Position numbers and translations under genes: made by a program. 64,000 bases of DNA from IMG/VR virus record IMGVR_UViG_3300045988_151219, positions 32,001 through 96,000 of that record; one strand, 5' to 3'. The DNA comes from a virus. The notes under the pieces were generated by a model that was not told where the DNA came from, did not search any database, and was given only the letters and a program-made list of their open reading frames with translations. The first letter of the stretch is position 1, and the number at the start of each line of letters is the position of its first letter. Below, one piece after another: positions 1 through 64,000 of the stretch.

Positions 1-289
1 ATTCAGGACATGTTCCTTCCACATGATAATCCGGACCGTATGAATGAATCCTTATCTTCATCAATAAAAACTGCTTATCATCAGGTGTAAGCTTGGTAGG
101 GTCTATTTTTGGCGAAATTACACATTCTTTTATAATGTCATCTAAAATAGTAGGGGATGTAGAACCATAAATCTTTTTCTCAAGCAACCCTGTAATCATA
201 GTTATCTTGATATCGCCCGCTAATTTCTTGTCTTCATAAGGTTTACCCTGTGACGGCAGTTTTACTACCATTTCTATCTTACTTGCCAT
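1..289 (-). CDS. 5' part of a CDS that runs off the window edge; structural-module gene, function unassigned
   Basis: Own translation from ATG 289-287 (MASKIEMVVKLPSQGKPYEDKKLAGDIKITMITG...HSYGPDYHVEGTCPE) stays open to position 1. AAGGAG RBS lies a few nt upstream. Absent from the ORF track because it is truncated. Confidence 0.6.
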   Translation of the reverse strand, partial: MASKIEMVVKLPSQGKPYEDKKLAGDIKITMITGLLEKKIYGSTSPTILDDIIKECVISPKIDPTKLTPDDKQFLLMKIRIHSYGPDYHVEGTCPE

Positions 290-344
290 AGTAGATATTT
301 TCTCCTTTACTAAATAAAATAAAATCTCCTACTTTAGTATATAT

Positions 345-407
345 CAGAAAATAAAAATCCCTTGAGTTCGGCTCGCTCGGATAAATGAGTTGCTTAATGT
401 CAAGGGA
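345..407 (-). terminator. Terminator-like hairpin downstream of the 453-1013 gene
   Basis: 8-bp stem tcccttga (358-365) / tcaaggga (400-407) around a GC-rich 34-nt loop. On the minus strand it is followed by TTTTTATTTT (plus 345-357). Confidence 0.4.
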
Positions 408-452
408 ATTATATATCAAATTAAAGCTTGAGATGTTCGATTATTGTTTATC

Positions 453-1013
453 TTACGGAGAAGTCTTTTTGTAGATAGCGTACAAAGCAATATCTTTCGT
501 GAGTTTTACTTTTTCCTGTTCCAGTGTATATTTTTCTCCGCTGTCATCACAAGCAGTGTTCCAGTGGTCAAGTTTGAAACCGGTCTGCGGAATAAGTTCA
601 TCACCTTTAGCCAGTTTAGCAATCACGCCAAACTTAGTTTCCTGCGGAGCAGGAACGATACCTTCCCCACCGTTAGCATAATATGTAACAGTGTATGAAA
701 GTTCATAAGTATCCAGTTCTGCAAACGTATCTAAAAATTCTTCAGGAGTACCTTCCAGCATTTCCATATATCCGGAAGCTCCCATTTCTACTGAAACAAT
801 CTTGTCTTTATTCAGCAGTGTGATTTTGAGACCCAAACCTTTAGAAATTACAGTGTCAACTTCATATCCATATTTGAACTGGGAACCTTTCTTGATTCCT
901 ACGTGAGAAATGTCTTCTGCTTTTCCTAAAGCTGCTTGACGATTAGAAATATTTAAAAGCTTTAAAGCTGCTACGCGGATTTTTGCTTTTAACGGTTCTG
1001 AAATAGCCGGCAT
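453..1013 (-). CDS. Virion-module protein with C-terminal Listeria-Bacteroides-type repeat (Flg_new-like) domain
   Basis: 186-aa ORF. C-terminus YTVTYYANGGEG..P.PQ....G......P..GFKLDHWNT..D.SGEKY.......L..DIALYAIY fits the Flg_new repeat pattern. Sits directly downstream of the tube gene. Confidence 0.6.
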   Translation of the reverse strand: MPAISEPLKAKIRVAALKLLNISNRQAALGKAEDISHVGIKKGSQFKYGYEVDTVISKGLGLKITLLNKDKIVSVEMGASGYMEMLEGTPEEFLDTFAELDTYELSYTVTYYANGGEGIVPAPQETKFGVIAKLAKGDELIPQTGFKLDHWNTACDDSGEKYTLEQEKVKLTKDIALYAIYKKTSP

Positions 1014-1047
1014 ATTATTTACCTACTTTCTTTAAAAATAAATATAA

Positions 1048-1575
1048 TTAAGTAACATTCTGAACATCTAAACGATATGCTCTGTCGTAAGACAAAGTCA
1101 TTGAAATTCTCTTGCGGTCTGATGAATCGTTAGACATTTCACCATAGTTTACAGCGGAGGGCCAAACACCTTCATACTTCCACTGGCGGATATATGTTCC
1201 GTCAGGACCACGCTGTGATAAAATCATGTCTCGTTTATATTGGTTTACCCAACCCATTTTACCCGTATTAGGGTCGTATACCTGGTTCTGCCACGCTTCA
1301 ATCTCTTTTTCAGTATCAACCAAAATAGCATCGTTTACTTCTAAAGTTCCGTCTGCGTATTCTGCTTGCCCTGCTACTTTAGCGTGGGAGTTTCCGAACG
1401 GTATGTCAACTACAGGAGTCGAACGGTCAGGCAAAGTCATTGAGTTCTGCAACATTGTGATGGATTCTGAAATGCCGTCAATCTGTATCTCAAACCAGTT
1501 CGTCATTTGTAACTGGTAATCTTTTCTTGAGCTTAGATGTCTGGCGTCATAATTCCTAACAGCTGAATCTGCCAC
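1048..1575 (-). CDS. Tail tube protein (T4 gp19-like)
   Basis: 175 aa with GTG start. Blocks NWFEIQI, MTLP, IPFGN..AKVAGQ.EY.DGTLEVND, EIEAWQ and YEGVWPSAVNYGEMS......ISMTLSYD align with T4 gp19 blocks NLFQVEI, TALP, IPVGF..INVAGD..FDDWTVTVMND, FVDWQ and LVGLWPTNVGELQL......FEVTLALD. Confidence 0.8.
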   Translation of the reverse strand: MADSAVRNYDARHLSSRKDYQLQMTNWFEIQIDGISESITMLQNSMTLPDRSTPVVDIPFGNSHAKVAGQAEYADGTLEVNDAILVDTEKEIEAWQNQVYDPNTGKMGWVNQYKRDMILSQRGPDGTYIRQWKYEGVWPSAVNYGEMSNDSSDRKRISMTLSYDRAYRLDVQNVT

Positions 1576-1614
1576 TATATAAACCTCTCTTTCTCTTATT
1601 ATAGAAACTCTATA

Positions 1615-2806
1615 TTATAAGTGCCACTTAAAATTTCCACACCTATATACTTTAATATATTTAAGGCTCTCCATAATGAAATCTTCTTTATTTGCATGAG
1701 TTAAAGATTCTTCATAGAGTTTTGGATATTTCTTTTTCAGATATTTTAATTGTGCTTTTTCCCTCGGTACAAATAAATACCCTTTATAATCTGTCCAGTA
1801 GTAACTAAGTGAATTAGACACTAACTTGAATCCCGCTTTAGAATATATTCCTCCGGTGAAAAAGTCATTATCTGAAAATGTGACAATATTTTTTTGAGTT
1901 ACTTAAATATATATGATATTTTAAAAGTTTTTGAAATCCGCCAATTACTATATACCCTTGTTTTACTACGTACCTTATTATCTCAAATTCTTCTTTGTCT
2001 TTAGAATATCTGGATTTAGAAAATGAAATTAAAGACATTAATTCTCCCTGGAAATAAAGTCCGTAATTTATACTTTGATAATGTGAACTTCCCTGCAAGT
2101 GATATAAGTCTGTAAACTCTTTAACTTCTTTATAAGATAATTTAACTATTGTACATTTTCTGGCATATATTTTAGTTTTTGGAATAAAAATATTTTCTAT
2201 AAGCTGCTTTATCTTCTTCCGTCTATTTCTCCAATCTACGTCAAAAATAGAAAGCAATCTTATTCCTTTTTCTCGACACTGTAAATATTTCTTATAATGA
2301 TAGTCTTTAGGCTTTGCTGGATACCTGTGAAAATAACTGCCGTTACACTCAATAGCTATTTTGTATTTTGGTATATAGAAATCAAGCCCTCTTTGATTTC
2401 TGATAAAATCTTTAGTATCTAAATATTTTAATAGTGTATTATATATTTCATTTTCAAATTTAGAGTTTGAAAAATTTAAATTATTAATATTTTCCTCTTT
2501 TAACGGAATGATTATATGTTCTTCTCTCCTATTTTCTCTTTTCTTTCTAACAGACGACTCCCTGCCACATTTCTGGCATCCCCCTAATTGTTCTTGTGTA
2601 GACATCTTAATGACATGTCCTACCATCTTATAGTAAATCCCATGTTTACAGCAGAAAAACGGTAACTTCTCTGTTACCGTAATCTCCGCTTTTCTTGCTC
2701 TTTCTTTATCTTCTTCTCTTGCTAACAGGTCTATAAACCACTCCGGAAACCTTTTATTTCTATTCCTTGTCTTCCAGCTTAGTTTAACTCTTTCTTCATT
2801 TGTCAT
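1615..2806 (-). pseudogene. Homing-endonuclease-like gene (PD-(D/E)XK / Hef-like core), split by a frameshift at an A7 run
   Basis: ORFs 1868-2806 and 1615-1821 belong to one gene. Core FYIPKYKIAIECNGSYFH and the ..IIRYVVKQGYIVIGGFQKLLKY.. block continue, after removal of one A from the coding-sense A7 run (plus T7 at 1889-1895), as NIVTFSDNDFFTGGIYSKAGFKLVSNSLSYYWTDYKG. A stop in the downstream frame lies just upstream of the run. Confidence 0.55.
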
Positions 2807-2924
2807 AGCTTATAACTATTGCAAAACCTTCATGAATATGTTAAAATAAATTAACTTAATTAATTAGTCTGGTCAGTTACGGTCAGATTCAAAGTGTGTA
2901 AGCGGCAACTTAAACACTTTATCT

Positions 2925-2948
2925 ACAGCCTTTATGGCTGTTTTTTAT
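2925..2948 (+). terminator. Plus-strand intrinsic-terminator-like hairpin in an otherwise all-minus region
   Basis: acagcc(2925-2930)-tttat-ggctgt(2936-2941) followed by a T run on the plus strand. Preceded by a second hairpin aaagtgt(2891-2897)/acacttt(2914-2920). The minus-strand reading has no U tract. Confidence 0.35.
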
Positions 2949-2985
2949 TGTATACATAAATTAATCCAATAATATAACTTCGACT

Positions 2986-3228
2986 TCAAATAAGATGAAT
3001 ATATTCCGCCTTATCAATGTAATCATCAATAAGTGCATTATCTTCTTCTGATGAATACCCAGGTATCCTACTTCTGAAAGGTGTTTGTTCAATTTCAGTT
3101 ACATCAGTTAATGTATTATCAAAATACGCAACAGCTGCTTTTTTTGCTACATCTTCATTAGCGACACGATATACATATACTACCGGTTTCTTAAGAAGTT
3201 TTACCACATAAGATTTATAAACTTTCAT
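2986..3228 (-). CDS. Hypothetical protein (80 aa)
   Basis: ORF-track entry in the same orientation and packing as its neighbours. No motif recognised. Confidence 0.55.
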   Translation of the reverse strand: MKVYKSYVVKLLKKPVVYVYRVANEDVAKKAAVAYFDNTLTDVTEIEQTPFRSRIPGYSSEEDNALIDDYIDKAEYIHLI

Positions 3229-3258
3229 TCTTTGTCACCCTAACCTAAATACATATTT

Positions 3259-3891
3259 TTATAGCTGTTGTAAAACAAAATATTTAGAAGCATTATTAAC
3301 TCTTTCAAAGGCATTATCTACATAACCTTGATAAGAACATTTGCCATTATAACGTTCATCCACTTCTTTAAAAGAATCGACTACTTTTGTTTCTAACTTA
3401 TATACATCTGGATTAGCTATTCCATAATTCAAAGGTGCGTAAACTTCATGTGCTACAATTAAAGAAATTGTTACTGAATGAAATTCTTTAAGATATTTAC
3501 TAAACTCTTTCATAGACATTTTACCGTTTTCATATTTTTTAGCCGCTGTCTCAAAAGCTTTTGCAAATTCAGGAGTATATAAAGTTATATTTTCCCCAGG
3601 TTCCATCTTACTTAACACTTCTTTTTTCTTTGCTTTATCAGATACTATTCCAGCCTGCTTTATAAGCCTGAAATTATCTAAATGTACTTTTTCAACTTTT
3701 GCAATATTAAAATAAATTTTGTCAGCATACTTCTTAAATTCAGTCAGGTCTTTACTCTCATTAGATACTGATGAAGTAACTTGATTAGATTTAGTATGTT
3801 TTACATCCGCTACTGTTTCATCTCCACCACAAGCTTTAACTAAACAAAGAATTAAAATTACTCCAATAAGATACTTCATCATTTTACTCAT
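3259..3891 (-). CDS. Secreted or lipid-anchored protein (possible lipoprotein); paralog of 5486-6112
   Basis: Start moved to ATG 3891 (GGGAAG RBS upstream): MSKMMKYLIGVILILCLVKAC|GG is a signal peptide with an imperfect lipobox. C-terminal block LIVAHEVYAPLNYGIANPDVYK matches VVVIYEVYDKINYSVTNATDYK of 5486-6112. Confidence 0.6.
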   Translation of the reverse strand: MSKMMKYLIGVILILCLVKACGGDETVADVKHTKSNQVTSSVSNESKDLTEFKKYADKIYFNIAKVEKVHLDNFRLIKQAGIVSDKAKKKEVLSKMEPGENITLYTPEFAKAFETAAKKYENGKMSMKEFSKYLKEFHSVTISLIVAHEVYAPLNYGIANPDVYKLETKVVDSFKEVDERYNGKCSYQGYVDNAFERVNNASKYFVLQQL

Positions 3892-3964
3892 TTTAAGCTT
3901 CCCTTTCTTTGACAGATTAACTGGTATAAACAATAGAATCTAAATTATATTTGTCAGCATACTC

Positions 3965-4552
3965 CTAAATAACATCTTTATATTCATTAGTGAACAATTT
4001 ATAGTCTTTAGAATATTCTTCAAAATCTTCAAAAATATCATAATCTTCATTACAAGGTCTTTCTTTAAGAGATTTAAACCTCTCTTTTAGAGTGATGTCG
4101 TCTAACTTAAAAAGTACGGGACAAACCTTGAAAGGCAAATAATCACTCAAGGAATAGTCAATCTTTTCCTTGATTTCTTTTTCTCTCTTACTGTTATTAT
4201 AAATCCGGTCATAAACTAAAGATGAAAATAACCACCTGTCAATAATACCAAAATTATCCAAACTATTTAAAACCTTGTACGGATAGTCAATACATTTCAA
4301 AACTTTCAAGACCATAGAAACATATTTATATCTTTCATTAAAATCAGGTTCCAGTTTATTCCACCCATAACTAATAATATCTACTTTAGTTAAAGCTTTA
4401 CCTACAAGCTTCTCTTTAACGATTTCTGCGGTCTTAGTCTTTCCTACTCCATCAAAGCCTTCAAATATAAATACAGTTGAATTTCTTTTGTTTGTACTTT
4501 TCATTAAATCAGCTAATTCATTAATTTCTTTTACATAACTTGTTGTCCTCAC
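3965..4552 (-). CDS. Thymidylate kinase-like P-loop nucleotide kinase
   Basis: VFIFEGFDGVGKTKTAE P-loop resembles the Tmk block FEG.DG.GKTT. A downstream IIDRWLFSSLVYD block resembles the DRY..S..AYQ region. Confidence 0.6.
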   Translation of the reverse strand: MRTTSYVKEINELADLMKSTNKRNSTVFIFEGFDGVGKTKTAEIVKEKLVGKALTKVDIISYGWNKLEPDFNERYKYVSMVLKVLKCIDYPYKVLNSLDNFGIIDRWLFSSLVYDRIYNNSKREKEIKEKIDYSLSDYLPFKVCPVLFKLDDITLKERFKSLKERPCNEDYDIFEDFEEYSKDYKLFTNEYKDVI

Positions 4553-4572
4553 TTTTATATTCTCCTTTAACT

Positions 4573-4950
4573 TTACAAATTTAACGTTTCTTTTAAATAA
4601 GGTTGTACATAATTATCTCCATAATTATCCTCATATTCATCTATTCGATAATACAAAGAGTAAATTTCTTTATCAAACGGACATTCTGAAATGTCAAATC
4701 CTTTTTCTTTAATAAATACTTCCCAATTTTTAGTTTTATCCTCTTGATAAATGTTTATCCATTCTTTCTCAAGCATTCCCCATAAGTCACAATCTTGATA
4801 GTGTTTATATTGTCGAACTTCCTCTATGTCAATAAGACGGTTTTTCATAGCCTCTATTTCTTTCAAATCTCGGCTTATCATGACTATTGTAGTTTCTTCT
4901 ATTTCTTCACTAAAACCATTTTCATAACTCTCTGTAAGTACATAATACAT
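4573..4950 (-). CDS. Hypothetical protein; paralog of 57001-57396
   Basis: MYYVLTESYENG...TTIVMISRDLKEIEAMKNRLIDIEEVRQ versus MIYVLQEICTDY...ARIVMISRDEQRVKDAKRQLEIKEEIYQ. Acidic Tyr-rich C-termini are also similar. Confidence 0.65.
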   Translation of the reverse strand: MYYVLTESYENGFSEEIEETTIVMISRDLKEIEAMKNRLIDIEEVRQYKHYQDCDLWGMLEKEWINIYQEDKTKNWEVFIKEKGFDISECPFDKEIYSLYYRIDEYEDNYGDNYVQPYLKETLNL

Positions 4951-4972
4951 AACATTTCCTCCTTTACAATAA

Positions 4973-5161
4973 TTAAAGATGTTTCTTAATAATCGTAAAA
5001 ATACTAAATATCAACAAAATAAACCAAATAAATAAAATCCAAAAGTAAAGCGTGTTGTCTGTTAAAAGACTGGCAAAAACATAAGCAGGAGCTACAACGA
5101 AAATTAAATTCACAGCTACTGTAAGAACCAAAACAGTAATTAAATACCAAATTAATTTCAT
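4973..5161 (-). CDS. Small two-TM membrane protein (62 aa)
   Basis: Start moved to ATG 5161 behind an AAGGAGG RBS. MKLIWYLITVLVLTVAVNLIFVVAPAYVF...ILFIWFILLIFSIFTII is almost entirely hydrophobic. Confidence 0.6.
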   Translation of the reverse strand: MKLIWYLITVLVLTVAVNLIFVVAPAYVFASLLTDNTLYFWILFIWFILLIFSIFTIIKKHL

Positions 5162-5171
5162 GATTTCCTCC

Positions 5172-5300
5172 TTAGTTATTAAAAATTGCCAACACAATAA
5201 ACGTACCGATAAGCGTGAAAATTAAATGAATTAGAGGATGTGGCGAAATCGGCTTTACCAAAATTGCTACAATAAATGCAATGACTGCAAACAGAAACAT
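5172..5300 (-). CDS. Small membrane protein (42 aa), below ORF-track cutoff
   Basis: Own translation MFLFAVIAFIVAILVKPISPHPLIHLIFTLIGTFIVLAIFNN*. First ORF downstream of the consensus promoter at 5349-5377. Confidence 0.4.
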   Translation of the reverse strand: MFLFAVIAFIVAILVKPISPHPLIHLIFTLIGTFIVLAIFNN

Positions 5301-5348
5301 GATTGTTGCTCCTCTCTTTTAAAAATATAATTTGTTTTCTATGTCTAT

Positions 5349-5377
5349 ATTATAAAAGAGATTGTAAAATATGTCAA
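5349..5377 (-). promoter_or_regulatory. Perfect sigma70-consensus promoter (TTGACA-17 nt-TATAAT)
   Basis: Minus strand reads cTTGACAtattttacaatctctttTATAATata. -35 is plus 5372-5377, -10 is plus 5349-5354, spacer is exactly 17 nt. Near-identical to the element at 57672-57700. Confidence 0.75.
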
Positions 5378-5382
5378 GTGCT

Positions 5383-5420
5383 TTTATAAAAAATTCTACA
5401 TAAAATTATATGTAGAATTT
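5383..5420 (-). terminator. Rho-independent terminator downstream of 5486-6112
   Basis: 10-bp stem aattctacat (5392-5401) / atgtagaatt (5410-5419). On the minus strand it is followed by TTTTTTATAAAAG. Confidence 0.65.
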
Positions 5421-5485
5421 AAATACTTTATACTATTAACTTACCATGACAGATTTTCTCCTTTAGATAGTATGTAAATACAAGA

Positions 5486-6112
5486 TTAATTTTTGATAGA
5501 TTGTGTGATTTCATCAGTAGCTTCTTTTACAGCAGTTTCATAATCTAAATCATAACCTAACTCTTCTGCTCTTTCTTTCATAACTCTTACTATAATACCA
5601 TTTTCTTTATAATCAGTAGCGTTAGTAACAGAATAGTTTATTTTATCATAAACTTCATATATTACTACAACGTTTATCATATATTCCTGGAACGCCTGAA
5701 TAGCTAAATCATAATCTTCCTGGTCAAGTCTTCCAGCATCAAAAGCCTGTTGCACATTACTTATAAAAGCAAAAGGATATGTAGAATAAATCTGTTTAGA
5801 TGAATAAGGCTTTAAGTCTTCCAGTATCTTCCTTTTCTCTTTCTTATGTATATTAGGCTTTCCTGCTCTGTCAATTACTCTATAATTTTTTAAAGCTCTT
5901 TCTTTAGCTATCTTTTTCTCTTGTTCAGAAGCTTTCGCATATTCCATAAGCAATGCCGTTGTGTGGTCACGCTCCTGTATTAAAATGCTCTGCGGAGGTT
6001 CCGGTTTATGTTGTACTCTTAAGAACTCTCCTACATAAAGTAAGGTAGCAGTAATAGCTAAGGCTACTATAATTAATGAAATGATATACTTTCTTTTTTC
6101 TAACTGCTGCAT
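5486..6112 (-). CDS. N-terminally membrane-anchored protein; paralog of 3259-3891
   Basis: 208 aa with N-terminal TM segment YIISLIIVALAITATLLYVGEF. Shares the C-terminal block with the 3259-3891 protein. Confidence 0.65.
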   Translation of the reverse strand: MQQLEKRKYIISLIIVALAITATLLYVGEFLRVQHKPEPPQSILIQERDHTTALLMEYAKASEQEKKIAKERALKNYRVIDRAGKPNIHKKEKRKILEDLKPYSSKQIYSTYPFAFISNVQQAFDAGRLDQEDYDLAIQAFQEYMINVVVIYEVYDKINYSVTNATDYKENGIIVRVMKERAEELGYDLDYETAVKEATDEITQSIKN

Positions 6113-6129
6113 TAAGGCTCCTTCCTAAG

Positions 6130-6267
6130 TCAAAATAAAAAATATAAAAATATGATTAACATTATTATACTATATTTTAAAATTTTCCTCTCTTCTATAA
6201 AACAAGAAAGGAAAAAGATAATAATTATTGCAGTTGATATATAAACAGAAATAACCGCATTTACCAT
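6130..6267 (-). CDS. Candidate tiny hydrophobic ORF (45 aa)
   Basis: Own translation MVNAVISVYISTAIIIIFFLSCFIEERKILKYSIIMLIIFLYFLF*. Its ATG overlaps the stop of the upstream mini-ORF (ATGGTAA). Confidence 0.3.
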   Translation of the reverse strand: MVNAVISVYISTAIIIIFFLSCFIEERKILKYSIIMLIIFLYFLF

Positions 6268-6332
6268 TTCTTATGATTCCTAATTTCATCTTCTATAATA
6301 AATAAAAGTATTAAACTAATTATTATACCCAT
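6261..6332 (-). CDS. Candidate tiny ORF (23 aa)
   Basis: Own translation MGIIISLILLFIIEDEIRNHKKW*. Chained with the neighbouring mini-ORFs. Confidence 0.2.
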   Translation of the reverse strand: MGIIISLILLFIIEDEIRNHKKW

Positions 6333-6342
6333 TTATATACCT

Positions 6343-6441
6343 CTAACTTTTAAAGTAGTTAGCTAAACTAAAAATAATACTACATAAAGTAAATGCAAAG
6401 ATTGTCCAAAATATAGACTCAATAAGCCACTCTTTATACAT
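6343..6441 (-). CDS. Candidate tiny hydrophobic ORF (32 aa)
   Basis: Own translation MYKEWLIESIFWTIFAFTLCSIIFSLANYFKS*, preceded by AGAGAGG. Confidence 0.3.
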   Translation of the reverse strand: MYKEWLIESIFWTIFAFTLCSIIFSLANYFKS

Positions 6442-6728
6442 TATATTTCTACCTCTCTTTATTAACTCTTAGAGAAACAACGATAAAAATATATAATAGC
6501 TTAATTAAGTCCAGGAATTGGCTATTTTTAAAACTTATATATAACTAAGTCTAAGAAACTATAAATTTTTAGACTTAATATAGAAACAACCCTTACTAAA
6601 GACCACCATTAGCTTAATCTCAAAGACGATTTCTTATATTGCCATACAAGACCCTTAGCAGAAGTCTTTAAGGTAAGTTTCCCCTACAGTATTTTTAAAA
6701 GCCTTAAAAACGACTATACGAAATAAAG

Positions 6729-6965
6729 CTACCTAAAGCTACTTGATATGTCATTGTCATAGCTTAAATATTTTAAAAGCACACAACACTCATCTTTAAT
6801 ATAAGCTTCTTCTATATCATGAAAAACTTGGTCACTACGTTCTTTTGTTTTAAAGGTTAAAGTGTATGTTCTTCTACAGCTTGAAACATAAATAGCATTA
6901 TTACTATCATCATAAAAAACATAATCTACAGTAGGAATAATTAGATTTTTAAAAATAATAGACAT
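6729..6965 (-). CDS. Hypothetical protein (78 aa)
   Basis: ORF-track entry 4 nt downstream of the preceding gene. No motif recognised. Confidence 0.55.
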   Translation of the reverse strand: MSIIFKNLIIPTVDYVFYDDSNNAIYVSSCRRTYTLTFKTKERSDQVFHDIEEAYIKDECCVLLKYLSYDNDISSSFR

Positions 6966-6969
6966 AAAT

Positions 6970-7780
6970 TTACCTCTCTTCCAAAAAACTACTTATTATA
7001 TTATATGAACTTCTTTTTAAATCTTCTTCACTATTTATTTCTTTATCTCCAAAAAGCTCATATCTACCCTCAAGGTCTATATCACCACCTATACTCACCC
7101 TATCAAAAACTTTAATGTTCCCTTGCAGTTTAGCCCTATCATAAACTTTGGAACTTCCGTATAAATTAACTCCGTGAAGTAATTGAGATTCTCCAAAAAC
7201 TTGAGCATCATCATACAGTTTTACAGAATTAAATATAAAAGCATCACCATATACTCTACATCTGTTTTTGATTTCAGATAAATCTTTCACTTTAGCATTT
7301 CCACAAACTCTGGCAAATCCTGATATAAACGACTCTGAAACTAATGCATTTCCGTAAACTTTTGCACTCTCTCTTATGTTACTTTTATATTCAACTCTTG
7401 CATTTTCAAATATTTTTGAATAATCTCTAATAGTAGAATTAGTTACTACAGCGTTATCATAAACTTTTGCATTACTATAAATTTCAGAATTTCCTCTTAT
7501 TTCAGCATTACCATAGACACGAACCTTTCCTTTAAGAACACCCATATACTTTTGCAAAATCACAAATTCTGGAATCATCTTTCACCTTAGCATTTTGATA
7601 TACCATTGCATGGTCATAAACCCAACATGTTCCTTCTTGTGATAAATTCTCCTCACTTTCTACAAATCCTCCTAAGGCTCCCCTCTGAACATAAGGTAAT
7701 GATTTTAAGGCTCTTATTCTATATAAAATATGACCATCTATAACTTTTGTCTCGTCAGTTAATTCGTATTTTCTCCCCAT
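6970..7780 (-). pseudogene. Hexapeptide-repeat (left-handed beta-helix-like) protein, split into two overlapping ORFs by a +1 frame change
   Basis: ORF 7532-7780 (YELTDETKVIDGHILYRIRALK...GGFVESEENLS..G.CWVYDHAMVYQNAKVKDDSRICDFAKVYG) and ORF 6970-7578 (about 25 repeats of the [YF]xNAx[VI] type). Dropping one G of coding-sense GGG (plus CCC 7541-7543) joins them as ..FAKVYGVLKGKVRVYGNAEI.. and keeps the repeat in register. An internal restart at ATG (MGVLKGK) is the alternative. Confidence 0.5.
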
Positions 7781-7815
7781 ATCTATTCTCCAATCTTACT
7801 ATATTATACTACAAG

Positions 7816-7850
7816 TTAAAAAGAGTTACTGCTTAAAGTAACTCTTTTCT
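7816..7850 (-). terminator. Rho-independent terminator after 7863-9071
   Basis: Stem aaaagagttac (7818-7828) / gtaactctttt (7838-7848). The minus strand continues with a T run. Confidence 0.6.
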
Positions 7851-7862
7851 TTAAATCTCTTA

Positions 7863-9071
7863 TTAGCCTAACAGTTTCTTATGTATTTTTACAGACTTGT
7901 TACGTTTCTTGTTAGCTTGAGAAGTGTGGGCTTTCTTGCGTGCTTTTACTAAAGCCATCTTCTGTGCTGAACTTAAACGTTTCTTTCTGGTAGGAATAGT
8001 CTTCTTAACGACTGCCTTATCTCTTACTACTTTTACAGTCTTTTCTTCAATCTTCTCGTCATGGTCATCATCTTCTTCTAAATCTTCTCCGTCTTCTAAT
8101 TCAGTCTCTAAGTCTTCCGGTTCTCCCTCATCTTTAGGTTCTTCCGACATCTTAGCAAAATCATCAGGTTCTTCTCCATCGTCATTTTCCGGCTCTTCGT
8201 CAGAATCAAAATAGTTTGACACCAACGCATCAAAATCAGCCTGATCAGCAAATTCATTAAGTGCTTCTGTTAAAGCGTTAGCAAAAGATGAGCCGTCATA
8301 AAGTGAAGATTGTACATCTAAGTCTTTTGTTACGTCACCTAACATACTGTTTGAGATATTGATTGTTCCTGTAAAGGAATCTGTATTTGCCTGGATATCT
8401 GCTTTTACTTTTACTTCATCAGCATATTCAGTGGTTTTTTCATCAGGGTCTACAACACCCAGCAGTAATGAAAATTCAGTTGAAGCTGTTCCTACTTTAG
8501 TATCATCCAAAGTATTTTCAAATACAATAGGAAGCGGAGAAATACCTAAGAAAATTACATTACCCTCTGTCTCGTGTGAAAGCTTTCCTAAGAAAGTTGA
8601 ACCAATTACAGCGTTAGGAATAGAATCAGAAAGAACTTCTGTATCCCCTTCCGCTTCAAATACTTTCAAAAGCTTTTTGGAAGCATAAGAAGTAAGAGAC
8701 TTAACAAGACCGTCTTTTACCTGCTGTTTGAGCCATGCTAAAGCTTTGCCTGCTCCCTGCTGTTTCATGATATAAAGCATTTTTTCTAAGATAGAATCAA
8801 TATCATCTGATTCATAGAAATAGTCTTTACCATTAATAGTTACTACTATCTGTTTAGGGTCTTTAGCTTTCTTAATATTGAGGTCAAGAGATTCCGTGAT
8901 TTCCGGATTTAATTCTTCCCCTTCTTCTACAGTGTCATCATCTTCTAATACTTCCGGCGGGTCTTTAGGCTCTTCTGCCTGGAAATCCACATCTTCATTA
9001 ATCTTCTTGAGCTTTTTCTTCATCGGTTCTGTGGATTCATTGAGTCTCTGAAAAATTGATTTTACAGACAT
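7863..9071 (-). CDS. Acidic protein with a strongly basic C-terminal tail; member 1 of the N-terminal 'SI..LNE' motif trio (candidate internal/ejected virion protein)
   Basis: 402 aa. N-terminus MSVKSIFQRLNES, long D/E-rich stretches, C-terminus KKTIPTRKKRLSSAQKMALVKARKKAHTSQANKKRNKSVKIHKKLLG. Confidence 0.65.
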   Translation of the reverse strand: MSVKSIFQRLNESTEPMKKKLKKINEDVDFQAEEPKDPPEVLEDDDTVEEGEELNPEITESLDLNIKKAKDPKQIVVTINGKDYFYESDDIDSILEKMLYIMKQQGAGKALAWLKQQVKDGLVKSLTSYASKKLLKVFEAEGDTEVLSDSIPNAVIGSTFLGKLSHETEGNVIFLGISPLPIVFENTLDDTKVGTASTEFSLLLGVVDPDEKTTEYADEVKVKADIQANTDSFTGTINISNSMLGDVTKDLDVQSSLYDGSSFANALTEALNEFADQADFDALVSNYFDSDEEPENDDGEEPDDFAKMSEEPKDEGEPEDLETELEDGEDLEEDDDHDEKIEEKTVKVVRDKAVVKKTIPTRKKRLSSAQKMALVKARKKAHTSQANKKRNKSVKIHKKLLG

Positions 9072-9080
9072 AATTAACTC

Positions 9081-9650
9081 CTATTCTTCATCTTTAATAA
9101 TTTTGTTTGGATTTAAATAAGCTACTCCCTCTTTGTCGACTTCAACAAAGAAAGGCTTTCCATCATTTAAAGCTTTCATCAATTTATTTGAATCAGCTTT
9201 GTCACCAATTATATAATCGAAAATTGAACTTCTGTCTAATGATAAGTTCTGCTCACCATTAAAGGCTATCTGTATAGTCTTGTTATCTACATCAACCAAA
9301 AATCCTAAGTCTTTGTAAATCTGCATATCGTAATCTATTAGAGATTCTTTTATGCCACTGCCTATAACTTCCTCTGAATCATTTTTTAAATCTAAAGATA
9401 AGTCATATGCTAAATCTTTAACTAATCTCGGATTAGCTTCACTAAGATAGCTATATAAGTCTTCTGGTGAATTATATTCATGCAGAAAACGATAAAATAG
9501 AGAATTGGCTAATTCATCAGTCAGATGTATTCCTTTTTCGTTTATATATAAATATTCTTTATTAGAGTCTAATTCATCAAAGGCAGACTCTTTTAAAAAT
9601 CTGATTTTCCTTGACTCGTTTAACCCTTGAATGATTGACTTTAAAGACAT
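9081..9650 (-). CDS. Hypothetical protein; member 2 of the 'SI..LNE' motif trio
   Basis: 189 aa. N-terminus MSLKSIIQGLNES. Confidence 0.65.
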   Translation of the reverse strand: MSLKSIIQGLNESRKIRFLKESAFDELDSNKEYLYINEKGIHLTDELANSLFYRFLHEYNSPEDLYSYLSEANPRLVKDLAYDLSLDLKNDSEEVIGSGIKESLIDYDMQIYKDLGFLVDVDNKTIQIAFNGEQNLSLDRSSIFDYIIGDKADSNKLMKALNDGKPFFVEVDKEGVAYLNPNKIIKDEE

Positions 9651-9659
9651 ATTTACCTC

Positions 9660-10046
9660 TTATAAGTATTCTTTAATAAGGTCTTCGGTTATTTCTCCGT
9701 CATCACCTAAACCATGTACAAACATAACATAGTCTTCATCGTCATAGATTTCAAAATATCCGTTTTCATCTAAGACCCAGGTAGTTCCTTCCGGAATGGT
9801 AATAAAATTCTTCTGATCTCCATCAGCCCATTTCATAATAGCATAAATTTTATTAAGTTCATCAGGCTTAACAAAATTCATTATGCAGTCTTCCGCTGTA
9901 AGCTTAGTTTCATATTTCTTTTTTAATTTGTATTCTTTTCCTACTTCTAATGAACCCATGTTAATTGTTACTTCAACCTGTTCATCGTTTTCGCTTTCAT
10001 TCATTCTTGCTTCGTTCAAGTTACGAATAATTGAATTTACAGCCAT
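9660..10046 (-). CDS. Hypothetical acidic protein; member 3 of the 'SI..LNE' motif trio
   Basis: 128 aa. N-terminus MAVNSIIRNLNEA. Confidence 0.65.
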   Translation of the reverse strand: MAVNSIIRNLNEARMNESENDEQVEVTINMGSLEVGKEYKLKKKYETKLTAEDCIMNFVKPDELNKIYAIMKWADGDQKNFITIPEGTTWVLDENGYFEIYDDEDYVMFVHGLGDDGEITEDLIKEYL

Positions 10047-10074
10047 CTTTCACTACTCCTTGTAATTAATATTT

Positions 10075-10106
10075 TAGTAAGAGGGAGATTATGTTCCCTC
10101 TTACTA
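10075..10106 (-). other. Strong stem-loop between the sheath gene and the next gene (no U tract)
   Basis: 12-bp perfect stem tagtaagaggga (10075-10086) / tccctcttacta (10095-10106) with an 8-nt loop. Neither strand has a clear U run after it. Confidence 0.45.
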
Positions 10107-10119
10107 AGTATATATAATC

Positions 10120-11949
10120 TTATTTTTCTCCGTCTAATTTGATATTCTTTGTAGCGTCTTCTTCTGAATAAGAAGTGATTCCATCTTTAGAAAGTACATA
10201 AGAAATATCAATATATTCAGCCGGTTTTATAATAGCAACTTTGATAAGTCCAGGCATCCGCCCATTATCAATATCTTCCTGTGATACTGTAGTTTCATCC
10301 ATCTTAAGGATATAATCATATATACCCCTGGATTCTTTTACCGCTCTGAAATAGGGGTCAAGTCTTAATTTCCATCTATTCCACGTATTCAATTCGTTCT
10401 GGTCAAACAAGAAATCAAGGGATTCTCTTAAAATGACTTTACGGAAATAGTTAGAAAGACGTCTTGCGTTGATATAACGTAAAGATTTATTAGTAGCGTA
10501 TTCGTCATAAACTTTAGAAGTACGAACACCCATTAAGCATAAGCCTTTTCCTCTAACATCTACAACGGAGTTTATATTTGTATCCGTGGAGTAAAGCATA
10601 TCCCGCTGTTCTTTTGTAGTAGAGTATTCAAGTCCATCAAGACCTACTACTTTACCACGGTTTACACCTGCCGGAGAAATCCATTCATGAGATACATTGT
10701 CAGAAGCTGTAAAGGTTGCTGCAATATATGGTGTAATATCTACTAAATCAATCTGTCCGGTAATAGCATTTCTAATATATCCGTTCGGATAAGTTAAGAA
10801 AATGTGTGAGTTATCAAATTTGTATCCTGTATCAACAAATTCTCCGTAAGCTCGTACATAATCTCTTGCCTGTTCAGGAGTAAGTCCGAAAGGAAGTGAC
10901 GGCAAATAAACTAAATCTTTACGATAGTTTATAATCTTTTCCGCTTCTTCATATACTTTCCTGTCAAACCATCCAGGAACTACTAAAGTAGCATAGTCAA
11001 CACGGTCCGGGTCATATAAGGATTTCATCCCTGAATTACCCTCGCCTATAACATCATCTACTGTAACGTCTAATCCTGAATTGCCGTCAGCTAATACAGT
11101 GTCAAGGTCAGCAGCATCAGCTTTAGTATATCCATCTTTTACTATACAAGTTACATAAGAAGAGAATCTGTTAATGATATTTCCAATAAAAGATATCTCT
11201 TTCGGGTCTATACTGCAACGATAGGTTTCTACCATATCCCCATCTTTATTAGCCAAAGTATACACTATTTTAGTTGAGTCATCAGTAGAAAGCTTAAGTG
11301 AAATCTTGTAGTCATTATAGTATGACGTCAAGTCTTTCGTATTAAATTTAATCCACGGCTCAACTCCTGCCGGCTTCTTATATTTATAATCAGCTTTTGC
11401 AGTTACAGTTCCTGTTGGAGCCGTGTCAAAGTTGATTTCTACTTTACCATTTACATAATTTACAGTGCCTTCGTAACCTATCTTATCACAAAGAAGTTTA
11501 CCTGCCTGGTTATCTTTCAGAACAATTTCTTTTGTGTCAAAAGTTACAAAAACAGTAGTAGAACCTTTAAGAAGAGGTTTATTGCTAAGTGTTGCACTAA
11601 ATTTTTTACCTTCAGTATCTTTTGTAAGCGTAAGTGCTTCGTCAGCTACAAACTTATACGGTGAAAAAGTAGAAGCTACACTTGCATTTTTACTAATTAC
11701 ACGCTGAAACCATACTTCTTTGTTAGTAGTTAGACCTACAAGCATAGCTCGTACAGCACTGTTATTAGCTATAGGATTACCAAATAAATTAATTGCCTGT
11801 TTGACTGAACTTACTAAAGTTAATTCCAGTGGACCCTTAATAGCTACACCCACAATTGCAGTAGCGTTAGAGATTTTGACTACGGAATCGCCCTGTTCTT
11901 CAATCTCTGATACAGACACTCTGGGAGCTACGCCATTATATTCTGCCAT
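10120..11949 (-). CDS. Contractile tail sheath protein
   Basis: 609 aa. C-terminal blocks WISPAGVNRGKVVGL and NINSVVDVRGKGLCLMGVRT are typical of phage sheath proteins. Size and position in the structural module fit. Confidence 0.85.
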   Translation of the reverse strand: MAEYNGVAPRVSVSEIEEQGDSVVKISNATAIVGVAIKGPLELTLVSSVKQAINLFGNPIANNSAVRAMLVGLTTNKEVWFQRVISKNASVASTFSPYKFVADEALTLTKDTEGKKFSATLSNKPLLKGSTTVFVTFDTKEIVLKDNQAGKLLCDKIGYEGTVNYVNGKVEINFDTAPTGTVTAKADYKYKKPAGVEPWIKFNTKDLTSYYNDYKISLKLSTDDSTKIVYTLANKDGDMVETYRCSIDPKEISFIGNIINRFSSYVTCIVKDGYTKADAADLDTVLADGNSGLDVTVDDVIGEGNSGMKSLYDPDRVDYATLVVPGWFDRKVYEEAEKIINYRKDLVYLPSLPFGLTPEQARDYVRAYGEFVDTGYKFDNSHIFLTYPNGYIRNAITGQIDLVDITPYIAATFTASDNVSHEWISPAGVNRGKVVGLDGLEYSTTKEQRDMLYSTDTNINSVVDVRGKGLCLMGVRTSKVYDEYATNKSLRYINARRLSNYFRKVILRESLDFLFDQNELNTWNRWKLRLDPYFRAVKESRGIYDYILKMDETTVSQEDIDNGRMPGLIKVAIIKPAEYIDISYVLSKDGITSYSEEDATKNIKLDGEK

Positions 11950-11964
11950 AAGATTTTTACTCCT

Positions 11965-12312
11965 TTACTTTAACTTAATTCTTAACTCTTTCAGATTGAA
12001 TTTGTTATAGAAATCTGATTTAATAACAGATTTAACTACTACAGTGTCTTCTATATTAAATTCAAACTGGTCGCCTTCAATACCGTTTACTGTAGTAGTT
12101 ACTTCCGGAATGTTGTTTACAAATAAAATGTATTTTCCATCCCTTACTATTCTTAACTTCTTAATAGACGGGTCAGCTAATTGTTTAATTTGAGTTGTCA
12201 GACTCTTAACTAATATATAATCGTGTGGTTGAAGATTATATTGTATATTGCTACCCTCATAGTTAGGTAAAATTATTCCAATATCTTCCCTTGAGATGTT
12301 ATATACTTTCAA
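11965..12312 (-). CDS. Hypothetical structural-module protein (115 aa)
   Basis: Part of the overlapping-stop/start chain between the capsid and sheath genes. Confidence 0.6.
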   Translation of the reverse strand: MKVYNISREDIGIILPNYEGSNIQYNLQPHDYILVKSLTTQIKQLADPSIKKLRIVRDGKYILFVNNIPEVTTTVNGIEGDQFEFNIEDTVVVKSVIKSDFYNKFNLKELRIKLK

Positions 12313-12905
12313 TCTTCAACCTCCTCTCCTTTCTCGATAACGTACTGATGAATAGGAATATGAGAAACTACAGGAGAATCTTTTAAGAAAGGTAAATCAG
12401 CATTCTGTATCTCAAGATTGACAGTCTCTCTATATAGTCTTCCTTTATCATCAAAAGATGAAAAATCTGTCTGTGACTGGTTATCTATTAGCTTAAGCGT
12501 ATAATCTTCTTCTAAAGCTACAGTGTCTGACAGATTAAAGACCACATGCAAAGAGTCATTGATATATAAGAACATACAAAGTTCTTTGAAAATATCATCA
12601 ACTTCTCGTCTTCGGTCAGAATAAATATCTATCTGGTAAGTTATTAAAACCGGTAATGATTGTATGGCTGTAACAGTCTTATTGTCTTTAGAGTATGCTT
12701 TATATCCTGAACGTATCCTGGCATCAGTTGATTTATCAAAAGCTAATACATTGGAAATACGCCATATAGTAATGATTGGTAAATTTAATACTGCATCATT
12801 TTCTATGGCGTCTGAATACATTTTTTCTTCGTGAGCTATCTCTGTATTCTCAAAGACATTCTGTATTTTCTTTTCTAAAGCTTCGTCAAAACACTGTAAA
12901 CTCAT
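12309..12905 (-). CDS. Hypothetical head-tail joining/neck-module protein (198 aa)
   Basis: 4-nt overlaps with both neighbours (translational coupling). Call rests on position only. Confidence 0.6.
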   Translation of the reverse strand: MSLQCFDEALEKKIQNVFENTEIAHEEKMYSDAIENDAVLNLPIITIWRISNVLAFDKSTDARIRSGYKAYSKDNKTVTAIQSLPVLITYQIDIYSDRRREVDDIFKELCMFLYINDSLHVVFNLSDTVALEEDYTLKLIDNQSQTDFSSFDDKGRLYRETVNLEIQNADLPFLKDSPVVSHIPIHQYVIEKGEEVED

Positions 12906-13321
12906 TTTCCTACCACCGAATCAATATAAAGTGCATATAAATTAAAGAGATTATCTTTATATTTCCAGTAAGTCTGCCTAATAAAAGGATGTGGCGGAAG
13001 TGCTAATAATCTGCTTCCATACTCATAAAGCCTTACTATTTCCGAATAATATAATCCTGTTTCTTCGTCTTCCCCATCTTTTACTGTCAGAAAGATATTA
13101 GGATGTGAAGAATCTAATACCAGTTTATCTAATACAAATTTAGTCTTCATTCTTAAAGATTCTGATTTTGTAGTCTGTATGACATTCTCATACTCTTTAA
13201 CTAAATCAGCATAAAATCTTTCCATTATAAAAAGGTCAAATTTATGTCTTTCTTTAGGGTCATTTATATTATTCTCTTCGGATGGGTGCCATGATGTTCC
13301 TATTGGTATAAACCATATCAT
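12902..13321 (-). CDS. Hypothetical head-tail joining/neck-module protein (139 aa)
   Basis: 4-nt overlaps with both neighbours. Call rests on position only. Confidence 0.6.
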   Translation of the reverse strand: MIWFIPIGTSWHPSEENNINDPKERHKFDLFIMERFYADLVKEYENVIQTTKSESLRMKTKFVLDKLVLDSSHPNIFLTVKDGEDEETGLYYSEIVRLYEYGSRLLALPPHPFIRQTYWKYKDNLFNLYALYIDSVVGK

Positions 13322-13836
13322 TTCTTCTGTGTCCTTAAATAAGTATAACCAGCTTCATTAACTCCATTTACAGTTGAATGATAACCCTCTAAATCAGGTC
13401 TCATTGAGACTTTAGGTCTGTACGGAGTGAGTGAACAAATAAACATCAGCGGGTCAATAGAAGACCCTCTCACTTTCTGTACTATAAAGAATCTTTCAGA
13501 CGATATAACTCTCTTTGAGTTAATCTGTATCTTCATCTGGTCTCGTACTTCAAACCCATCTTCATTATTATCTAATGGAGCTATATAAGCTAAGAACGGA
13601 AGTTCTTCGTCTTCGGTCAGCCAGTTATATCTTTTTAAAATAGGTCTCGGATTAGATTCAAAGATTAACCCTATGTGCCTTGCGTCCGAATAAGATACTG
13701 ATTTATCAAAGTACATATCTTCTTCTACTGAATCTGCGGGATATAAATAGGCATCTTGACCAATTAATTTTAATGCTTCCGCATAGTATCTTTGGTATTG
13801 GTCAAACTCCCTATCTACCATCATTAATTCTGCCAT
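13318..13836 (-). CDS. Hypothetical head-tail joining/neck-module protein (172 aa)
   Basis: Coupled gene chain. Call rests on position only. Confidence 0.6.
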   Translation of the reverse strand: MAELMMVDREFDQYQRYYAEALKLIGQDAYLYPADSVEEDMYFDKSVSYSDARHIGLIFESNPRPILKRYNWLTEDEELPFLAYIAPLDNNEDGFEVRDQMKIQINSKRVISSERFFIVQKVRGSSIDPLMFICSLTPYRPKVSMRPDLEGYHSTVNGVNEAGYTYLRTQKK

Positions 13837-13841
13837 AGTTA

Positions 13842-14498
13842 TTATGTCCTACTATCAGAATAAATAATAAACGGACCAAACGGCTTCTCCGTCAAGTCAT
13901 TTTCAAGAACTTGTCTTTCCTGCTGTGCCTCGCTTAACAGTGTGTCTCCGTCTAACTCGATAGGAATGTTAGGAGATTTAAACTTAGACCTGATTCTTCC
14001 TACAGTCTCCTTGCATAAAGATAAAGCGTATGACTGAATCCAGTCTATAGCCTGCTCATCTTGAAGTTCGTCTAATGTAGGTGTAGTTAAACATTGTGCC
14101 GTTACTCTGCCCTGGAAAGCTACGTTATTATCTAAATATAAAAATCCATCTATAAACCGATAGCTGATAGAATCATCTACTATCGGATATGACCCTAAGA
14201 TATACTTTTTAATATCTTTCCGCCTTAAATCAATCGTTTCAAAATCAAATAGACGGTTACCTGTTAGTATAGATTGTGTAGTCCTAAAACACCTAATGAC
14301 TTCATGAACGTTTTCTTTTCGTAAGTCAATAGATGTCATATAAGGTTTAGTTATATATTTCTCTTCCGCTATATAAGGTTTTACTTTTCTATAGGCTTTT
14401 CGTATTAGTCTGGCTATATCTTCATCGGATATTTCCAGTCTTAATACAGACCCACCTAATTGCAGTTTTATATCCTCAACGGTGTCCTGTACGTTCAT
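13842..14498 (-). CDS. Hypothetical head-tail joining/neck-module protein (218 aa)
   Basis: Lies in the capsid-to-sheath gene chain. N-terminus reads VEDIKLQLGGSVLRLEISDEDIARLIRKAYRKV; no family recognised. Confidence 0.6.
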   Translation of the reverse strand: MNVQDTVEDIKLQLGGSVLRLEISDEDIARLIRKAYRKVKPYIAEEKYITKPYMTSIDLRKENVHEVIRCFRTTQSILTGNRLFDFETIDLRRKDIKKYILGSYPIVDDSISYRFIDGFLYLDNNVAFQGRVTAQCLTTPTLDELQDEQAIDWIQSYALSLCKETVGRIRSKFKSPNIPIELDGDTLLSEAQQERQVLENDLTEKPFGPFIIYSDSRT

Positions 14499-14958
14499 TC
14501 TGCTGATACTCCAGTATTTGATTAGCTATGTACGTTTTCGGAGAAGAATCTGATACTACTAAGTCAAAAGATTTAGCAATAGAGATAAGCTCAATTAAAG
14601 TCTTCTTCATCAATTTAGATTTTGTAAAGACTTCTTTTTTATTCTCTTCTTTAACTGCTTCCTCTAAACTTTCCGGATTTGCTTCTTCTACCTTATTCTC
14701 TTCTTTTTCAGCTATAACTTCTTCTACTTTATCAGGAACTTCTTTAAATCTCAACTCAACAAAGATTCTGCGATAACGTTTATAGTACAGTTCTTCATCA
14801 CGTGAGATTTCTCCTAAAAAGTAAGAGTGTGCCGGATAGATGTTAATAGAATCTTTATATTCTACAATCTTTCCGTTTATTTCTTTCTTCTTGAAACCGT
14901 ACAAAAATACATTTACTAATGAATAAGAATTGTTGTACAAATAAGCTTGTCTTGACAT
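14476..14958 (-). CDS. Hypothetical protein with K/E-rich centre (160 aa)
   Basis: First gene after the capsid-gene terminator. GGAAGGAG RBS upstream. Confidence 0.6.
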   Translation of the reverse strand: MSRQAYLYNNSYSLVNVFLYGFKKKEINGKIVEYKDSINIYPAHSYFLGEISRDEELYYKRYRRIFVELRFKEVPDKVEEVIAEKEENKVEEANPESLEEAVKEENKKEVFTKSKLMKKTLIELISIAKSFDLVVSDSSPKTYIANQILEYQQNERTGHR

Positions 14959-14997
14959 TATTTTCTCCTTCCTAACACATAAATATATGTTATGTCT

Positions 14998-15008
14998 TAA
15001 GATATAAG
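14998..15008 (-). promoter_or_regulatory. CTTATATCTTA motif (candidate late-promoter element), copy 1
   Basis: Minus-strand CTTATATCTTA lies immediately 3' of the capsid terminator hairpin and 39 nt upstream of ATG 14958. The same 11-mer occurs at 37177-37187. Confidence 0.25.
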
Positions 15009-15040
15009 AAAGCCGCCTCCGTTAATCAGAAGCGGCTTTC
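15008..15040 (-). terminator. Terminator hairpin downstream of the major capsid gene
   Basis: 9-bp GC-rich stem gaaagccgc (15008-15016) / gcggctttc (15032-15040). T-rich on both flanks, so possibly bidirectional. Confidence 0.65.
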
Positions 15041-15082
15041 TTTTTATTATTTTATAACTGTGTGAGCAGTCATAAACTAAGA

Positions 15083-16558
15083 TTAATGTCCGTCAGACGC
15101 CTGTTTTTCATAGAAAATTGTACCCCGAACATAAAGATTCGGTTCAATCATTCTCTTAGCGTAAGACGTTGCATATCCACGGCGACCCATAAAGTCGTCC
15201 AACATTACCAGTTCAGTGTTGTAGAACATCATGTAGGGACTATATACAAACCCTGTATCAATCAGCGTATCGCCTTTGTAACCTACCAGGTAATCGTTTT
15301 CACCTAAGAACGGGTCAAAGTATACGTCTACCTGTCCATCAAGTTTACCTGCAAAATACGGACCAGCTGCCGGAGCTGCTGAACCCTGAAAGCGGGGAGC
15401 CCCTACCATGTTTAAGAGGTCCTGTGCTTTCTTTCCGCAAACTACCCAATTACCGCGGACACGTTTTGTACGGTTGTAAATTGCGTTACACTGTACATGA
15501 ATTTCATTTACGAAAGTCTGAGCCCATTCAGACTGCGAAATGTTAGCTGCAAAAGCGTTGTAGTAGTTATTGAATGAAGAAACAGCTTTAGTACCGTTCC
15601 AAATAGAATTAATGATATCACCGTCAGTTTCATGTTTCAGTTCATTAGCAGCTGCAACAAGCAGTGATTCAGCAATATCAATACCCTGTGCCATCTGGAT
15701 ATCATAAGCTGCATCCAGTGAGAACAGTGAACGGAGCTTTCTCGGCTTAGCAGTTACAAACGTATCAGAAATCTGGATATTGATTTCCGGTACTGCTGCC
15801 GGAGCATATTCTAAATCCTGTTCATAAGAAATAGATACATCGTGAGGACCAGCAACAATGCCCGCAAGTTCTACTACGCCGGTAGCATAGTCAACAGTAC
15901 CTGTAATAGTTCCGCCAGTTGCTTCTGCTAATACTCCATCAGAAGAGTCTTCAACAACTGCATCACCTACGTGGATTAATACAGTTCCAGGAACTACCGG
16001 TACATTTTCAATAGACGTTTTATAAGTAGCAGTAGCTGTCGGTTCATGTGCTTCATCTTCAACTACTTCGCCAGTATAGTTACGTCCATTGTAACCGGCA
16101 GTTTCAAACTGCCCAAATAAAGTATCGCCTTTTTTATTGCGACCTCTGTTTGTACCACGGACATATTTCAGGAAGAAAATCTGCCCCTGTTTCTGCTGCA
16201 AAGGCTGTACAGATACAAGCTGTTCAGCAATGATGTTCGGAAAGACTCCCGTGATCACATCGAAAGCCTGGCGTTTCAGATTCAGTGTATTAACGTTACC
16301 TGAATTATTATATTTGTAAGACTGTGTACCGCTGATTCCGAAAGTCGGGTCAGCAGCTTCGTAAATGGGATGACCCATAGTCTTGCAGTTATACGCCTGG
16401 TCTACTGATTCAAGAAGCATTCCCAAACGAATCTTTTCTTCGTCAGAAAATGAACGACCTTTTGAACGACGGTCTGCTTCTACACAGTCCATACGTCCTT
16501 TGTACTTTTTAAGCAGATATTCACTCTGCTGATATAATTTACTCTGCCATGATTCCAT
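15083..16558 (-). CDS. Major capsid protein
   Basis: 491 aa, immediately downstream of the protease-scaffold gene and followed by a terminator. GC content is visibly higher than its surroundings (highly expressed gene). Possible maturation site ..GMLLE|S at aa 50. Confidence 0.75.
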   Translation of the reverse strand: MESWQSKLYQQSEYLLKKYKGRMDCVEADRRSKGRSFSDEEKIRLGMLLESVDQAYNCKTMGHPIYEAADPTFGISGTQSYKYNNSGNVNTLNLKRQAFDVITGVFPNIIAEQLVSVQPLQQKQGQIFFLKYVRGTNRGRNKKGDTLFGQFETAGYNGRNYTGEVVEDEAHEPTATATYKTSIENVPVVPGTVLIHVGDAVVEDSSDGVLAEATGGTITGTVDYATGVVELAGIVAGPHDVSISYEQDLEYAPAAVPEINIQISDTFVTAKPRKLRSLFSLDAAYDIQMAQGIDIAESLLVAAANELKHETDGDIINSIWNGTKAVSSFNNYYNAFAANISQSEWAQTFVNEIHVQCNAIYNRTKRVRGNWVVCGKKAQDLLNMVGAPRFQGSAAPAAGPYFAGKLDGQVDVYFDPFLGENDYLVGYKGDTLIDTGFVYSPYMMFYNTELVMLDDFMGRRGYATSYAKRMIEPNLYVRGTIFYEKQASDGH

Positions 16559-16572
16559 ACACTATTACCCCT

Positions 16573-17961
16573 TTAGTTTATCTGGGTAAGAAAGCTATTT
16601 AACCTTGTATGATTTTCGTTAATTGAATTGATTGTTTCTACCTTTTGAGGCTTATTAACTATTGACTCATTAACTACTGTCGTTTGGTAATATGCTTTCG
16701 CCCCATAGTCAAAATTTGATTTCTTTTTGACGCTCTTCTTTATTTTAGGCTTTGAGATAACAGGCTTTACAGACTCTACTATCTTTTCCTCTTTTTTAGA
16801 AAGCTGCGTCTTTAAATTCTTTATTTGCTTATTTAAAAGCTTTTTGGTTTCGGTAGATTCTTCTATCTTAGAAAAATAAGTGGCTTTTAACATAGAATTT
16901 GATTCCTGTAAAAAGTCTATCTCTTTACTAAGACTATCAATAGATTCTTCTAACTTCATGTTAGAAGCTATAGCAACATCAACTTCTTTAGATTTCTCGA
17001 CAAGTGCCAGCTTACTTTTAGAGATTTCTTTATTAAAGTGACTTGCCTGGCTGTCTATAGATTCTTTTAAATCTTTTATATCTTTACGATATGAAGAAAC
17101 TTGGTTATTTAGAGTCTGGATGTTGTCTGTAAGTGTAGAGATTTTCGCTCTAAGTGTAGAAATTTCTTCTTCACTTTCAAGTAATTTAGACTCTGTTATA
17201 ATATTTTCTTCAAAAAGATTCTCGTAAGACTCGTCTAAAATCTCTTTGTCAGAAGTGCTGTTTTTGATTTTAGCGTCTATCTTACTTTTAATAGAATCAT
17301 ATATATTAGAATCCATAGATTCAAATATCGGTTTTAATGATTTAATATCCGATGAAGTCGCTTCATCAAGATATTTATTCAATGTGTCAATAAATGTAGC
17401 ATTAGACGATTCATTGACCGGAGAAAGTCTTGAAGTAGAAAAGCCAGGATTAGGTACAAAGTCAAATCCTTTAAAAACATAGTTATCTTCATCAGGATAA
17501 CTTATACCATCTCTAACGGTCATTGACCCTCTGGCTCTTGCAGAAATACCCATTTTACTACCATACTTTATCATGGTATATACCATTCTTCCTGCTGGTG
17601 TATTGAGTATGTCGGCTCTTCCCCACAAGACTTTTTTAGCTTCATCCCACCATAATTTAATTACATTATGGGATACTTTATTTAAATCAATATCAAACCG
17701 TTCTTCCGGATGTGATAATTCTCCGAATAATGTACGGTTTTCCATTAATTCAATAGTGGTTGGATAGTTACGTATCTTATTCTCTACTAAAGAAAAAGTG
17801 TAACCCCGCATATTGTTATTTATTTCATCAACTGAAATAAACGGACCCTCAACGGAACAAAGCACAGCATCGTTAGGTACGTTACTTTCAGTAGATTCAC
17901 ATATTTTTAATTGATGTACTTGTATATTGCTTAAGTATTGTAATTCTTTATCTGTAGGCAA
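16573..17961 (-). CDS. Prohead protease (T4 gp21-like) fused to a coiled-coil scaffold domain
   Basis: N-terminal 200 aa: LFGELSHPEERFDIDL...KLWWDE..KVLWGRADIL.TP.G......IKYGSKMGISARARGS aligns with T4 gp21 ALGELNHPPRANVD...DMWWKG.DVYGRARVI.....G......IRAGWIPGVSSRGLGS. C-terminal 260 aa is K/E/S-rich heptad-like coiled coil. TTG start behind GGGGGTG. Confidence 0.85.
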   Translation of the reverse strand: MPTDKELQYLSNIQVHQLKICESTESNVPNDAVLCSVEGPFISVDEINNNMRGYTFSLVENKIRNYPTTIELMENRTLFGELSHPEERFDIDLNKVSHNVIKLWWDEAKKVLWGRADILNTPAGRMVYTMIKYGSKMGISARARGSMTVRDGISYPDEDNYVFKGFDFVPNPGFSTSRLSPVNESSNATFIDTLNKYLDEATSSDIKSLKPIFESMDSNIYDSIKSKIDAKIKNSTSDKEILDESYENLFEENIITESKLLESEEEISTLRAKISTLTDNIQTLNNQVSSYRKDIKDLKESIDSQASHFNKEISKSKLALVEKSKEVDVAIASNMKLEESIDSLSKEIDFLQESNSMLKATYFSKIEESTETKKLLNKQIKNLKTQLSKKEEKIVESVKPVISKPKIKKSVKKKSNFDYGAKAYYQTTVVNESIVNKPQKVETINSINENHTRLNSFLTQIN

Positions 17962-17998
17962 GGTTTCACCCCCAATAAACTAAGATAATATATAAGAG

Positions 17999-20230
17999 TT
18001 AGGTTCTAATTAATCTTTGTTTATATCCCGAATCGTACTTGCGAATTTCGTTGACTGAAAAATGTTTTGTCACTACCCAAATTAATTTATTCTTATTCCG
18101 CCTAATATATGATAAAGAAGTTGATGAATCGTTTCCGAAAAATTCACCGTCAGTAAATACAATTATGCAGTCTGTCTTCTGATTTACTCTTTTCTTTACC
18201 ATCTCTACCGCTGTAGAAAAGTCCGTTCCACCCTGCGGATATTTCGCATAAGCTGCAGCAACTCTACCATACAGACCCCTTAAGGTTGTGTAGTGTTCCC
18301 AATAATAATCTTTGTCAGACGCCCAATATAAAGCTTCGACCTTCAAATTATGTTTGATTATTTTACTTATATTATCTATTTCCGAAATAACTAAACGATA
18401 TTTATTTGCAGACATAGAACCCGAATTATCAAACATTAAAACTATACGTCCTATATAAGATTCATCAGCTGATGAACCAAACGCTCCTTCAAGTCTTCTG
18501 GACGGGTCATTAGGTCTATACTCTTCTTTTACGTTTAAATAATTGGTAAGTAAAGCTCTTAATTTAACTTTCCAATTAGATAAATTCTGATTAACTTTCA
18601 GCGGCTTTTCCATAATAGGTGAAGAAGCCTTCAACGTTTTCTTAGCCTTTGCTAAAGAACTATTTGAGTCTTCATCATCTTTTACAATTCCAGCTTCTTT
18701 TAATTCTCTTAATTCATCTTGGTCTTCTTTACCTTGTTCATTATTTGTATTGTTCAAAATCTTTTCTACTACATCTTTTAAATCTTTTTGTGACATAGCC
18801 GGCATAGATGAATTAGATTTAGACTGTCTAACTAAAATGTTACGCATAGATTTAGGTATAGATGAATTTCCGCCACTTGAAGAGTCACTGCCAGAAGAAC
18901 CACTTTGAGAATCTCCAGCTTGAGAAGTTGTACCCGAACTACCGCTATCTTGCGAATCTCCTTTGTTACCTTTCATATCATTCTGGCTTAAATCTCTTCC
19001 TGTACTTGAAGAGTTTCCACCATTACTACCTTGAGATGAATTATTTCCGTTTTGACTTTGTTGCGAACTTGATGAACCGCCACTCTGTTGATTTTGCTGG
19101 GAATTTCCGCTCTGTTGACGTTGCTGTGAGTTACCACCCTGCTGATTATCTTCCGTATCTACATTGTTACCGTTAGATACTATTTGTTTTTCATTTCCAT
19201 CTTCATCAACCATGGAAATATTATCAGAAAATCTCTTGATAAAATCTAATATTTTATGAGTTACTATTACAGAATTATCTTTATAGTATTCAAGTAATGA
19301 GTTTGAAATAGAAAAATTAACTCCTAAATAGCCGTCAAAGTCAGTCACTTTAGATAAAACATTAGAAGGTAAAGATACTTTTCCATCTAACAGCTGTTTA
19401 AAAGCTTCTCTTAAAATCTTATAGAATTTGTCTTTTGTAAAATCTACTTTACCTAAAGAGAAAAACATGTCATTAGAAACGCCTGTTATCATCGGAGACT
19501 TTAACAAAACTTTTTCTAACGGCAAGTTTATACAAGCATCTTCTACTATATTACATAAAGTATGAGGATATTTTTTAAAAGATTTTTGAAATAAATGTCC
19601 TCTGTAGATGTGGCTCATCTCATGAGCCAGCAAAAGAACTATTGAATTTTTGGCTTCATTTACTATTAAATCAATAGCTCTTTTGTCAGTTAATTTTAAA
19701 TATCTTATATATTCATTGGTAGACTGATAAAGTGCCTGATAAATAATAAATTCCGGATTGTACCAAAGCTCAACGTCTCCTGATAAAGTCCTGGTAACAC
19801 ATAAAGTCGGTATCTTCCTATTTACTTTCTGCGGAATGTGATTAAAGATAATAGCATATTGAGGAAATAAAATATTTAATCTCTTTACAGCAGCATTAAA
19901 CAATTCAACGCCTAACTGCGGATTAACTTTTTTCATTTCCTCTTTTACTATATCAGCAAGCTTTTGTCTTATTTTTAATGTGTCTACATCAGCACTATAA
20001 TTATTAGATAAAGTAGCTTCTTCTTTTGAGCCTTCCGGAGAATAAGCTACTCCTATTGAAAAAGTATTGTCCGGATTTTCTGTGTTAGTATCTTTAGCAA
20101 ATATAAAGTCTATATCTAAAAAGTTCTTCTGTTTTTCAGAAACCAGTTTATTAAGCTCTTGTCCGTCTTTACTAACAAACTTTTCTTTTATATTTTGTAT
20201 ATGTCCTACTATTTCTTTAAAGTTATACAT
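17999..20230 (-). CDS. vWA-domain protein with N-terminal HExxH metallopeptidase-like domain and a ~110-aa S/G/Q/N-rich linker
   Basis: 743 aa. HExxH motif in LLLAHEMSHIYRGH. Low-complexity region at roughly nt 18850-19190. C-terminal vWA MIDAS elements VLMFDNSGSMS, GGTDFSTA and IIVFTDGE. Confidence 0.8.
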   Translation of the reverse strand: MYNFKEIVGHIQNIKEKFVSKDGQELNKLVSEKQKNFLDIDFIFAKDTNTENPDNTFSIGVAYSPEGSKEEATLSNNYSADVDTLKIRQKLADIVKEEMKKVNPQLGVELFNAAVKRLNILFPQYAIIFNHIPQKVNRKIPTLCVTRTLSGDVELWYNPEFIIYQALYQSTNEYIRYLKLTDKRAIDLIVNEAKNSIVLLLAHEMSHIYRGHLFQKSFKKYPHTLCNIVEDACINLPLEKVLLKSPMITGVSNDMFFSLGKVDFTKDKFYKILREAFKQLLDGKVSLPSNVLSKVTDFDGYLGVNFSISNSLLEYYKDNSVIVTHKILDFIKRFSDNISMVDEDGNEKQIVSNGNNVDTEDNQQGGNSQQRQQSGNSQQNQQSGGSSSSQQSQNGNNSSQGSNGGNSSSTGRDLSQNDMKGNKGDSQDSGSSGTTSQAGDSQSGSSGSDSSSGGNSSIPKSMRNILVRQSKSNSSMPAMSQKDLKDVVEKILNNTNNEQGKEDQDELRELKEAGIVKDDEDSNSSLAKAKKTLKASSPIMEKPLKVNQNLSNWKVKLRALLTNYLNVKEEYRPNDPSRRLEGAFGSSADESYIGRIVLMFDNSGSMSANKYRLVISEIDNISKIIKHNLKVEALYWASDKDYYWEHYTTLRGLYGRVAAAYAKYPQGGTDFSTAVEMVKKRVNQKTDCIIVFTDGEFFGNDSSTSLSYIRRNKNKLIWVVTKHFSVNEIRKYDSGYKQRLIRT

Positions 20231-20235
20231 AAACT

Positions 20236-20568
20236 TTATTCCTCATAAGAAAATCCGATTCCGTTATATCTCGGTCGGCCTAAAGCTTCTATTGTGAGCT
20301 TATATAAATCTTTACTTCTAATCACTACTATATCAAAATCATATATTGTGTGATTAACATTCTGGCGATATTTAATTTTAAATCCGCCTGTAAATTTAGT
20401 GCTGTTATTTACATACCGCCCATCAGTCGCAATAGCAGGAACGAAATATTTCTCATAATCATTCCTGCTCACGTCTATAGAAATGATTTTATTACTGTCT
20501 TCTACTTCTTCTAAGTCAGTACGATAATCGATTGAATTAAGAAAAGATATAAGTACCTCTTTTAACAT
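20236..20568 (-). CDS. Hypothetical protein (110 aa) between the AAA+ and vWA genes
   Basis: ORF-track entry, 1-5 nt from both neighbours. Confidence 0.6.
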   Translation of the reverse strand: MLKEVLISFLNSIDYRTDLEEVEDSNKIISIDVSRNDYEKYFVPAIATDGRYVNNSTKFTGGFKIKYRQNVNHTIYDFDIVVIRSKDLYKLTIEALGRPRYNGIGFSYEE

Positions 20569-20569
20569 C

Positions 20570-23500
20570 TTATTTTGCTCCTTTATTAATATTAGCAGCT
20601 ACTTTAGCTTTGATTTCATCAGAAACTACTACCCCTACACTGTCCATAAGCTCTACCAGTAAGTCTGCTGTATCAAAAGCTTTATTAATAAATTTTCTAA
20701 AATATGTACTGTCTTTTCCTGTATAAAGCATATTAACTTTATATTCATTTGATGGAAGACTATTTAAGAAAGCATAAACAACTTCTCTATCATATTCTGG
20801 GTCTTTATTATCAAAATGGTCAATATACTGTTTAAACAAGCTATTAACAACTGAATATCTCTTTTCAATTACAGGTATAATAGAAATTTCCTGTTCTAAG
20901 AATTTGTTTAATATGTCTATTGATACGCAATCTTCTAAATCATAATGCTCTATTTCTCGGTCAGACACATTATTATAAAACTGTCCGAATTTAGAAGAAG
21001 CATCACTTCCTACAATATAAGTAAAAGCTTCTTTACGGTCACGCATAACTTCAATATCTATCTGTCTTGCAATAACCGCTAATCTCTGGAAAGTCCTATA
21101 AAGAGAATCATCTTCTTTTATACTATCAGAAGTATGAGAAGCTACTAATTCCTGGAGCGTTTCTGCTACTGATTGAGAATCTACCTGCTCCCCACCTAAG
21201 GTAACAGAATAATCCCCTCTGGCACCAGCCCATTTATGAATGTACTTCTTGACTGTATTGTAGACATCTACAAAATCAGTATCTTTTCCCTCTCCTGAAA
21301 TTAAATCAGCTACCTGTCTTTGTGTCTTTTCATCAGGGAACAATACAACTCCTCTAAACATAGAAGTTGATTTAGAGTTCTTTATAAATGTACTTAAGTC
21401 TTCCCACGCTCTGGTAGATGAAGAAGAACATTCTAATGACCGCTTTTCAACTGTATTCATAAAAGCAATAGCATCTTCCGGAGCTAAGTCATTAAAATAT
21501 TTTTGTACTTCCGGAGCAAATTCTGAATCTTTCATATACTTCTGGAAAGATTTTAAATCAAGCTCATCAAATTCAGGTTTCTTTAATACTGAAAATCTTG
21601 CTGAAAATGCAGGGTCAAGAGGTTTAACGTCAGAATAAGCTTCCCCTACGTTACAAGAACCTACAACTTTTACTCTGTCTTTATTGAATTTTATACCTCT
21701 AAATCTGTGGTCTGAAATAACTTCTAAGATAGCACTCATAAGAGTCGTATCAGAAAGTCTATTCATTTCATCAAAATGAATAATAACTTCCTGTCCTACG
21801 TCCGCTGCTTTTCTTAGCTTATAATATAATTCTCCGTCACAAGCTTTTATAGTAGTCTTTTCAGGCAAGTTAAATTCAGACAGCTTAGGCAACTCATTTA
21901 GTTCAGACTCATTTAAATTAAGTCCGCCTAAAATATAACGGGCTACAGATACAGTAGTAGGAATACCCATCAAGTCCAGTCTATCTTGTTCAGCTAAGTT
22001 TACATCTATCAGTAAAGCCTTTCTTTTATTTGCTATTGCTTTTAACCTTGAAGATTTACCCATAGATGAAGCTGTTTCAAGCAGAATAGGTGTATTAGAA
22101 TCAATACCCTGTTCTATAAAATCAGACATAACATCATCAGAAAGTTCAGCTTCTTTATATCCTAATTTAGTCAGATAGTCATAGAAGTTTTCTCCACCTT
22201 CTCCTAAAAGACCCATAAAGATATCTTTCTTAATTACTTTATCGGGATGTTGATAAAGATAGTTTGAAGCCATTTCCCACGTGCGGAAGTTAGGATAAGA
22301 AGTTTCCCCAGCTTTGTCAGTATCCCCTGTATCATTATAAACTTTCTCTACTAAAGAAAAATCATAATACTGTGTTGGGAATTTTTCTAAGTATTCTCTT
22401 ACTACCGGATGAATGTTAGTCCTGTCTCCTTCAGACTTTTCATCTGCCCAGGCTTTCCACGGTTTAATAACATCTTCCGGCAAAATAGGAATAGGTTCAA
22501 AACGGTCATTAAAAGCAGCATCGTCTGAAATTCCTACTTGATATATTGACTGTAAATCTTCTTCTTTTCCTACGGCATAGTTAGAAGCTGCTACAATCTT
22601 AGCATACTTCATAGGGTGACCCATAAATTCCTTGTCCGACAGTATCTTTGTAAAAGCTTGTCTGATAGGTGGATAACATCTCATAAGTTCGTCCAGGAAC
22701 AGAACAGGCGGTTTTGCTCCTTCTTTAAACTTATTCAATATTTTTGTGAGTCTTTCTTTGTCATAGTCTTCTGCGGTTTCTATTTTCTCTTCTATAATAG
22801 GAATAGATTTACGGCAGAAATCTACGTATGAATCTAAGCATTCTATCATAAAAGAAGCAGGAGCTGAATTTGCCACTATCTCTGAAAGGTCCTCTAAATC
22901 TTCTGTATTATTTACTTTAGATAAACCTTGTAAGTCAAGACGTGATAAGAAAGCTAACCGAATATCTACTAAACGATAGCCATACTGGTCAGCTAATTTC
23001 TTAACCATAGCAGATTTAGCTACCCCTGACTGCCCTAAAAGCAAAGGTATTCTATTCTGCGGTTTATCATTTTGAAAATAAACATCAAGTCTACTTACAT
23101 ATGTAGGGGTACCTGATTCTACATTCCCTACACTGTTTTTAAATTCATCATCATCTACTTTGTTAAATAGGTCTTTGAGATTTGCTTCATCAATAGTCAT
23201 AAGTTTCATAGGTTTCCTTTGGATAGATTCATTAATATAATTATTAAAAGGGTGGTCATCAGTTAAAGAGTCTTTGTGATTTAAGCAGAAGTCTAAATAG
23301 TAAGAGTCCGAAACTCCCCCTATTTCCTGTCCGTCTATATCAGAATAGACTACAGTCGTTCCGCTTTCTGCCGTATCTACATATGAGTTTCTTAAAACAT
23401 CGTTATAGTCTACTTCGACTATCATTGCTTTAATTTTCTCCATATGCTTTTTAATCGAATATACGACAAAATCAGGTTCTGTCATTACATAAAAATTAAA

Positions 23501-23683
23501 TGGACGAACCTGATATATAGTTGGTGATTTTATTGAGCTTACTACTGATGAAGTAAACTCATCTGATAGATTGTTAAATTGTGAGGCTTTAGCTGTCAGT
23601 AAAAGATTATTTGTATCAAAGTCTACTACTTTGTTTGATATAACGGGACATTTTTCTAAGAAAGGTAAATAATCTTGTACCAC
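20570..23683 (-). CDS. Large ATPase with two MoxR/dynein-related (AAA_5-like) AAA+ modules
   Basis: 1037 aa. Module 1: Walker A LLLGQSGVAKSAM, ..RLDLQGL, Walker B VLFLDELMR. Module 2: Walker A LETASSMGKSS, ..RLDLMGIP, Walker B IIHFDEMNR. Confidence 0.8.
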   Translation of the reverse strand: MVQDYLPFLEKCPVISNKVVDFDTNNLLLTAKASQFNNLSDEFTSSVVSSIKSPTIYQVRPFNFYVMTEPDFVVYSIKKHMEKIKAMIVEVDYNDVLRNSYVDTAESGTTVVYSDIDGQEIGGVSDSYYLDFCLNHKDSLTDDHPFNNYINESIQRKPMKLMTIDEANLKDLFNKVDDDEFKNSVGNVESGTPTYVSRLDVYFQNDKPQNRIPLLLGQSGVAKSAMVKKLADQYGYRLVDIRLAFLSRLDLQGLSKVNNTEDLEDLSEIVANSAPASFMIECLDSYVDFCRKSIPIIEEKIETAEDYDKERLTKILNKFKEGAKPPVLFLDELMRCYPPIRQAFTKILSDKEFMGHPMKYAKIVAASNYAVGKEEDLQSIYQVGISDDAAFNDRFEPIPILPEDVIKPWKAWADEKSEGDRTNIHPVVREYLEKFPTQYYDFSLVEKVYNDTGDTDKAGETSYPNFRTWEMASNYLYQHPDKVIKKDIFMGLLGEGGENFYDYLTKLGYKEAELSDDVMSDFIEQGIDSNTPILLETASSMGKSSRLKAIANKRKALLIDVNLAEQDRLDLMGIPTTVSVARYILGGLNLNESELNELPKLSEFNLPEKTTIKACDGELYYKLRKAADVGQEVIIHFDEMNRLSDTTLMSAILEVISDHRFRGIKFNKDRVKVVGSCNVGEAYSDVKPLDPAFSARFSVLKKPEFDELDLKSFQKYMKDSEFAPEVQKYFNDLAPEDAIAFMNTVEKRSLECSSSSTRAWEDLSTFIKNSKSTSMFRGVVLFPDEKTQRQVADLISGEGKDTDFVDVYNTVKKYIHKWAGARGDYSVTLGGEQVDSQSVAETLQELVASHTSDSIKEDDSLYRTFQRLAVIARQIDIEVMRDRKEAFTYIVGSDASSKFGQFYNNVSDREIEHYDLEDCVSIDILNKFLEQEISIIPVIEKRYSVVNSLFKQYIDHFDNKDPEYDREVVYAFLNSLPSNEYKVNMLYTGKDSTYFRKFINKAFDTADLLVELMDSVGVVVSDEIKAKVAANINKGAK

Positions 23684-23695
23684 GATAATTTCTCC

Positions 23696-24250
23696 TTATT
23701 GCTGTAATAAGTATTTGAATAAATATTTAAAAGCTATTGAAACTTCTGTATCAAACTGCTTACTTAATGATATATTTCTGTTGCTTTCCCAGTCTATATC
23801 CATAAGTTCAAAGATAGGTTTCAGCCGCATATATACTGAAGGTGAATATGAAATCTGATACTGTCCTGAATCTGTTTTATATATACATTTCAACGCAAAT
23901 ACCAGTACTAAAACCTGAAACATTGTTACGACTGTCCGAATAAAAACATAGTCTTTATTCTGGTCATCTAAATAGTCCTGGTCTCCCACTTGCTGGAGTT
24001 CTTTAACCAGTTGCATAAACCTTTGATTCATGAAAATACGGCTCATAGCAGACCCGCCGGCATCTTGATACAGCTTTCTGATGTCTTCGATATCATCGAT
24101 ATCAGGATTATCCATAAGCTCTTTTATTTCATCATTATATTTCCTCAAAAGCGGAAGTACAATAACATCACTCTTCGGTCCAAAAGGTTTTTTAGACAAA
24201 AGCTTTCTAAAATATTTCTGGTAGTAAGTAGAAATCAGCTGTAACTTCAT
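23696..24250 (-). CDS. Hypothetical protein (184 aa)
   Basis: ORF-track entry. No motif recognised. Confidence 0.6.
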   Translation of the reverse strand: MKLQLISTYYQKYFRKLLSKKPFGPKSDVIVLPLLRKYNDEIKELMDNPDIDDIEDIRKLYQDAGGSAMSRIFMNQRFMQLVKELQQVGDQDYLDDQNKDYVFIRTVVTMFQVLVLVFALKCIYKTDSGQYQISYSPSVYMRLKPIFELMDIDWESNRNISLSKQFDTEVSIAFKYLFKYLLQQ

Positions 24251-24278
24251 TGTTTAACCTCTCTTTGAATTAATTTTG

Positions 24279-25283
24279 TCAAATAATTGAAAGTGTAAAA
24301 TATCTCCTTAACAGAATCTGCTTTATAAGTGTTACTAAATTTATAATACGATATTTTTCACTTAGTAAATATTTCTTTCTCCCAAAAGGTTTTACTTCTA
24401 AATAAAAATCCTTTGGCAATAACTTACGTAAACTATCAGGAAGTATTGTTGTTAAATCTAAAAATCCCCTTGTTATTGAGTAAAAAGCTGATTTAGTGGC
24501 AATTCTTCCACCATCTAAAAACGCTATTGCTACTTCTTCTAAATTACTCTCCTTTAAAATTTTGTATGATTTAATATTATCTTTAGCACTATTATTTACT
24601 AAAATATAAAGCTGGTCTTGTTTTGTCGCCTTATATGTTAAGTAAGAAAATTTTCGTACGGGTATTATAGATTTTATAACATAATATATGTCTACCTTCT
24701 CTCCCTTTTTAGGCTTCACATATCTATATAGAATAGTAAGCACAGATTTATATAAATTTACATTCTTAACTAACAAAATTAACTTATCTACAACATTTAA
24801 AATATTGTAATCAACTCCGCTATTTAAAAGCTTCACCATCAACTGAAAAGCGTCTAAGTTTTCTTCTTTTAAGTTAAATAAGTTAAAATCCAAACTAAGT
24901 TTAAAAGCTATCAGTATATCCCTTATATTATTTTTATCGTCTTTAAAGTTTAAATAGTCTTTTAGCTGTTGGTCAGTTCCTACATAAACAGCTACCCCTA
25001 AACTTGGGTCAGTTAAATAAAAATTTCCTGATTTAATTCCATAAAATAACCCAAATAAAACTACATAAGGTTCGTCAACTTTTAACAGTTTAATATTTAA
25101 TTTAACATATTTACTAAAATTGTCAAAAGATACTATATGTAATCCAGTAAATTCTGGAAATATCTTCTGTATTTTAAGTAGATAGTCAGTTTTTTTACTT
25201 ATATCCTTATAAAATTTAATTACAGCCTCTTGACCGTTAATGCAAGAAATATTTAATTTGAAAGTTTTTTCTTGTACATTCAT
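24279..25283 (-). CDS. Paralog-array member 6 (divergent)
   Basis: LFGLFYGIKSGNFYLTDPSLGVAVYV and DAFQLMVKLLNSG correspond to the IFSMYYSPDTNIFYLNDP..AVPI and DSFSLLVQMLTKG blocks of the other members. The C-terminal tail has diverged. Confidence 0.65.
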   Translation of the reverse strand: MNVQEKTFKLNISCINGQEAVIKFYKDISKKTDYLLKIQKIFPEFTGLHIVSFDNFSKYVKLNIKLLKVDEPYVVLFGLFYGIKSGNFYLTDPSLGVAVYVGTDQQLKDYLNFKDDKNNIRDILIAFKLSLDFNLFNLKEENLDAFQLMVKLLNSGVDYNILNVVDKLILLVKNVNLYKSVLTILYRYVKPKKGEKVDIYYVIKSIIPVRKFSYLTYKATKQDQLYILVNNSAKDNIKSYKILKESNLEEVAIAFLDGGRIATKSAFYSITRGFLDLTTILPDSLRKLLPKDFYLEVKPFGRKKYLLSEKYRIINLVTLIKQILLRRYFTLSII

Positions 25284-25319
25284 TGGCAGTACCCTTCTAC
25301 AAACAGTTTATATTTTATA

Positions 25320-26404
25320 TTATACTAATTCTTTCATTAGTCTTTTTGAGATTTTGTTAAATATTACAGAAAATCGTCTACTATTGTGAGTATTATGAAT
25401 AAACTTATTTGCTTGAAACTCATGACCAAAATTAATTTTATTAGGGTCTGTAGGAGATTTTATAGAAGTCGCTTTATTAAAAGTTTCTTCCCCCATTAAA
25501 TCTTTTGCCGGACTTATTAAATCTTGAAAAGTAACTTCTGTCGTTTTTTTCTAAAGAAGGACTTTGTTTAATGAAATATTCTGTTAATTCCACCTTATTT
25601 ACATAATTAAGAATTTTATTATAGTGTTCTGAATCAGAATCATATTGGCTTAACGGAACATCAGAAGAAGCTCGGTATAAATAATATTTACAAGCTGATG
25701 AAGATTCTATAGGAACTATAGTAGAATTTTTATAAAATACTCTTTCTATATCTGAATAAAGGTTTGTTTTTTCCGCATTCAATTTTAAAATCCGTTGAAA
25801 GAAAAACTGAACTTCTATAACTTCTTTAGCTAAATTAAACAGCTTATATACAAAACCATCAACACTACTTGGGTCTGATACACTCTCTACAGAATGACTA
25901 CATAACAAGTCTATTAATAACTCAAAATTATCTACTTCTTTTTCTATTTCTTCATCTTTATTTAAAAAATATTCTATATTTCCTGTTAGCTTATAAGCCA
26001 TAACTTTATTAATAAAATCTTGACTTAAATCTACTCCTAAATAAAGAGATAAATCAGCTAAAGTATTAAACGGAACTGCAATACCAGTCTCCGGTTCAGT
26101 TAAATAAAATATTTCTGTTTCCGGAACATAATACATATTAAACAAATAAATATAATTTACCGTTTTGTTTTTTCATCCCAGTAAAGACAAAATAACTTTT
26201 CATTTTCATCTACTTCAAAGGGAAAGTCGGTAACATTTTCCGCTTTTCTTGTAGTAGATTTAAACAATAATATAAAAAGCATATATATTTACAGTCATTA
26301 TCTCTATTTGAGTTCAGTAATTTATCTATGAAAGTTAATTGTCTTACAAAACTAATTATTCTACGGGATACTTCACCAGTATCCAAAAAATAAAGTTTCT
26401 TCAT
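25320..26404 (-). pseudogene. Paralog-array member 5, disrupted by three frameshifts
   Basis: Track ORFs 26210-26419 and 25477-26145 are fragments. Own three-frame reading gives MKKLYFLDTGEVS... then (shift at plus A5 26274-26278) ..FILLFKSTTRKAENVTDFPFEVDENEKLFCLYWDEK, then (shift at plus T6 26168-26173) ..KTVNYIYLFNMYYVPETEIFY...SPSLEK, then (shift at plus T7 25544-25550) ..TTEVTFQDLISPAKDL...NSRRFSVIFNKISKRLMKELV*. Confidence 0.7.
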
Positions 26405-26405
26405 G

Positions 26406-27440
26406 TTAGGACACCTCATTTAAAACAGATTTAGATATTTTATTAAAAATTACAGAAAATCTTCTATCCAGTAATCCTCTTTTATATAAAAAATTAGTAT
26501 TCATATCAGCATAATCCCCAGCATATTTTTCTTGCCCTGGTTCTATTTCAACCTTATTAAATGAATTTAAAGCTCTTTTACTTATATGAAGCTTTAACGG
26601 CTCTAATAAATCTGCCGCTGATTTTTCCGCCGATTCTATTGACGATGAAGTTTTTATGAAATACTCTTTTAGCTCTTCTTTATTTAATGCTCTATATAAT
26701 GAATTAGACACGTCATTTGTAGTAATATTAATATCCACTACATTATCTAAAGACAATTTCTTTAAATCATCTAACTTATTTGCAAAAATAAACAAATAAG
26801 GAACAAAAGAAGCAGATATACCGTATAATTTTATATTAGTTTGCCAGTCTTCCAGTAAAGAAAAAAATCTTCTTGAATTATTAACTAATAAAGTACAAAC
26901 AAAAACAACATCCAATAAAGTTTTCTTGACTTGATTGATGTCTACCTGGCTCTCTTGTAATGAATTTTGCAAACATGAAATTAAAAGCTGGAAATTATCT
27001 ACGTCTTCATCATCTCCGGTTTCAAAAAAATTTGCTATGTTTCCGGATATTTTATAAGCTAAAGCTTTTTTAAAGAAGTCATTTCTTATCTTAAACTGCA
27101 ACTTTTTTTCAAGAGTCGTTAGAGACAATATAGGAATAGCTCCAACATCTGATTTATTAGCATAAAAAATTTCTGTGTCCGGTGAATAGTACATACCCCA
27201 AAGACATATAAAGTTACGTGGATTTACACAAGTAACAGCTTCTCCTCGTGTTAGGACCCTTATACTATTTTTAGTTAAGTTATGTACTATAAAAAATAAA
27301 GATTTAGTTTTAAAGAAAGCTTCATATCTTTTTATAACCGAATTAACAGCCTTTATAGAATGAAACACATTATCTAAATTCTGTTCATCTGATAGAAAAG
27401 TATCTAAATGAAATTCAAAAAGAGTTTTTTCTACTCCCAT
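26406..27440 (-). CDS. Paralog-array member 4
   Basis: 344 aa with YYSPDTEIFYANKS core. Tail is RRFSVIFNKISKSVLNEVS*. Confidence 0.75.
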   Translation of the reverse strand: MGVEKTLFEFHLDTFLSDEQNLDNVFHSIKAVNSVIKRYEAFFKTKSLFFIVHNLTKNSIRVLTRGEAVTCVNPRNFICLWGMYYSPDTEIFYANKSDVGAIPILSLTTLEKKLQFKIRNDFFKKALAYKISGNIANFFETGDDEDVDNFQLLISCLQNSLQESQVDINQVKKTLLDVVFVCTLLVNNSRRFFSLLEDWQTNIKLYGISASFVPYLFIFANKLDDLKKLSLDNVVDINITTNDVSNSLYRALNKEELKEYFIKTSSSIESAEKSAADLLEPLKLHISKRALNSFNKVEIEPGQEKYAGDYADMNTNFLYKRGLLDRRFSVIFNKISKSVLNEVS

Positions 27441-28442
27441 TTAACTTACCTCTTTAAGTAGTATCTTAGATATTTTATTGAAAATTACTGAAAACTTCTT
27501 ACAATATAATATACTCATTTCTCCATAATACGTTGTATAAAGCTCTTTACTTTGTTTAGCATCCGCTTCTATTTTACTATCGGCTGTATCAAATAAAGAA
27601 AGAGTTCTCTTAGAAACTTTATCTTGGATAGGCTTTAAAAAATCCTTTATTGATTTATCAGCTACATCAAGAGACGGTGAAGTTTTTATAAAATACTCTG
27701 AAAGCTCTTCTTTATTTAAAGCTTTATATAAAGGATTAGTTAAATTAAATTCACTTGTAGTAAATTCATGTTCTACAAAATATGACGGATAATCAAGAGA
27801 AGCTTTTCTAAAATCATCTATATTATCAATACCTAATAGAGTATTTTTCTGAAACGTACATTCTATAGTTTTAAATTCTTCCTCTTCAACATGTTGTGCA
27901 AAATCTTCCATAAAAGCACCAAACGTAAAAAGAAATCTTGTCATTGCATCTGTAAATTTAAGTAACCTATCTTTTATTTCTTTTTTGTCTGTGATAACCT
28001 CAACGTTCATATTCTGTAAAAGATTAACCATTAAAGAGAATGTATCCGATGTTGTATCTTGAATATCAAAAGATAATAAATCATCTATATTACCTGTTAC
28101 TTTATAAAGTAAAACTCTCTCGGTAAAATTTTGATTAATAGGATATTGCAAATATTTACTTAAAGCTTTTAAAGAAACAACAGGTATCGCTATCTTCTCT
28201 GATTTATTAGCATAAAAAATTTCTGTGTCTGGTGAATAATAAGCTCCAAATATCTTTAAAAAATTTTGAGGTCTAATTTCTTCTTCCCAGCTTAAAATTA
28301 CATAATCATCATGGAAATTTTCATATTTAAAAAGATATTCCATATTTAAATCTTTTTTTAGTCTTCTTAGTGGAGAATTTACTATTCTTACTCCACCCTT
28401 TATATCAGAAGTAGGATAATTTACTCGATAAGACCGTTTCAT
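27441..28442 (-). CDS. Paralog-array member 3
   Basis: 333 aa with YYSPDTEIFYANKS core. Tail is KKFSVIFNKISKILLKEVS*. Confidence 0.75.
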   Translation of the reverse strand: MKRSYRVNYPTSDIKGGVRIVNSPLRRLKKDLNMEYLFKYENFHDDYVILSWEEEIRPQNFLKIFGAYYSPDTEIFYANKSEKIAIPVVSLKALSKYLQYPINQNFTERVLLYKVTGNIDDLLSFDIQDTTSDTFSLMVNLLQNMNVEVITDKKEIKDRLLKFTDAMTRFLFTFGAFMEDFAQHVEEEEFKTIECTFQKNTLLGIDNIDDFRKASLDYPSYFVEHEFTTSEFNLTNPLYKALNKEELSEYFIKTSPSLDVADKSIKDFLKPIQDKVSKRTLSLFDTADSKIEADAKQSKELYTTYYGEMSILYCKKFSVIFNKISKILLKEVS

Positions 28443-28443
28443 T

Positions 28444-29460
28444 TTAACTTACCTCTTTAAGCAGTATCTTAGATATTTTGTTGAAAATGACTGAAAACTT
28501 TCGGTCAGTTAATCCTCTGCTATATTTTGCTCGTACTGCATTATAACCTATGTCTCTCTTTTCAACTGCTTTATCGAAAGCCGAAATTGTTCTTCCGCCT
28601 GTCACATCTTTTACAAACTCTAAATGTTCTTTCATTGATTTTTCAGCCACATCAAGTGAAGAAGAAGATAATAAGAAAAAGTCAAATAGTTCTTCTCTAT
28701 TAAAAACTTTATTTTCTACTATGTCTTCTTTATCATAAGTAGAATCTGTACATGAAGAATAAAGATAAGATTTACTATTAAATCTTTTAACAGGCTCCGT
28801 GCAAGATGGACCTAACCAATACTCATAATTAAATAAAAAAGTAAACCTACGTTTTATATTATCTACAAGGACTACAAATTTTTTTAAAATTCTGGTCGCT
28901 TCATTAATATCTACATTAAATATTTCAGAATGATTCTGAAGGAGATTAATTAAAAGCTCGAAATTATCTGTATCCTTAACATCTTTATTTTCATATAAAA
29001 AATAATCCAATTTCCCTGATATTTTAAAGGAAACGGCTCTTTTTACAAAATCATCTGAAATTTTAAAATTTAAAATCCTTTCAAAAGTTTTTAAATTAAT
29101 AAAGGGAATAGCTCCCCCACCTTTAGGGTGATTGAAATAAAATATTTCTGTTTCAGGTGAGTAATATAAGCTAAAAAGTTTTATTGCATTAGTCGGCTTA
29201 ACTATTTCATCCCATTCAAATTTAACAGCTCTAACATTCATATCTTTTCTTTGTATACCTGGTTGAGTTGCCAACGCACTTTCCGGAACATCTTCTAAAT
29301 TAACGATTCTATAAGTAAATAAACAATCACTCTCTGCTATTTGATTTTTTAACTCGTTCCCCCATTTATAAAAAAAGTCACTTAAAAAAGAACTTAAAGT
29401 ATGCCACCAGTTTTCTACATTCACATAATCTGGAAAAAATCCGTATATTTCTCTATGCAT
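28444..29460 (-). CDS. Paralog-array member 2
   Basis: 338 aa with YYSPETEIFYFNHP core. Tail is RKFSVIFNKISKILLKEVS*. Confidence 0.75.
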   Translation of the reverse strand: MHREIYGFFPDYVNVENWWHTLSSFLSDFFYKWGNELKNQIAESDCLFTYRIVNLEDVPESALATQPGIQRKDMNVRAVKFEWDEIVKPTNAIKLFSLYYSPETEIFYFNHPKGGGAIPFINLKTFERILNFKISDDFVKRAVSFKISGKLDYFLYENKDVKDTDNFELLINLLQNHSEIFNVDINEATRILKKFVVLVDNIKRRFTFLFNYEYWLGPSCTEPVKRFNSKSYLYSSCTDSTYDKEDIVENKVFNREELFDFFLLSSSSLDVAEKSMKEHLEFVKDVTGGRTISAFDKAVEKRDIGYNAVRAKYSRGLTDRKFSVIFNKISKILLKEVS

Positions 29461-29464
29461 TTAT

Positions 29465-30571
29465 CTAAGCCCCTCCATTCAAACTTACCTCTTTTAATAG
29501 AGATTTACTTATTTTATTGAAAATTACTGAAAATTTACGATTAAGTAATTCATTCCGTCTATCAAGCTGTCCTAAAGGTTTATCTATAAAAGCATCTATT
29601 TTATCTAAATTAGATTGGTCAGCTGCCTTATTAAAGAAAGAAGCAGCCCTGCTACTTACTCTACTTTTTAACGGTGTAACTAAATCTTTAAAAGCTTTTT
29701 CCGCACTTTCAACAGAATCAGATTTATCTAAATAGTAGTTAGATATTTCTTCCCTATTTACAGCTTTTTGCAAATTTAACAGTTCTTTTTTATCTTTAAA
29801 AGCATATTCCAGTCTATAAATTAAAGTGGAATACGAATAAAGAGTTTTACTTACAGCAGAAAAATTATTACTGTCTACCATCCCTTCTTGTGAAGCTGCA
29901 AAAGAAGGAGCAATTTCTTTATATAAAGAAGTGTTAAATTCATACATATCCAAAGTAGACATGTAAATATGATAGAAATAAACCTGTAAAGCTGATACTA
30001 AATTTACCATCTTATAAAGAAGTTTACTTCTACTTTTTGTATCTAAAGCACTGTTATAACTATCAACACCTTTAGTCAACATTTGCACTAAAAGCGAAAA
30101 AGAATCCGCATCTTGAATTTCAGACTCTTTAAATAAAGTCTCTAAATCTCCGGTAATTTTATATGATAAAGCTCTGTTTTCAAAATCAGTTTCTAAAGGA
30201 AGCTCTAAATACTCCGCTAAAGTTTTTAACTTCATAATCGGCACAGCATAATCATATTTAGGGTCGTTTAAATAAAAAATATTTGTGTCCGGAGAATAGT
30301 ACATACTAAAAATGTAGATACTGTCTTTCGGCTTGACAGTCTCTTCCCATTCCAGTTTTAAAAAACTTAATTCTTCATCAATAGTATCATATGGAAAATC
30401 AGGGTCTTGTTCCGCTTGTTTAAAAGTTAAGAATTTTATGTTAAATAAGAACTCTCCTAAATAAAGGTTCATAGTATTTAAAATGCTTTTAAACAAGTCT
30501 TCAAATTTAGACTTCTTATAAAAAATATTCGATTCTCCAGTACCTAACGATAAATATAAAGTTCTTTTCAT
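29465..30571 (-). CDS. Paralog-array member 1
   Basis: 368 aa with YYSPDTNIFYLNDP core. Tail is RKFSVIFNKISKSLLKEVSLNGGA*. Confidence 0.75.
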   Translation of the reverse strand: MKRTLYLSLGTGESNIFYKKSKFEDLFKSILNTMNLYLGEFLFNIKFLTFKQAEQDPDFPYDTIDEELSFLKLEWEETVKPKDSIYIFSMYYSPDTNIFYLNDPKYDYAVPIMKLKTLAEYLELPLETDFENRALSYKITGDLETLFKESEIQDADSFSLLVQMLTKGVDSYNSALDTKSRSKLLYKMVNLVSALQVYFYHIYMSTLDMYEFNTSLYKEIAPSFAASQEGMVDSNNFSAVSKTLYSYSTLIYRLEYAFKDKKELLNLQKAVNREEISNYYLDKSDSVESAEKAFKDLVTPLKSRVSSRAASFFNKAADQSNLDKIDAFIDKPLGQLDRRNELLNRKFSVIFNKISKSLLKEVSLNGGA

Positions 30572-30588
30572 CTTAAGTTCCTTTCATC

Positions 30589-31011
30589 TTAAGTTCCTTT
30601 TACAAATACTGAAACGTCTTTCTTTGAGATTAAAAATGATTGGTCTTCTTCTACTTCAAGACTGTAAATAAAATCATCATAAAAATAATTTGACTTCTTT
30701 ATCAAAACTTTCTGATATATTATACTTTTCTTTCCGTGAGGACTTAATCCAAAAAATTGTTTGGGAAGCTCTTTTAAAGCTTCTATACTATTATTATACG
30801 ATGAAATAAAAAATAGCTGGTTTTCAGTAGCGTAAATTACTTCTTTCCCTATTATCAATTTACCCACTTTATCGTATGAGATAGTCTTCCCGATAACCTC
30901 TCTAACTCTATTTCTATGCGTGTAAACATAGTCTCCTATATTTACTAAATAGATAGGCAGTCTCCCTCTTGATGTTTTAACTAAAGTAGAAGCTGAAAAA
31001 CAGTCTCTCAT
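30589..31011 (-). CDS. Free-standing Hint (intein-like) domain protein, degenerate
   Basis: 140 aa. MRD|CFSASTLVKTSRGRLPIYLVNIGDYVYTH matches intein block A. The block-B position reads TENQ (no His). C-terminus is ..IYSLEVEEDQSFLIS..VSVFVKGT* without a terminal HN. Start overlaps the upstream stop (ATGA). Confidence 0.65.
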   Translation of the reverse strand: MRDCFSASTLVKTSRGRLPIYLVNIGDYVYTHRNRVREVIGKTISYDKVGKLIIGKEVIYATENQLFFISSYNNSIEALKELPKQFFGLSPHGKKSIIYQKVLIKKSNYFYDDFIYSLEVEEDQSFLISKKDVSVFVKGT

Positions 31012-31301
31012 TTAAAATATTCCCCGAATAATTTTTTATGTATATTAAGAACTTCTTCCTGTGAAATCTTTCCCTGTATAAAATCATTTAATGTATTAGC
31101 CTGTATCTTTACATCTAAAATTTCATACATAGATACTGATTGATAAGAAAGCTCTATTAAAGAATGTGTTAAGAATGATGAAAGATACTTGGCTAAAGTT
31201 AAGTCGTTAGGCTGCTCTTTGCCATTAAGAACTTTTCTAAGTCCTATATAGAAAGCTTTAGTCCTCATTGATTTAAAAAATTCCTGCTTAACGTTTACCA
31301 T
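31008..31301 (-). CDS. Hypothetical protein (97 aa)
   Basis: Coupled to portal (1-nt overlap) and to the Hint gene (4-nt overlap). Confidence 0.6.
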   Translation of the reverse strand: MVNVKQEFFKSMRTKAFYIGLRKVLNGKEQPNDLTLAKYLSSFLTHSLIELSYQSVSMYEILDVKIQANTLNDFIQGKISQEEVLNIHKKLFGEYFK

Positions 31302-32929
31302 TACATTTCATCTCCCATCTCTTCTTCAGGAACTCCCTCTTCAAAATCGTCTGATAAATCCTTCTGAATAATAGAAGGTGTTTTTTCTTCTTTAGGCATT
31401 ATATTATCCCATAACTCTTTGAGGTTAAGCATCTTAGCTAAAATATATTCATACAAAGCGTCTTTGTCTATCTTCTTAAAGAACTCTTCATCTTCGGAGA
31501 TAATAGATTTTAAAGTTTGTGCCATAGTCAACGTGTCATTTAATGTAGTTGACCTGTCATTTTCCTCTGCTGAATAAAGTCTCGGAAGTACAATTGTAAA
31601 CTTATTGCAGTCAGCTTCTCGCCCTTGTGTATATAAATAATAATCACACAAAGCTTTAATGCCTACAGCTAAACATGCCTGGCAATGTCTAACCATTCTA
31701 CTATATCTAACGTCTATCTTCAAAAGGCTCTGATTGCCTATTCCGCCTGAAACATCTTCTGCATCTCCTAAATAAGCTTTCGGTATCTTTAAAGCTCCGA
31801 AAAGTTTTGTTCTATAATAATCTAAATCAAGAAGTGCTTTAATATCCATGTCTCCGCCAACAGTGTCTACAGTAACATCACCTTTACCGTTTCGTGTAGG
31901 AACATATATAGACCCACCTAACGGTAACGGCTGGTTGCGACTGGAATACTTCTTTCCTGGAATATCAACAGTTTCTGTTTTAGTAATCGCTTTCTGAAAT
32001 TCCGCTAAAGCAGATTTTACTTTCTTTCTGTCAAAAGCCCCTACTTCTATTTTAAAGATACGATAAAAAGCAGATTTATTAAATCTTGCTACTAATAAAA
32101 TCAGCTCTAAAAGCTCTAAAGTCTCAAAAGCTTCTCGTGCCTGATTTATAAAAGAAGTACCAAATTTAACTTTAAATTCTTTGCTTATTTCAGTAGTTCC
32201 TTTATAGTACCTTAAATTGATTTTATCTCTATGATTTCCTCTATCATTTATGATATGGATATAATCTCTTGTACCGTAAATGACTTTATTCTTATCTTTG
32301 TCTTCTGCTACAAAGCCTACGTTATCTCCATATTCCTGAATATCCTGTACAGCAAGAGGGTCTGTTATTATTTCATATAAATGTCCTCTCTTGACCACCA
32401 GCTTTTCGTCTTGCTCGTCTTTAGGCTTTTCTCTTTCAGCTATGATGTCAGATTCATAAGTCTTTAAAAAGACTTCTCCATAAGCTACAAGATTATAAGC
32501 AATAGGATATAAGTTCTGGTCTATCTTTAAAATGTCATAAAGAAAATGATGTACAGTGTCTATTATATCTTCTTTTTCTTTTTCCGTTCCTGATATATTA
32601 TAAAGATTTCTAATAGACTTGTATTCCTCTAAATTAGGCTCTGCCCAACAAACATGCATACGGTCAAAGTCCATCTGCGTTGCATCTTCTGTTATCATTT
32701 CAATAGCAGAACCTACTACAGAATCATTCATCATATTCTGTAAGTCAGTTATTATATCCTGTCTTGTGTTTGATAACTGTTTTACAGACGAAATAAAACT
32801 TAAAAGATTCTGTACAGATGAACCCTCTATTTCAGATAAAAAAGTTTCTTCTACCTGTAAACCTGAACCTGATTTATTAACAGGTATTAAAGTTTTAAGA
32901 GACTCGTTAATACTCTTGATTATGTCCAC
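31301..32929 (-). CDS. Portal protein (by position and size)
   Basis: 542 aa, immediately downstream of TerL. Size is close to T4 gp20. N-terminus MDIIKSINES resembles the SI..LNE motif. Confidence 0.6.
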   Translation of the reverse strand: MDIIKSINESLKTLIPVNKSGSGLQVEETFLSEIEGSSVQNLLSFISSVKQLSNTRQDIITDLQNMMNDSVVGSAIEMITEDATQMDFDRMHVCWAEPNLEEYKSIRNLYNISGTEKEKEDIIDTVHHFLYDILKIDQNLYPIAYNLVAYGEVFLKTYESDIIAEREKPKDEQDEKLVVKRGHLYEIITDPLAVQDIQEYGDNVGFVAEDKDKNKVIYGTRDYIHIINDRGNHRDKINLRYYKGTTEISKEFKVKFGTSFINQAREAFETLELLELILLVARFNKSAFYRIFKIEVGAFDRKKVKSALAEFQKAITKTETVDIPGKKYSSRNQPLPLGGSIYVPTRNGKGDVTVDTVGGDMDIKALLDLDYYRTKLFGALKIPKAYLGDAEDVSGGIGNQSLLKIDVRYSRMVRHCQACLAVGIKALCDYYLYTQGREADCNKFTIVLPRLYSAEENDRSTTLNDTLTMAQTLKSIISEDEEFFKKIDKDALYEYILAKMLNLKELWDNIMPKEEKTPSIIQKDLSDDFEEGVPEEEMGDEM

Positions 32930-32932
32930 TTC

Positions 32933-35900
32933 TTAATCTCCTTTTATTGCACTGATGTTTGGAATGTCTAAAAGCTCCTGCATTGTAAATCCTTCATCTT
33001 CATCAACATTCATATCTTTGTAAAAATCTAACATTCCTCCTACCGATGACTGTGTAATTCCTGGTGAGGCTGATGAGCCATGCTTAAATGCATTATATAC
33101 AGCACCCACGATTCCGTCACAAACGTCTTTTGAGTTGTGTACTATAATAGAATTATATAACTGGAAGTTGTCTGTCTTCTCCATCTCTATATCATAAACA
33201 GGCATCTTCACTCCATTAAATGATATTTTCTCTATGTCTGTGACTATAATAGGTTCCGGATTATCAGTCAACATAGACATTCCAGCAGATAATTTATCCG
33301 CCCTGATATACTTTAAGTTACTTAACCTGAATAAATGATTGTCTGTTCCTTTTACTACCGAACCGTCAGAAAAAGTTATTTTATATAAGCTGTCTATAAA
33401 TTTAGATATCCAGCATTTTTTCATCTGGCTCTCTACTATAGCTCCTGTCTCCGTTGATGAATAAAGAGTAGCTTTTTTATTCATCAAAGCGTACATAGGA
33501 ACATTTCCTTTTGGTGTCTTTATTAATGTATTACCTAACAAGCAGCCGTCAGAAGGATGGTCTACTTTCCCGCCGTGGTTTTGCCCTGCATCAGGAAAAT
33601 ATAATAAATCAAATAGCTCTTTTTCCTCTGGAGCATATCTATACCCTTTTATTCTTCCTTCATACATGCACTGTATGTAGTATAAATAAGCATCAGCAGT
33701 GCGGTCTACAGATTCAAGTCCTGAAGGTATTCCAGCTTCAGCAAACGCCTGGAGTGAGTACGATGACTGAAATTGGTCTTGTGAAATATACCCATACTCT
33801 ATTCTCCACTTTTCCCGCATATAAAAGATAAAATCAATTATTTTCTGTATAGATATCTTCCTCGGAGCATGCGGAGGTTTTATCTTTAATTTCATATCAA
33901 TAATGATATAAGGTAACTGAACTCCTGATGGCGTAGACTCCCAATGGTCTATATAACACATGCCTATTCCTGTTGAGTCGTTAGTAGTTGACATGTCTAT
34001 ATGCATGTATCTCGGCTTGTCTATATTCCTGGGTCTATATCCCTTTCTAAGAAAATCCCACACCTGTATAGAGTCTCCAGTAGCTACAGATATTTCATCT
34101 TTGTAAAAGGGATGTATTATATTATCAGTACAGCTATCTAAATAAGTAGTCCTGGAGTTAAACAGCTTTCCCATCGGAGCTACAGAAATACCTGCTATAT
34201 CTTGAAGTGACCGTGTTACATTTATTTCAAAAGATTTCCTAAAGTCTTCCGGTATAGCTATAAATTGTTCTTTATCATAGGCATCTAATGACTTGATAGC
34301 TTCTTCTATATTGTCCGTCTTGACTGTGAGTGTCTTATTGACAGATTCTAAATACTGCCTGATATCATTGACTTCTTTTATTATAACGGGGTCTATTAAA
34401 TTAGAACCTTTAAATACATAGAAACATTTGTCTGAATATGTTCCTTTTGGCTTGACTTCCCACAATCTGGCGTTTACTACTTTTGTTTTTGAATCTTTTC
34501 CTTGCAGCAAAGATTCTCTTATTCTCTTGTCTGTAAATGAGGATGTAGATGTGTTAGACGATACTAAAATAGATAACGATGAATCATGACCTTTACTCAT
34601 GAATCGGGAAGCAGACCTATTTACAACGGATGAATACATATCCGCTACTTTACTATAATTCATTGTTGATTTCTGTGTAGACTGTGCGTCTTTCTGAAAG
34701 AAGTTAGCTTCGTCAAGAATAGTACCGATTATATTCATACCGATAGAATTGTGAGTGATTAAAGAGTTACATGTATAAAGCTCTCCTTCAACGGAAGCTC
34801 CGTAACATTCCTGCTCTCCTAAATACTCTATCTTCACGACTGATTCTATCTGTAAAGAATCTTTCATTCCTCTTGGTTGTGAGTCTTTTGTCTTGCACAA
34901 AAAAGCTCCCCTTAATTCCCTGTCTTCCGCCGGAAGTAATTTACAGAATCTTTCATTAGACATATTTTTTAAGAATACAATATATATCAGATATTTACTT
35001 AAATTCTTCTCGTGATATGTTGTCTGGAAACCTAAGCACGACAAGAGATTATGTAAATCCTGTCCTAAACTTGAAGATGAGAAAGTAAAAGAAAATGTCC
35101 GTTTATCTAATTTACCACTCGATAAGAATAATCCATAAAAGAAATAAAACTGCTCTTCAAGCTTTAAATTAACTATTGAGTCAGGAATTACTCTGTCTTT
35201 TCTTTCTTCTGATATTTCAAGCTTCTTCAACAAATTAACTAATTTTAAATCTTGTATAGTAATCTGGCTATAGGCTATTGCTCTGTCTTGTATCTTTGTA
35301 TTTTCCGGTAATATTTCTTTTATATAATCAATATTTTTAGTTAAGAATCTATCTATTATTACTATATTATTTTTATAAACTATTTCTCCAGTTCCTATTA
35401 TCATTCCTAAAAGAGTAAGTAACTTAGGATTAAAGTTTTCTATTTTATGAATAGATTTAAATGATTTAGTAGTTGTGTTCTCGTAACCATTAACTCCGGT
35501 AAACAGTAAGTCTCCGTACTCTAAATGCTGTGTTTCAACAAAACCTCGGTGTGTGTAATGTAAATGATTATCTTTAGTGATGAGCTCTCTTCCTGTGTCT
35601 GTATAAACTTTATACATTTCTCCGGTAGCTTTGTAGGTATATCGTACTTTCTTAAATTCGCTACCGTTATAGACAAAATATTTGTCTGTTAGCTGCTTGG
35701 CTCTTACTATCCCTTTGCTTGTCATAATCATAGAATTAGGGTCTAAGCAGTGTACAGAAGATGAACCATACATAAACATTACATTATCCGGAAATTGCAG
35801 AATAGAATCTAATCTTTCATTTCTCTGAAATCTATCCCTGAAATAAGGTATCTGGTCTATCATTCCTTTAAACTGCCCATACCCTGTTAATTCAGCCTGT

Positions 35901-37150
35901 GCTTTAGAAACGTTGAAGTACATGAACCCAATGATTGATGAAGGCATTAAATCAAACAATCCTGCTATATGTTCATAGCAAGATAATTCATATAGCTTCC
36001 TAACCATTAAAAAGTTAGCACATGAAGTTTTGCCTGTATTATGTGATATAAACGGACCTACAGAATAGTTATGACAAGCTGCTATATTTAAATCTCGGCA
36101 ATATGATTTCTGTGTATATATTGATTTCACTTTGTCTACATAAATATCATATTTCTTTATTAAATAAGCAGTTGTTGTATTTACTCCAAAATCTTCTATT
36201 ATATGCTTATGTGCAAGCTCTCTAACTTGATATTCTACAGTCTGATTAAATTTCTCGTCCTGTAATATCTTCTTATGAAATAAAACTATATTATATCCAT
36301 CTGTTTCTACAGTTAAAGTTTGATTTTCTATCTTTGAGTTTATGCCAAATAAATCCAGCAAAGACTGTATGTCTCTTAAATAAGTCCTTGATTTTGAATA
36401 AACTTTATACTCTACTATAAGATTTTTGAGAACATAAGCTATTCCATTTCTATTTAATAGATAAATAGAAGGAGCTACGGTCTGATGTGATTTAGAGTAT
36501 AAAACTAAGCTGTCTAAAGTATCCTTTGTCATTTCCATCTTTCCAAAAGGACGCTCTGCTCGATGACAGATTAAATAATCAGACGGTTTTATACTTCCTA
36601 ATGTCCGCCATACTATATTAAATTTTCTGTCAAATATTCTAAACCTATGTTCCGGCGTTCCCTCAATTATTCTTCCTGATTCAAAAACAATTCGTTTAGT
36701 TTGTGCTACTCCACGGTCTTTTACTAAATTGATATCTTTAAATCCACCTTCAGTATAAACTTGAAGTCTTGGTAAAGTTACTTTTACTTTATCCGATAAC
36801 TTAACAGACGGCAGCTCTGCTATCTGTTTCAAAGTGAGTAACCCTAAAGAGGTCGGTATCTTAGTGTCTTCATGTAAGCACCCTAAACCACCTGATAAAA
36901 TGACTTCATTATATTTACCTCTGTTTGTTTCAAAAATATCAATTAATAAATTCTTCCAGTACGGATAAATGTAGGAACCCTCCACACCTACATAATATTC
37001 ATCATTCACCCACTGGGAAGCTGGAACCATAGGATACCGTAATTTTGGTTTTGAGAATAAATCCTTGCATTTAATCGCTTGTCTTAATATTGAGATAAGC
37101 TCGCTGGAATCTTTCTCATCCATTCCCTCGACTATGCTGTGGTCTGTCAT
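32933..37150 (-). CDS. terL: Terminase large subunit interrupted by three inteins
   Basis: Exteins join to a ~653-aa TerL. Walker A is SGGLG|TGKTS, Walker B region is SSVH|SIGMNIIGTILDEANFF, nuclease-domain motif is GKVDHPSDG|SKDVCDGIVGA. All three insertions begin with Cys and end HN followed by T or S. Confidence 0.9.
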   Translation of the reverse strand: MTDHSIVEGMDEKDSSELISILRQAIKCKDLFSKPKLRYPMVPASQWVNDEYYVGVEGSYIYPYWKNLLIDIFETNRGKYNEVILSGGLGCLHEDTKIPTSLGLLTLKQIAELPSVKLSDKVKVTLPRLQVYTEGGFKDINLVKDRGVAQTKRIVFESGRIIEGTPEHRFRIFDRKFNIVWRTLGSIKPSDYLICHRAERPFGKMEMTKDTLDSLVLYSKSHQTVAPSIYLLNRNGIAYVLKNLIVEYKVYSKSRTYLRDIQSLLDLFGINSKIENQTLTVETDGYNIVLFHKKILQDEKFNQTVEYQVRELAHKHIIEDFGVNTTTAYLIKKYDIYVDKVKSIYTQKSYCRDLNIAACHNYSVGPFISHNTGKTSCANFLMVRKLYELSCYEHIAGLFDLMPSSIIGFMYFNVSKAQAELTGYGQFKGMIDQIPYFRDRFQRNERLDSILQFPDNVMFMYGSSSVHCLDPNSMIMTSKGIVRAKQLTDKYFVYNGSEFKKVRYTYKATGEMYKVYTDTGRELITKDNHLHYTHRGFVETQHLEYGDLLFTGVNGYENTTTKSFKSIHKIENFNPKLLTLLGMIIGTGEIVYKNNIVIIDRFLTKNIDYIKEILPENTKIQDRAIAYSQITIQDLKLVNLLKKLEISEERKDRVIPDSIVNLKLEEQFYFFYGLFLSSGKLDKRTFSFTFSSSSLGQDLHNLLSCLGFQTTYHEKNLSKYLIYIVFLKNMSNERFCKLLPAEDRELRGAFLCKTKDSQPRGMKDSLQIESVVKIEYLGEQECYGASVEGELYTCNSLITHNSIGMNIIGTILDEANFFQKDAQSTQKSTMNYSKVADMYSSVVNRSASRFMSKGHDSSLSILVSSNTSTSSFTDKRIRESLLQGKDSKTKVVNARLWEVKPKGTYSDKCFYVFKGSNLIDPVIIKEVNDIRQYLESVNKTLTVKTDNIEEAIKSLDAYDKEQFIAIPEDFRKSFEINVTRSLQDIAGISVAPMGKLFNSRTTYLDSCTDNIIHPFYKDEISVATGDSIQVWDFLRKGYRPRNIDKPRYMHIDMSTTNDSTGIGMCYIDHWESTPSGVQLPYIIIDMKLKIKPPHAPRKISIQKIIDFIFYMREKWRIEYGYISQDQFQSSYSLQAFAEAGIPSGLESVDRTADAYLYYIQCMYEGRIKGYRYAPEEKELFDLLYFPDAGQNHGGKVDHPSDGCLLGNTLIKTPKGNVPMYALMNKKATLYSSTETGAIVESQMKKCWISKFIDSLYKITFSDGSVVKGTDNHLFRLSNLKYIRADKLSAGMSMLTDNPEPIIVTDIEKISFNGVKMPVYDIEMEKTDNFQLYNSIIVHNSKDVCDGIVGAVYNAFKHGSSASPGITQSSVGGMLDFYKDMNVDEDEGFTMQELLDIPNISAIKGD
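33134..33544 (-). mobile_element. TerL intein 3 (137-aa mini-intein) in the nuclease domain
   Basis: aa 1203-1339. Starts CLLGNTLIKTPKG, ends NSIIVHN, with +1 Ser. Confidence 0.8.
34748..35749 (-). mobile_element. TerL intein 2 (334 aa) with LAGLIDADG-type homing endonuclease
   Basis: aa 468-801. Starts CLDPNSMIMTSKG, ends NSLITHN, with +1 Ser. LAGLIDADG-like helices LLGMIIGTGEI and FFYGLFLSSGKL. Confidence 0.85.
36038..36880 (-). mobile_element. TerL intein 1 (281 aa) in the Walker A P-loop
   Basis: aa 91-371. Starts CLHEDTKIPTSLG, ends GPFISHN, with +1 Thr. Has a central endonuclease-like/linker domain. Confidence 0.85.
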
Positions 37151-37176
37151 GTGTTCCTCCTAAATTTTTCTTTCTA

Positions 37177-37187
37177 TAAGATATAAG
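37177..37187 (-). promoter_or_regulatory. CTTATATCTTA motif (candidate late-promoter element), copy 2
   Basis: Minus-strand CTTATATCTTA lies just 3' of the hairpin at 37192-37217 and 26 nt upstream of the TerL ATG. Identical 11-mer at 14998-15008. Confidence 0.25.
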
Positions 37188-37191
37188 AAAA

Positions 37192-37217
37192 GTGGAGCAG
37201 TTTTCACTCTGCTTCAC
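37192..37217 (-). terminator. Terminator-like hairpin in the 171-nt gap upstream of TerL
   Basis: Stem gtggagcag/ctgcttcac (one mismatch on the minus strand) with an 8-nt loop, followed on the minus strand by TTTTCTT. Confidence 0.4.
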
Positions 37218-37321
37218 AGTATAAATTTGAAATTCTCTTATAGAAGTCTGATTTTACAGTTTTGACATTTTTCTTAAAGTGTCAGAACTCATAAAGTCTT
37301 TTTGAAGCCTCTTACAAGCCA

Positions 37322-37921
37322 TTATACGTTGTTTTCGTCCGAATCTTCGGCAGTTATTGAGTCCACAGCGTTTGCGACAGGCTCTTTATTGATAACTTCC
37401 GACAAAACTTTGATAGCTTCCTCCGCTTTATCGTTAGGTAGTGCCATAATGCGGGACATCAGCTGCTCCTGCATAGAACCATTGGATGAAGAATTAATCT
37501 GATGGTTCTGAATAACAAACTTCCGCATTGTCTCCGCCATGTCTGTCAGATTCTTGTTTACCTGTTTATATATTTCCAGCTTGGTTTTGTCCGGATACAG
37601 GTCGAACTTATTCATGTCCAGCAAAGATTCTTCCATCTGTTCAAGTTTCTTTGCTAAAGAAATCTGTCTGCGTAAAGAATTAATAACTGTAAGCCCTAAA
37701 CCCATTGAAACTTTGTTACTGATGTTAGTAGTAGCTTTCTGAACATCATGCGGAGCTTCCGGTGAGTTACCGAAAGCGAACGCAATGAAGTTCCGTAAAT
37801 CTGTTTCAGACAACCCTGTATTGCTAAGGTCGATGTCTGAAATAATGTCATTAGTATCTTCTACTAAATCTACAGCTGATTCCACATTGTCCAAATCATA
37901 ATCAGAAGAAACTGTTTTCAT
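37322..37921 (-). CDS. Hypothetical protein; small-terminase candidate by position only
   Basis: 199 aa with acidic ends and a helical centre. It is the gene immediately upstream of TerL. Confidence 0.55.
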   Translation of the reverse strand: MKTVSSDYDLDNVESAVDLVEDTNDIISDIDLSNTGLSETDLRNFIAFAFGNSPEAPHDVQKATTNISNKVSMGLGLTVINSLRRQISLAKKLEQMEESLLDMNKFDLYPDKTKLEIYKQVNKNLTDMAETMRKFVIQNHQINSSSNGSMQEQLMSRIMALPNDKAEEAIKVLSEVINKEPVANAVDSITAEDSDENNV

Positions 37922-40900
37922 GTACTAACTTTCCTTTCCTTGACCACTTAATATAACGAACTCCGAAGCCTTGACTTCTTCTAAGCTTTATCAAGTACGG
38001 GTCGACCTTAGGTCTGTCTTTTGTCTTGATTGTTATAGGACTTGACACTGCCTGATAACGCTTGTCTGAAAGTTTCATTGCTCCGTCAACTATTATATTA
38101 TACTTGTTTTCGTCAGTGGCGTTTCTAAATTCAACCTGGAAAGTTTCTCCTTCTCTAATATCAGCTGTGCTTGGGAATGTTACTATCTCTACCGGAGGCT
38201 CTGCTGATGTAGAAACTTTTACTAATGTTTCTGCCTCATTATTGATAGTAACATAAGGTCTCGGCTCTACTTCTATTGTAACATCAGCATCGATTAATTT
38301 AAATTCCTTGCCTTCCTTAAGTATTCCTACTAAAGGCTCTTTTATTTTATATCCTGGCTTAGGAATAATTTTTATCTTGCTACCTACAAATAATGAAGTA
38401 TCCCCATCATGAATTACAGCATTTTCTACTGTCTTGACTTTCACATGTGTTTCGTCCGGAATATGTATAGTAGCAGGAATTTTCTTATGCTCACAATCAA
38501 CCGTTACTACAGGACCTGAAACTTTGTAAGAATATCCGTCAGGAATAGAAGCTTGAAGTTCAGCCCCAGTTACTTTCATATCATATTTATCCTTAAGTGA
38601 AGTGACCCTAAAGAATACTTTAAAGATTTCTTCATTATGGAGCAAGTGTGATGGGAAAGTAGTTACTTCATTGTCCTGTACTAATATCTTAAGTAATGAA
38701 TCTTTGTTATTGTATAAGATAACTGTAGGCTCTTCTTCTACATCTACTTCTACTTCTTTAGCTACTATAGTAAATTTGTTCGGGTCAGATGTCGCCTTAA
38801 GTCCTTTTAATAATGTAGGATTTATTTTAAAGAATTTCTTCGGCACTATCTTTATAACATCGGTAGTAGATATAGATGTATCACCATCATGGATTTCTCT
38901 ACCATCTGATTCAGCTGTTACAGTTACATTAGCTGCATGTTTAATCTTAATATGAGACGATACTACTTTCATAACAGCAGATATATTTACATCAGTAGTT
39001 CCTACACGATATCTATGTTCAGAAGGTGTAGCAGTTGCTCCGGTAACATTAATATCATATAAAGGTTTATAAAGGTCTTCATCTCTATATTCAATGACTA
39101 TTTCCTGGGTCTGATGAATTTTATCCGAACACGGGAACGTATCAATATTGTTACGTACACTATTCCAATAATAAGATACTGAAATAATATCCGGATTATC
39201 GTTATTAATTGTAACAAACGGAACAGGCTCTATTTCTATAGTGACATTCTCATCCGTGATTTCATAAAGATACCCCAGTTTTTGAACAGCACCTACTACA
39301 GATTTTACTCTATATTCATAAGAATATGGAGGTCTTTGAATCTTAAGCTTATCACCTATTGCTAATGAGTAGTCATTATCATAGATTGGCTCATTACTCA
39401 TATTAGTGACGTTAGTGTGTTCTTTATCCAAAATATGAATCTTTGCTTTATGATTTGCTTTAATAATAATAGGACTGCTCAATGCTGTATACATCATTTC
39501 AGATTTATGATTAGCAGCTATAACCGATAGTTTATAATCATTCAAATAACTCGGATTTATCCACTCTATAAGGAAATCTTGATTATCATGAATGGTATCA
39601 GAATTTGGATATGTCGTTAATGTTACTATAGGTGGGTCTACTGTTTTTACAGCTACAATATCAGGATTCTCATTATCTATCATAACGCAATGAGCTTCCT
39701 CTACATTAATAACTACTGATGTAGCATCTTCCCTAACTATATACGTTACTTTTGTACTGGAGTAAGTATGATATACTTCGATACTATCAGAAAAAGTTAT
39801 ATTGATATATTTTTTAAATGCTGGGAGTTCAACAGTAAATTTATCGCCTCTCCTAAGAACTGTACCATTTACTAAATCAGAGCCGTCTCTAATGTTAGTA
39901 ATCTTTACTTTTGTAGTATTAGATTCTAATTTTAAAACTATTTGAGGGTCATACCGTAAATCAATTTTAAAATTAGTTGAATCATCGCTGGGGATTGTAA
40001 ATCCACGTTCATTTTTTGCTGTTATAATATAATCATTTTTATATTCATCTTTTAACTCAACCTTAAAAGGCTCACCTGCATGGAAAATATTAGACGGTAG
40101 TGTTGATGTTGTAGGACCATATATTGAAGTTACGCCTTTTATTTTATCCCTGTCTGCAGGTTCTCGCATATCTAAATTTAATGTGAGTTTTTCCGGCATA
40201 TCGGGTATAGTAACCGTGTCAATTGGAACGTTTTTAATCTGGCATACAAAGTAATGTTGACCATCTAATTCATCATATTTCCAGGGACCCGACTCATTCA
40301 TTGTTGTATTATCAGGGATTTTTAAATAATACCTGGCGTCTGTCATGATAACGCGGAATTTATCTCCGGTTTTCATAACAGTATCGTTGGGAATTACTTC
40401 TTCACTATCGATTTTAATAACTTTACATTTAGTAGTATTAGGAATTTTTAGAGTTACATTTTTGCCTTTAAATTTTATATCGATATAGACTCTACCAATA
40501 CGTGTAGCTTTATAGATATGATTTTCAGCATCTTCTAACTCAAACCCTTTATCTGCATCAGACATATCTACATAGAATCCATCTTTAAAAGTGAGTTGAA
40601 ATCTATCACCTTTGCAAAGCATCGTATAGATAGTTCCTACAGGAATTTCTTTATTATATCTTAAATGAGTACAATGAATATCTGCTTGAGTCTCAAAATC
40701 AGAAGAAACAATAAATCTCTGTAATCTTTCTACTTCTTTGTCAATTAACGTAATTTCCTGGACGTTGGCTCTAAACGTACATTCTTCGGATGAATCATCT
40801 TCCGGCGGATTAACCCACATTATGTAACTATTATCATCCAAAGCCTCAACGTCAGCCCCCGCAAAATAATTTAAGTCTTTAGGCTTTACTTTAATTACAT

Positions 40901-41252
40901 CATTTACATAAAGCTCTGTAGTGTCTGTAATCTTTGTACCGTCAACTTTATATAAATCTACATTAGCGTTGTTTGTAATCTTTAAATATGGAAGCTGTTT
41001 ACTTTTATCTTTATAGCCCAAAATAAAATTCGTTTCATCTTTAACTTTTATTTTTGTGTTAAATCCACTTGTGGAAATTACTTCTGCACAACCTCCATAA
41101 ATATGTGGAACTTTATCAGCATCCATAGTTAAAATATCAAGTATATCCCCAATAGAGACTAAAGACGCTTCGGTTACAGGCTGTCCAGTTGTTTCATTAG
41201 TAATATTAAATAATGACCCTTTTTGAAATATTCGTTTTATCTTAGTTGCCAT
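37902..41252 (-). CDS. 1116-aa modular beta-domain repeat protein (fibre, decoration or adhesin-like)
   Basis: Alternating repeat modules (see repeat feature). Many small x-V-x-I-...-GD-K-[FI]-x-V units in the N-terminal half. No enzymatic motif recognised. Confidence 0.7.
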   Translation of the reverse strand: MATKIKRIFQKGSLFNITNETTGQPVTEASLVSIGDILDILTMDADKVPHIYGGCAEVISTSGFNTKIKVKDETNFILGYKDKSKQLPYLKITNNANVDLYKVDGTKITDTTELYVNDVIKVKPKDLNYFAGADVEALDDNSYIMWVNPPEDDSSEECTFRANVQEITLIDKEVERLQRFIVSSDFETQADIHCTHLRYNKEIPVGTIYTMLCKGDRFQLTFKDGFYVDMSDADKGFELEDAENHIYKATRIGRVYIDIKFKGKNVTLKIPNTTKCKVIKIDSEEVIPNDTVMKTGDKFRVIMTDARYYLKIPDNTTMNESGPWKYDELDGQHYFVCQIKNVPIDTVTIPDMPEKLTLNLDMREPADRDKIKGVTSIYGPTTSTLPSNIFHAGEPFKVELKDEYKNDYIITAKNERGFTIPSDDSTNFKIDLRYDPQIVLKLESNTTKVKITNIRDGSDLVNGTVLRRGDKFTVELPAFKKYINITFSDSIEVYHTYSSTKVTYIVREDATSVVINVEEAHCVMIDNENPDIVAVKTVDPPIVTLTTYPNSDTIHDNQDFLIEWINPSYLNDYKLSVIAANHKSEMMYTALSSPIIIKANHKAKIHILDKEHTNVTNMSNEPIYDNDYSLAIGDKLKIQRPPYSYEYRVKSVVGAVQKLGYLYEITDENVTIEIEPVPFVTINNDNPDIISVSYYWNSVRNNIDTFPCSDKIHQTQEIVIEYRDEDLYKPLYDINVTGATATPSEHRYRVGTTDVNISAVMKVVSSHIKIKHAANVTVTAESDGREIHDGDTSISTTDVIKIVPKKFFKINPTLLKGLKATSDPNKFTIVAKEVEVDVEEEPTVILYNNKDSLLKILVQDNEVTTFPSHLLHNEEIFKVFFRVTSLKDKYDMKVTGAELQASIPDGYSYKVSGPVVTVDCEHKKIPATIHIPDETHVKVKTVENAVIHDGDTSLFVGSKIKIIPKPGYKIKEPLVGILKEGKEFKLIDADVTIEVEPRPYVTINNEAETLVKVSTSAEPPVEIVTFPSTADIREGETFQVEFRNATDENKYNIIVDGAMKLSDKRYQAVSSPITIKTKDRPKVDPYLIKLRRSQGFGVRYIKWSRKGKLVHENSFF
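38013..39695 (-). repeat. Internal ~160-aa two-module protein repeats (3.5-4 copies)
   Basis: A modules: VMIDNENPDIVAVKTVD, VTINNDNPDIISVSYYW, VILYNNKDSLLKILVQD, VTINNEAETLVKVSTSA. B modules: ..IHDGDTSISTTDVIKIVPKKFFKI, ..IHDGDTSLFVGSKIKIIPKPGYKI, ..IYDNDYSLAIGDKLKIQRPPYSY, each ending VTIE[IV]EP.P[FY]V. Confidence 0.7.
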
Positions 41253-41305
41253 ATCAACACCTCTTAAAAATAAAGTACCTAATTAAAATATATTAGCAAT
41301 TTAAA

Positions 41306-41329
41306 ATAGAAGACTTTTTAGTCTTCTAT
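41306..41329 (-). terminator. Rho-independent terminator after 41338-41640
   Basis: Stem atagaagact/agtcttctat with a 4-nt loop. On the minus strand it is followed by TTTTAAATT. Confidence 0.6.
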
Positions 41330-41337
41330 TTATCTTA

Positions 41338-41640
41338 TTACTCTTTAAATTTTACTCCGAAACCGTATGTTTTAATCAATCTTTCGTTTGATGTGTCTTC
41401 TTGTATCGGCTCTTCCTGAAATTCATCTTGCTGTTCATTTAACTCATTCACTGTCTCATTTATATCTTCTTGTATCGGCTCTTCATCTTTGATTAAATCA
41501 GTCGCTTCTTCTATTGGAGTGTCTGTAAGGATTTCTCCAGGAACTTCTGCTTTTTCTACTTCTTCTTTCTCTTCTACTGTTTCCTGTACTACTTCATTTA
41601 AATTTTCCTGGTCTTCTACTACTTTCTTAGTTCTCGGCAT
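41338..41640 (-). CDS. Highly acidic 100-aa protein
   Basis: E/D-rich throughout. The C-terminus LIKTYGFGVKFKE resembles the C-terminus LIKLRRSQGFGVRYIKW of the 1116-aa protein. Confidence 0.6.
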   Translation of the reverse strand: MPRTKKVVEDQENLNEVVQETVEEKEEVEKAEVPGEILTDTPIEEATDLIKDEEPIQEDINETVNELNEQQDEFQEEPIQEDTSNERLIKTYGFGVKFKE

Positions 41641-41641
41641 T

Positions 41642-42004
41642 TTACTTCTCCTTTACTTGTTTAATATAATTTTCTATCTTAGTACATATATCTTTAACTG
41701 CCTGCGGCTTTTTCTTAAATATTATAGCTGCTGAGGATACAGAATCTTCTGTATTATTTCTTTTCTTACAATATAGATATATCTTAACAGATGAAATTAA
41801 ATTTGACAAATATTCTCTCTTGGGATATCTAACTTGCTGTCCTGCCATTGCATCTAAATACATAAGAAATCTATCCTGGAAAATTAGCTGTATTAAATCG
41901 GCATTCAGCTTAGGATTTATTACTGTCAGTGAGTCTACAAGTATATCAACTTCTTCCTGATTTAAGTTGAAAATTAATAAAGAACCTGCACTTTGATTTT
42001 CCAT
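41642..42004 (-). CDS. Hypothetical protein
   Basis: Start placed at ATG 42004 (MENQSAG..), which overlaps the upstream stop as TAATG. Confidence 0.55.
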   Translation of the reverse strand: MENQSAGSLLIFNLNQEEVDILVDSLTVINPKLNADLIQLIFQDRFLMYLDAMAGQQVRYPKREYLSNLISSVKIYLYCKKRNNTEDSVSSAAIIFKKKPQAVKDICTKIENYIKQVKEK

Positions 42005-42561
42005 TAATTGACCTCGTTTCCCCATGAATCCCAGCCTTCTCTTATATCCCTTGCAAATAGTTCTATTTTCTCTGTGTTAGGAAACATAGATTCTATCATA
42101 TTATATACATGTTCAGGCTTCTGTGAGTGTTTTTTCACTTTTTCAGAAAAGACGTCTGCCCATTTACCTTGCTCTTCTTTTACAGGCTTTAGTATATTTC
42201 CCTTTTTGTAACACCACAAGAGATATTCATGTTGATAACGTATTGTAAAAGCTGCCGGAATACCTGTGACTTTATCCCAAACAATTCTTGCATGTAATGA
42301 ATATCCTAAGTCATGCATCATCTTCTCTGTTTGAAATAAATATTTCTCTATCGTCCAAACAAAAAAATTATGCTTTTCTTCTGTCTTTACTTGTTGAAGT
42401 ATATTCTTTATATCATTTAAAGACATTGTAGGATAATCTAAATTTTTTCCGCTTGAGTTAGGTCTTGCCACTTTCTTCCCGCCTTTCTTTTGTTCCCACG
42501 GAGGGTCAGCATAAATTATGCTATATTTTTTATTATTGCTTTTTAAATCCGTTATGACCAT
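42004..42561 (-). CDS. MT-A70-family N6-adenine DNA methyltransferase
   Basis: SIIYADPPWEQ (DPPW catalytic motif) and HSQKPEHVYNMIESMF. Confidence 0.8.
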   Translation of the reverse strand: MVITDLKSNNKKYSIIYADPPWEQKKGGKKVARPNSSGKNLDYPTMSLNDIKNILQQVKTEEKHNFFVWTIEKYLFQTEKMMHDLGYSLHARIVWDKVTGIPAAFTIRYQHEYLLWCYKKGNILKPVKEEQGKWADVFSEKVKKHSQKPEHVYNMIESMFPNTEKIELFARDIREGWDSWGNEVN

Positions 42562-42594
42562 TTAAATATCTCCTATTATAATAAAACTTTTTAG

Positions 42595-43173
42595 TTAGTT
42601 TATCCACTTTATAATAGGGTCTCCTGTATAACCCTTCTCCCAAACATACCAGGCGAAAGCTACAGCCCCACCTTTAGGTAATGTCCTGTCATTATTTTTA
42701 TAAGTAGTTATACGTCTTCTTGCTACATATAAAGTCTTAAGCGGAAACTCTTCAAATAGTCTTGCTCTTCCCTGGCTTTCTAAAAAGAGTAGCCTAAGGA
42801 ACATACATACTTTTCTTCCCTCCGGAACTAAAGCCATAGCATGTGCTACAAACTCTTCCGCTGCATGATACGGTGGATTAGTTGCTATATCCCCATCCCA
42901 TTTATTTAAACATTTAAAGAAGTCTATTCCAATTTCTCCATATCCGCGGTCTACTAAGTCAGAAGCTCTTCCTAAAACTCCTTTCTCTTTAAAGACTTTA
43001 GCAAGTTCCCCATCTCCGCAAGCACATTCCCAAACATTATTTAAGCTTTCTACCTCTAAAAGAAGATACGCCGCTATATTATCAGTAGCATAAAAATCGT
43101 ATTCCTCTCTCTTGTCTTTAGAGTGGTTGGAAGCTCCCATTGTTACAAATACATTTTTGTTTGACTTTGCCAT
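42595..43173 (-). CDS. N6-adenine DNA methyltransferase (NPPY type)
   Basis: ECACGDGEL (SAM-binding motif I-like) and DIATNPPYHAAEEF. Confidence 0.75.
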   Translation of the reverse strand: MAKSNKNVFVTMGASNHSKDKREEYDFYATDNIAAYLLLEVESLNNVWECACGDGELAKVFKEKGVLGRASDLVDRGYGEIGIDFFKCLNKWDGDIATNPPYHAAEEFVAHAMALVPEGRKVCMFLRLLFLESQGRARLFEEFPLKTLYVARRRITTYKNNDRTLPKGGAVAFAWYVWEKGYTGDPIIKWIN

Positions 43174-43174
43174 T

Positions 43175-43750
43175 CTACCACCCCCTATATTTTGATAAAT
43201 AAAGTAACTTCCATAAGAACATAGCCTGTATTATATTATTCCTCGATGTATTAGGTTCTTTATCTGTCTTGATATACCTCTCTATCTTAAACCCTAACTC
43301 CGTAAGTGAGTTCGCTAAATCTTCTTTGTCTTGCTCATTCTTGCAGTATTCATCTAAGCTTTCAAGCTGTAGATTTAATATAGAGAAGTCTATTCCGCTA
43401 AACTGTGTATTGCATATAGATTCTGTATTCGTATCCATAATAGTTGAATCTACAGCAAAATCTTTATTCATCTTATATACATAGTTATGAATCTCATTCC
43501 TTATTCCTGTATATAAATAGTTAAATAAAGAAGCTTTCTTTGGATTATAATTTGACCTCTGTAATAAAGACAAAGCTTTATATAATCCTACCTGCTTTAA
43601 ATCTTCTTTGTCAAAAGCCGGATTAGAATAGAAATGCCTTGCCATTACTATATCACATAAGTTACATATGTTTTTATAACCATTTTCGGTTAGTCTGAAT
43701 TTGAAGTCTTCTGTGTAAAAGTCTTCTATTTTAACGTCTATCTTCTGCAA
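43175..43750 (-). CDS. Sigma-factor-like protein (T4 gp55-like late sigma candidate)
   Basis: 191 aa. DKEDLKQVGLYKALSLLQRSNYNPKKASLFNYLYTGIRNEIHNYVYKMNK resembles sigma region 2 and the gp55 block ..[31 protein letters not shown]. Confidence 0.45.
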   Translation of the reverse strand: MQKIDVKIEDFYTEDFKFRLTENGYKNICNLCDIVMARHFYSNPAFDKEDLKQVGLYKALSLLQRSNYNPKKASLFNYLYTGIRNEIHNYVYKMNKDFAVDSTIMDTNTESICNTQFSGIDFSILNLQLESLDEYCKNEQDKEDLANSLTELGFKIERYIKTDKEPNTSRNNIIQAMFLWKLLYLSKYRGW

Positions 43751-43754
43751 TTTA

Positions 43755-45917
43755 CTACCTCAAAGATTTTGTTAATATCTGAAACACACATAATAACCCT
43801 GTCTGCAACTCTAAGTCAGATTTAAAAGAATCTTCTAAAATCCACGGAGCTAACAAGAACTTTATTATCTTAAGAGTATTAGCTCCAAATAAGCTGTTAA
43901 TCTTCTTAGACTGCTCCGCATAAGGCGGATAATTAACCATGGCTTTTGTCATGTCGGCTAAAACTTCCTGGAAGTCCTGCTGCACAGTTACTAAGGGAAA
44001 TTTTAATATACTGTCTATTGCTTTAAAACAGGTCTCTTTATCTTTCTTTGCAATCGATTCAAGAAATAGATAAATATAAGGATGTGCTGTCCGTACAGAT
44101 TGTACAAAAGCATCATGACCTATTAAGAAGTATTTGTCTAAAAGCATGTGTGCATTTCTCATATGCCCTCTTGAACGTTTGCAAATCACATCTATTACAT
44201 TATCAGGTACTTCTTTGTTTAGCTCTTTAGAAATATTCTTTAAATTCTTGAACATTTCTTCTTTTGATATACCATCAAATTTAAGCTCTATAGAACGTGA
44301 CCTTATTGTCTTGAGTAATTTCTCCGGATTAGTTGTAGCAAATATAAAGAAAACTTTTTTAGGAGCTTCTTCTATAATCTTAAGTAAAGCTGCTTGCCCC
44401 ACACTCGAAATCAGTTGGGCCTCGTCCAGCACTACTACTTTATAGAATGAACCTGAGGAATAGGCAAACGTATCTCTTAGTTCTCTAATATGGTCTACAG
44501 AACCCATAGCCGCTGAATCAAGTTCCATATAATACGGCGTTGTATCTAAGTCTACTGTATTATCGTGATTTATTTCTCTGGCAAAAATTCTCGCACAAGT
44601 TGTATTGTGATTATATGTACCTTGGGCGTAAAATTCATGACACTTCTCTGTTGTTATGTCATAAACATCTTCTACTGTGTCAGTGTATGATAAAATCTTA
44701 GCATATGTATACCCTATTAATTCATCAAAACATGACGGCAAATACCCTAATTCATTCTTAAGATTAATAAGAGTCCTTTCTGTAACACATCTACCCGCTC
44801 GTAAATTATGTAAAACAGCACGTACTCTACTCGTTTTTCTTCCTTTTACATAATGTTCTAATTCTTCCGTCATTCTTCTTGTAACTGAAATAACATTTCT
44901 GGAATTAGCTGTATTTTTATCTTCTAAAATAAACTGTCTACTTGTCCATTTAAAGTCCTGTAAAGAATGATTTTTTATATATATTTTATAATAAACATTT
45001 CCTTTATATCGTCCGGTAGTTAGTGTCTTAGGTATTATCTTTGTAGCTACCCCTAAAGACATGAAAATCTCCTGGTACCCCTTTACCAGCTTTTCAGACT
45101 TGCTCATTAATTCAAACTGATTCTTTGAAATGCACCCATCAGTATCAAATAAGCCCTGAATGAATGCTTTCCTCGTCTCTACGTCTGTATTAAAAACCCA
45201 TTCCGGAACATACTTATTTCCTGCTCCGTGCATGATTTCTATACTCATCTTGTCTTTTAAAGAAGACCTTATATTATAAACGTCTTCTTTTCTCTTATCT
45301 TTAGACAGCTTCCCGCTCCAGCCTACAATTCTTTTAAATTTCTTGCAAGCTTTGAGTGAACCACAATACCCTGCTGCTGTTCTGTCTCTGCTGCACCACC
45401 CATCAGAAAGCCACACGGCTTGTGCATAAGCTAAATCAGGACAGTGTTTAGCATTCTTAAACTCTATAGGTTTCTTAGGAAATAAAATATAATCTCCTAT
45501 TTTTAAATTGCCTAATGGAAATAATCCAATTTCCCCATCTTTAAAAGCTAAGACTTTGTGTCTTAGTGTTCCCCTTACATTATTATTTACATTTAAATTT
45601 ACTGTACGGACTAAAGCTTCTCTTTCAAAATATTTTGCTACTATCTTGTCTTTACCAAACCTGCCCTCTGTCTCTCCTTTACAGTCTGTAAATCCCTCGT
45701 CTATCCCTTTACAGTAATCTCCTATTTTTACATATCCATTCTCTGTTAAAATGCGTATATCTCCTGGAACGCATTTTCCACAACCATATTCTCCATAAAG
45801 TATAAGAGACCTCGGAGCTTCTTCCGGTTTAGCTACCAGTGATTTTAATATTTTTACATTTAAATCCTGCCCTACTACTTCATCAAAAGTTGTCGGTCTG
45901 AATTGCTGCGTAATCAA
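43755..45917 (-). CDS. dnaX: DnaX-like (gamma/tau) clamp-loader ATPase interrupted by an intein
   Basis: FRPTTFDEVVGQ. P-loop GEYGCGK|TTCARIF after splicing. Walker B VVVLDEAQLIS. FIFATTNPEKLLKTIRSRS (sensor 1/SRC). Confidence 0.85.
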   Translation of the reverse strand: MITQQFRPTTFDEVVGQDLNVKILKSLVAKPEEAPRSLILYGEYGCGKCVPGDIRILTENGYVKIGDYCKGIDEGFTDCKGETEGRFGKDKIVAKYFEREALVRTVNLNVNNNVRGTLRHKVLAFKDGEIGLFPLGNLKIGDYILFPKKPIEFKNAKHCPDLAYAQAVWLSDGWCSRDRTAAGYCGSLKACKKFKRIVGWSGKLSKDKRKEDVYNIRSSLKDKMSIEIMHGAGNKYVPEWVFNTDVETRKAFIQGLFDTDGCISKNQFELMSKSEKLVKGYQEIFMSLGVATKIIPKTLTTGRYKGNVYYKIYIKNHSLQDFKWTSRQFILEDKNTANSRNVISVTRRMTEELEHYVKGRKTSRVRAVLHNLRAGRCVTERTLINLKNELGYLPSCFDELIGYTYAKILSYTDTVEDVYDITTEKCHEFYAQGTYNHNTTCARIFAREINHDNTVDLDTTPYYMELDSAAMGSVDHIRELRDTFAYSSGSFYKVVVLDEAQLISSVGQAALLKIIEEAPKKVFFIFATTNPEKLLKTIRSRSIELKFDGISKEEMFKNLKNISKELNKEVPDNVIDVICKRSRGHMRNAHMLLDKYFLIGHDAFVQSVRTAHPYIYLFLESIAKKDKETCFKAIDSILKFPLVTVQQDFQEVLADMTKAMVNYPPYAEQSKKINSLFGANTLKIIKFLLAPWILEDSFKSDLELQTGLLCVFQILTKSLR
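44604..45773 (-). mobile_element. DnaX intein (390 aa) with LAGLIDADG homing endonuclease, inserted in the P-loop
   Basis: aa 49-438. Starts CVPGDIRILTENG, ends QGTYNHN, with +1 Thr. LAGLIDADG-like AQAVWLSDGWCS and FIQGLFDTDGCIS. Confidence 0.9.
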
Positions 45918-45930
45918 AATAAGCTCCCCC

Positions 45931-46632
45931 TTAAATATTGCATCCTAATATTGACAGTTGTGTTTTGTAATATTCTTCTAAATAGTCAGCTTCATATGAT
46001 TTTCCAAAATACCTATAATCTGTAAGTGTTCCTACGTCTTTTATTCCGTCAGGATGGTCAGCTATTGAAACATCAAAATATTTCTGTAGCTTATAATACT
46101 CTCTTTTGCTTCCTTTCTTTCCCTGTTCATCGTTATCTAACAGCAAGATTACTTTATTGGTAAGTGTCTTGAGTATCTCTCTTCCCATCGATGAAAGCCC
46201 TGTAGACTGCAAAGCAAATACATATGGATAAATCTTTCCTAAGGTATCCCTGTCTTTCAAGCCCTCTACTAATACTATAGGCGTTTGCGGTGTAAATTTC
46301 TTGTCTAAAGAAAAAATACCATATGGAAATTCTCGATAATTACCATAGGTAATAAATTTCTTGTTGATTAAACTTCGGAATATAATATAAAAGTCTTTAT
46401 CTTGAAAATGATTTACTATACCTACTACCAGTTTTTCGTCAATAATAAAAGTCTTTAAATAAGCGGGAAGTAATGAAGCTTTTCCCGCTAACTGTATTAA
46501 AGACTGCATTGTGAATAATCTATAGTTAGATAAGTCGTAATATAACCCCATATAAGAATACGGGTCTACTACGTCTTTCTTTTTTAGTCTAAAGCTAACT
46601 TTTAACAGTTCGCTTACTGGTAGTGTACTCAT
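45931..46632 (-). CDS. Toprim-domain protein (primase-related?)
   Basis: IVLVEGLKDRDTL (Toprim Glu) and VILLLDNDEQGKKG (DxD). Confidence 0.6.
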   Translation of the reverse strand: MSTLPVSELLKVSFRLKKKDVVDPYSYMGLYYDLSNYRLFTMQSLIQLAGKASLLPAYLKTFIIDEKLVVGIVNHFQDKDFYIIFRSLINKKFITYGNYREFPYGIFSLDKKFTPQTPIVLVEGLKDRDTLGKIYPYVFALQSTGLSSMGREILKTLTNKVILLLDNDEQGKKGSKREYYKLQKYFDVSIADHPDGIKDVGTLTDYRYFGKSYEADYLEEYYKTQLSILGCNI

Positions 46633-46633
46633 C

Positions 46634-46978
46634 CTAATCCTCTTTGTTGATTTTTTCTAATTCTTTATTTATCTGTGTGACTGTCTGCGTTAAATCACTT
46701 GACTTAGAATAATAAGAAGCTGTTATGTCTATAATAGATATTTTATTAGGCATTACTCCATATAAGCAGACAATAAATAAGAAAAGAAGTGTTGCTCTTT
46801 TTATCCTTTTCTTATTGCTTGTATTTAAATCAATCTCAAACGGATTAGTAATAAAAACAAGAAAACATCCACCAAATAAAATACTTAATATAATTACTAT
46901 AACTCTTAATGTCTCATGAACATTGCAGTATAAATTCAAAGCATATATAACCCATGGAGATATAAACAGTTCGTCCAT
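46634..46978 (-). CDS. Multi-TM membrane protein (114 aa)
   Basis: Hydrophobic segments VIYALNLY, VIVIILSILFGGCFLVFI and LLFLFIVCLYGV. Confidence 0.6.
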   Translation of the reverse strand: MDELFISPWVIYALNLYCNVHETLRVIVIILSILFGGCFLVFITNPFEIDLNTSNKKRIKRATLLFLFIVCLYGVMPNKISIIDITASYYSKSSDLTQTVTQINKELEKINKED

Positions 46979-47007
46979 AATATTAAATCCTCTCTAAAAG
47001 TATCTCT

Positions 47008-47024
47008 TATATTATACTGTTTTC
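47008..47024 (-). promoter_or_regulatory. GAAAACAGTATAATATA 17-mer (TATAAT-containing), copy 1
   Basis: Exact 17-nt match to 56827-56843. The TATAAT lies ~32 nt upstream of ATG 46978. It overlaps the last codons of the radical-SAM gene. Confidence 0.3.
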
Positions 47025-50000
47025 TTCGACAAATTGTACAGTAATAATCGTCCTGTACATGTAGGACACATCTTATTATAATCGTGCTTAAACAAAGAAA
47101 AAGTTAAAGAGTTTCCACACTTGCAGTTTGCATCTACTTTCATTGTCTGGTCTACCATCTGAAAAATACAGTCCTGTAAGCATTGACGGTATGACCTCTT
47201 CGTGATTGTGGACATTACTAAATATGGTGAAATATAAGCCGGCAGTGACATATAAACTAAAGCTCCCGCTTTGTACGGTATAGCTAATATCTTGTCTCTT
47301 AATTCCGGCATATACTTTGTTGTAAATGTCATCAGTGTATTAAGACTCTTTCCAGCTACTTTTATATTCCAGTCTGTATTTGCCATTTTGTTTTTAAAGA
47401 AGTCTACAGAATAATCGTTTATCACTCCTAAGTATGTTATCTCGTTTTCTCTTGACTGCTTTAAAGCATCCGCATCATCATAAACAGCTGTAACTTGACA
47501 CGACTCTAATTTACTGTTTACTTCTTCTAAATGTTGTAATAAATCCTGTGCTGATACTTTTTCTTTGAAAGATACATCAAAAAGCCAGCTGCCTGTATAC
47601 CAACCTCTCTGGTCGTTAGCAGATAATAATTGACAAGAGTTTCCTTCTACAGCAAAATACTTATACGCCAATCCAGGAACAGTTTTAAAAAATTGAGATG
47701 TAACGTAATACTGTAAAGCATCTCTATTATAAAAGAACCATTTAGGATTCTGCTTTACAATAAATCTAAGTATTGTAGCTTTTCTTCCTTCAGAAAAAGA
47801 ATTAATGACATCATCGTAATTGCTTTCATCATATATCTTTCTGGTAGTCATATATTTTATATGCTTGGCGTCACACGTCTGGCATCCTAAACATGTAGCA
47901 TCCTCATTGGCTAAAGTCTTTAGACACAGATTAGCCGAAAAGTCCATTTTCTGTGTCCTTTCCCACCACATCTTTTTTACTCTGTCAGTGACCGCCTGCA
48001 TATAATCATTGGGAAATATCCAGTCTTTAGGACGTGCATTACAAAAAAAGAACATATCTTCTATTCCATGTTCTTTTAAGACTTTTACTACTATTTCCTG
48101 GCAGTTTCTTCGAAACCTACTGTAATAAACTGCTCCTTGTTCAGACATCTTTACTAAACAATCAGTTCCTGCCGGACCAAAATCTATTAGCAACTGCTCT
48201 ATCCAGGTTCCCCCAAAGATTGAATGTATCCTTACTCTTACTTTTCTTTTCTTCATCTCTTCTATCAGATAAAGAAATTGATTGCCAGGATAAAATGACA
48301 TTCTTGCAGTCTTTCTATCAAGATATCTAAGTGCTATATTTGTATAATAAAGCAACGGAGTTATATTCATCTGTAGGGATGTTTTAGCTCCGATTTTATC
48401 CCTGATAGCGAACATCTCGTCTACTTCTGAAATGCATTCATCTATGTCTTCTTTAGTTTCATATCCGGTTTGGATATACCCCATTTTTAAGTGCATGATT
48501 TTTAAGCGGTAGATATTTCTTGCCGCCTGCATTATAGTTTCTCTTGATAGATTTTTATTTAAGAATTGATTTCTTAGTCTGTTGGAAAATCCCTCAATAG
48601 GTGCAGATACTCTGGATAATCCTAATTTCTTTGCAATTAACAGCTGCTCCGGTGCATGTGCTATCACGTCTAACCGTTCATTTATCAAAGAAATTTTAGA
48701 AAAGTATTCCGCCCCTTTCTTTATCATGTCCATAAACCTATAGTAGTAGTTTAGATTATAACTATAAAAAGTTACTTTATTAGCAGCAGAAGTCTTTCTT
48801 GCATACTCTAAATTCTTCTCTACATTATCTAAAGTACGTTCATGATAGTTTCCGGCTATAGTTGCTTCGTGACAATTGTGAGTATAAAGCATGTTGTAGC
48901 ATGTCCGATGGTTAGGCAAGGTCTCTGTAGTATATGTTACTTCTTCTCTTCCTAATTTCTTCACAGACATAACATATACAGGAAAATAATCCCCGCTCGC
49001 TAAAGCTTTAAAGATTCTCGGTAAAGAACTATAAGAATATTTCTTTAATGTCTCTATAGAAATATTATTTCCTTGATATGATACAAAAGCTTTGTTATCT
49101 TTATATAAACATAAGTGAATATATTCTCCTGTGATTTCTACAAATTTTCCTACCATACGATATAACAGTTGAATATCTGATTTAAACTTATATTCTGTTA
49201 TCTTAGTTAAATCGTTTTCTACATACTCTAAATATTTCTCTATGCTCTCTTTAGCATAATAGAATACATGGTCAGAAACTCTTTTGTTTTTAAAGTCTTC
49301 TTCGTATCTCTCTTTTAGCTCTTTTTCAGACGGAATATACTTGCCATAAGATTCTAAACCCATCTTGATATAAAAGACATCTCTTATATTGATGTCTTTT
49401 GCTAAGACTTCTTCTTCTCTTCCTTCAGATAAAATCATCCTCATCATGCGATGGTTTTCTGAACAGGTGAATTTAGAACCATCTGATAAAGTAATTTCCA
49501 TTAAAGGCTGCTTTGAAGCCTGTTTTACTGTTGTATATTGCTTTTCGTCTTCTCTTAAAAATCTTGTAGTAGGCACAGCCCCCACGTCTAAAAGAGACTC
49601 TATATTCTCAAGCCCTCTTCCTGTCGGTATCTTAGTTCCTGCCGGTACTGAAAAAGAACATAATGTAGAAGCCCCTGAACAGCCTGAGGATACCTGCACA
49701 TCTATAGATGAACAGTTTGACCCCGCTAAGTGAAAAGTCTTTAAAGGAAAGCCTTCCCATTCATCAAGCTCAAGTTTATTTACTTGCACTCTTTCCGGAA
49801 GTCTTTCGTCTAAAGGCTTAATTGATTTTATTGTATAGTTGTCTTCCGCATAATCCCATTTATATTTATTGGGATAAAAAATATAGTGGTTTAAAATATT
49901 CCTCGATATTAAATACTCCATGAACCCATTAGTATCATGCAGATTTTTACCCTCTTTTACTTTATAGTTGTATGCACTTTCAATCAGTGTAGGTAAAATA

Positions 50001-50596
50001 ACTTCTCCATACCCATGAATAGTCATGTCTACTAAAGATGAGCCTAAGTCTTTCCCCTCTTCATCGTAAACATGTCCATAAAGTATCGGGGCTTCCGTTG
50101 CAGAAGCTCCCCCCATTATAAAAGGCGGAATCCTTAAATCTTTTGCTCTTCCCTCTACCGTGTAAGGTATGCCTGATTTCTTGAGTATTATCGGAATATG
50201 AAACATTTCCGGAATTAAAGCCATTGATACTAATACTAAGTCATAGTCTTTTACCGGATGGTGGGAACAGTTACCAAAAAGATAAGGAATGTGGTTTTCT
50301 TCATAAACCTTTTCATTCCCCTCTTCGATAAAGTAACAGTTGTCTACAAAGATATCTTCGCCATGCTTTTCATGACATAGCCAATTCAAGCAGCTAAAGG
50401 AGTTAGATACTGTCTTGTGTGACCCTGGCAGTAATAACACTACAAGTATTTTTAGTTTTGATTTATCCCATTTCTGTATAGAATCTTGGTTATTGTCTAC
50501 CGCATACAGATATTCAGGATAATTCATCTTCTTCATATTATTATCAAGAAATCTCTCTATCTCTTCATGAGTGACTTCTATTAAATCATTCATCAC
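47012..50596 (-). CDS. Large B12-binding-domain/radical-SAM-like protein interrupted by an intein
   Basis: N-terminal Rossmann-like KILVVLLLPG...DLVLVSMA...PPFIMGGASATEAP. After splicing the Cys motif is SSGCSGASTLCSF|CHEATIAGNYHERTLDNV (CX6CX2C). ~600-aa unassigned C-terminal region ends in a CxC...CxxC zinc-ribbon-like motif. The true start is probably ATG 50593. Confidence 0.6.
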   Translation of the reverse strand: MMNDLIEVTHEEIERFLDNNMKKMNYPEYLYAVDNNQDSIQKWDKSKLKILVVLLLPGSHKTVSNSFSCLNWLCHEKHGEDIFVDNCYFIEEGNEKVYEENHIPYLFGNCSHHPVKDYDLVLVSMALIPEMFHIPIILKKSGIPYTVEGRAKDLRIPPFIMGGASATEAPILYGHVYDEEGKDLGSSLVDMTIHGYGEVILPTLIESAYNYKVKEGKNLHDTNGFMEYLISRNILNHYIFYPNKYKWDYAEDNYTIKSIKPLDERLPERVQVNKLELDEWEGFPLKTFHLAGSNCSSIDVQVSSGCSGASTLCSFSVPAGTKIPTGRGLENIESLLDVGAVPTTRFLREDEKQYTTVKQASKQPLMEITLSDGSKFTCSENHRMMRMILSEGREEEVLAKDINIRDVFYIKMGLESYGKYIPSEKELKERYEEDFKNKRVSDHVFYYAKESIEKYLEYVENDLTKITEYKFKSDIQLLYRMVGKFVEITGEYIHLCLYKDNKAFVSYQGNNISIETLKKYSYSSLPRIFKALASGDYFPVYVMSVKKLGREEVTYTTETLPNHRTCYNMLYTHNCHEATIAGNYHERTLDNVEKNLEYARKTSAANKVTFYSYNLNYYYRFMDMIKKGAEYFSKISLINERLDVIAHAPEQLLIAKKLGLSRVSAPIEGFSNRLRNQFLNKNLSRETIMQAARNIYRLKIMHLKMGYIQTGYETKEDIDECISEVDEMFAIRDKIGAKTSLQMNITPLLYYTNIALRYLDRKTARMSFYPGNQFLYLIEEMKKRKVRVRIHSIFGGTWIEQLLIDFGPAGTDCLVKMSEQGAVYYSRFRRNCQEIVVKVLKEHGIEDMFFFCNARPKDWIFPNDYMQAVTDRVKKMWWERTQKMDFSANLCLKTLANEDATCLGCQTCDAKHIKYMTTRKIYDESNYDDVINSFSEGRKATILRFIVKQNPKWFFYNRDALQYYVTSQFFKTVPGLAYKYFAVEGNSCQLLSANDQRGWYTGSWLFDVSFKEKVSAQDLLQHLEEVNSKLESCQVTAVYDDADALKQSRENEITYLGVINDYSVDFFKNKMANTDWNIKVAGKSLNTLMTFTTKYMPELRDKILAIPYKAGALVYMSLPAYISPYLVMSTITKRSYRQCLQDCIFQMVDQTMKVDANCKCGNSLTFSLFKHDYNKMCPTCTGRLLLYNLSKKTV
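48875..49651 (-). mobile_element. Intein (259 aa, Ser1) inside the radical-SAM Cys motif
   Basis: aa 316-574. The start SVPAGTKIPTGRG aligns position-for-position with CLHEDTKIPTSLG of TerL intein 1. Ends NMLYTHN, with +1 Cys. Confidence 0.7.
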
Positions 50597-50605
50597 TTTC
50601 TCCTA

Positions 50606-51118
50606 CTATATGTCAAGGATTAAATCGTCAAGCTGCTGTTCCAATGAATATTCTTTAGACGGACTGTCAAAAGGGTCAGCTAAAGAACTAAAGATATCCT
50701 CCTGTGTCTCTTCTATCTTATATTCTTTCTGGTCATCTTTTGTATCGTCTAAAAGCTCCTGCGGAAACTTGTCAAACATCTTCTTTAATTCTTCTTCCGG
50801 ATATTTAACTGCTTCCTCTATAGTTGCTTTCGCTCTTTTCGATTTCTTCTCTTCTTTGTTTATCTTTGTCTTCTTAAACTCAATACCAATTTGTTTGAGG
50901 AAAGGAACAAGTTCACCCTCGTATGCTTGCTTCTTCGCCCCCATTGAAGTTTCTTTGTCTTTCAGCCCTAAGTAAACTTCATAGCATCTTTTGACCCTTT
51001 CCTCAAACGCTCTCAACTGCTCTTTAGGTATTGCGTCATATAAAGCTTTATTTACTTTTATTCCCTTTGAAAAAGATACCGCTCCCGATATCTTCTCTGT
51101 TGTCTCTATCATATTCAA
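50606..51118 (-). CDS. Hypothetical K/E-rich protein (170 aa)
   Basis: ORF-track entry. No motif recognised. Confidence 0.6.
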   Translation of the reverse strand: MNMIETTEKISGAVSFSKGIKVNKALYDAIPKEQLRAFEERVKRCYEVYLGLKDKETSMGAKKQAYEGELVPFLKQIGIEFKKTKINKEEKKSKRAKATIEEAVKYPEEELKKMFDKFPQELLDDTKDDQKEYKIEETQEDIFSSLADPFDSPSKEYSLEQQLDDLILDI

Positions 51119-51139
51119 TTCCTCCTTCTCTATATTATA

Positions 51140-51484
51140 CTACTTCTGGAAATAGTAGGTCTTGAATATTTCAAATAACGTTCCTCTCTGGACTTGCATA
51201 TTCTCGATTTCAGAACATTTTATAGAGACTTCTCTTCCGTCATTATGCTCTGCCATTAAAAAGGCTGTATTCATAGATAAAGGATTGTGTGTTATTATCT
51301 TGAACCTCGTCTCTTTGACCCACACATATAAAGTATTCCCTTTGCTGAATTTTACTTTAAGACGAACATTTCCCTCTCTTAACTTTCCTAAATAGAAAAC
51401 AGCCGCTCTGATAAGCATTAGTCCTGCTATATTTATTATAGATAATATTCCTATCAGAATATAAAGCAATTCAGCTATAGACAT
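51140..51484 (-). CDS. Hypothetical membrane-anchored protein (114 aa)
   Basis: N-terminal TM segment LLYILIGILSIINIAGLMLI. Confidence 0.55.
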   Translation of the reverse strand: MSIAELLYILIGILSIINIAGLMLIRAAVFYLGKLREGNVRLKVKFSKGNTLYVWVKETRFKIITHNPLSMNTAFLMAEHNDGREVSIKCSEIENMQVQRGTLFEIFKTYYFQK

Positions 51485-51486
51485 TA

Positions 51487-52683
51487 TTAAACACTTTCTT
51501 TATATAATATGGCGTCATATTCGTTAGACGATAAACCCATTCCTTTTTCTGTCAGATAAAAAGCAATGGACGACTGTGTGCTAAAAGCTTTGAGGAAAAT
51601 ATAAAGCAGTTTAGACGATATAGTAAAGTTGGAACTCATCGGAGTAGTATCTCCTTCTTTCGACCCTACCAGTGTGAATTTTGAATCGCCTTTCTTTGAT
51701 TTCAAAATAAATTCAACACCTGAATCATTATAGTTAAATTCTACTTTACCTGTACTTGTCGGCAAGATAGATGAAATATCCACCAGCTTATAAAGCTGTG
51801 CATAATCAATATAGCATTTTCCTTTTGCCGCATGGATTATATTATCTATTCCGTCTCTGATAGCCTGCGGTACTGTTGAGTCTGATACTAAGAAAGCATA
51901 CTCAAAATTGGAACCTTTAATGACTTTCCTCTTTGTCACTACTGTCTCGTCTGTCTCCAATATCTCAAGCTCTTCTTCTACCTCTGATAAGACATTCCTA
52001 AGCACGTTTAAATCTTTCACTTTTAAATCCATATTGCTGAAAGATTTTCTGCATGAAATGTTACCCCACATATAAGAAGCATACGCTATGTCTTTGTCAC
52101 ACAGAATACGTCTTTCTGCCGGTGATACTGCATTATTAACTACTGGCGTAAAGTCTTTTACTACAGACAGCAAGTCTATTGAGTTAAGAGACTGCTCTTT
52201 GTGAACACTGTCTTTAAACATAAATTTACTGTTGTCTACTGTATATGTTTCTAAAACGATATCTCCACCAAACAGCTTTAATTTATAATTGTCTCCGTCT
52301 TTGAAAATAACCGTCTTATTCCCTATAGCTCTTGAAAGCTTGTCTAAATAGTCTGTCGGTATGACGATATCTTCCGTCAGCACATTCTCTACATTTATTC
52401 TATCTACTTCATACTTGAAATAAACGTCAAAGTCTGTAATATAGAATTGTACTTTGTCTCCTTCAGGATGTATCAAAATAGCTTTTGAAATGACGTCTCT
52501 TCCTGATACTACAGATAATGTCTTCGCTATTTTTATTAAAAACTTGAACTGCACCCCTGAAAACTTAATGTGAGGTGCTGTAATCTCTTCTTCTACCGTT
52601 CCAAAGTTGGACAAGTCTACGTCTTCCGTATTGTCCATTATAATATTGTCTAATTCGATTTCATTGAACACTGTCTCTTCCAT
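51487..52683 (-). CDS. DNA polymerase sliding clamp (DnaN-like) candidate
   Basis: 398 aa. The N-terminal pattern FKFLIKIAKTLSVVSGRDVISKAILIHPEGDKVQFYITDFDVYFKYEV resembles the DnaN domain I start. Lies between the SbcCD genes and the replication genes. Confidence 0.5.
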   Translation of the reverse strand: MEETVFNEIELDNIIMDNTEDVDLSNFGTVEEEITAPHIKFSGVQFKFLIKIAKTLSVVSGRDVISKAILIHPEGDKVQFYITDFDVYFKYEVDRINVENVLTEDIVIPTDYLDKLSRAIGNKTVIFKDGDNYKLKLFGGDIVLETYTVDNSKFMFKDSVHKEQSLNSIDLLSVVKDFTPVVNNAVSPAERRILCDKDIAYASYMWGNISCRKSFSNMDLKVKDLNVLRNVLSEVEEELEILETDETVVTKRKVIKGSNFEYAFLVSDSTVPQAIRDGIDNIIHAAKGKCYIDYAQLYKLVDISSILPTSTGKVEFNYNDSGVEFILKSKKGDSKFTLVGSKEGDTTPMSSNFTISSKLLYIFLKAFSTQSSIAFYLTEKGMGLSSNEYDAILYKESV

Positions 52684-53650
52684 GCTGGATTCTCCTTACT
52701 ATTCCTCTTTGCTCTAAATAATAAATAATTAAATCTTTCGCTTCTTTGCCGGCAGTTATATTGTCTAAAATAGAATATACTGATGAATTACTTCTCTTCT
52801 TCGACATCATCTCTATCAAGGTGTCAAAGTTATTCGTAAGCTTGCTTGTGAGTTTAGTGATATTCTCACTCTCCATATCTTCACTGCTAAATACCAGCTT
52901 GGGGTCTGTTATCTTCTCCTGATACCTTTGATATTGTATTCCGTCTCCTAATGTCAGCACATCAATATTAAAATAATCCCTCTTGATATTATAATCTTTA
53001 GATGAACCTCTCGACATAGACCCAGGACGAATTATACTCTGGTCTCCTACATATTCTATCGGATAAGGAACGTGGTCATGCCCTAATACATAGTAATCAT
53101 ACCCATATTTTGTGACGTCTTCTTTGTATATCGTCTCAAATCTTTCTCCATACGGAAAATTGTAGTATGAGTGTGAGATGAGAATATTATACTCTCCTCG
53201 GTTTGGAAGCTCATTCACAGCTTTAATAGGTGTATTATAGTCATTCCCTACTAAGACATACTTATCACCATTTATTGTATATTCCAGTGTTACTAAATGC
53301 TCTATCACTTTTGCGTTATAAAGCAACCCTAATGCTGAACGGTGCAGATTAGCTACATTCATATATTGTATATCATGGTTGCCTGTCACTGTTAAAGCTC
53401 TAATGCCCGCTTGCTTATATTCATTGAAGACTTCTATTACTTTATTTAAATAGTCGAACGGCTGGTGAGGTTGGTGGAAGATGTCTCCTAAAAAGATTAC
53501 CGCGTCGATACCGCTCTTGCTCGCAAAGACTTTAATCTGTTTTAATTTCTCTAGCAATGCGTTGGGATAATCGTCTATTCTGCTACGGGGTGCTTGGTAA
53601 TTTAAATGCAAATCTCCGATGAATATTATATTCTTTTCAGTTAAGCTCAT
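52661..53650 (-). CDS. sbcD: SbcD/Mre11-family nuclease (T4 gp47-like)
   Basis: Phosphoesterase motifs IIFIGDLHL, VIFLGDIFH, VTGNHD, ISHSY and VLGHDH. Start placed at ATG 53650. Confidence 0.85.
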   Translation of the reverse strand: MSLTEKNIIFIGDLHLNYQAPRSRIDDYPNALLEKLKQIKVFASKSGIDAVIFLGDIFHQPHQPFDYLNKVIEVFNEYKQAGIRALTVTGNHDIQYMNVANLHRSALGLLYNAKVIEHLVTLEYTINGDKYVLVGNDYNTPIKAVNELPNRGEYNILISHSYYNFPYGERFETIYKEDVTKYGYDYYVLGHDHVPYPIEYVGDQSIIRPGSMSRGSSKDYNIKRDYFNIDVLTLGDGIQYQRYQEKITDPKLVFSSEDMESENITKLTSKLTNNFDTLIEMMSKKRSNSSVYSILDNITAGKEAKDLIIYYLEQRGIVRRIQHGRDSVQ

Positions 53651-54290
53651 GATACCGACCACCCTCTACTTCGTATGTCTTCACCGCATTATGCATAAGA
53701 CGCTCGTCATGCGTGATAAGTACGAATATGAACCCTAACCTCTTGGCTATGTCTTCTATAAACATCTTGAGATAAATTATATATTTGTCCGACAGCTGCG
53801 TGAACGCTTCGTCTAAAAATATAATAGGCGACAGTCCGTGATATTGTATGTAGAATACCTGGAACAAAAAACCTATAGTAACTAATACCCCGCCACCGAC
53901 TGAATCCTTTAGAGATGACTTTAAAATGTCTTCTCCATTCTTTTCAATCAAATAAAGGTTTGCTTGCTTTAAGTTACGCTTGTCTTCTATCTCTATCTCT
54001 ATTTTATATTCTTTGTCATAAAAGATAGTCTTTAAACCCTCATTGATGAAGTTTGCTGCCTCGTTAATGTGTTCAGTAGCCATCGTCTGTATGAGGTTCT
54101 TTAAAAGGTTTAAGCCCTCTTCTTGCAATGTACTTTTCTTAGTAAGCTCTTCGTATTCTTTCTTCTTCTCTTCATAGTTAAGCTTGAACTGGCTTAGCAC
54201 TCGCTTCGTGTTCGTGATTGAGCTTTTCAGACTGATACTTTGCATTTTTGCTTGGTTGTAACGTGATATTATCTCTTCGGCGTTTCCCAT
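53637..54290 (-). CDS. SbcC/Rad50 C-terminal ATPase half (signature/Walker B/H-loop)
   Basis: ..KDSVGGGVLV.. (signature-like), SPIIFLDEAFTQL (Walker B/D-loop) and VLITHDERL (H-loop). Preceded by a coiled-coil region. Confidence 0.75.
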   Translation of the reverse strand: MGNAEEIISRYNQAKMQSISLKSSITNTKRVLSQFKLNYEEKKKEYEELTKKSTLQEEGLNLLKNLIQTMATEHINEAANFINEGLKTIFYDKEYKIEIEIEDKRNLKQANLYLIEKNGEDILKSSLKDSVGGGVLVTIGFLFQVFYIQYHGLSPIIFLDEAFTQLSDKYIIYLKMFIEDIAKRLGFIFVLITHDERLMHNAVKTYEVEGGRYHELN

Positions 54291-54293
54291 CTG

Positions 54294-54548
54294 TCAATCT
54301 TCCTTAATATCTAAAGAAAGACTTTCTTCGGCTTTCGCTAAAGCTCTCTCTATTTCTTCACTTAACCTCTGCACTTCGGTCTCTGCTTCTTCCAAAGTGT
54401 TAAGGTTATATTTTTCTTTTAGCTCTTTAAGTAACGCTCCCTCTCTTTCTTTTAGTACAGACAGCTTCCCGCTTAATTCGACCTGCTCTTCTTTCAGCTT
54501 GTCTCTTTTCTCGGTTAGCTCTCTGAACCGCTCTTTCATTTCTTCCAT
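54294..54548 (-). CDS. 84-aa coiled-coil protein between the two Rad50 halves
   Basis: Entirely heptad-like K/E/L sequence. Has its own AGGAGG RBS and ATG. Confidence 0.65.
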   Translation of the reverse strand: MEEMKERFRELTEKRDKLKEEQVELSGKLSVLKEREGALLKELKEKYNLNTLEEAETEVQRLSEEIERALAKAEESLSLDIKED

Positions 54549-54561
54549 CTTCGCTCCTCCT

Positions 54562-55788
54562 TTATTTTAAGATTGAGTGGCAGTATGGACAGGCTTTGAA
54601 TGTTGTCAGTTCTTCCTCCACTTCTTTTTGAGTTGAAAGTGTCTTTGTCAGAAGCTGCCCCGCTGCCACTCTTTCTTTGAATACCTGTGATAGTTCCTTT
54701 GTTAGCTCTTCTATATATAATACTTTGGCTGGGTCTATCTTTTTCAGGCTCTCACTATTTTTTAGCTTTTTGTTTATTTTTTGTATCTTGCTCTCTATTT
54801 TCTCTATATTATTCTTTGTCTCTTTTTCTTCTTCTATCCTCTTTGACATTAGCTCTGCTGTCTCAATCTTCGTTGTTAGCTTGCTTAAGTCTTCTGTGTT
54901 CTGTATCTTATTCTCTATATTCTTTATATTATCTTTTTTCTCTTTTATTGCTTCTTTTACGTTTTTAGTTTCTTTAATTATTGTATTAATTGCTTCTATC
55001 TTCTCTATATCTTCTTTTTTAGGTAATTTGATATTATTTAGCTTATTCATTATATTGGTATTTTTGTTTTCTATCTTCTCTATATTATTCTTTGTCTCTT
55101 TGATGTCTTTTTCTATATTGTGTATGTGATTTAGTTCGTTAGCTTTACTGTCTAATTTTAAGATTGTATCGGCTGCTTCTTCGGACTCTTTTAGTTTATT
55201 GAGTCGGTTGCTTTCTTCTAAAGCAAGATTTTTGTTGGTGTCCATGGTATTTTTACAAAGCAAGATGTCTCGCTTGATACCTTTGAAGTCCTGCACCATG
55301 TCTGCTTGGACTTCCCCTAAATTTTCAAATTCAGAAGAGTATGAAAAGAATTTGAAAAGTTCTGATGGTGTCCTATTCAGTAAAAATGGATATGCCATCT
55401 GTGAATAAAAGTTAAGACGCTCTTTTGTTCCTGTAACGTCTACTTCTTTTATACCAAACGTATTCGCTAATTCCTCAAGCTGATTTCTTCCTATCTTAGA
55501 ATATGTTTTGCCATCAATTATATAAGTAGTCTTGATAGATGAATCTTTGTCTCTCGCCCATATGAAATAATGATTCCGATAAGAGAACTTGACAGCAGCT
55601 TTTTTAGCTCCCTTAGTAATGTGTGATTCTCTGGCTAAATTAAAAATTGATGTTTCTAACGCTCTAAATAAAGAAGATTTACCCTGATTGCTGGAACCTA
55701 AGATTAAGTTCAGTCCAGGCTTAAATTCTATTTTAGCATTTTTTATTCTTTGATAGTTTCTAATTTCAATCTTGAGTGAGTTATCCAT
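54562..55788 (-). CDS. SbcC/Rad50 N-terminal ATPase half with coiled coil, ending in a CxxC zinc hook
   Basis: Walker A LNLILGSSNQGKSSLFRAL, a long K/E/N-rich coiled coil, and the C-terminus ..FKACPYCHSILK*. Confidence 0.8.
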   Translation of the reverse strand: MDNSLKIEIRNYQRIKNAKIEFKPGLNLILGSSNQGKSSLFRALETSIFNLARESHITKGAKKAAVKFSYRNHYFIWARDKDSSIKTTYIIDGKTYSKIGRNQLEELANTFGIKEVDVTGTKERLNFYSQMAYPFLLNRTPSELFKFFSYSSEFENLGEVQADMVQDFKGIKRDILLCKNTMDTNKNLALEESNRLNKLKESEEAADTILKLDSKANELNHIHNIEKDIKETKNNIEKIENKNTNIMNKLNNIKLPKKEDIEKIEAINTIIKETKNVKEAIKEKKDNIKNIENKIQNTEDLSKLTTKIETAELMSKRIEEEKETKNNIEKIESKIQKINKKLKNSESLKKIDPAKVLYIEELTKELSQVFKERVAAGQLLTKTLSTQKEVEEELTTFKACPYCHSILK

Positions 55789-56787
55789 TTATGTTTTTAT
55801 CTCTCCTTTCTCCAGTTCAACAATATGTTTCCCTATATCATATACTACGTTTACTGTTACAGCATTTCCTGCTTGTTTATATAATTGTTCAGTGCTATTA
55901 CATAATAAAGCTTTATGAAACTGCTCGTCAGTAAACCCTTGTAGCCCCCAGCACTCCTTTGGAGTAAGCTTTCTTATATAACACTTAACTCCATTAGATA
56001 ATAAAACTCCGCTTATCTCACCTTTATGGTTGCTTGTTCCTTTATTGCAACCAGTCGTAAGACATCTTGCATATTCAGTTAGTTTTACTTCTTTCTCTGA
56101 AAGGTCTATGAATTGACAGTATAAACCTGTTTTTGCTCCTATACCTCCACCTTGCGATGTTATAGTACAAGCCAAATCTAAATTATATACTCTATCTCCT
56201 TGAGAACCATTTATAATTTCTTTAAGAGTTCTCTCACTTTTTCTTGTGACAGGAAGTAGCGACTGTCCTTTGTGTTCTCCATTATATCCCGCAATGTACA
56301 CTCGCTCACGGCTTTGCGGAACTCCGTAGGCTTTTGAGTTGTAAACACGCCATTCAAGACTGTACCCTCTCGCAGCCATTTCAGACAAGACCTGGAAGAA
56401 TCCCCAGCCATCATCAATTGAAAGCAAGTTCTTAACGTTTTCAGCGATAAGCCATTTGGGTCTATTTCCGCCTGCTTCGTCAAGAAGCCGCATAATCTCA
56501 TAAAATAAGCCACTTCTGGTTCCTCGTTTGATACCTGCTTGTTTCCCTGCAATGGATACATCTTGGCATGGAAACCCGAAGGTCCATATGTCGGCTTTTG
56601 GTATTTTGTCGCCTCTAACTTTTTGGACATCATTTGCAAACCATAATCCCTCCGTGTTATATAAAGCTCTATAACTTCTTTGAGCATATTTATTAAATTC
56701 ACACCAGCCAATACATTTCATTCCCGCCTTCTCAAACCCTGAATGAAATCCACCTATGCCAGCGAAAAAGTCAATAAAAGTTAGCAT
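55789..56787 (-). CDS. DNA (cytosine-5) methyltransferase
   Basis: Motif I FIDFFAGIGGF, motif IV GFPCQDVS, motif VI IAENVKNL, motif VIII QSRERVYI, motif X GNAVTVNV. Confidence 0.9.
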   Translation of the reverse strand: MLTFIDFFAGIGGFHSGFEKAGMKCIGWCEFNKYAQRSYRALYNTEGLWFANDVQKVRGDKIPKADIWTFGFPCQDVSIAGKQAGIKRGTRSGLFYEIMRLLDEAGGNRPKWLIAENVKNLLSIDDGWGFFQVLSEMAARGYSLEWRVYNSKAYGVPQSRERVYIAGYNGEHKGQSLLPVTRKSERTLKEIINGSQGDRVYNLDLACTITSQGGGIGAKTGLYCQFIDLSEKEVKLTEYARCLTTGCNKGTSNHKGEISGVLLSNGVKCYIRKLTPKECWGLQGFTDEQFHKALLCNSTEQLYKQAGNAVTVNVVYDIGKHIVELEKGEIKT

Positions 56788-56826
56788 TCTTTTTCCTCTT
56801 AAAAATTTTAGAATTTGAATTTATTA

Positions 56827-56843
56827 TATATTATACTGTTTTC
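56827..56843 (-). promoter_or_regulatory. GAAAACAGTATAATATA 17-mer (TATAAT-containing), copy 2
   Basis: Exact match to 47008-47024. The TATAAT (plus 56830-56835) lies ~43 nt upstream of the C5-MTase ATG. No good -35 element. Confidence 0.35.
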
Positions 56844-57000
56844 AGCAAAAAATGTTTCTAAACATATTTTGTAAAAATCGTATCATTTTAAATTCTTCCT
56901 CCCGTAAAATGTCAGTAAACCTTATAAGAATCGTACAAAAAGAAGCTTTTACCAAACATATTGTTCAATATCAGCTTCCTTTTCTTTATTTTATGTATAT

Positions 57001-57396
57001 TTAATTATTTTCTATTAAATCTTCGGTGATATAATCTCCGTTACTTTGTTCTTCTCCGCTATAAATTTCATAGCGGTATTCTCTATTCGGATACATAATA
57101 AAGAATTTAAAATAATCTACACCATGCTTTTTGAAAAAATCATTCCTAAGTTCCTTCTCCCTACTTACAGATATATTCTTAAACTTCGGTTTTTTAATAT
57201 ACACATTATATAAAAGGTTTACCACGTTTAGCTTTATTGAATTTTCTTCCCGTTCTTTCTGATATATTTCTTCTTTAATCTCTAACTGTCTTTTAGCATC
57301 TTTAACTCGTTGTTCATCTCGGCTTATCATTACAATACGTGCTCTTTTATATGGATTATCATAATCGGTACATATTTCTTGCAATACATATATCAT
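57001..57396 (-). CDS. Hypothetical protein; paralog of 4573-4950
   Basis: Start moved to ATG 57396 behind a GGAGGA RBS (MIYVLQEICTDY...). See 4573-4950 for the alignment. Confidence 0.65.
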   Translation of the reverse strand: MIYVLQEICTDYDNPYKRARIVMISRDEQRVKDAKRQLEIKEEIYQKEREENSIKLNVVNLLYNVYIKKPKFKNISVSREKELRNDFFKKHGVDYFKFFIMYPNREYRYEIYSGEEQSNGDYITEDLIENN

Positions 57397-57397
57397 A

Positions 57398-57628
57398 TTA
57401 TTCCTCCGTTTTATTTCTATAAAGATGTTCAACTATTCTAAAAGTGCTTTCAGCATTAGCGTTACTTTCTCCAATAGCTTTTACTATACGCTGTAATAAC
57501 TCTTTTATAGCCTCATTATCTTCTTTCAAAATATTTACTTCTTTCCTTAAGTCACTCACATTCAGCTTTAAATTTCTATTCTCCAGTTTTAAAGCATTGA
57601 CTTTAATTGATAACTTCAAAATATCCAT
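57398..57628 (-). CDS. 76-aa coiled-coil protein
   Basis: First ORF downstream of the consensus promoter at 57672-57700. Confidence 0.55.
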   Translation of the reverse strand: MDILKLSIKVNALKLENRNLKLNVSDLRKEVNILKEDNEAIKELLQRIVKAIGESNANAESTFRIVEHLYRNKTEE

Positions 57629-57671
57629 TATTGTTTTCCTTTCTTCTACAACACATTTAATTTACAAGTAT

Positions 57672-57700
57672 ATTATAAAAGAAATTGTAATATATGTCAA
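57672..57700 (-). promoter_or_regulatory. Perfect sigma70-consensus promoter (TTGACA-17 nt-TATAAT)
   Basis: Minus strand reads cTTGACAtatattacaatttctttTATAATata. -35 is plus 57695-57700, -10 is plus 57672-57677. Matches the 5349-5377 element at most spacer positions too. Confidence 0.75.
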
Positions 57701-58356
57701 GCTTTATTTTCTATAATAAATCCGCTCCATTGGTCAGCATGTTGCAGTAATAATGCTAAAGGACATTCTTTACAAGCATACTCTTTGTTAGCATTAACAT
57801 ACTGTCCGTCATGTATTAAGATAGCCTGAAATTCTTCCGGTGTAAGTTTAAAATGCCACGTTAAATAATAAAGAGACCTGTGAGGAACAGACATAAACGG
57901 ATAAAGCTTAGTGTTATATTGATAACCAGCTTTCCAATCAGGTTTCTCTAAATATAAAGGATTATGAGGATTACCTGCTTTACCAAAATCATGAAATAAC
58001 CCGCAAAAAGCTACGGAACTTCTGAATACATTAGGCATAGAATCTTTATGTGCTTCATAAAGATTTAAAGCTGTTTCAGCTACATTAAGTGAATGTTCTA
58101 AAAGACCAAATTTCCTATTTAAATGATACTTAGTAGAAGCTGGAGCTGTAAGAAATCCGAAATCTTTAATCACCTCTGTAAAGAAAATTTTAAAACTGTC
58201 GATAAATTGAGAATCTCTTCCTTCTAAAATAACGTTAATAATTTTAGGCAATCTTCTATCAAATAACTCCGGATTTTCTTCCGGATAGTTTTTACTTGGC
58301 TTATCATCACTAAAATGTAAGTCGTCTAAAATGTCTTGATAATTAGTATACATCAT
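57697..58356 (-). CDS. HD-domain phosphohydrolase
   Basis: LLEHSLNVAE ... CGLFHDFGK (H...HD). Start placed at ATG 58356 behind GAGGAG. Confidence 0.75.
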   Translation of the reverse strand: MMYTNYQDILDDLHFSDDKPSKNYPEENPELFDRRLPKIINVILEGRDSQFIDSFKIFFTEVIKDFGFLTAPASTKYHLNRKFGLLEHSLNVAETALNLYEAHKDSMPNVFRSSVAFCGLFHDFGKAGNPHNPLYLEKPDWKAGYQYNTKLYPFMSVPHRSLYYLTWHFKLTPEEFQAILIHDGQYVNANKEYACKECPLALLLQHADQWSGFIIENKA

Positions 58357-58708
58357 CTTCCAACTCCTCAAAAGAATTTAACCAGTCCTGCATAGTTTCT
58401 GCTTCTTCTTTATCTTTTAAATGCTTGATGTAATATCTGATAGTCTTCTTATCATTATCATCTTTAGGGTCTAATACTATAGTGTCTTTATCCGGTTTCT
58501 GATTTATATTGTCATAAACATAAAATCTCGGACATATTTCATTGTGGGCATCTGAAAGTGAAATCCTTAAGGTAGACGCCATCTCTAATACTAATTCAGA
58601 AAGTTTGTCTAAACAGTCTAATTGGTCATAGGGTGTAGTAGACATATCTAAATCGTATAGAAGTTTTGATATCTCTTTCTTGTCTTGTTCTGTCATATTA
58701 AGCTTCAT
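58343..58708 (-). CDS. Hypothetical protein (121 aa)
   Basis: ORF-track entry, overlapping both neighbours by a few nt. Confidence 0.6.
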   Translation of the reverse strand: MKLNMTEQDKKEISKLLYDLDMSTTPYDQLDCLDKLSELVLEMASTLRISLSDAHNEICPRFYVYDNINQKPDKDTIVLDPKDDNDKKTIRYYIKHLKDKEEAETMQDWLNSFEELEDDVY

Positions 58709-59729
58709 CCTCGTCTACTACTAATTTTACTCCGCCTTTAGCATTAAACAGTTGCTTGACTTCATCTAAGTTATCCCTTACTAATGCAGAAAGTTTAACC
58801 TGTCCTCTCACTTTAACCATCTCTTTCATAGACGGTAACTGTACATCATACATACCCATCTTGTGAGCTTTGACGTATCCTTCATTAATGAGGAATGTAC
58901 TGTAATAAGAAATGTTTGAAATACCTTTACCAAAATAAATTGCTATCTCTGCTTTCACAAAAGGTCTGTTATATCTATTCTTTTCTGAATAAATAGTGTT
59001 TATTGCTCCATAAGGTGTTTCTTCTCTTCCGGTAATTGTTGATACCATCTTCTTAAGCTTAGTCTTAAGAGTCATCAGAAGCCTAATATCCATATTAAAT
59101 TTCTGTGCAGACCCACCAGCAGCTTCATAAGTTGAACCTCTCATAAAGTTAATCTTATTGCGCATCTGATTAATAAATAAAAAGCTTGCCGGACATCCGG
59201 AATTTTTAAGTTTTGCTTTATATTTAGGTAAAAATAAAGACATATACCTTGCTTGAAGTCCTGGCTCTATTTCCGCAATTGATTTCTCAAGCACCTTTTC
59301 CGGAAATAAATTTGTTATAGAGTCTATTACTATCAATGCAAATCTGTCGTCCGGTATCAATATTGAATCTAAAATCTCTTCCGCCTCTTCAAACGTACTA
59401 ATTTGCCTATGAAAAAAGCTCTTATTTAAATAATCTTTTAGTCCAAAGGATTCTATTTGCGTATCATTTACAGCTTTTTCACTATCTAAATAAAATGTAA
59501 TATAACCATTGGCACACAAGGTTTTACAAATATGAAGTGCCATAGTCGATTTACCACAACCTGATTCAGATGAAAGCTGTATAAATTTTCTTCTCGGAAA
59601 CCCTTTACCGTTAGACAGAACAGCGTCAAATACAATAGAACCTGATTCTAAAAATTCATCTTTATCTACTTCGGTCGTGTCGTCCTGGCATAATGCCGTA
59701 AGCGATTTTACTAAGTCTTGTGTTGCCAT
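58698..59729 (-). CDS. RecA-family recombinase (UvsX/RecA-like)
   Basis: Walker A SSESGCGKST, Walker B ALIVIDSITNL, and the block FINQMRNK......GGSAQKFNMDIRL resembling RecA FINQIR.K......GGNALKFY.S.RL. Confidence 0.8.
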   Translation of the reverse strand: MATQDLVKSLTALCQDDTTEVDKDEFLESGSIVFDAVLSNGKGFPRRKFIQLSSESGCGKSTMALHICKTLCANGYITFYLDSEKAVNDTQIESFGLKDYLNKSFFHRQISTFEEAEEILDSILIPDDRFALIVIDSITNLFPEKVLEKSIAEIEPGLQARYMSLFLPKYKAKLKNSGCPASFLFINQMRNKINFMRGSTYEAAGGSAQKFNMDIRLLMTLKTKLKKMVSTITGREETPYGAINTIYSEKNRYNRPFVKAEIAIYFGKGISNISYYSTFLINEGYVKAHKMGMYDVQLPSMKEMVKVRGQVKLSALVRDNLDEVKQLFNAKGGVKLVVDEDEA

Positions 59730-60328
59730 TATTTACTCCTTGTGTATAATAATTTTTCTTTCTCTTCGTGAAATCTTCGCCTCATCGGTAAGTCTTTACA
59801 GTTTTTTCCGCTTGGTAATATTATACCATTCCTCACCATAAGTCTAAAGAGAAAGATAAAAGATTCTGCTGTGTCATTATTGAGTCTATTAGTATATTGT
59901 ATAACTGTTACTTTATTAAGCTTTAAAGTGTCGATTATCTCTTTAGCTAAAATAACAGATTCAGATTTAATAGACTTCTTCGCCTCTTTAACATATTTAC
60001 AATATGTAGGATGTAAATTGTAAATCGTATTAATTCCTTTATCATGTATTAACCTATAGAAAATATGAGTATCCAGTGTATATAGTCCTGATGAAAATAA
60101 AGCAGTAGGCAACGGTTCTTCTGATATAAGTGTGTCTAAATCCCCTTTGGAATATAAAGCATCAACAACCCTATCTCCGAATAAAAGAACTCTATTAAAC
60201 ATTGCCTGATAAGTTTTTTCAGTTGATTCTAATTTTGAAACTGCATCTAAAAATAAAAATGAACGCTCTGTATCATAAATAGAAATACCTGTCCTTGTAA
60301 ATGACGGGTCAAGCCCTGCTATTAACAT
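59729..60328 (-). CDS. ruvC: RuvC-like Holliday junction resolvase
   Basis: MLIAGLDPSFTRTGISIYD (first catalytic Asp block), LISEEP and NNDTAESF. Confidence 0.7.
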   Translation of the reverse strand: MLIAGLDPSFTRTGISIYDTERSFLFLDAVSKLESTEKTYQAMFNRVLLFGDRVVDALYSKGDLDTLISEEPLPTALFSSGLYTLDTHIFYRLIHDKGINTIYNLHPTYCKYVKEAKKSIKSESVILAKEIIDTLKLNKVTVIQYTNRLNNDTAESFIFLFRLMVRNGIILPSGKNCKDLPMRRRFHEEKEKLLYTRSK

Positions 60329-60345
60329 TATACTCTCCCTATAAA

Positions 60346-60383
60346 TGAAAAAAGAGATTATCTACTTTAATAAATAATCTCTC
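60346..60383 (-). terminator. Rho-independent terminator after 60401-61174
   Basis: Stem gagattat (60354-60361) / ataatctc (60374-60381). On the minus strand it is followed by TTTTTTCATTT. Confidence 0.6.
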
Positions 60384-60400
60384 CTTTCCGTTACGATATA

Positions 60401-61174
60401 TTAGTCTGAAAAATAAGAAGAAAGGTCTTCCTCGGAACTGATAGTGTCCGGTGCTGATTCTACACGCTGGGCTATCCCTTTTTTCTCATCGTATTCCTGC
60501 TGTGTCATAGCAGTAGCTACAGGAAGTACAATGTCTTTGATGTGACGTTTCCAGAAGTCAATCACCTGTTGTTTGATTTTAGCAGATTTCTTCCACGTTG
60601 CAGCTCCGGCTACTGTGAAAGTCTTTGATTGAAATTTCTCATCATTACATGTTACCACGATATCAATGTTATTCAGCGGTGTATTCTGTACTTCTTCAAT
60701 AGTTACCAAATCAGAATACTCTCTATACCCCAATACTAATACAGCATTAGTAACATGGTTAGACTGAATAACGCCTTTCCGGTCGGTCTCATAAATCAAG
60801 CATGGATATAAGTACCTTACTCTTACTTTAGGTGAACCCTTAAGCTGCAAATCGTCTGTTACAAGAATATTCGTTGATATTTCTTCATCATACACGGTCT
60901 TTATGATAATTACTTTATTTGAAATTAATGAAATTCTTGACCTTGCAGACACTGTAAATCTTGCTTTATCAACCGGAAATCTTGATACTGTGGTTCCTGA
61001 TTTCCCTACTACCACACCAGGTACTGATGAAAGGGAACCAAAATCTAAATCATCTTTATCTTCTTTTGCTTCTACTATCTCTTCTGCTTTTGCTGCTTCT
61101 GTTTCTTCTACTTCGTTTGTTAGGACGTCTGTGTCATCAAGCACCTGGTCTAAACCTACTTCGTTCGTTGTCAT
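60401..61174 (-). CDS. Hypothetical protein with acidic termini (weak ssDNA-binding protein candidate)
   Basis: 257 aa with acidic C-terminal tail ..SSEEDLSSYFSD, next to the recombination genes. No OB-fold motif recognised by eye. Confidence 0.55.
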   Translation of the reverse strand: MTTNEVGLDQVLDDTDVLTNEVEETEAAKAEEIVEAKEDKDDLDFGSLSSVPGVVVGKSGTTVSRFPVDKARFTVSARSRISLISNKVIIIKTVYDEEISTNILVTDDLQLKGSPKVRVRYLYPCLIYETDRKGVIQSNHVTNAVLVLGYREYSDLVTIEEVQNTPLNNIDIVVTCNDEKFQSKTFTVAGAATWKKSAKIKQQVIDFWKRHIKDIVLPVATAMTQQEYDEKKGIAQRVESAPDTISSEEDLSSYFSD

Positions 61175-61195
61175 GACTTTCTCCTTTATTTTACT

Positions 61196-61687
61196 TTAAA
61201 TTTCTTCAATTACTTTCTTCTTCGGCTTTTCTTCTGCTTTTGTTCCATATTTCTTGTAATCAAGCGGATGTAACACATCAAGCATCGCTTTGTCTTCCGC
61301 ATCTTCTGAAACCAAAATTCCATGGAATTTAAGAGAAGATTCAAGTTCTTCAAATCCCAGCAACTGTTCAATATAAGTCTTTACAGCTGTGGACGGATAG
61401 AACTTGAAGTGCGGTACATATTCCCATGTCTTCATTCCTGGAATTGGCTTTCCATTCTTATCAAGACCTGCTTTTGCTCCTCTCGGCTTACTGTGATTAA
61501 TTTTATACTTTCCTACTCCAGCCAGCGGAATATTATGCTGGTCAATGACTGTCGTAAGCTCCGCCATTCCCCACATAATGTCTTTGTACAACTCCCATGC
61601 CTTCTGTTTCGATACATTCACACCCAACGTATCCTTAATGATAAGCTGGATATGACGTTTGACTACTTCGGTCGTCTTAATAGCCAT
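61196..61687 (-). CDS. HU/IHF-family DNA-binding protein with C-terminal extension
   Basis: LAGVGKYKINHSKPRGAKAGLDKNGKPIPGMKTWEYVPHFKFYPSTAVKTYI parallels HU [46 protein letters not shown]. Confidence 0.6.
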   Translation of the reverse strand: MAIKTTEVVKRHIQLIIKDTLGVNVSKQKAWELYKDIMWGMAELTTVIDQHNIPLAGVGKYKINHSKPRGAKAGLDKNGKPIPGMKTWEYVPHFKFYPSTAVKTYIEQLLGFEELESSLKFHGILVSEDAEDKAMLDVLHPLDYKKYGTKAEEKPKKKVIEEI

Positions 61688-61717
61688 AAATTTTCTCCTT
61701 TACTAAATAAAATAAAT

Positions 61718-62143
61718 TTACATCTTATAAGTTGAATTACTTATAAGGTATTGAGAAGAATTGTAAAACTGCAATAGCTTCTCATATTTACTTTTCAAAG
61801 TTAATGTAGCTTCTCGGACTAAATCAACTTGTGAAAGTAAAAATTCTATTTGAGCAGTAATTTTACTGCGAATAGACGGCAAGACAGCTTCCTCTCTTAT
61901 AGACTTCCTAAGCTGTCTTAATTTAATTTGTGCCTGCACCAGTAAAGCTAATTTGTTGCAGGCTTCCTGGTAATTAACAGCGGTCTCTTTATATCCCCCA
62001 TAAAGTGTTGACAGCTGTGTAGGGTCTTTGATGTCCGGTATGTCTATCACGCCTTTTTCTAAGTCTGTATCAACAAAAGACATGATAGAGTTTATTACTC
62101 TTTCTAAAGAAGCACACATTGAAAGAAATTCACTTTGCTGCAT
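61718..62143 (-). CDS. Hypothetical protein (141 aa)
   Basis: Start placed at ATG 62143 behind TGAGGA. Overlaps the endonuclease IV gene end by 14 nt. Confidence 0.55.
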   Translation of the reverse strand: MQQSEFLSMCASLERVINSIMSFVDTDLEKGVIDIPDIKDPTQLSTLYGGYKETAVNYQEACNKLALLVQAQIKLRQLRKSIREEAVLPSIRSKITAQIEFLLSQVDLVREATLTLKSKYEKLLQFYNSSQYLISNSTYKM

Positions 62144-62972
62144 AGAATTTATCCTCAATAGTCTTAATCAACCAGGCTCTATCTTCTAAAGAGATACTCT
62201 CACTACGTTCTAATATCATAGGAATGTTATTCTCTAAACAATAATGAGCTATCCGTAAAAGTTGAAGTTGCAGTTTACCACTATTAATATACGTTTCTGA
62301 ATGCCTATCCAGATGTGACCCCTGCTTAACAAAATAAGGAATTGAGTTTAAGTGAACCAAAGAAGCATTGCTTAAAACCTTGTTCAAATAAGTCTTGTCT
62401 GTTAAGTCATCTCCATCAGCGTAAGCATGTTCCGTATCATATGTTATATATACGTTTTTGTAGTTTCCCTGTAACTGGAGTAAGTTCTTTACTACACCTA
62501 TCTTAGTAGACTTTTTAGACCCTGGGTCGTTCTCATAAGTAAATTTTATTTTCTTTGAGCTTTGTCTATAAAATTCCTGACTAATATAAGAAAGCTCTTT
62601 GATATTTTCCTCATAAGACAGTTCAGGATTATATGCTCCGCAATGAGATACAAGATAAATGTTTATTCCATACTTGTCTACCATAAAAGACATTTTCTTA
62701 TCTATATCTAAACAGTATTTTAAGATAAAAGCTTTATGAGTTTCTTTAATAAGAGTAAAAATAAAAGGTAAATGTATTACTATATTCACATTATCACTTG
62801 AACTTTTATTCTTTACAAGATATTTACTCATTTCTAAGAATCGCTGATATCTCGGAACTTCCCATTGTGTAGGTGAAGATAAAAACATTTGAAACGTTCT
62901 TACTCCTTGAGTAAAAGCTTCTTTAAAGAAATCTACATTATCAACATGTACTCCGATTAAGTCGTACTGCAT
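62130..62972 (-). CDS. nfo: Endonuclease IV-family AP endonuclease
   Basis: IGVHVD, FQMFLSSPTQW, YLVSHCGAY, YENDPGS, TYDTEHAYADGDDL, VHLNS....GSHLDRHSE and IPMILER parallel E. coli Nfo IGAHVS, FALFTKNQRQW, LNFHPGSH, IENTAGQGS, CIDTCHAFAAGYDL, MHLND....GSRVDRHHS and IPLILET. Confidence 0.85.
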   Translation of the reverse strand: MQYDLIGVHVDNVDFFKEAFTQGVRTFQMFLSSPTQWEVPRYQRFLEMSKYLVKNKSSSDNVNIVIHLPFIFTLIKETHKAFILKYCLDIDKKMSFMVDKYGINIYLVSHCGAYNPELSYEENIKELSYISQEFYRQSSKKIKFTYENDPGSKKSTKIGVVKNLLQLQGNYKNVYITYDTEHAYADGDDLTDKTYLNKVLSNASLVHLNSIPYFVKQGSHLDRHSETYINSGKLQLQLLRIAHYCLENNIPMILERSESISLEDRAWLIKTIEDKFYAAK

Positions 62973-64000
62973 ACCTTGCCCTCTTTTTTCTGTGACTTAG
63001 CTCTTATATCATAAATAGCATTTTTAAGCTCATCAGCCTTATCCGTTTTCTCCCACGGGAAAATAACATTTCCAAAGAACCCTATTTTAGCCGTCATAGC
63101 ATAATTCCAATCTGTAGGATGTCTTAAGTTAAGCTCTCTTTCTATCCCTGCCGGCGTTAAGTCAAATACCTGTCTAACTGCTCTTAAGATAATAGATGTA
63201 GGTATGTCTGATGTTCCAAAGCATTTTATATTAACGGAACAGGGATTTTCTACACCAATAGCATAAGAAAGCTGTACTTCTACTTTATGAACAAGACCGG
63301 AAGCTACTAAATTCTTTGCTACATATCTTGCCATTAATGCTCCTGATATATCCTGCTTGGTCGGGTCTTTACCATTCATAGAACCCCCACCAGCCGGAAA
63401 ATACATACCATAAGAATCTACAATAATTTTTCTTCCTGTTAATCCAGAATCTACAGCCGGACCAAACTCTGTAAATGACCCTGTAGGATTGATATAAAAT
63501 CTCTTAACATCTTTAATATCAAATCCGCTTGACTGTAATATCGGTGCAATGATTGTCTCTTTTACTCTTTTCCTTAACTCTGTTATTCCTATGTCTTTTG
63601 TTGAAGCTATAGAAATAACCACCGTGTCTACAATAAGTTTTTCTAATCCTCTATTATATCTTATTGTTACTTGAGCTTTTCCATCAGGATAAAAGGGATT
63701 GCCTAAATCAGCTAAAGCTACCTCGGTCATTCTGCATGTAAGCTTTCTTGCTAATTCAATAGGCAGCGGCATAAAGTTAGGTGTTTCATCAATAGCTCCC
63801 CCACATACTAACCCCTGGTCACCCGCTCCCTGTGTTTCAGACTGCTTTCCTCTAACATAAGTATCTTCAACACCTTGGTTAATCTCTTCTGATTGATTAG
63901 TTACTCTTACTTCTATTGATACTGTGTCATAACTAAAGCCTTTAGATGGGTCTATATAACCTAATGATTTAATAGCTTCTCTTGCTACTTTTTCATAAAC
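62957..64000 (-). CDS. metK: S-adenosylmethionine synthetase (3' two-thirds; gene continues beyond the window end)
   Basis: Own translation shows the frame is open from 64000: ..INQGVED....ETQGAGDQGLVCGGAIDETPNFMPLPIELARKL... then GGGSMNGKDPTKQDISGALMARYVAKNLVASGL. These match MetK blocks INQGV, GAGDQGLMFGYA.NET...MP.PI and [27 protein letters not shown].VAAGL. Confidence 0.9.
   Translation of the reverse strand, partial: VYEKVAREAIKSLGYIDPSKGFSYDTVSIEVRVTNQSEEINQGVEDTYVRGKQSETQGAGDQGLVCGGAIDETPNFMPLPIELARKLTCRMTEVALADLGNPFYPDGKAQVTIRYNRGLEKLIVDTVVISIASTKDIGITELRKRVKETIIAPILQSSGFDIKDVKRFYINPTGSFTEFGPAVDSGLTGRKIIVDSYGMYFPAGGGSMNGKDPTKQDISGALMARYVAKNLVASGLVHKVEVQLSYAIGVENPCSVNIKCFGTSDIPTSIILRAVRQVFDLTPAGIERELNLRHPTDWNYAMTAKIGFFGNVIFPWEKTDKADELKNAIYDIRAKSQKKEGKVCSTT

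Follow-up and report, generated by a model that had tools for sequence, protein, structure and literature searches.

The C-terminal helix-turn-helix of P22 gp8 and the C-terminal tail of the HK97 protease are capsid-binding elements, and the cargo-loading peptides of encapsulin systems, also C-terminal and carried on a flexible linker, direct diverse cargo into the lumen of an HK97-fold shell. 80alpha SP and SaPI1 CpmB share a C-terminal 'RIIK' capsid-binding motif, a type of motif that is short, basic and hydrophobic, contacts the inner face of the HK97-fold capsid and can be common to different proteins (PMC5644958). The internal proteins of T4 are brought into the prohead core by a shared short peptide, and both head paralog families of 2-20 copies and capsid-targeting peptides have precedents (PMC5694885). 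A MoxR / metallopeptidase-vWA gene pair with a proposed role in virion assembly has been described in T4-like jumbo phages (Iyer et al., 2021; PMC7824862). Here, we compare these systems with a tandem array of paralogous genes from a phage head-gene block.

The array occupies positions 24279-30571 of the 64,000-nucleotide stretch of DNA analysed (the window) and consists of six neighbouring minus-strand genes that are mutually paralogous: c1 (29465-30571, 368 aa), c2 (28444-29460, 338 aa), c3 (27441-28442, 333 aa), c4 (26406-27440, 344 aa), the pseudogene c5 (25320-26419, or 25320-26404 in an earlier sequence-only reading of the locus) and c6 (24279-25283, 334 aa), the most divergent copy. From c1 to c6 the intergenic gaps are 4, 1, 0, ~1 and 36 nt. 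Pairwise identities are 29-38% among c1-c4, ~31% between these and the c5 fragment and 16-20% between these and c6. The similarity is far above chance, and a profile built from the six copies retrieves counterparts from other metagenomes with E values of 1e-79 to 1e-118. The six-paralog array proposed in the sequence-only reading therefore holds; its open reading frames for c1, c2, c3, c4 and c6 agree with ours, the shared blocks that it listed are found in the alignment, and its description of diverged middles, a conserved C-terminal peptide and no recognisable enzymatic family is borne out.

Each protein can be divided into four parts: a variable N-terminus with a small α/β domain that bears a hairpin, [FW]GxYYSPDTxIFY; a middle region that is helical and evolves fast; a linker of poor conservation and low model confidence; and, at the extreme C-terminus, a helix that is basic and amphipathic. 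Two AlphaFold models, of low confidence overall (mean pLDDT 51-58), concur in showing an N-terminal α/β domain, helices, a low-confidence linker and the terminal helix; in that of c3, the α/β domain has pLDDT values of 70-84 and the helical rest is of low confidence. The family gave no match in Pfam (E <= 0.1), PHROG, NCBIfam, PADLOC or the PDB, a Foldseek search of the models against BFVD returned nothing below E 0.1, in keeping with the earlier failure to recognise a named family, and tblastn with the proteins found no match in 50,697 phage records. At database scale, just seven family representatives were present among 1.84 billion entries. To judge from these comparisons, the family is an orphan.

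The sequence-only reading had called for a comparison of copy number among related phages, and the number does vary: the family was found in five phage lineages, in 1, 1, 2, at least 5 and 6 copies. The window and its relative L001 have six each, L006 has one, which adjoins the portal gene, L014 has one, L016 two and L010 at least five, in tandem. In bootstrap analysis the L010 copies are monophyletic in 200 of 200 replicates and window copies c1-c5 in 194 of 200. Two or more lineages have thus expanded the family independently of each other, a pattern that dosage-sensitive or diversifying head accessory proteins would be expected to show. The dN/dS ratios of the paralogs (0.07-0.38) exceed those of flanking genes (0.00-0.12), and their dN is 3-10 times that of flanking structural genes. 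Between the window and L001 (dS 0.1-0.4), orthology is strictly 1:1 and gene order is kept. The six genes are best read as a lineage-restricted accessory family of one clade of uncultured myoviruses, in which the genes for portal, protease and capsid are of T4 type.

Two of the window copies are damaged, and all six are intact in L001. c5 is broken by frameshifts into open reading frames of 69, 222 and 76 aa and also contains an in-register stop; it is 86.8% identical in nucleotides to the intact 366-aa L001 ortholog. Because identical breaks occur in two independent assemblies, the damage is not an assembly error, and the copy previously described as decayed is a genuine pseudogene spread over three reading frames. 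Its tail, RRFSVIFNKISKRLMKELV (25323-25379, minus strand), is still legible, off-frame relative to the c5 body. In c6, a 1-nt deletion near 24351 truncated the C-terminus and removed the tail from the frame; the remnant, IFYTFNYLTKLIQREVKQ (24247-24303, minus strand), is read in another frame, its stop codon overlapping the ATG of a 184-aa gene, and the ancestral c6 tail is in frame in L001. With two copies damaged here and between one and six present elsewhere, individual members of the family are dispensable.

The ends of c1-c4 conform to the consensus [RK][RK]FSVIFNKISKx[LV]LxEVS, with RKFSVIFNKISKSLLKEVS in c1 (29483-29539), RKFSVIFNKISKILLKEVS in c2 (28447-28503), KKFSVIFNKISKILLKEVS in c3 (27444-27500) and RRFSVIFNKISKSVLNEVS in c4 (26409-26465), all on the minus strand. 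In c1, loss of the ancestral stop codon has added five residues, LNGGA, after the tail. Five of the six copies had been credited with this 19-mer; four carry it in frame and the fifth is the pseudogene c5, the tail of c6 having been lost. Lying at the extreme C-terminus, the tail is predicted to be helical, basic and amphipathic (muH 0.5-0.6, matched by 1-3% of shuffles; net charge +3 to +5). It is near-invariant among paralogs that are otherwise ~33% identical, and it differs between phage lineages. A tail profile from the window lineage alone, a search suggested in the sequence-only reading, gave no significant match in distant lineages (best E 0.48), and the likeness of the tails there is qualitative only. 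No conserved candidate protease site flanking the tail or the N-terminus was found in the alignment. Such a helix, preceded by a linker that is poorly conserved and modelled with low confidence, fits a docking element, and because the tail is invariant among paralogs yet lineage-specific, we infer one common phage-encoded partner onto which it would dock every copy.

The array and the portal-to-capsid genes are tightly packed on one strand, the minus strand, confirming the location of the array in the head-gene block. On one side lies a T4-type portal protein (31301-32929; Portal_T4, E 6.5e-40) and on the other a prohead protease (S77) with a fused coiled-coil scaffold-like region (16573-17961) and a gp23-type major capsid protein (15083-16558; Gp23, E 2.4e-52). 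Portal and prohead protease do bracket the array, as was proposed earlier, but loosely, as four open reading frames separate it from the protease. The first of these encodes the 184-aa protein (23696-24250), the C-terminus of which, IAFKYLFKYLLQQ, matches the tail profile weakly (E 0.06), and a small open reading frame is found at the same position in L006, L014 and L016. It is followed by a 1037-aa MoxR-like AAA+ ATPase (20570-23683; AAA_5, E 3.2e-7; PHROG ATPase, E 3.4e-48), which has two ATPase stretches and is a member of a conserved accessory block, a 110-aa open reading frame and a 743-aa HExxH-vWA protein (17999-20230; VWA_2, E 9.1e-7; DUF2201), which has a HEMSH motif read from the translation, a vWA domain at its C-terminus and a long linker rich in S, G, Q and N. 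Position is weak evidence for a structural role, because in this phage group the same interval holds non-structural genes, namely a Dam methylase and a dCMP deaminase in L010 and ribonucleotide reductase in SP-15 and HSE3.

The arrangement of a MoxR-class AAA+ gene beside one for a protein with a peptidase-like HExxH domain at the N-terminus and a vWA domain at the C-terminus is that of a MoxR / metallopeptidase-vWA pair, and the AAA+ ortholog in L014 has a faint precomputed bpMoxR match. Both genes are present together with the family in the window, L001, L006, L014 and L016, co-occurrence being scored over the four lineages whose DNA extends that far, and the relatives L017, L018, SP-15 and HSE3 have neither the pair nor the family. 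The pair thus joins the prohead interior as a candidate partner of the tail.

We propose, with a probability of about 0.45, that the array encodes accessory prohead proteins docked via a common C-terminal basic amphipathic helix and possibly clients of the AAA+/vWA chaperone. Their partner would be either the prohead interior, where the scaffold core or the inside surface of the capsid protein could receive them, or the adjoining MoxR-like AAA+ / metallopeptidase-vWA pair, which in that case may load or process the family proteins during head assembly. The suggestion of capsid-internal cargo made in the sequence-only reading is plausible as a hypothesis. A bolder version, which we regard as doubtful, would make the tail a transferable capsid-loading tag, the C-terminal analogue of T4's capsid-targeting sequence (CTS), that with MoxR-vWA help packs diversifying, repeatedly amplified effectors into a T4-type head for delivery to the host, where they might act after ejection; the array would then be the first known client family of a phage MoxR-vWA pair.

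The proteins could instead be clients or adaptors of the AAA+/metallopeptidase-vWA pair in a non-capsid role, such as host takeover or counter-defence, in which case the ...EVS-COOH end would be what the ATPase pore, or the metal site of the vWA domain, recognises. The co-occurrence and adjacency of family and pair are consistent with this, raised dN/dS and repeated amplification would suit an arms-race role, and the AAA+ homolog of Rhizobium phages is found outside the head module. Moreover, the ...VS end is kept where no downstream gene abuts, both in L010d and in the 364-aa copy of L016, which ends in EQVS with a GAA codon. We nevertheless consider such a role unlikely, since the block lies within the portal-protease-capsid cluster, on the same strand, in every lineage observed, the sole published proposal for this type of ATPase and vWA protein is virion assembly, and no PADLOC or other defence-related match was obtained.

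It is improbable that the tail acts, in the manner of MinD or FtsA, as an amphipathic helix for membrane targeting, which would anchor the proteins at the cytoplasmic membrane, for instance where T4-type proheads initiate. T4-type prohead assembly does begin at the membrane, and a cationic amphipathic helix at the C-terminal end, with a low-confidence linker before it and bulky Phe, Ile and Leu residues on one face, has the appearance of such an element. However, the polar-face residues S, N, K, S and K are near-invariant among the paralogs and the whole motif drifts between lineages, a pattern predicted by co-evolution with a phage-encoded protein partner rather than by generic lipid binding.

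At positions encoding the same amino acid, codon identity is 0.55 in the tail, 0.57 in the remainder of the gene and 0.47 by codon-usage expectation; the tail is held by peptide-level selection and not by DNA homogenisation. Its final codons, GAG GTN, double as the ribosome-binding site of the next gene, and the copies are translationally coupled: GAGGT at 28451-28455 in the c2 tail is the Shine-Dalgarno sequence of c3, and GAGGT in the c3 tail is that of c4. In the window lineage, the tail Glu codon is GAG in every copy with the next start codon within 0-4 nt, compared with a genome-wide GAG share of 0.24 among Glu codons, and GAA in copies that precede the 36-nt spacer, such as c5. That the conserved 3' ends are DNA-level elements, either shuffling junctions or gene-conversion tracts, is very improbable: the tails of c2 and c3 are identical at 51 of 57 nt and share 15 of 18 same-amino-acid codons (8.3 expected), and the DNA-level conservation reported earlier holds for their last 60 nt (27441-27500 versus 28444-28503, 54/60), but the Shine-Dalgarno sequence accounts for part of this identity, the remaining tail pairs match at 37-45 of 57 nt with synonymous sites randomised to the codon-usage level, L001 retains strict 1:1 orthology and gene order, and the array DNA had no direct match in 50,697 phage records. 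The recombination-prone junctions and cassette shuffling envisaged in the sequence-only reading accordingly find no evidence in the codon comparison or the L001 synteny.

If the tail serves as a docking tag, as the accessory prohead reading would have it, a compact 17-19-residue C-terminal handle would be available for loading T4-type capsids, useful in capsid engineering as the T4 capsid-targeting sequence has been, and the array proteins would be the first candidate substrates of the MoxR / metallopeptidase-vWA pair of phages, for which a part in virion assembly is so far a proposal. Independent amplification in two lineages, together with continuing copy decay in a third, is a natural experiment in which dosage and diversification could be weighed against each other for accessory head proteins. 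Should the proteins be absent from the virion, the family would be another fast-evolving phage orphan.

Among the known systems, the 1037-aa and 743-aa genes share the architecture of the MoxR AAA+ / metallopeptidase-vWA pair of 'group 2.2' T4-like jumbo phages (PMC7824862), alongside which we also compared the MoxR-vWA tail-assembly system of ATV. Unlike the jumbo-phage carriers, the genome from which the window comes is ~138-145 kb, and its ATPase has two ATPase stretches within 1037 aa; no client family has been described in the literature for the jumbo-phage pair. With regard to encapsulin systems, the window has no encapsulin shell gene, and the shell would be the gp23-type phage capsid. 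The putative cargo of the array consists of paralogs of one family, whereas encapsulin cargo is diverse, and the window tail sequence differs from the encapsulin cargo-peptide consensus.

The SPN3US families A and B and the phiKZ inner-body proteins resemble the array in that copy number varies between related phages, with 2-7 and 2-20 members in the giant-phage head families and 1-6 here. Their presence in the virion has been shown, whereas that of the array proteins is putative; giant-phage head proteins have long N-terminal propeptides, in contrast to a C-terminal tail, and the phiKZ inner-body family PF12699 gave neither a Pfam match (E <= 0.1) nor a Foldseek match to the array family. T4 IPI, IPII, IPIII and Alt, like the array, are several accessory proteins encoded with head genes and sharing one short peptide, and the T4 internal proteins are likewise individually dispensable and fast-evolving. 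There is no sequence similarity between the two sets in Pfam, PHROG, NCBIfam or tblastn of 50,697 phage records. In T4 the CTS is a stretch of 10-20 residues at the N-terminus that is cleaved at L/I-x-E, whereas the array proteins carry their conserved peptide at the C-terminus and vary most at the N-terminus; unlike the proteins with the T4 CTS, they are homologous over their whole length and not in the tag alone. With regard to scaffolds, the protease of this phage already carries a fused scaffold-like region, and the likeness of the P0008 tail (FKRIIKALSK) and the window tails (NKISKILLK) to 'RIIK' is a resemblance only. The basic amphipathic C-terminal helix that characterizes scaffold-type capsid-binding elements is a feature also predicted for the array tails.

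All genes surrounding the array lie on the minus strand. In transcription order, a large terminase gene with inteins (32933-37150) comes first, followed by a T4-type portal gene (31301-32929; Pfam Portal_T4, E 6.5e-40), a 97-residue ORF with the motif LSS.ITHSLIE (31008-31301), a free-standing Hint-like ORF of 140 residues (30589-31011; Pfam Hint_2, E 1.9e-4, below the curated cut-off), the six paralogs c1-c6 and a 184-residue ORF (23696-24250). The order continues with a MoxR-like AAA+ ATPase of 1037 residues (20570-23683), a 110-residue ORF, a 743-residue protein that combines an HEMSH motif with a C-terminal vWA domain (17999-20230), an S77 prohead protease extended by a coiled-coil region (16573-17961), the gp23-type major capsid protein (15083-16558) and neck and tail-sheath genes. 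The phage is an uncultured myovirus whose nearest named relatives, judged by the portal, are the Bacillus phages SP-15 and HSE3 (∼30% identity).

Several of these neighbours have features of their own. The terminase product is 1405 residues long and its inteins are marked by precomputed Pfam matches (Intein_splicing and LAGLIDADG_3) on the identical gene in the related contigs L001 and L003; a clamp-loader ORF (43755-45917, minus strand, 720 residues) has ∼430 additional N-terminal residues and a weak match to a terminase PHROG, and this surplus may be another intein or insertion. The Hint-like ORF is kept as a 137-residue ORF in the related contig L006, and between the window and L001 its protein is 100% identical with one synonymous change; its dS of 0.01, against 0.3-0.5 in the adjoining genes, suggests recent exchange of the segment. 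In most of the relatives examined, an ORF with the LSS.ITHSLIE motif follows the portal closely, either immediately 3′ of it (L012, 104 residues; L014, 138; L018, 149) or one gene farther away (L006, 96; L010, 98); its product is a small protein conserved beside the portal. The scaffold-like coiled-coil region fused to the protease contains repeated (I/V)NES motifs in L006 (13835-15277) and the capsid protein has a conserved N-terminal PIYE|AADPT; either motif could be an [ILV]xE site for cleavage of the T4 gp21 type.

The six ORFs (29465-30571, 28444-29460, 27441-28442, 26406-27440, 25320-26404/26419 and 24279-25283 for c1-c6) are indeed paralogous, with identities of 29-38% among c1-c4, ∼31% with the c5 fragment and 16-20% with c6; the shared blocks listed in the sequence-only reading are present. 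That reading also assigned the C-terminal tail, a conserved peptide of 17-19 residues, to five of the six copies. This holds in frame for c1-c4, which end in [RK][RK]FSVIFNKISKx[LV]LxEVS (in c1 the former stop codon is now TTG, which appends LNGGA), but in c5 the tail, although legible, is out of frame with the body of the gene. The proposed decay of c5 is borne out: the copy is split over three frames, and the decay is real because two independent assemblies of this phage agree on the breaks. In L001 (portal 99% identical, dS 0.1-0.5) all six genes are intact and in unchanged order, with lengths of 363, 345, 333, 344, 366 and 345 residues, and the c6 ortholog ends in IFYTFNYLTKLIQREVKQ. The window c6 has suffered a 1 nt deletion near 24351 that shifts the frame, leaving the ancestral tail untranslated at 24250-24303. 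Of the six copies in this phage, four are therefore complete, one is a pseudogene and one lacks the tail. The 184-residue ORF has a hydrophobic helix, IAFKYLFKYLLQQ, at its C-terminus and matches the tail profile weakly (E 0.06).

No match to any paralog was found in Pfam, PHROGs, PADLOC or NCBIfam and a PDB sequence profile search gave no credible match, in agreement with the initial impression that no named family is recognizable. Searches at the DNA and protein level against 50 697 phage records left the array unmatched. In scans of the IMG/VR collection, neither the family nor the portal gave a match, and with the portal as query, scans of JGI metagenomes and GTDB returned remote portals only, or none. 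Among 5.8 billion proteins, a word-indexed profile search gave four matches, and an exhaustive HMM search of 1.84 billion representatives gave seven: the six paralog groups and a distant protein, P0008 (E 9e-7). The latter is the single family gene of L006 (portal 74% identical to that of the window), lies directly 3′ of the portal and has the tail KIQIVFKRIIKALSKAEK. Further lineages were reached by following portal homologs. In contig L010 (portal 38% identical) the family forms a tandem array whose members, at least five in number, are 380-446 residues long and share a CLYIFGLY.NTDTGIIYLN block, a QRYKLNGD block and tails of the kind LLLLGKISKYVKEVS; two members occur in L016, where one ends in GKIAAILEQVS, and a single one in L014 (E 5.7e-7 with a profile built without that member). 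In L012 a 292-residue ORF could be aligned at the same motif, though not significantly (E 0.05-1.7), and was rejected as a member. A tail-only profile from the window lineage did not significantly detect the distant tails, a prior profile that included them being circular. By these searches, the paralogs form a new orphan family. In a neighbour-joining tree, the L010 copies group together in 200 of 200 bootstraps and the window c1-c5 in 194 of 200, with P0008 and c6 outside both groups; amplification has therefore been independent in at least two lineages. Between the two L016 members are two ORFs of ∼180 residues (8345-9496), whose relation to the 184-residue ORF of the window is positional only.

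Predicted structures were similarly unrevealing as to kinship. AlphaFold models of c3 and c4, from nine-sequence alignments, share a topology in which a β-α-β start is followed by hairpins including YYSPDTEIFY, by several helices and stretches of low confidence, and by a terminal helix. Mean pLDDT is low (57.5 and 51.4), reaching 70-84 in the N-terminal domain of c3 only. Foldseek searches of both models against PDB and BFVD gave no match below E 0.1, and no fold assignment is drawn from them.

The DNA-level conservation of the gene ends had been read as creating recombination-prone junctions suited to cassette shuffling. Gene conversion that kept the 3′ ends alike would leave unusually similar synonymous sites there, which is not what is seen. 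Where tail codon pairs encode the same amino acid, 55% are identical, compared with 57% in the rest of the genes and a codon-usage expectation of 47%. The DNA-level similarity originally quoted for c2 and c3 is genuine (54/60 nt, or 51/57 nt in the tail), but no other tail pair stands out. Taken with the synteny with L001, these codon statistics essentially exclude DNA-level shuffling or gene conversion of the array, and since synonymous sites in the tail are not unusually similar, the tail is maintained by selection on the peptide. One codon carries a second signal. In the window lineage, every copy with 0-4 nt between its stop and the following start codon encodes the tail Glu as GAG (…AAA GAG GTA AGT TAA ATG), against a genome-wide GAG share of 24%, whereas c5 and its ortholog, which precede a 36 nt spacer, use GAA. 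GAGG(T) thus serves as Shine-Dalgarno sequence for the gene that follows, and the members of the array are translationally coupled through the end of the tail. Terminal E-V-S is also retained where no gene abuts, in L010d and in the 364-residue copy of L016 (EQVS, with GAA), so the peptide itself also matters there. Other signals were less informative: sigma-70 promoter-like sites occur at shuffle level, no terminator-like match falls between genes, the T4 late-promoter motif TATAAATA is not enriched and counts of [ILV]xE candidate protease sites in the paralogs are uninformative.

Between the window and L001, dN/dS is 0.00-0.12 for flanking genes (portal 0.01) and 0.07-0.38 for the paralogs, whose dN is 3-10 times higher, with changes clustered in the N-terminal and middle parts. 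Identity to L006 falls from 80% in the capsid protein, 74% in the portal and 73% in the protease half to 51% in the AAA+ protein, 40% in the vWA protein, 36% in the scaffold-like part and 22-28% in the paralog family. The small ORFs of the block are similar (28-33%); the family thus ranks with the fastest-evolving components of the head module but is not alone in that.

In the window, L001, L006, L014 and L016 the family occurs together with both the AAA+ ATPase and the HExxH-vWA protein. In L016 the family gene lies immediately 5′ of the AAA+ gene, and one small ORF intervenes in L014 and the window. L017 and L018, with one gene only between portal and protease, and SP-15 and HSE3, with ribonucleotide reductase genes in that interval, have neither the pair nor the family. 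The ATPase has two ATPase stretches and the vWA protein a long, low-complexity linker rich in S, G, Q and N; both genes lie inside the head-gene cluster, and both have conserved counterparts in L006, L014 and L016. The two correspond to the MoxR and metallopeptidase-vWA pair of T4-like jumbo phages, for which a role in virion assembly has been proposed (Iyer et al., 2021; PMC7824862), although the genome here is only ∼140 kb; a MoxR-vWA system is required for tail assembly in the archaeal virus ATV (noted in PMC7824862). The association of the paralog family with this pair appears to have gone hitherto unnoticed. In Rhizobium phages an ATPase homolog lies outside the head genes, and the interval between portal and array in L010 contains a Dam methylase and a dCMP deaminase; these count against a purely structural reading. 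The L010 deaminase (13862-14728) is broken by a Hint/intein-like insert, and several fragmentary N6/N4 methyltransferase ORFs (2977-5555) lie upstream of its terminase.

Within one genome the tail is near-invariant, polar residues included, across paralogs otherwise at about one-third identity, and between lineages it drifts (FSVIFNKISKILLKEVS; IQIVFKRIIKALSKAEK; LGKISKYVKEVS; GKIAAILEQVS). This is the pattern expected if all copies fit one partner encoded in the same genome. As a helix the tail would be strongly amphipathic and basic (muH 0.5-0.6, reached by 1-3% of shuffles; net charge +3 to +5), and a membrane-targeting helix is a live rival explanation. The reading of the paralogs as capsid cargo is plausible but unproven. 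One candidate partner would be the inside of the prohead, by analogy with scaffold C-termini; a C-terminal RIIK motif common to the 80alpha scaffold and SaPI1 CpmB makes contact with the capsid protein (PMC5644958). Another would be the adjacent AAA+/vWA chaperone pair, and the two are compatible, as the pair could load the paralogs into proheads. Should encapsidation or chaperone dependence prove true, the significance of the family would rise substantially. Functionally, the nearest precedents are the T4 internal proteins, which have a targeting sequence, and the paralogous head proteins of phiKZ-like phages, whose families comprise 2-20 members (PMC5694885). The paralogs show no homology to either and have their tag at the opposite end of the protein, and are thus members of neither; they behave like known multi-copy accessory head proteins with the shared peptide at the C-terminus rather than the N-terminus.
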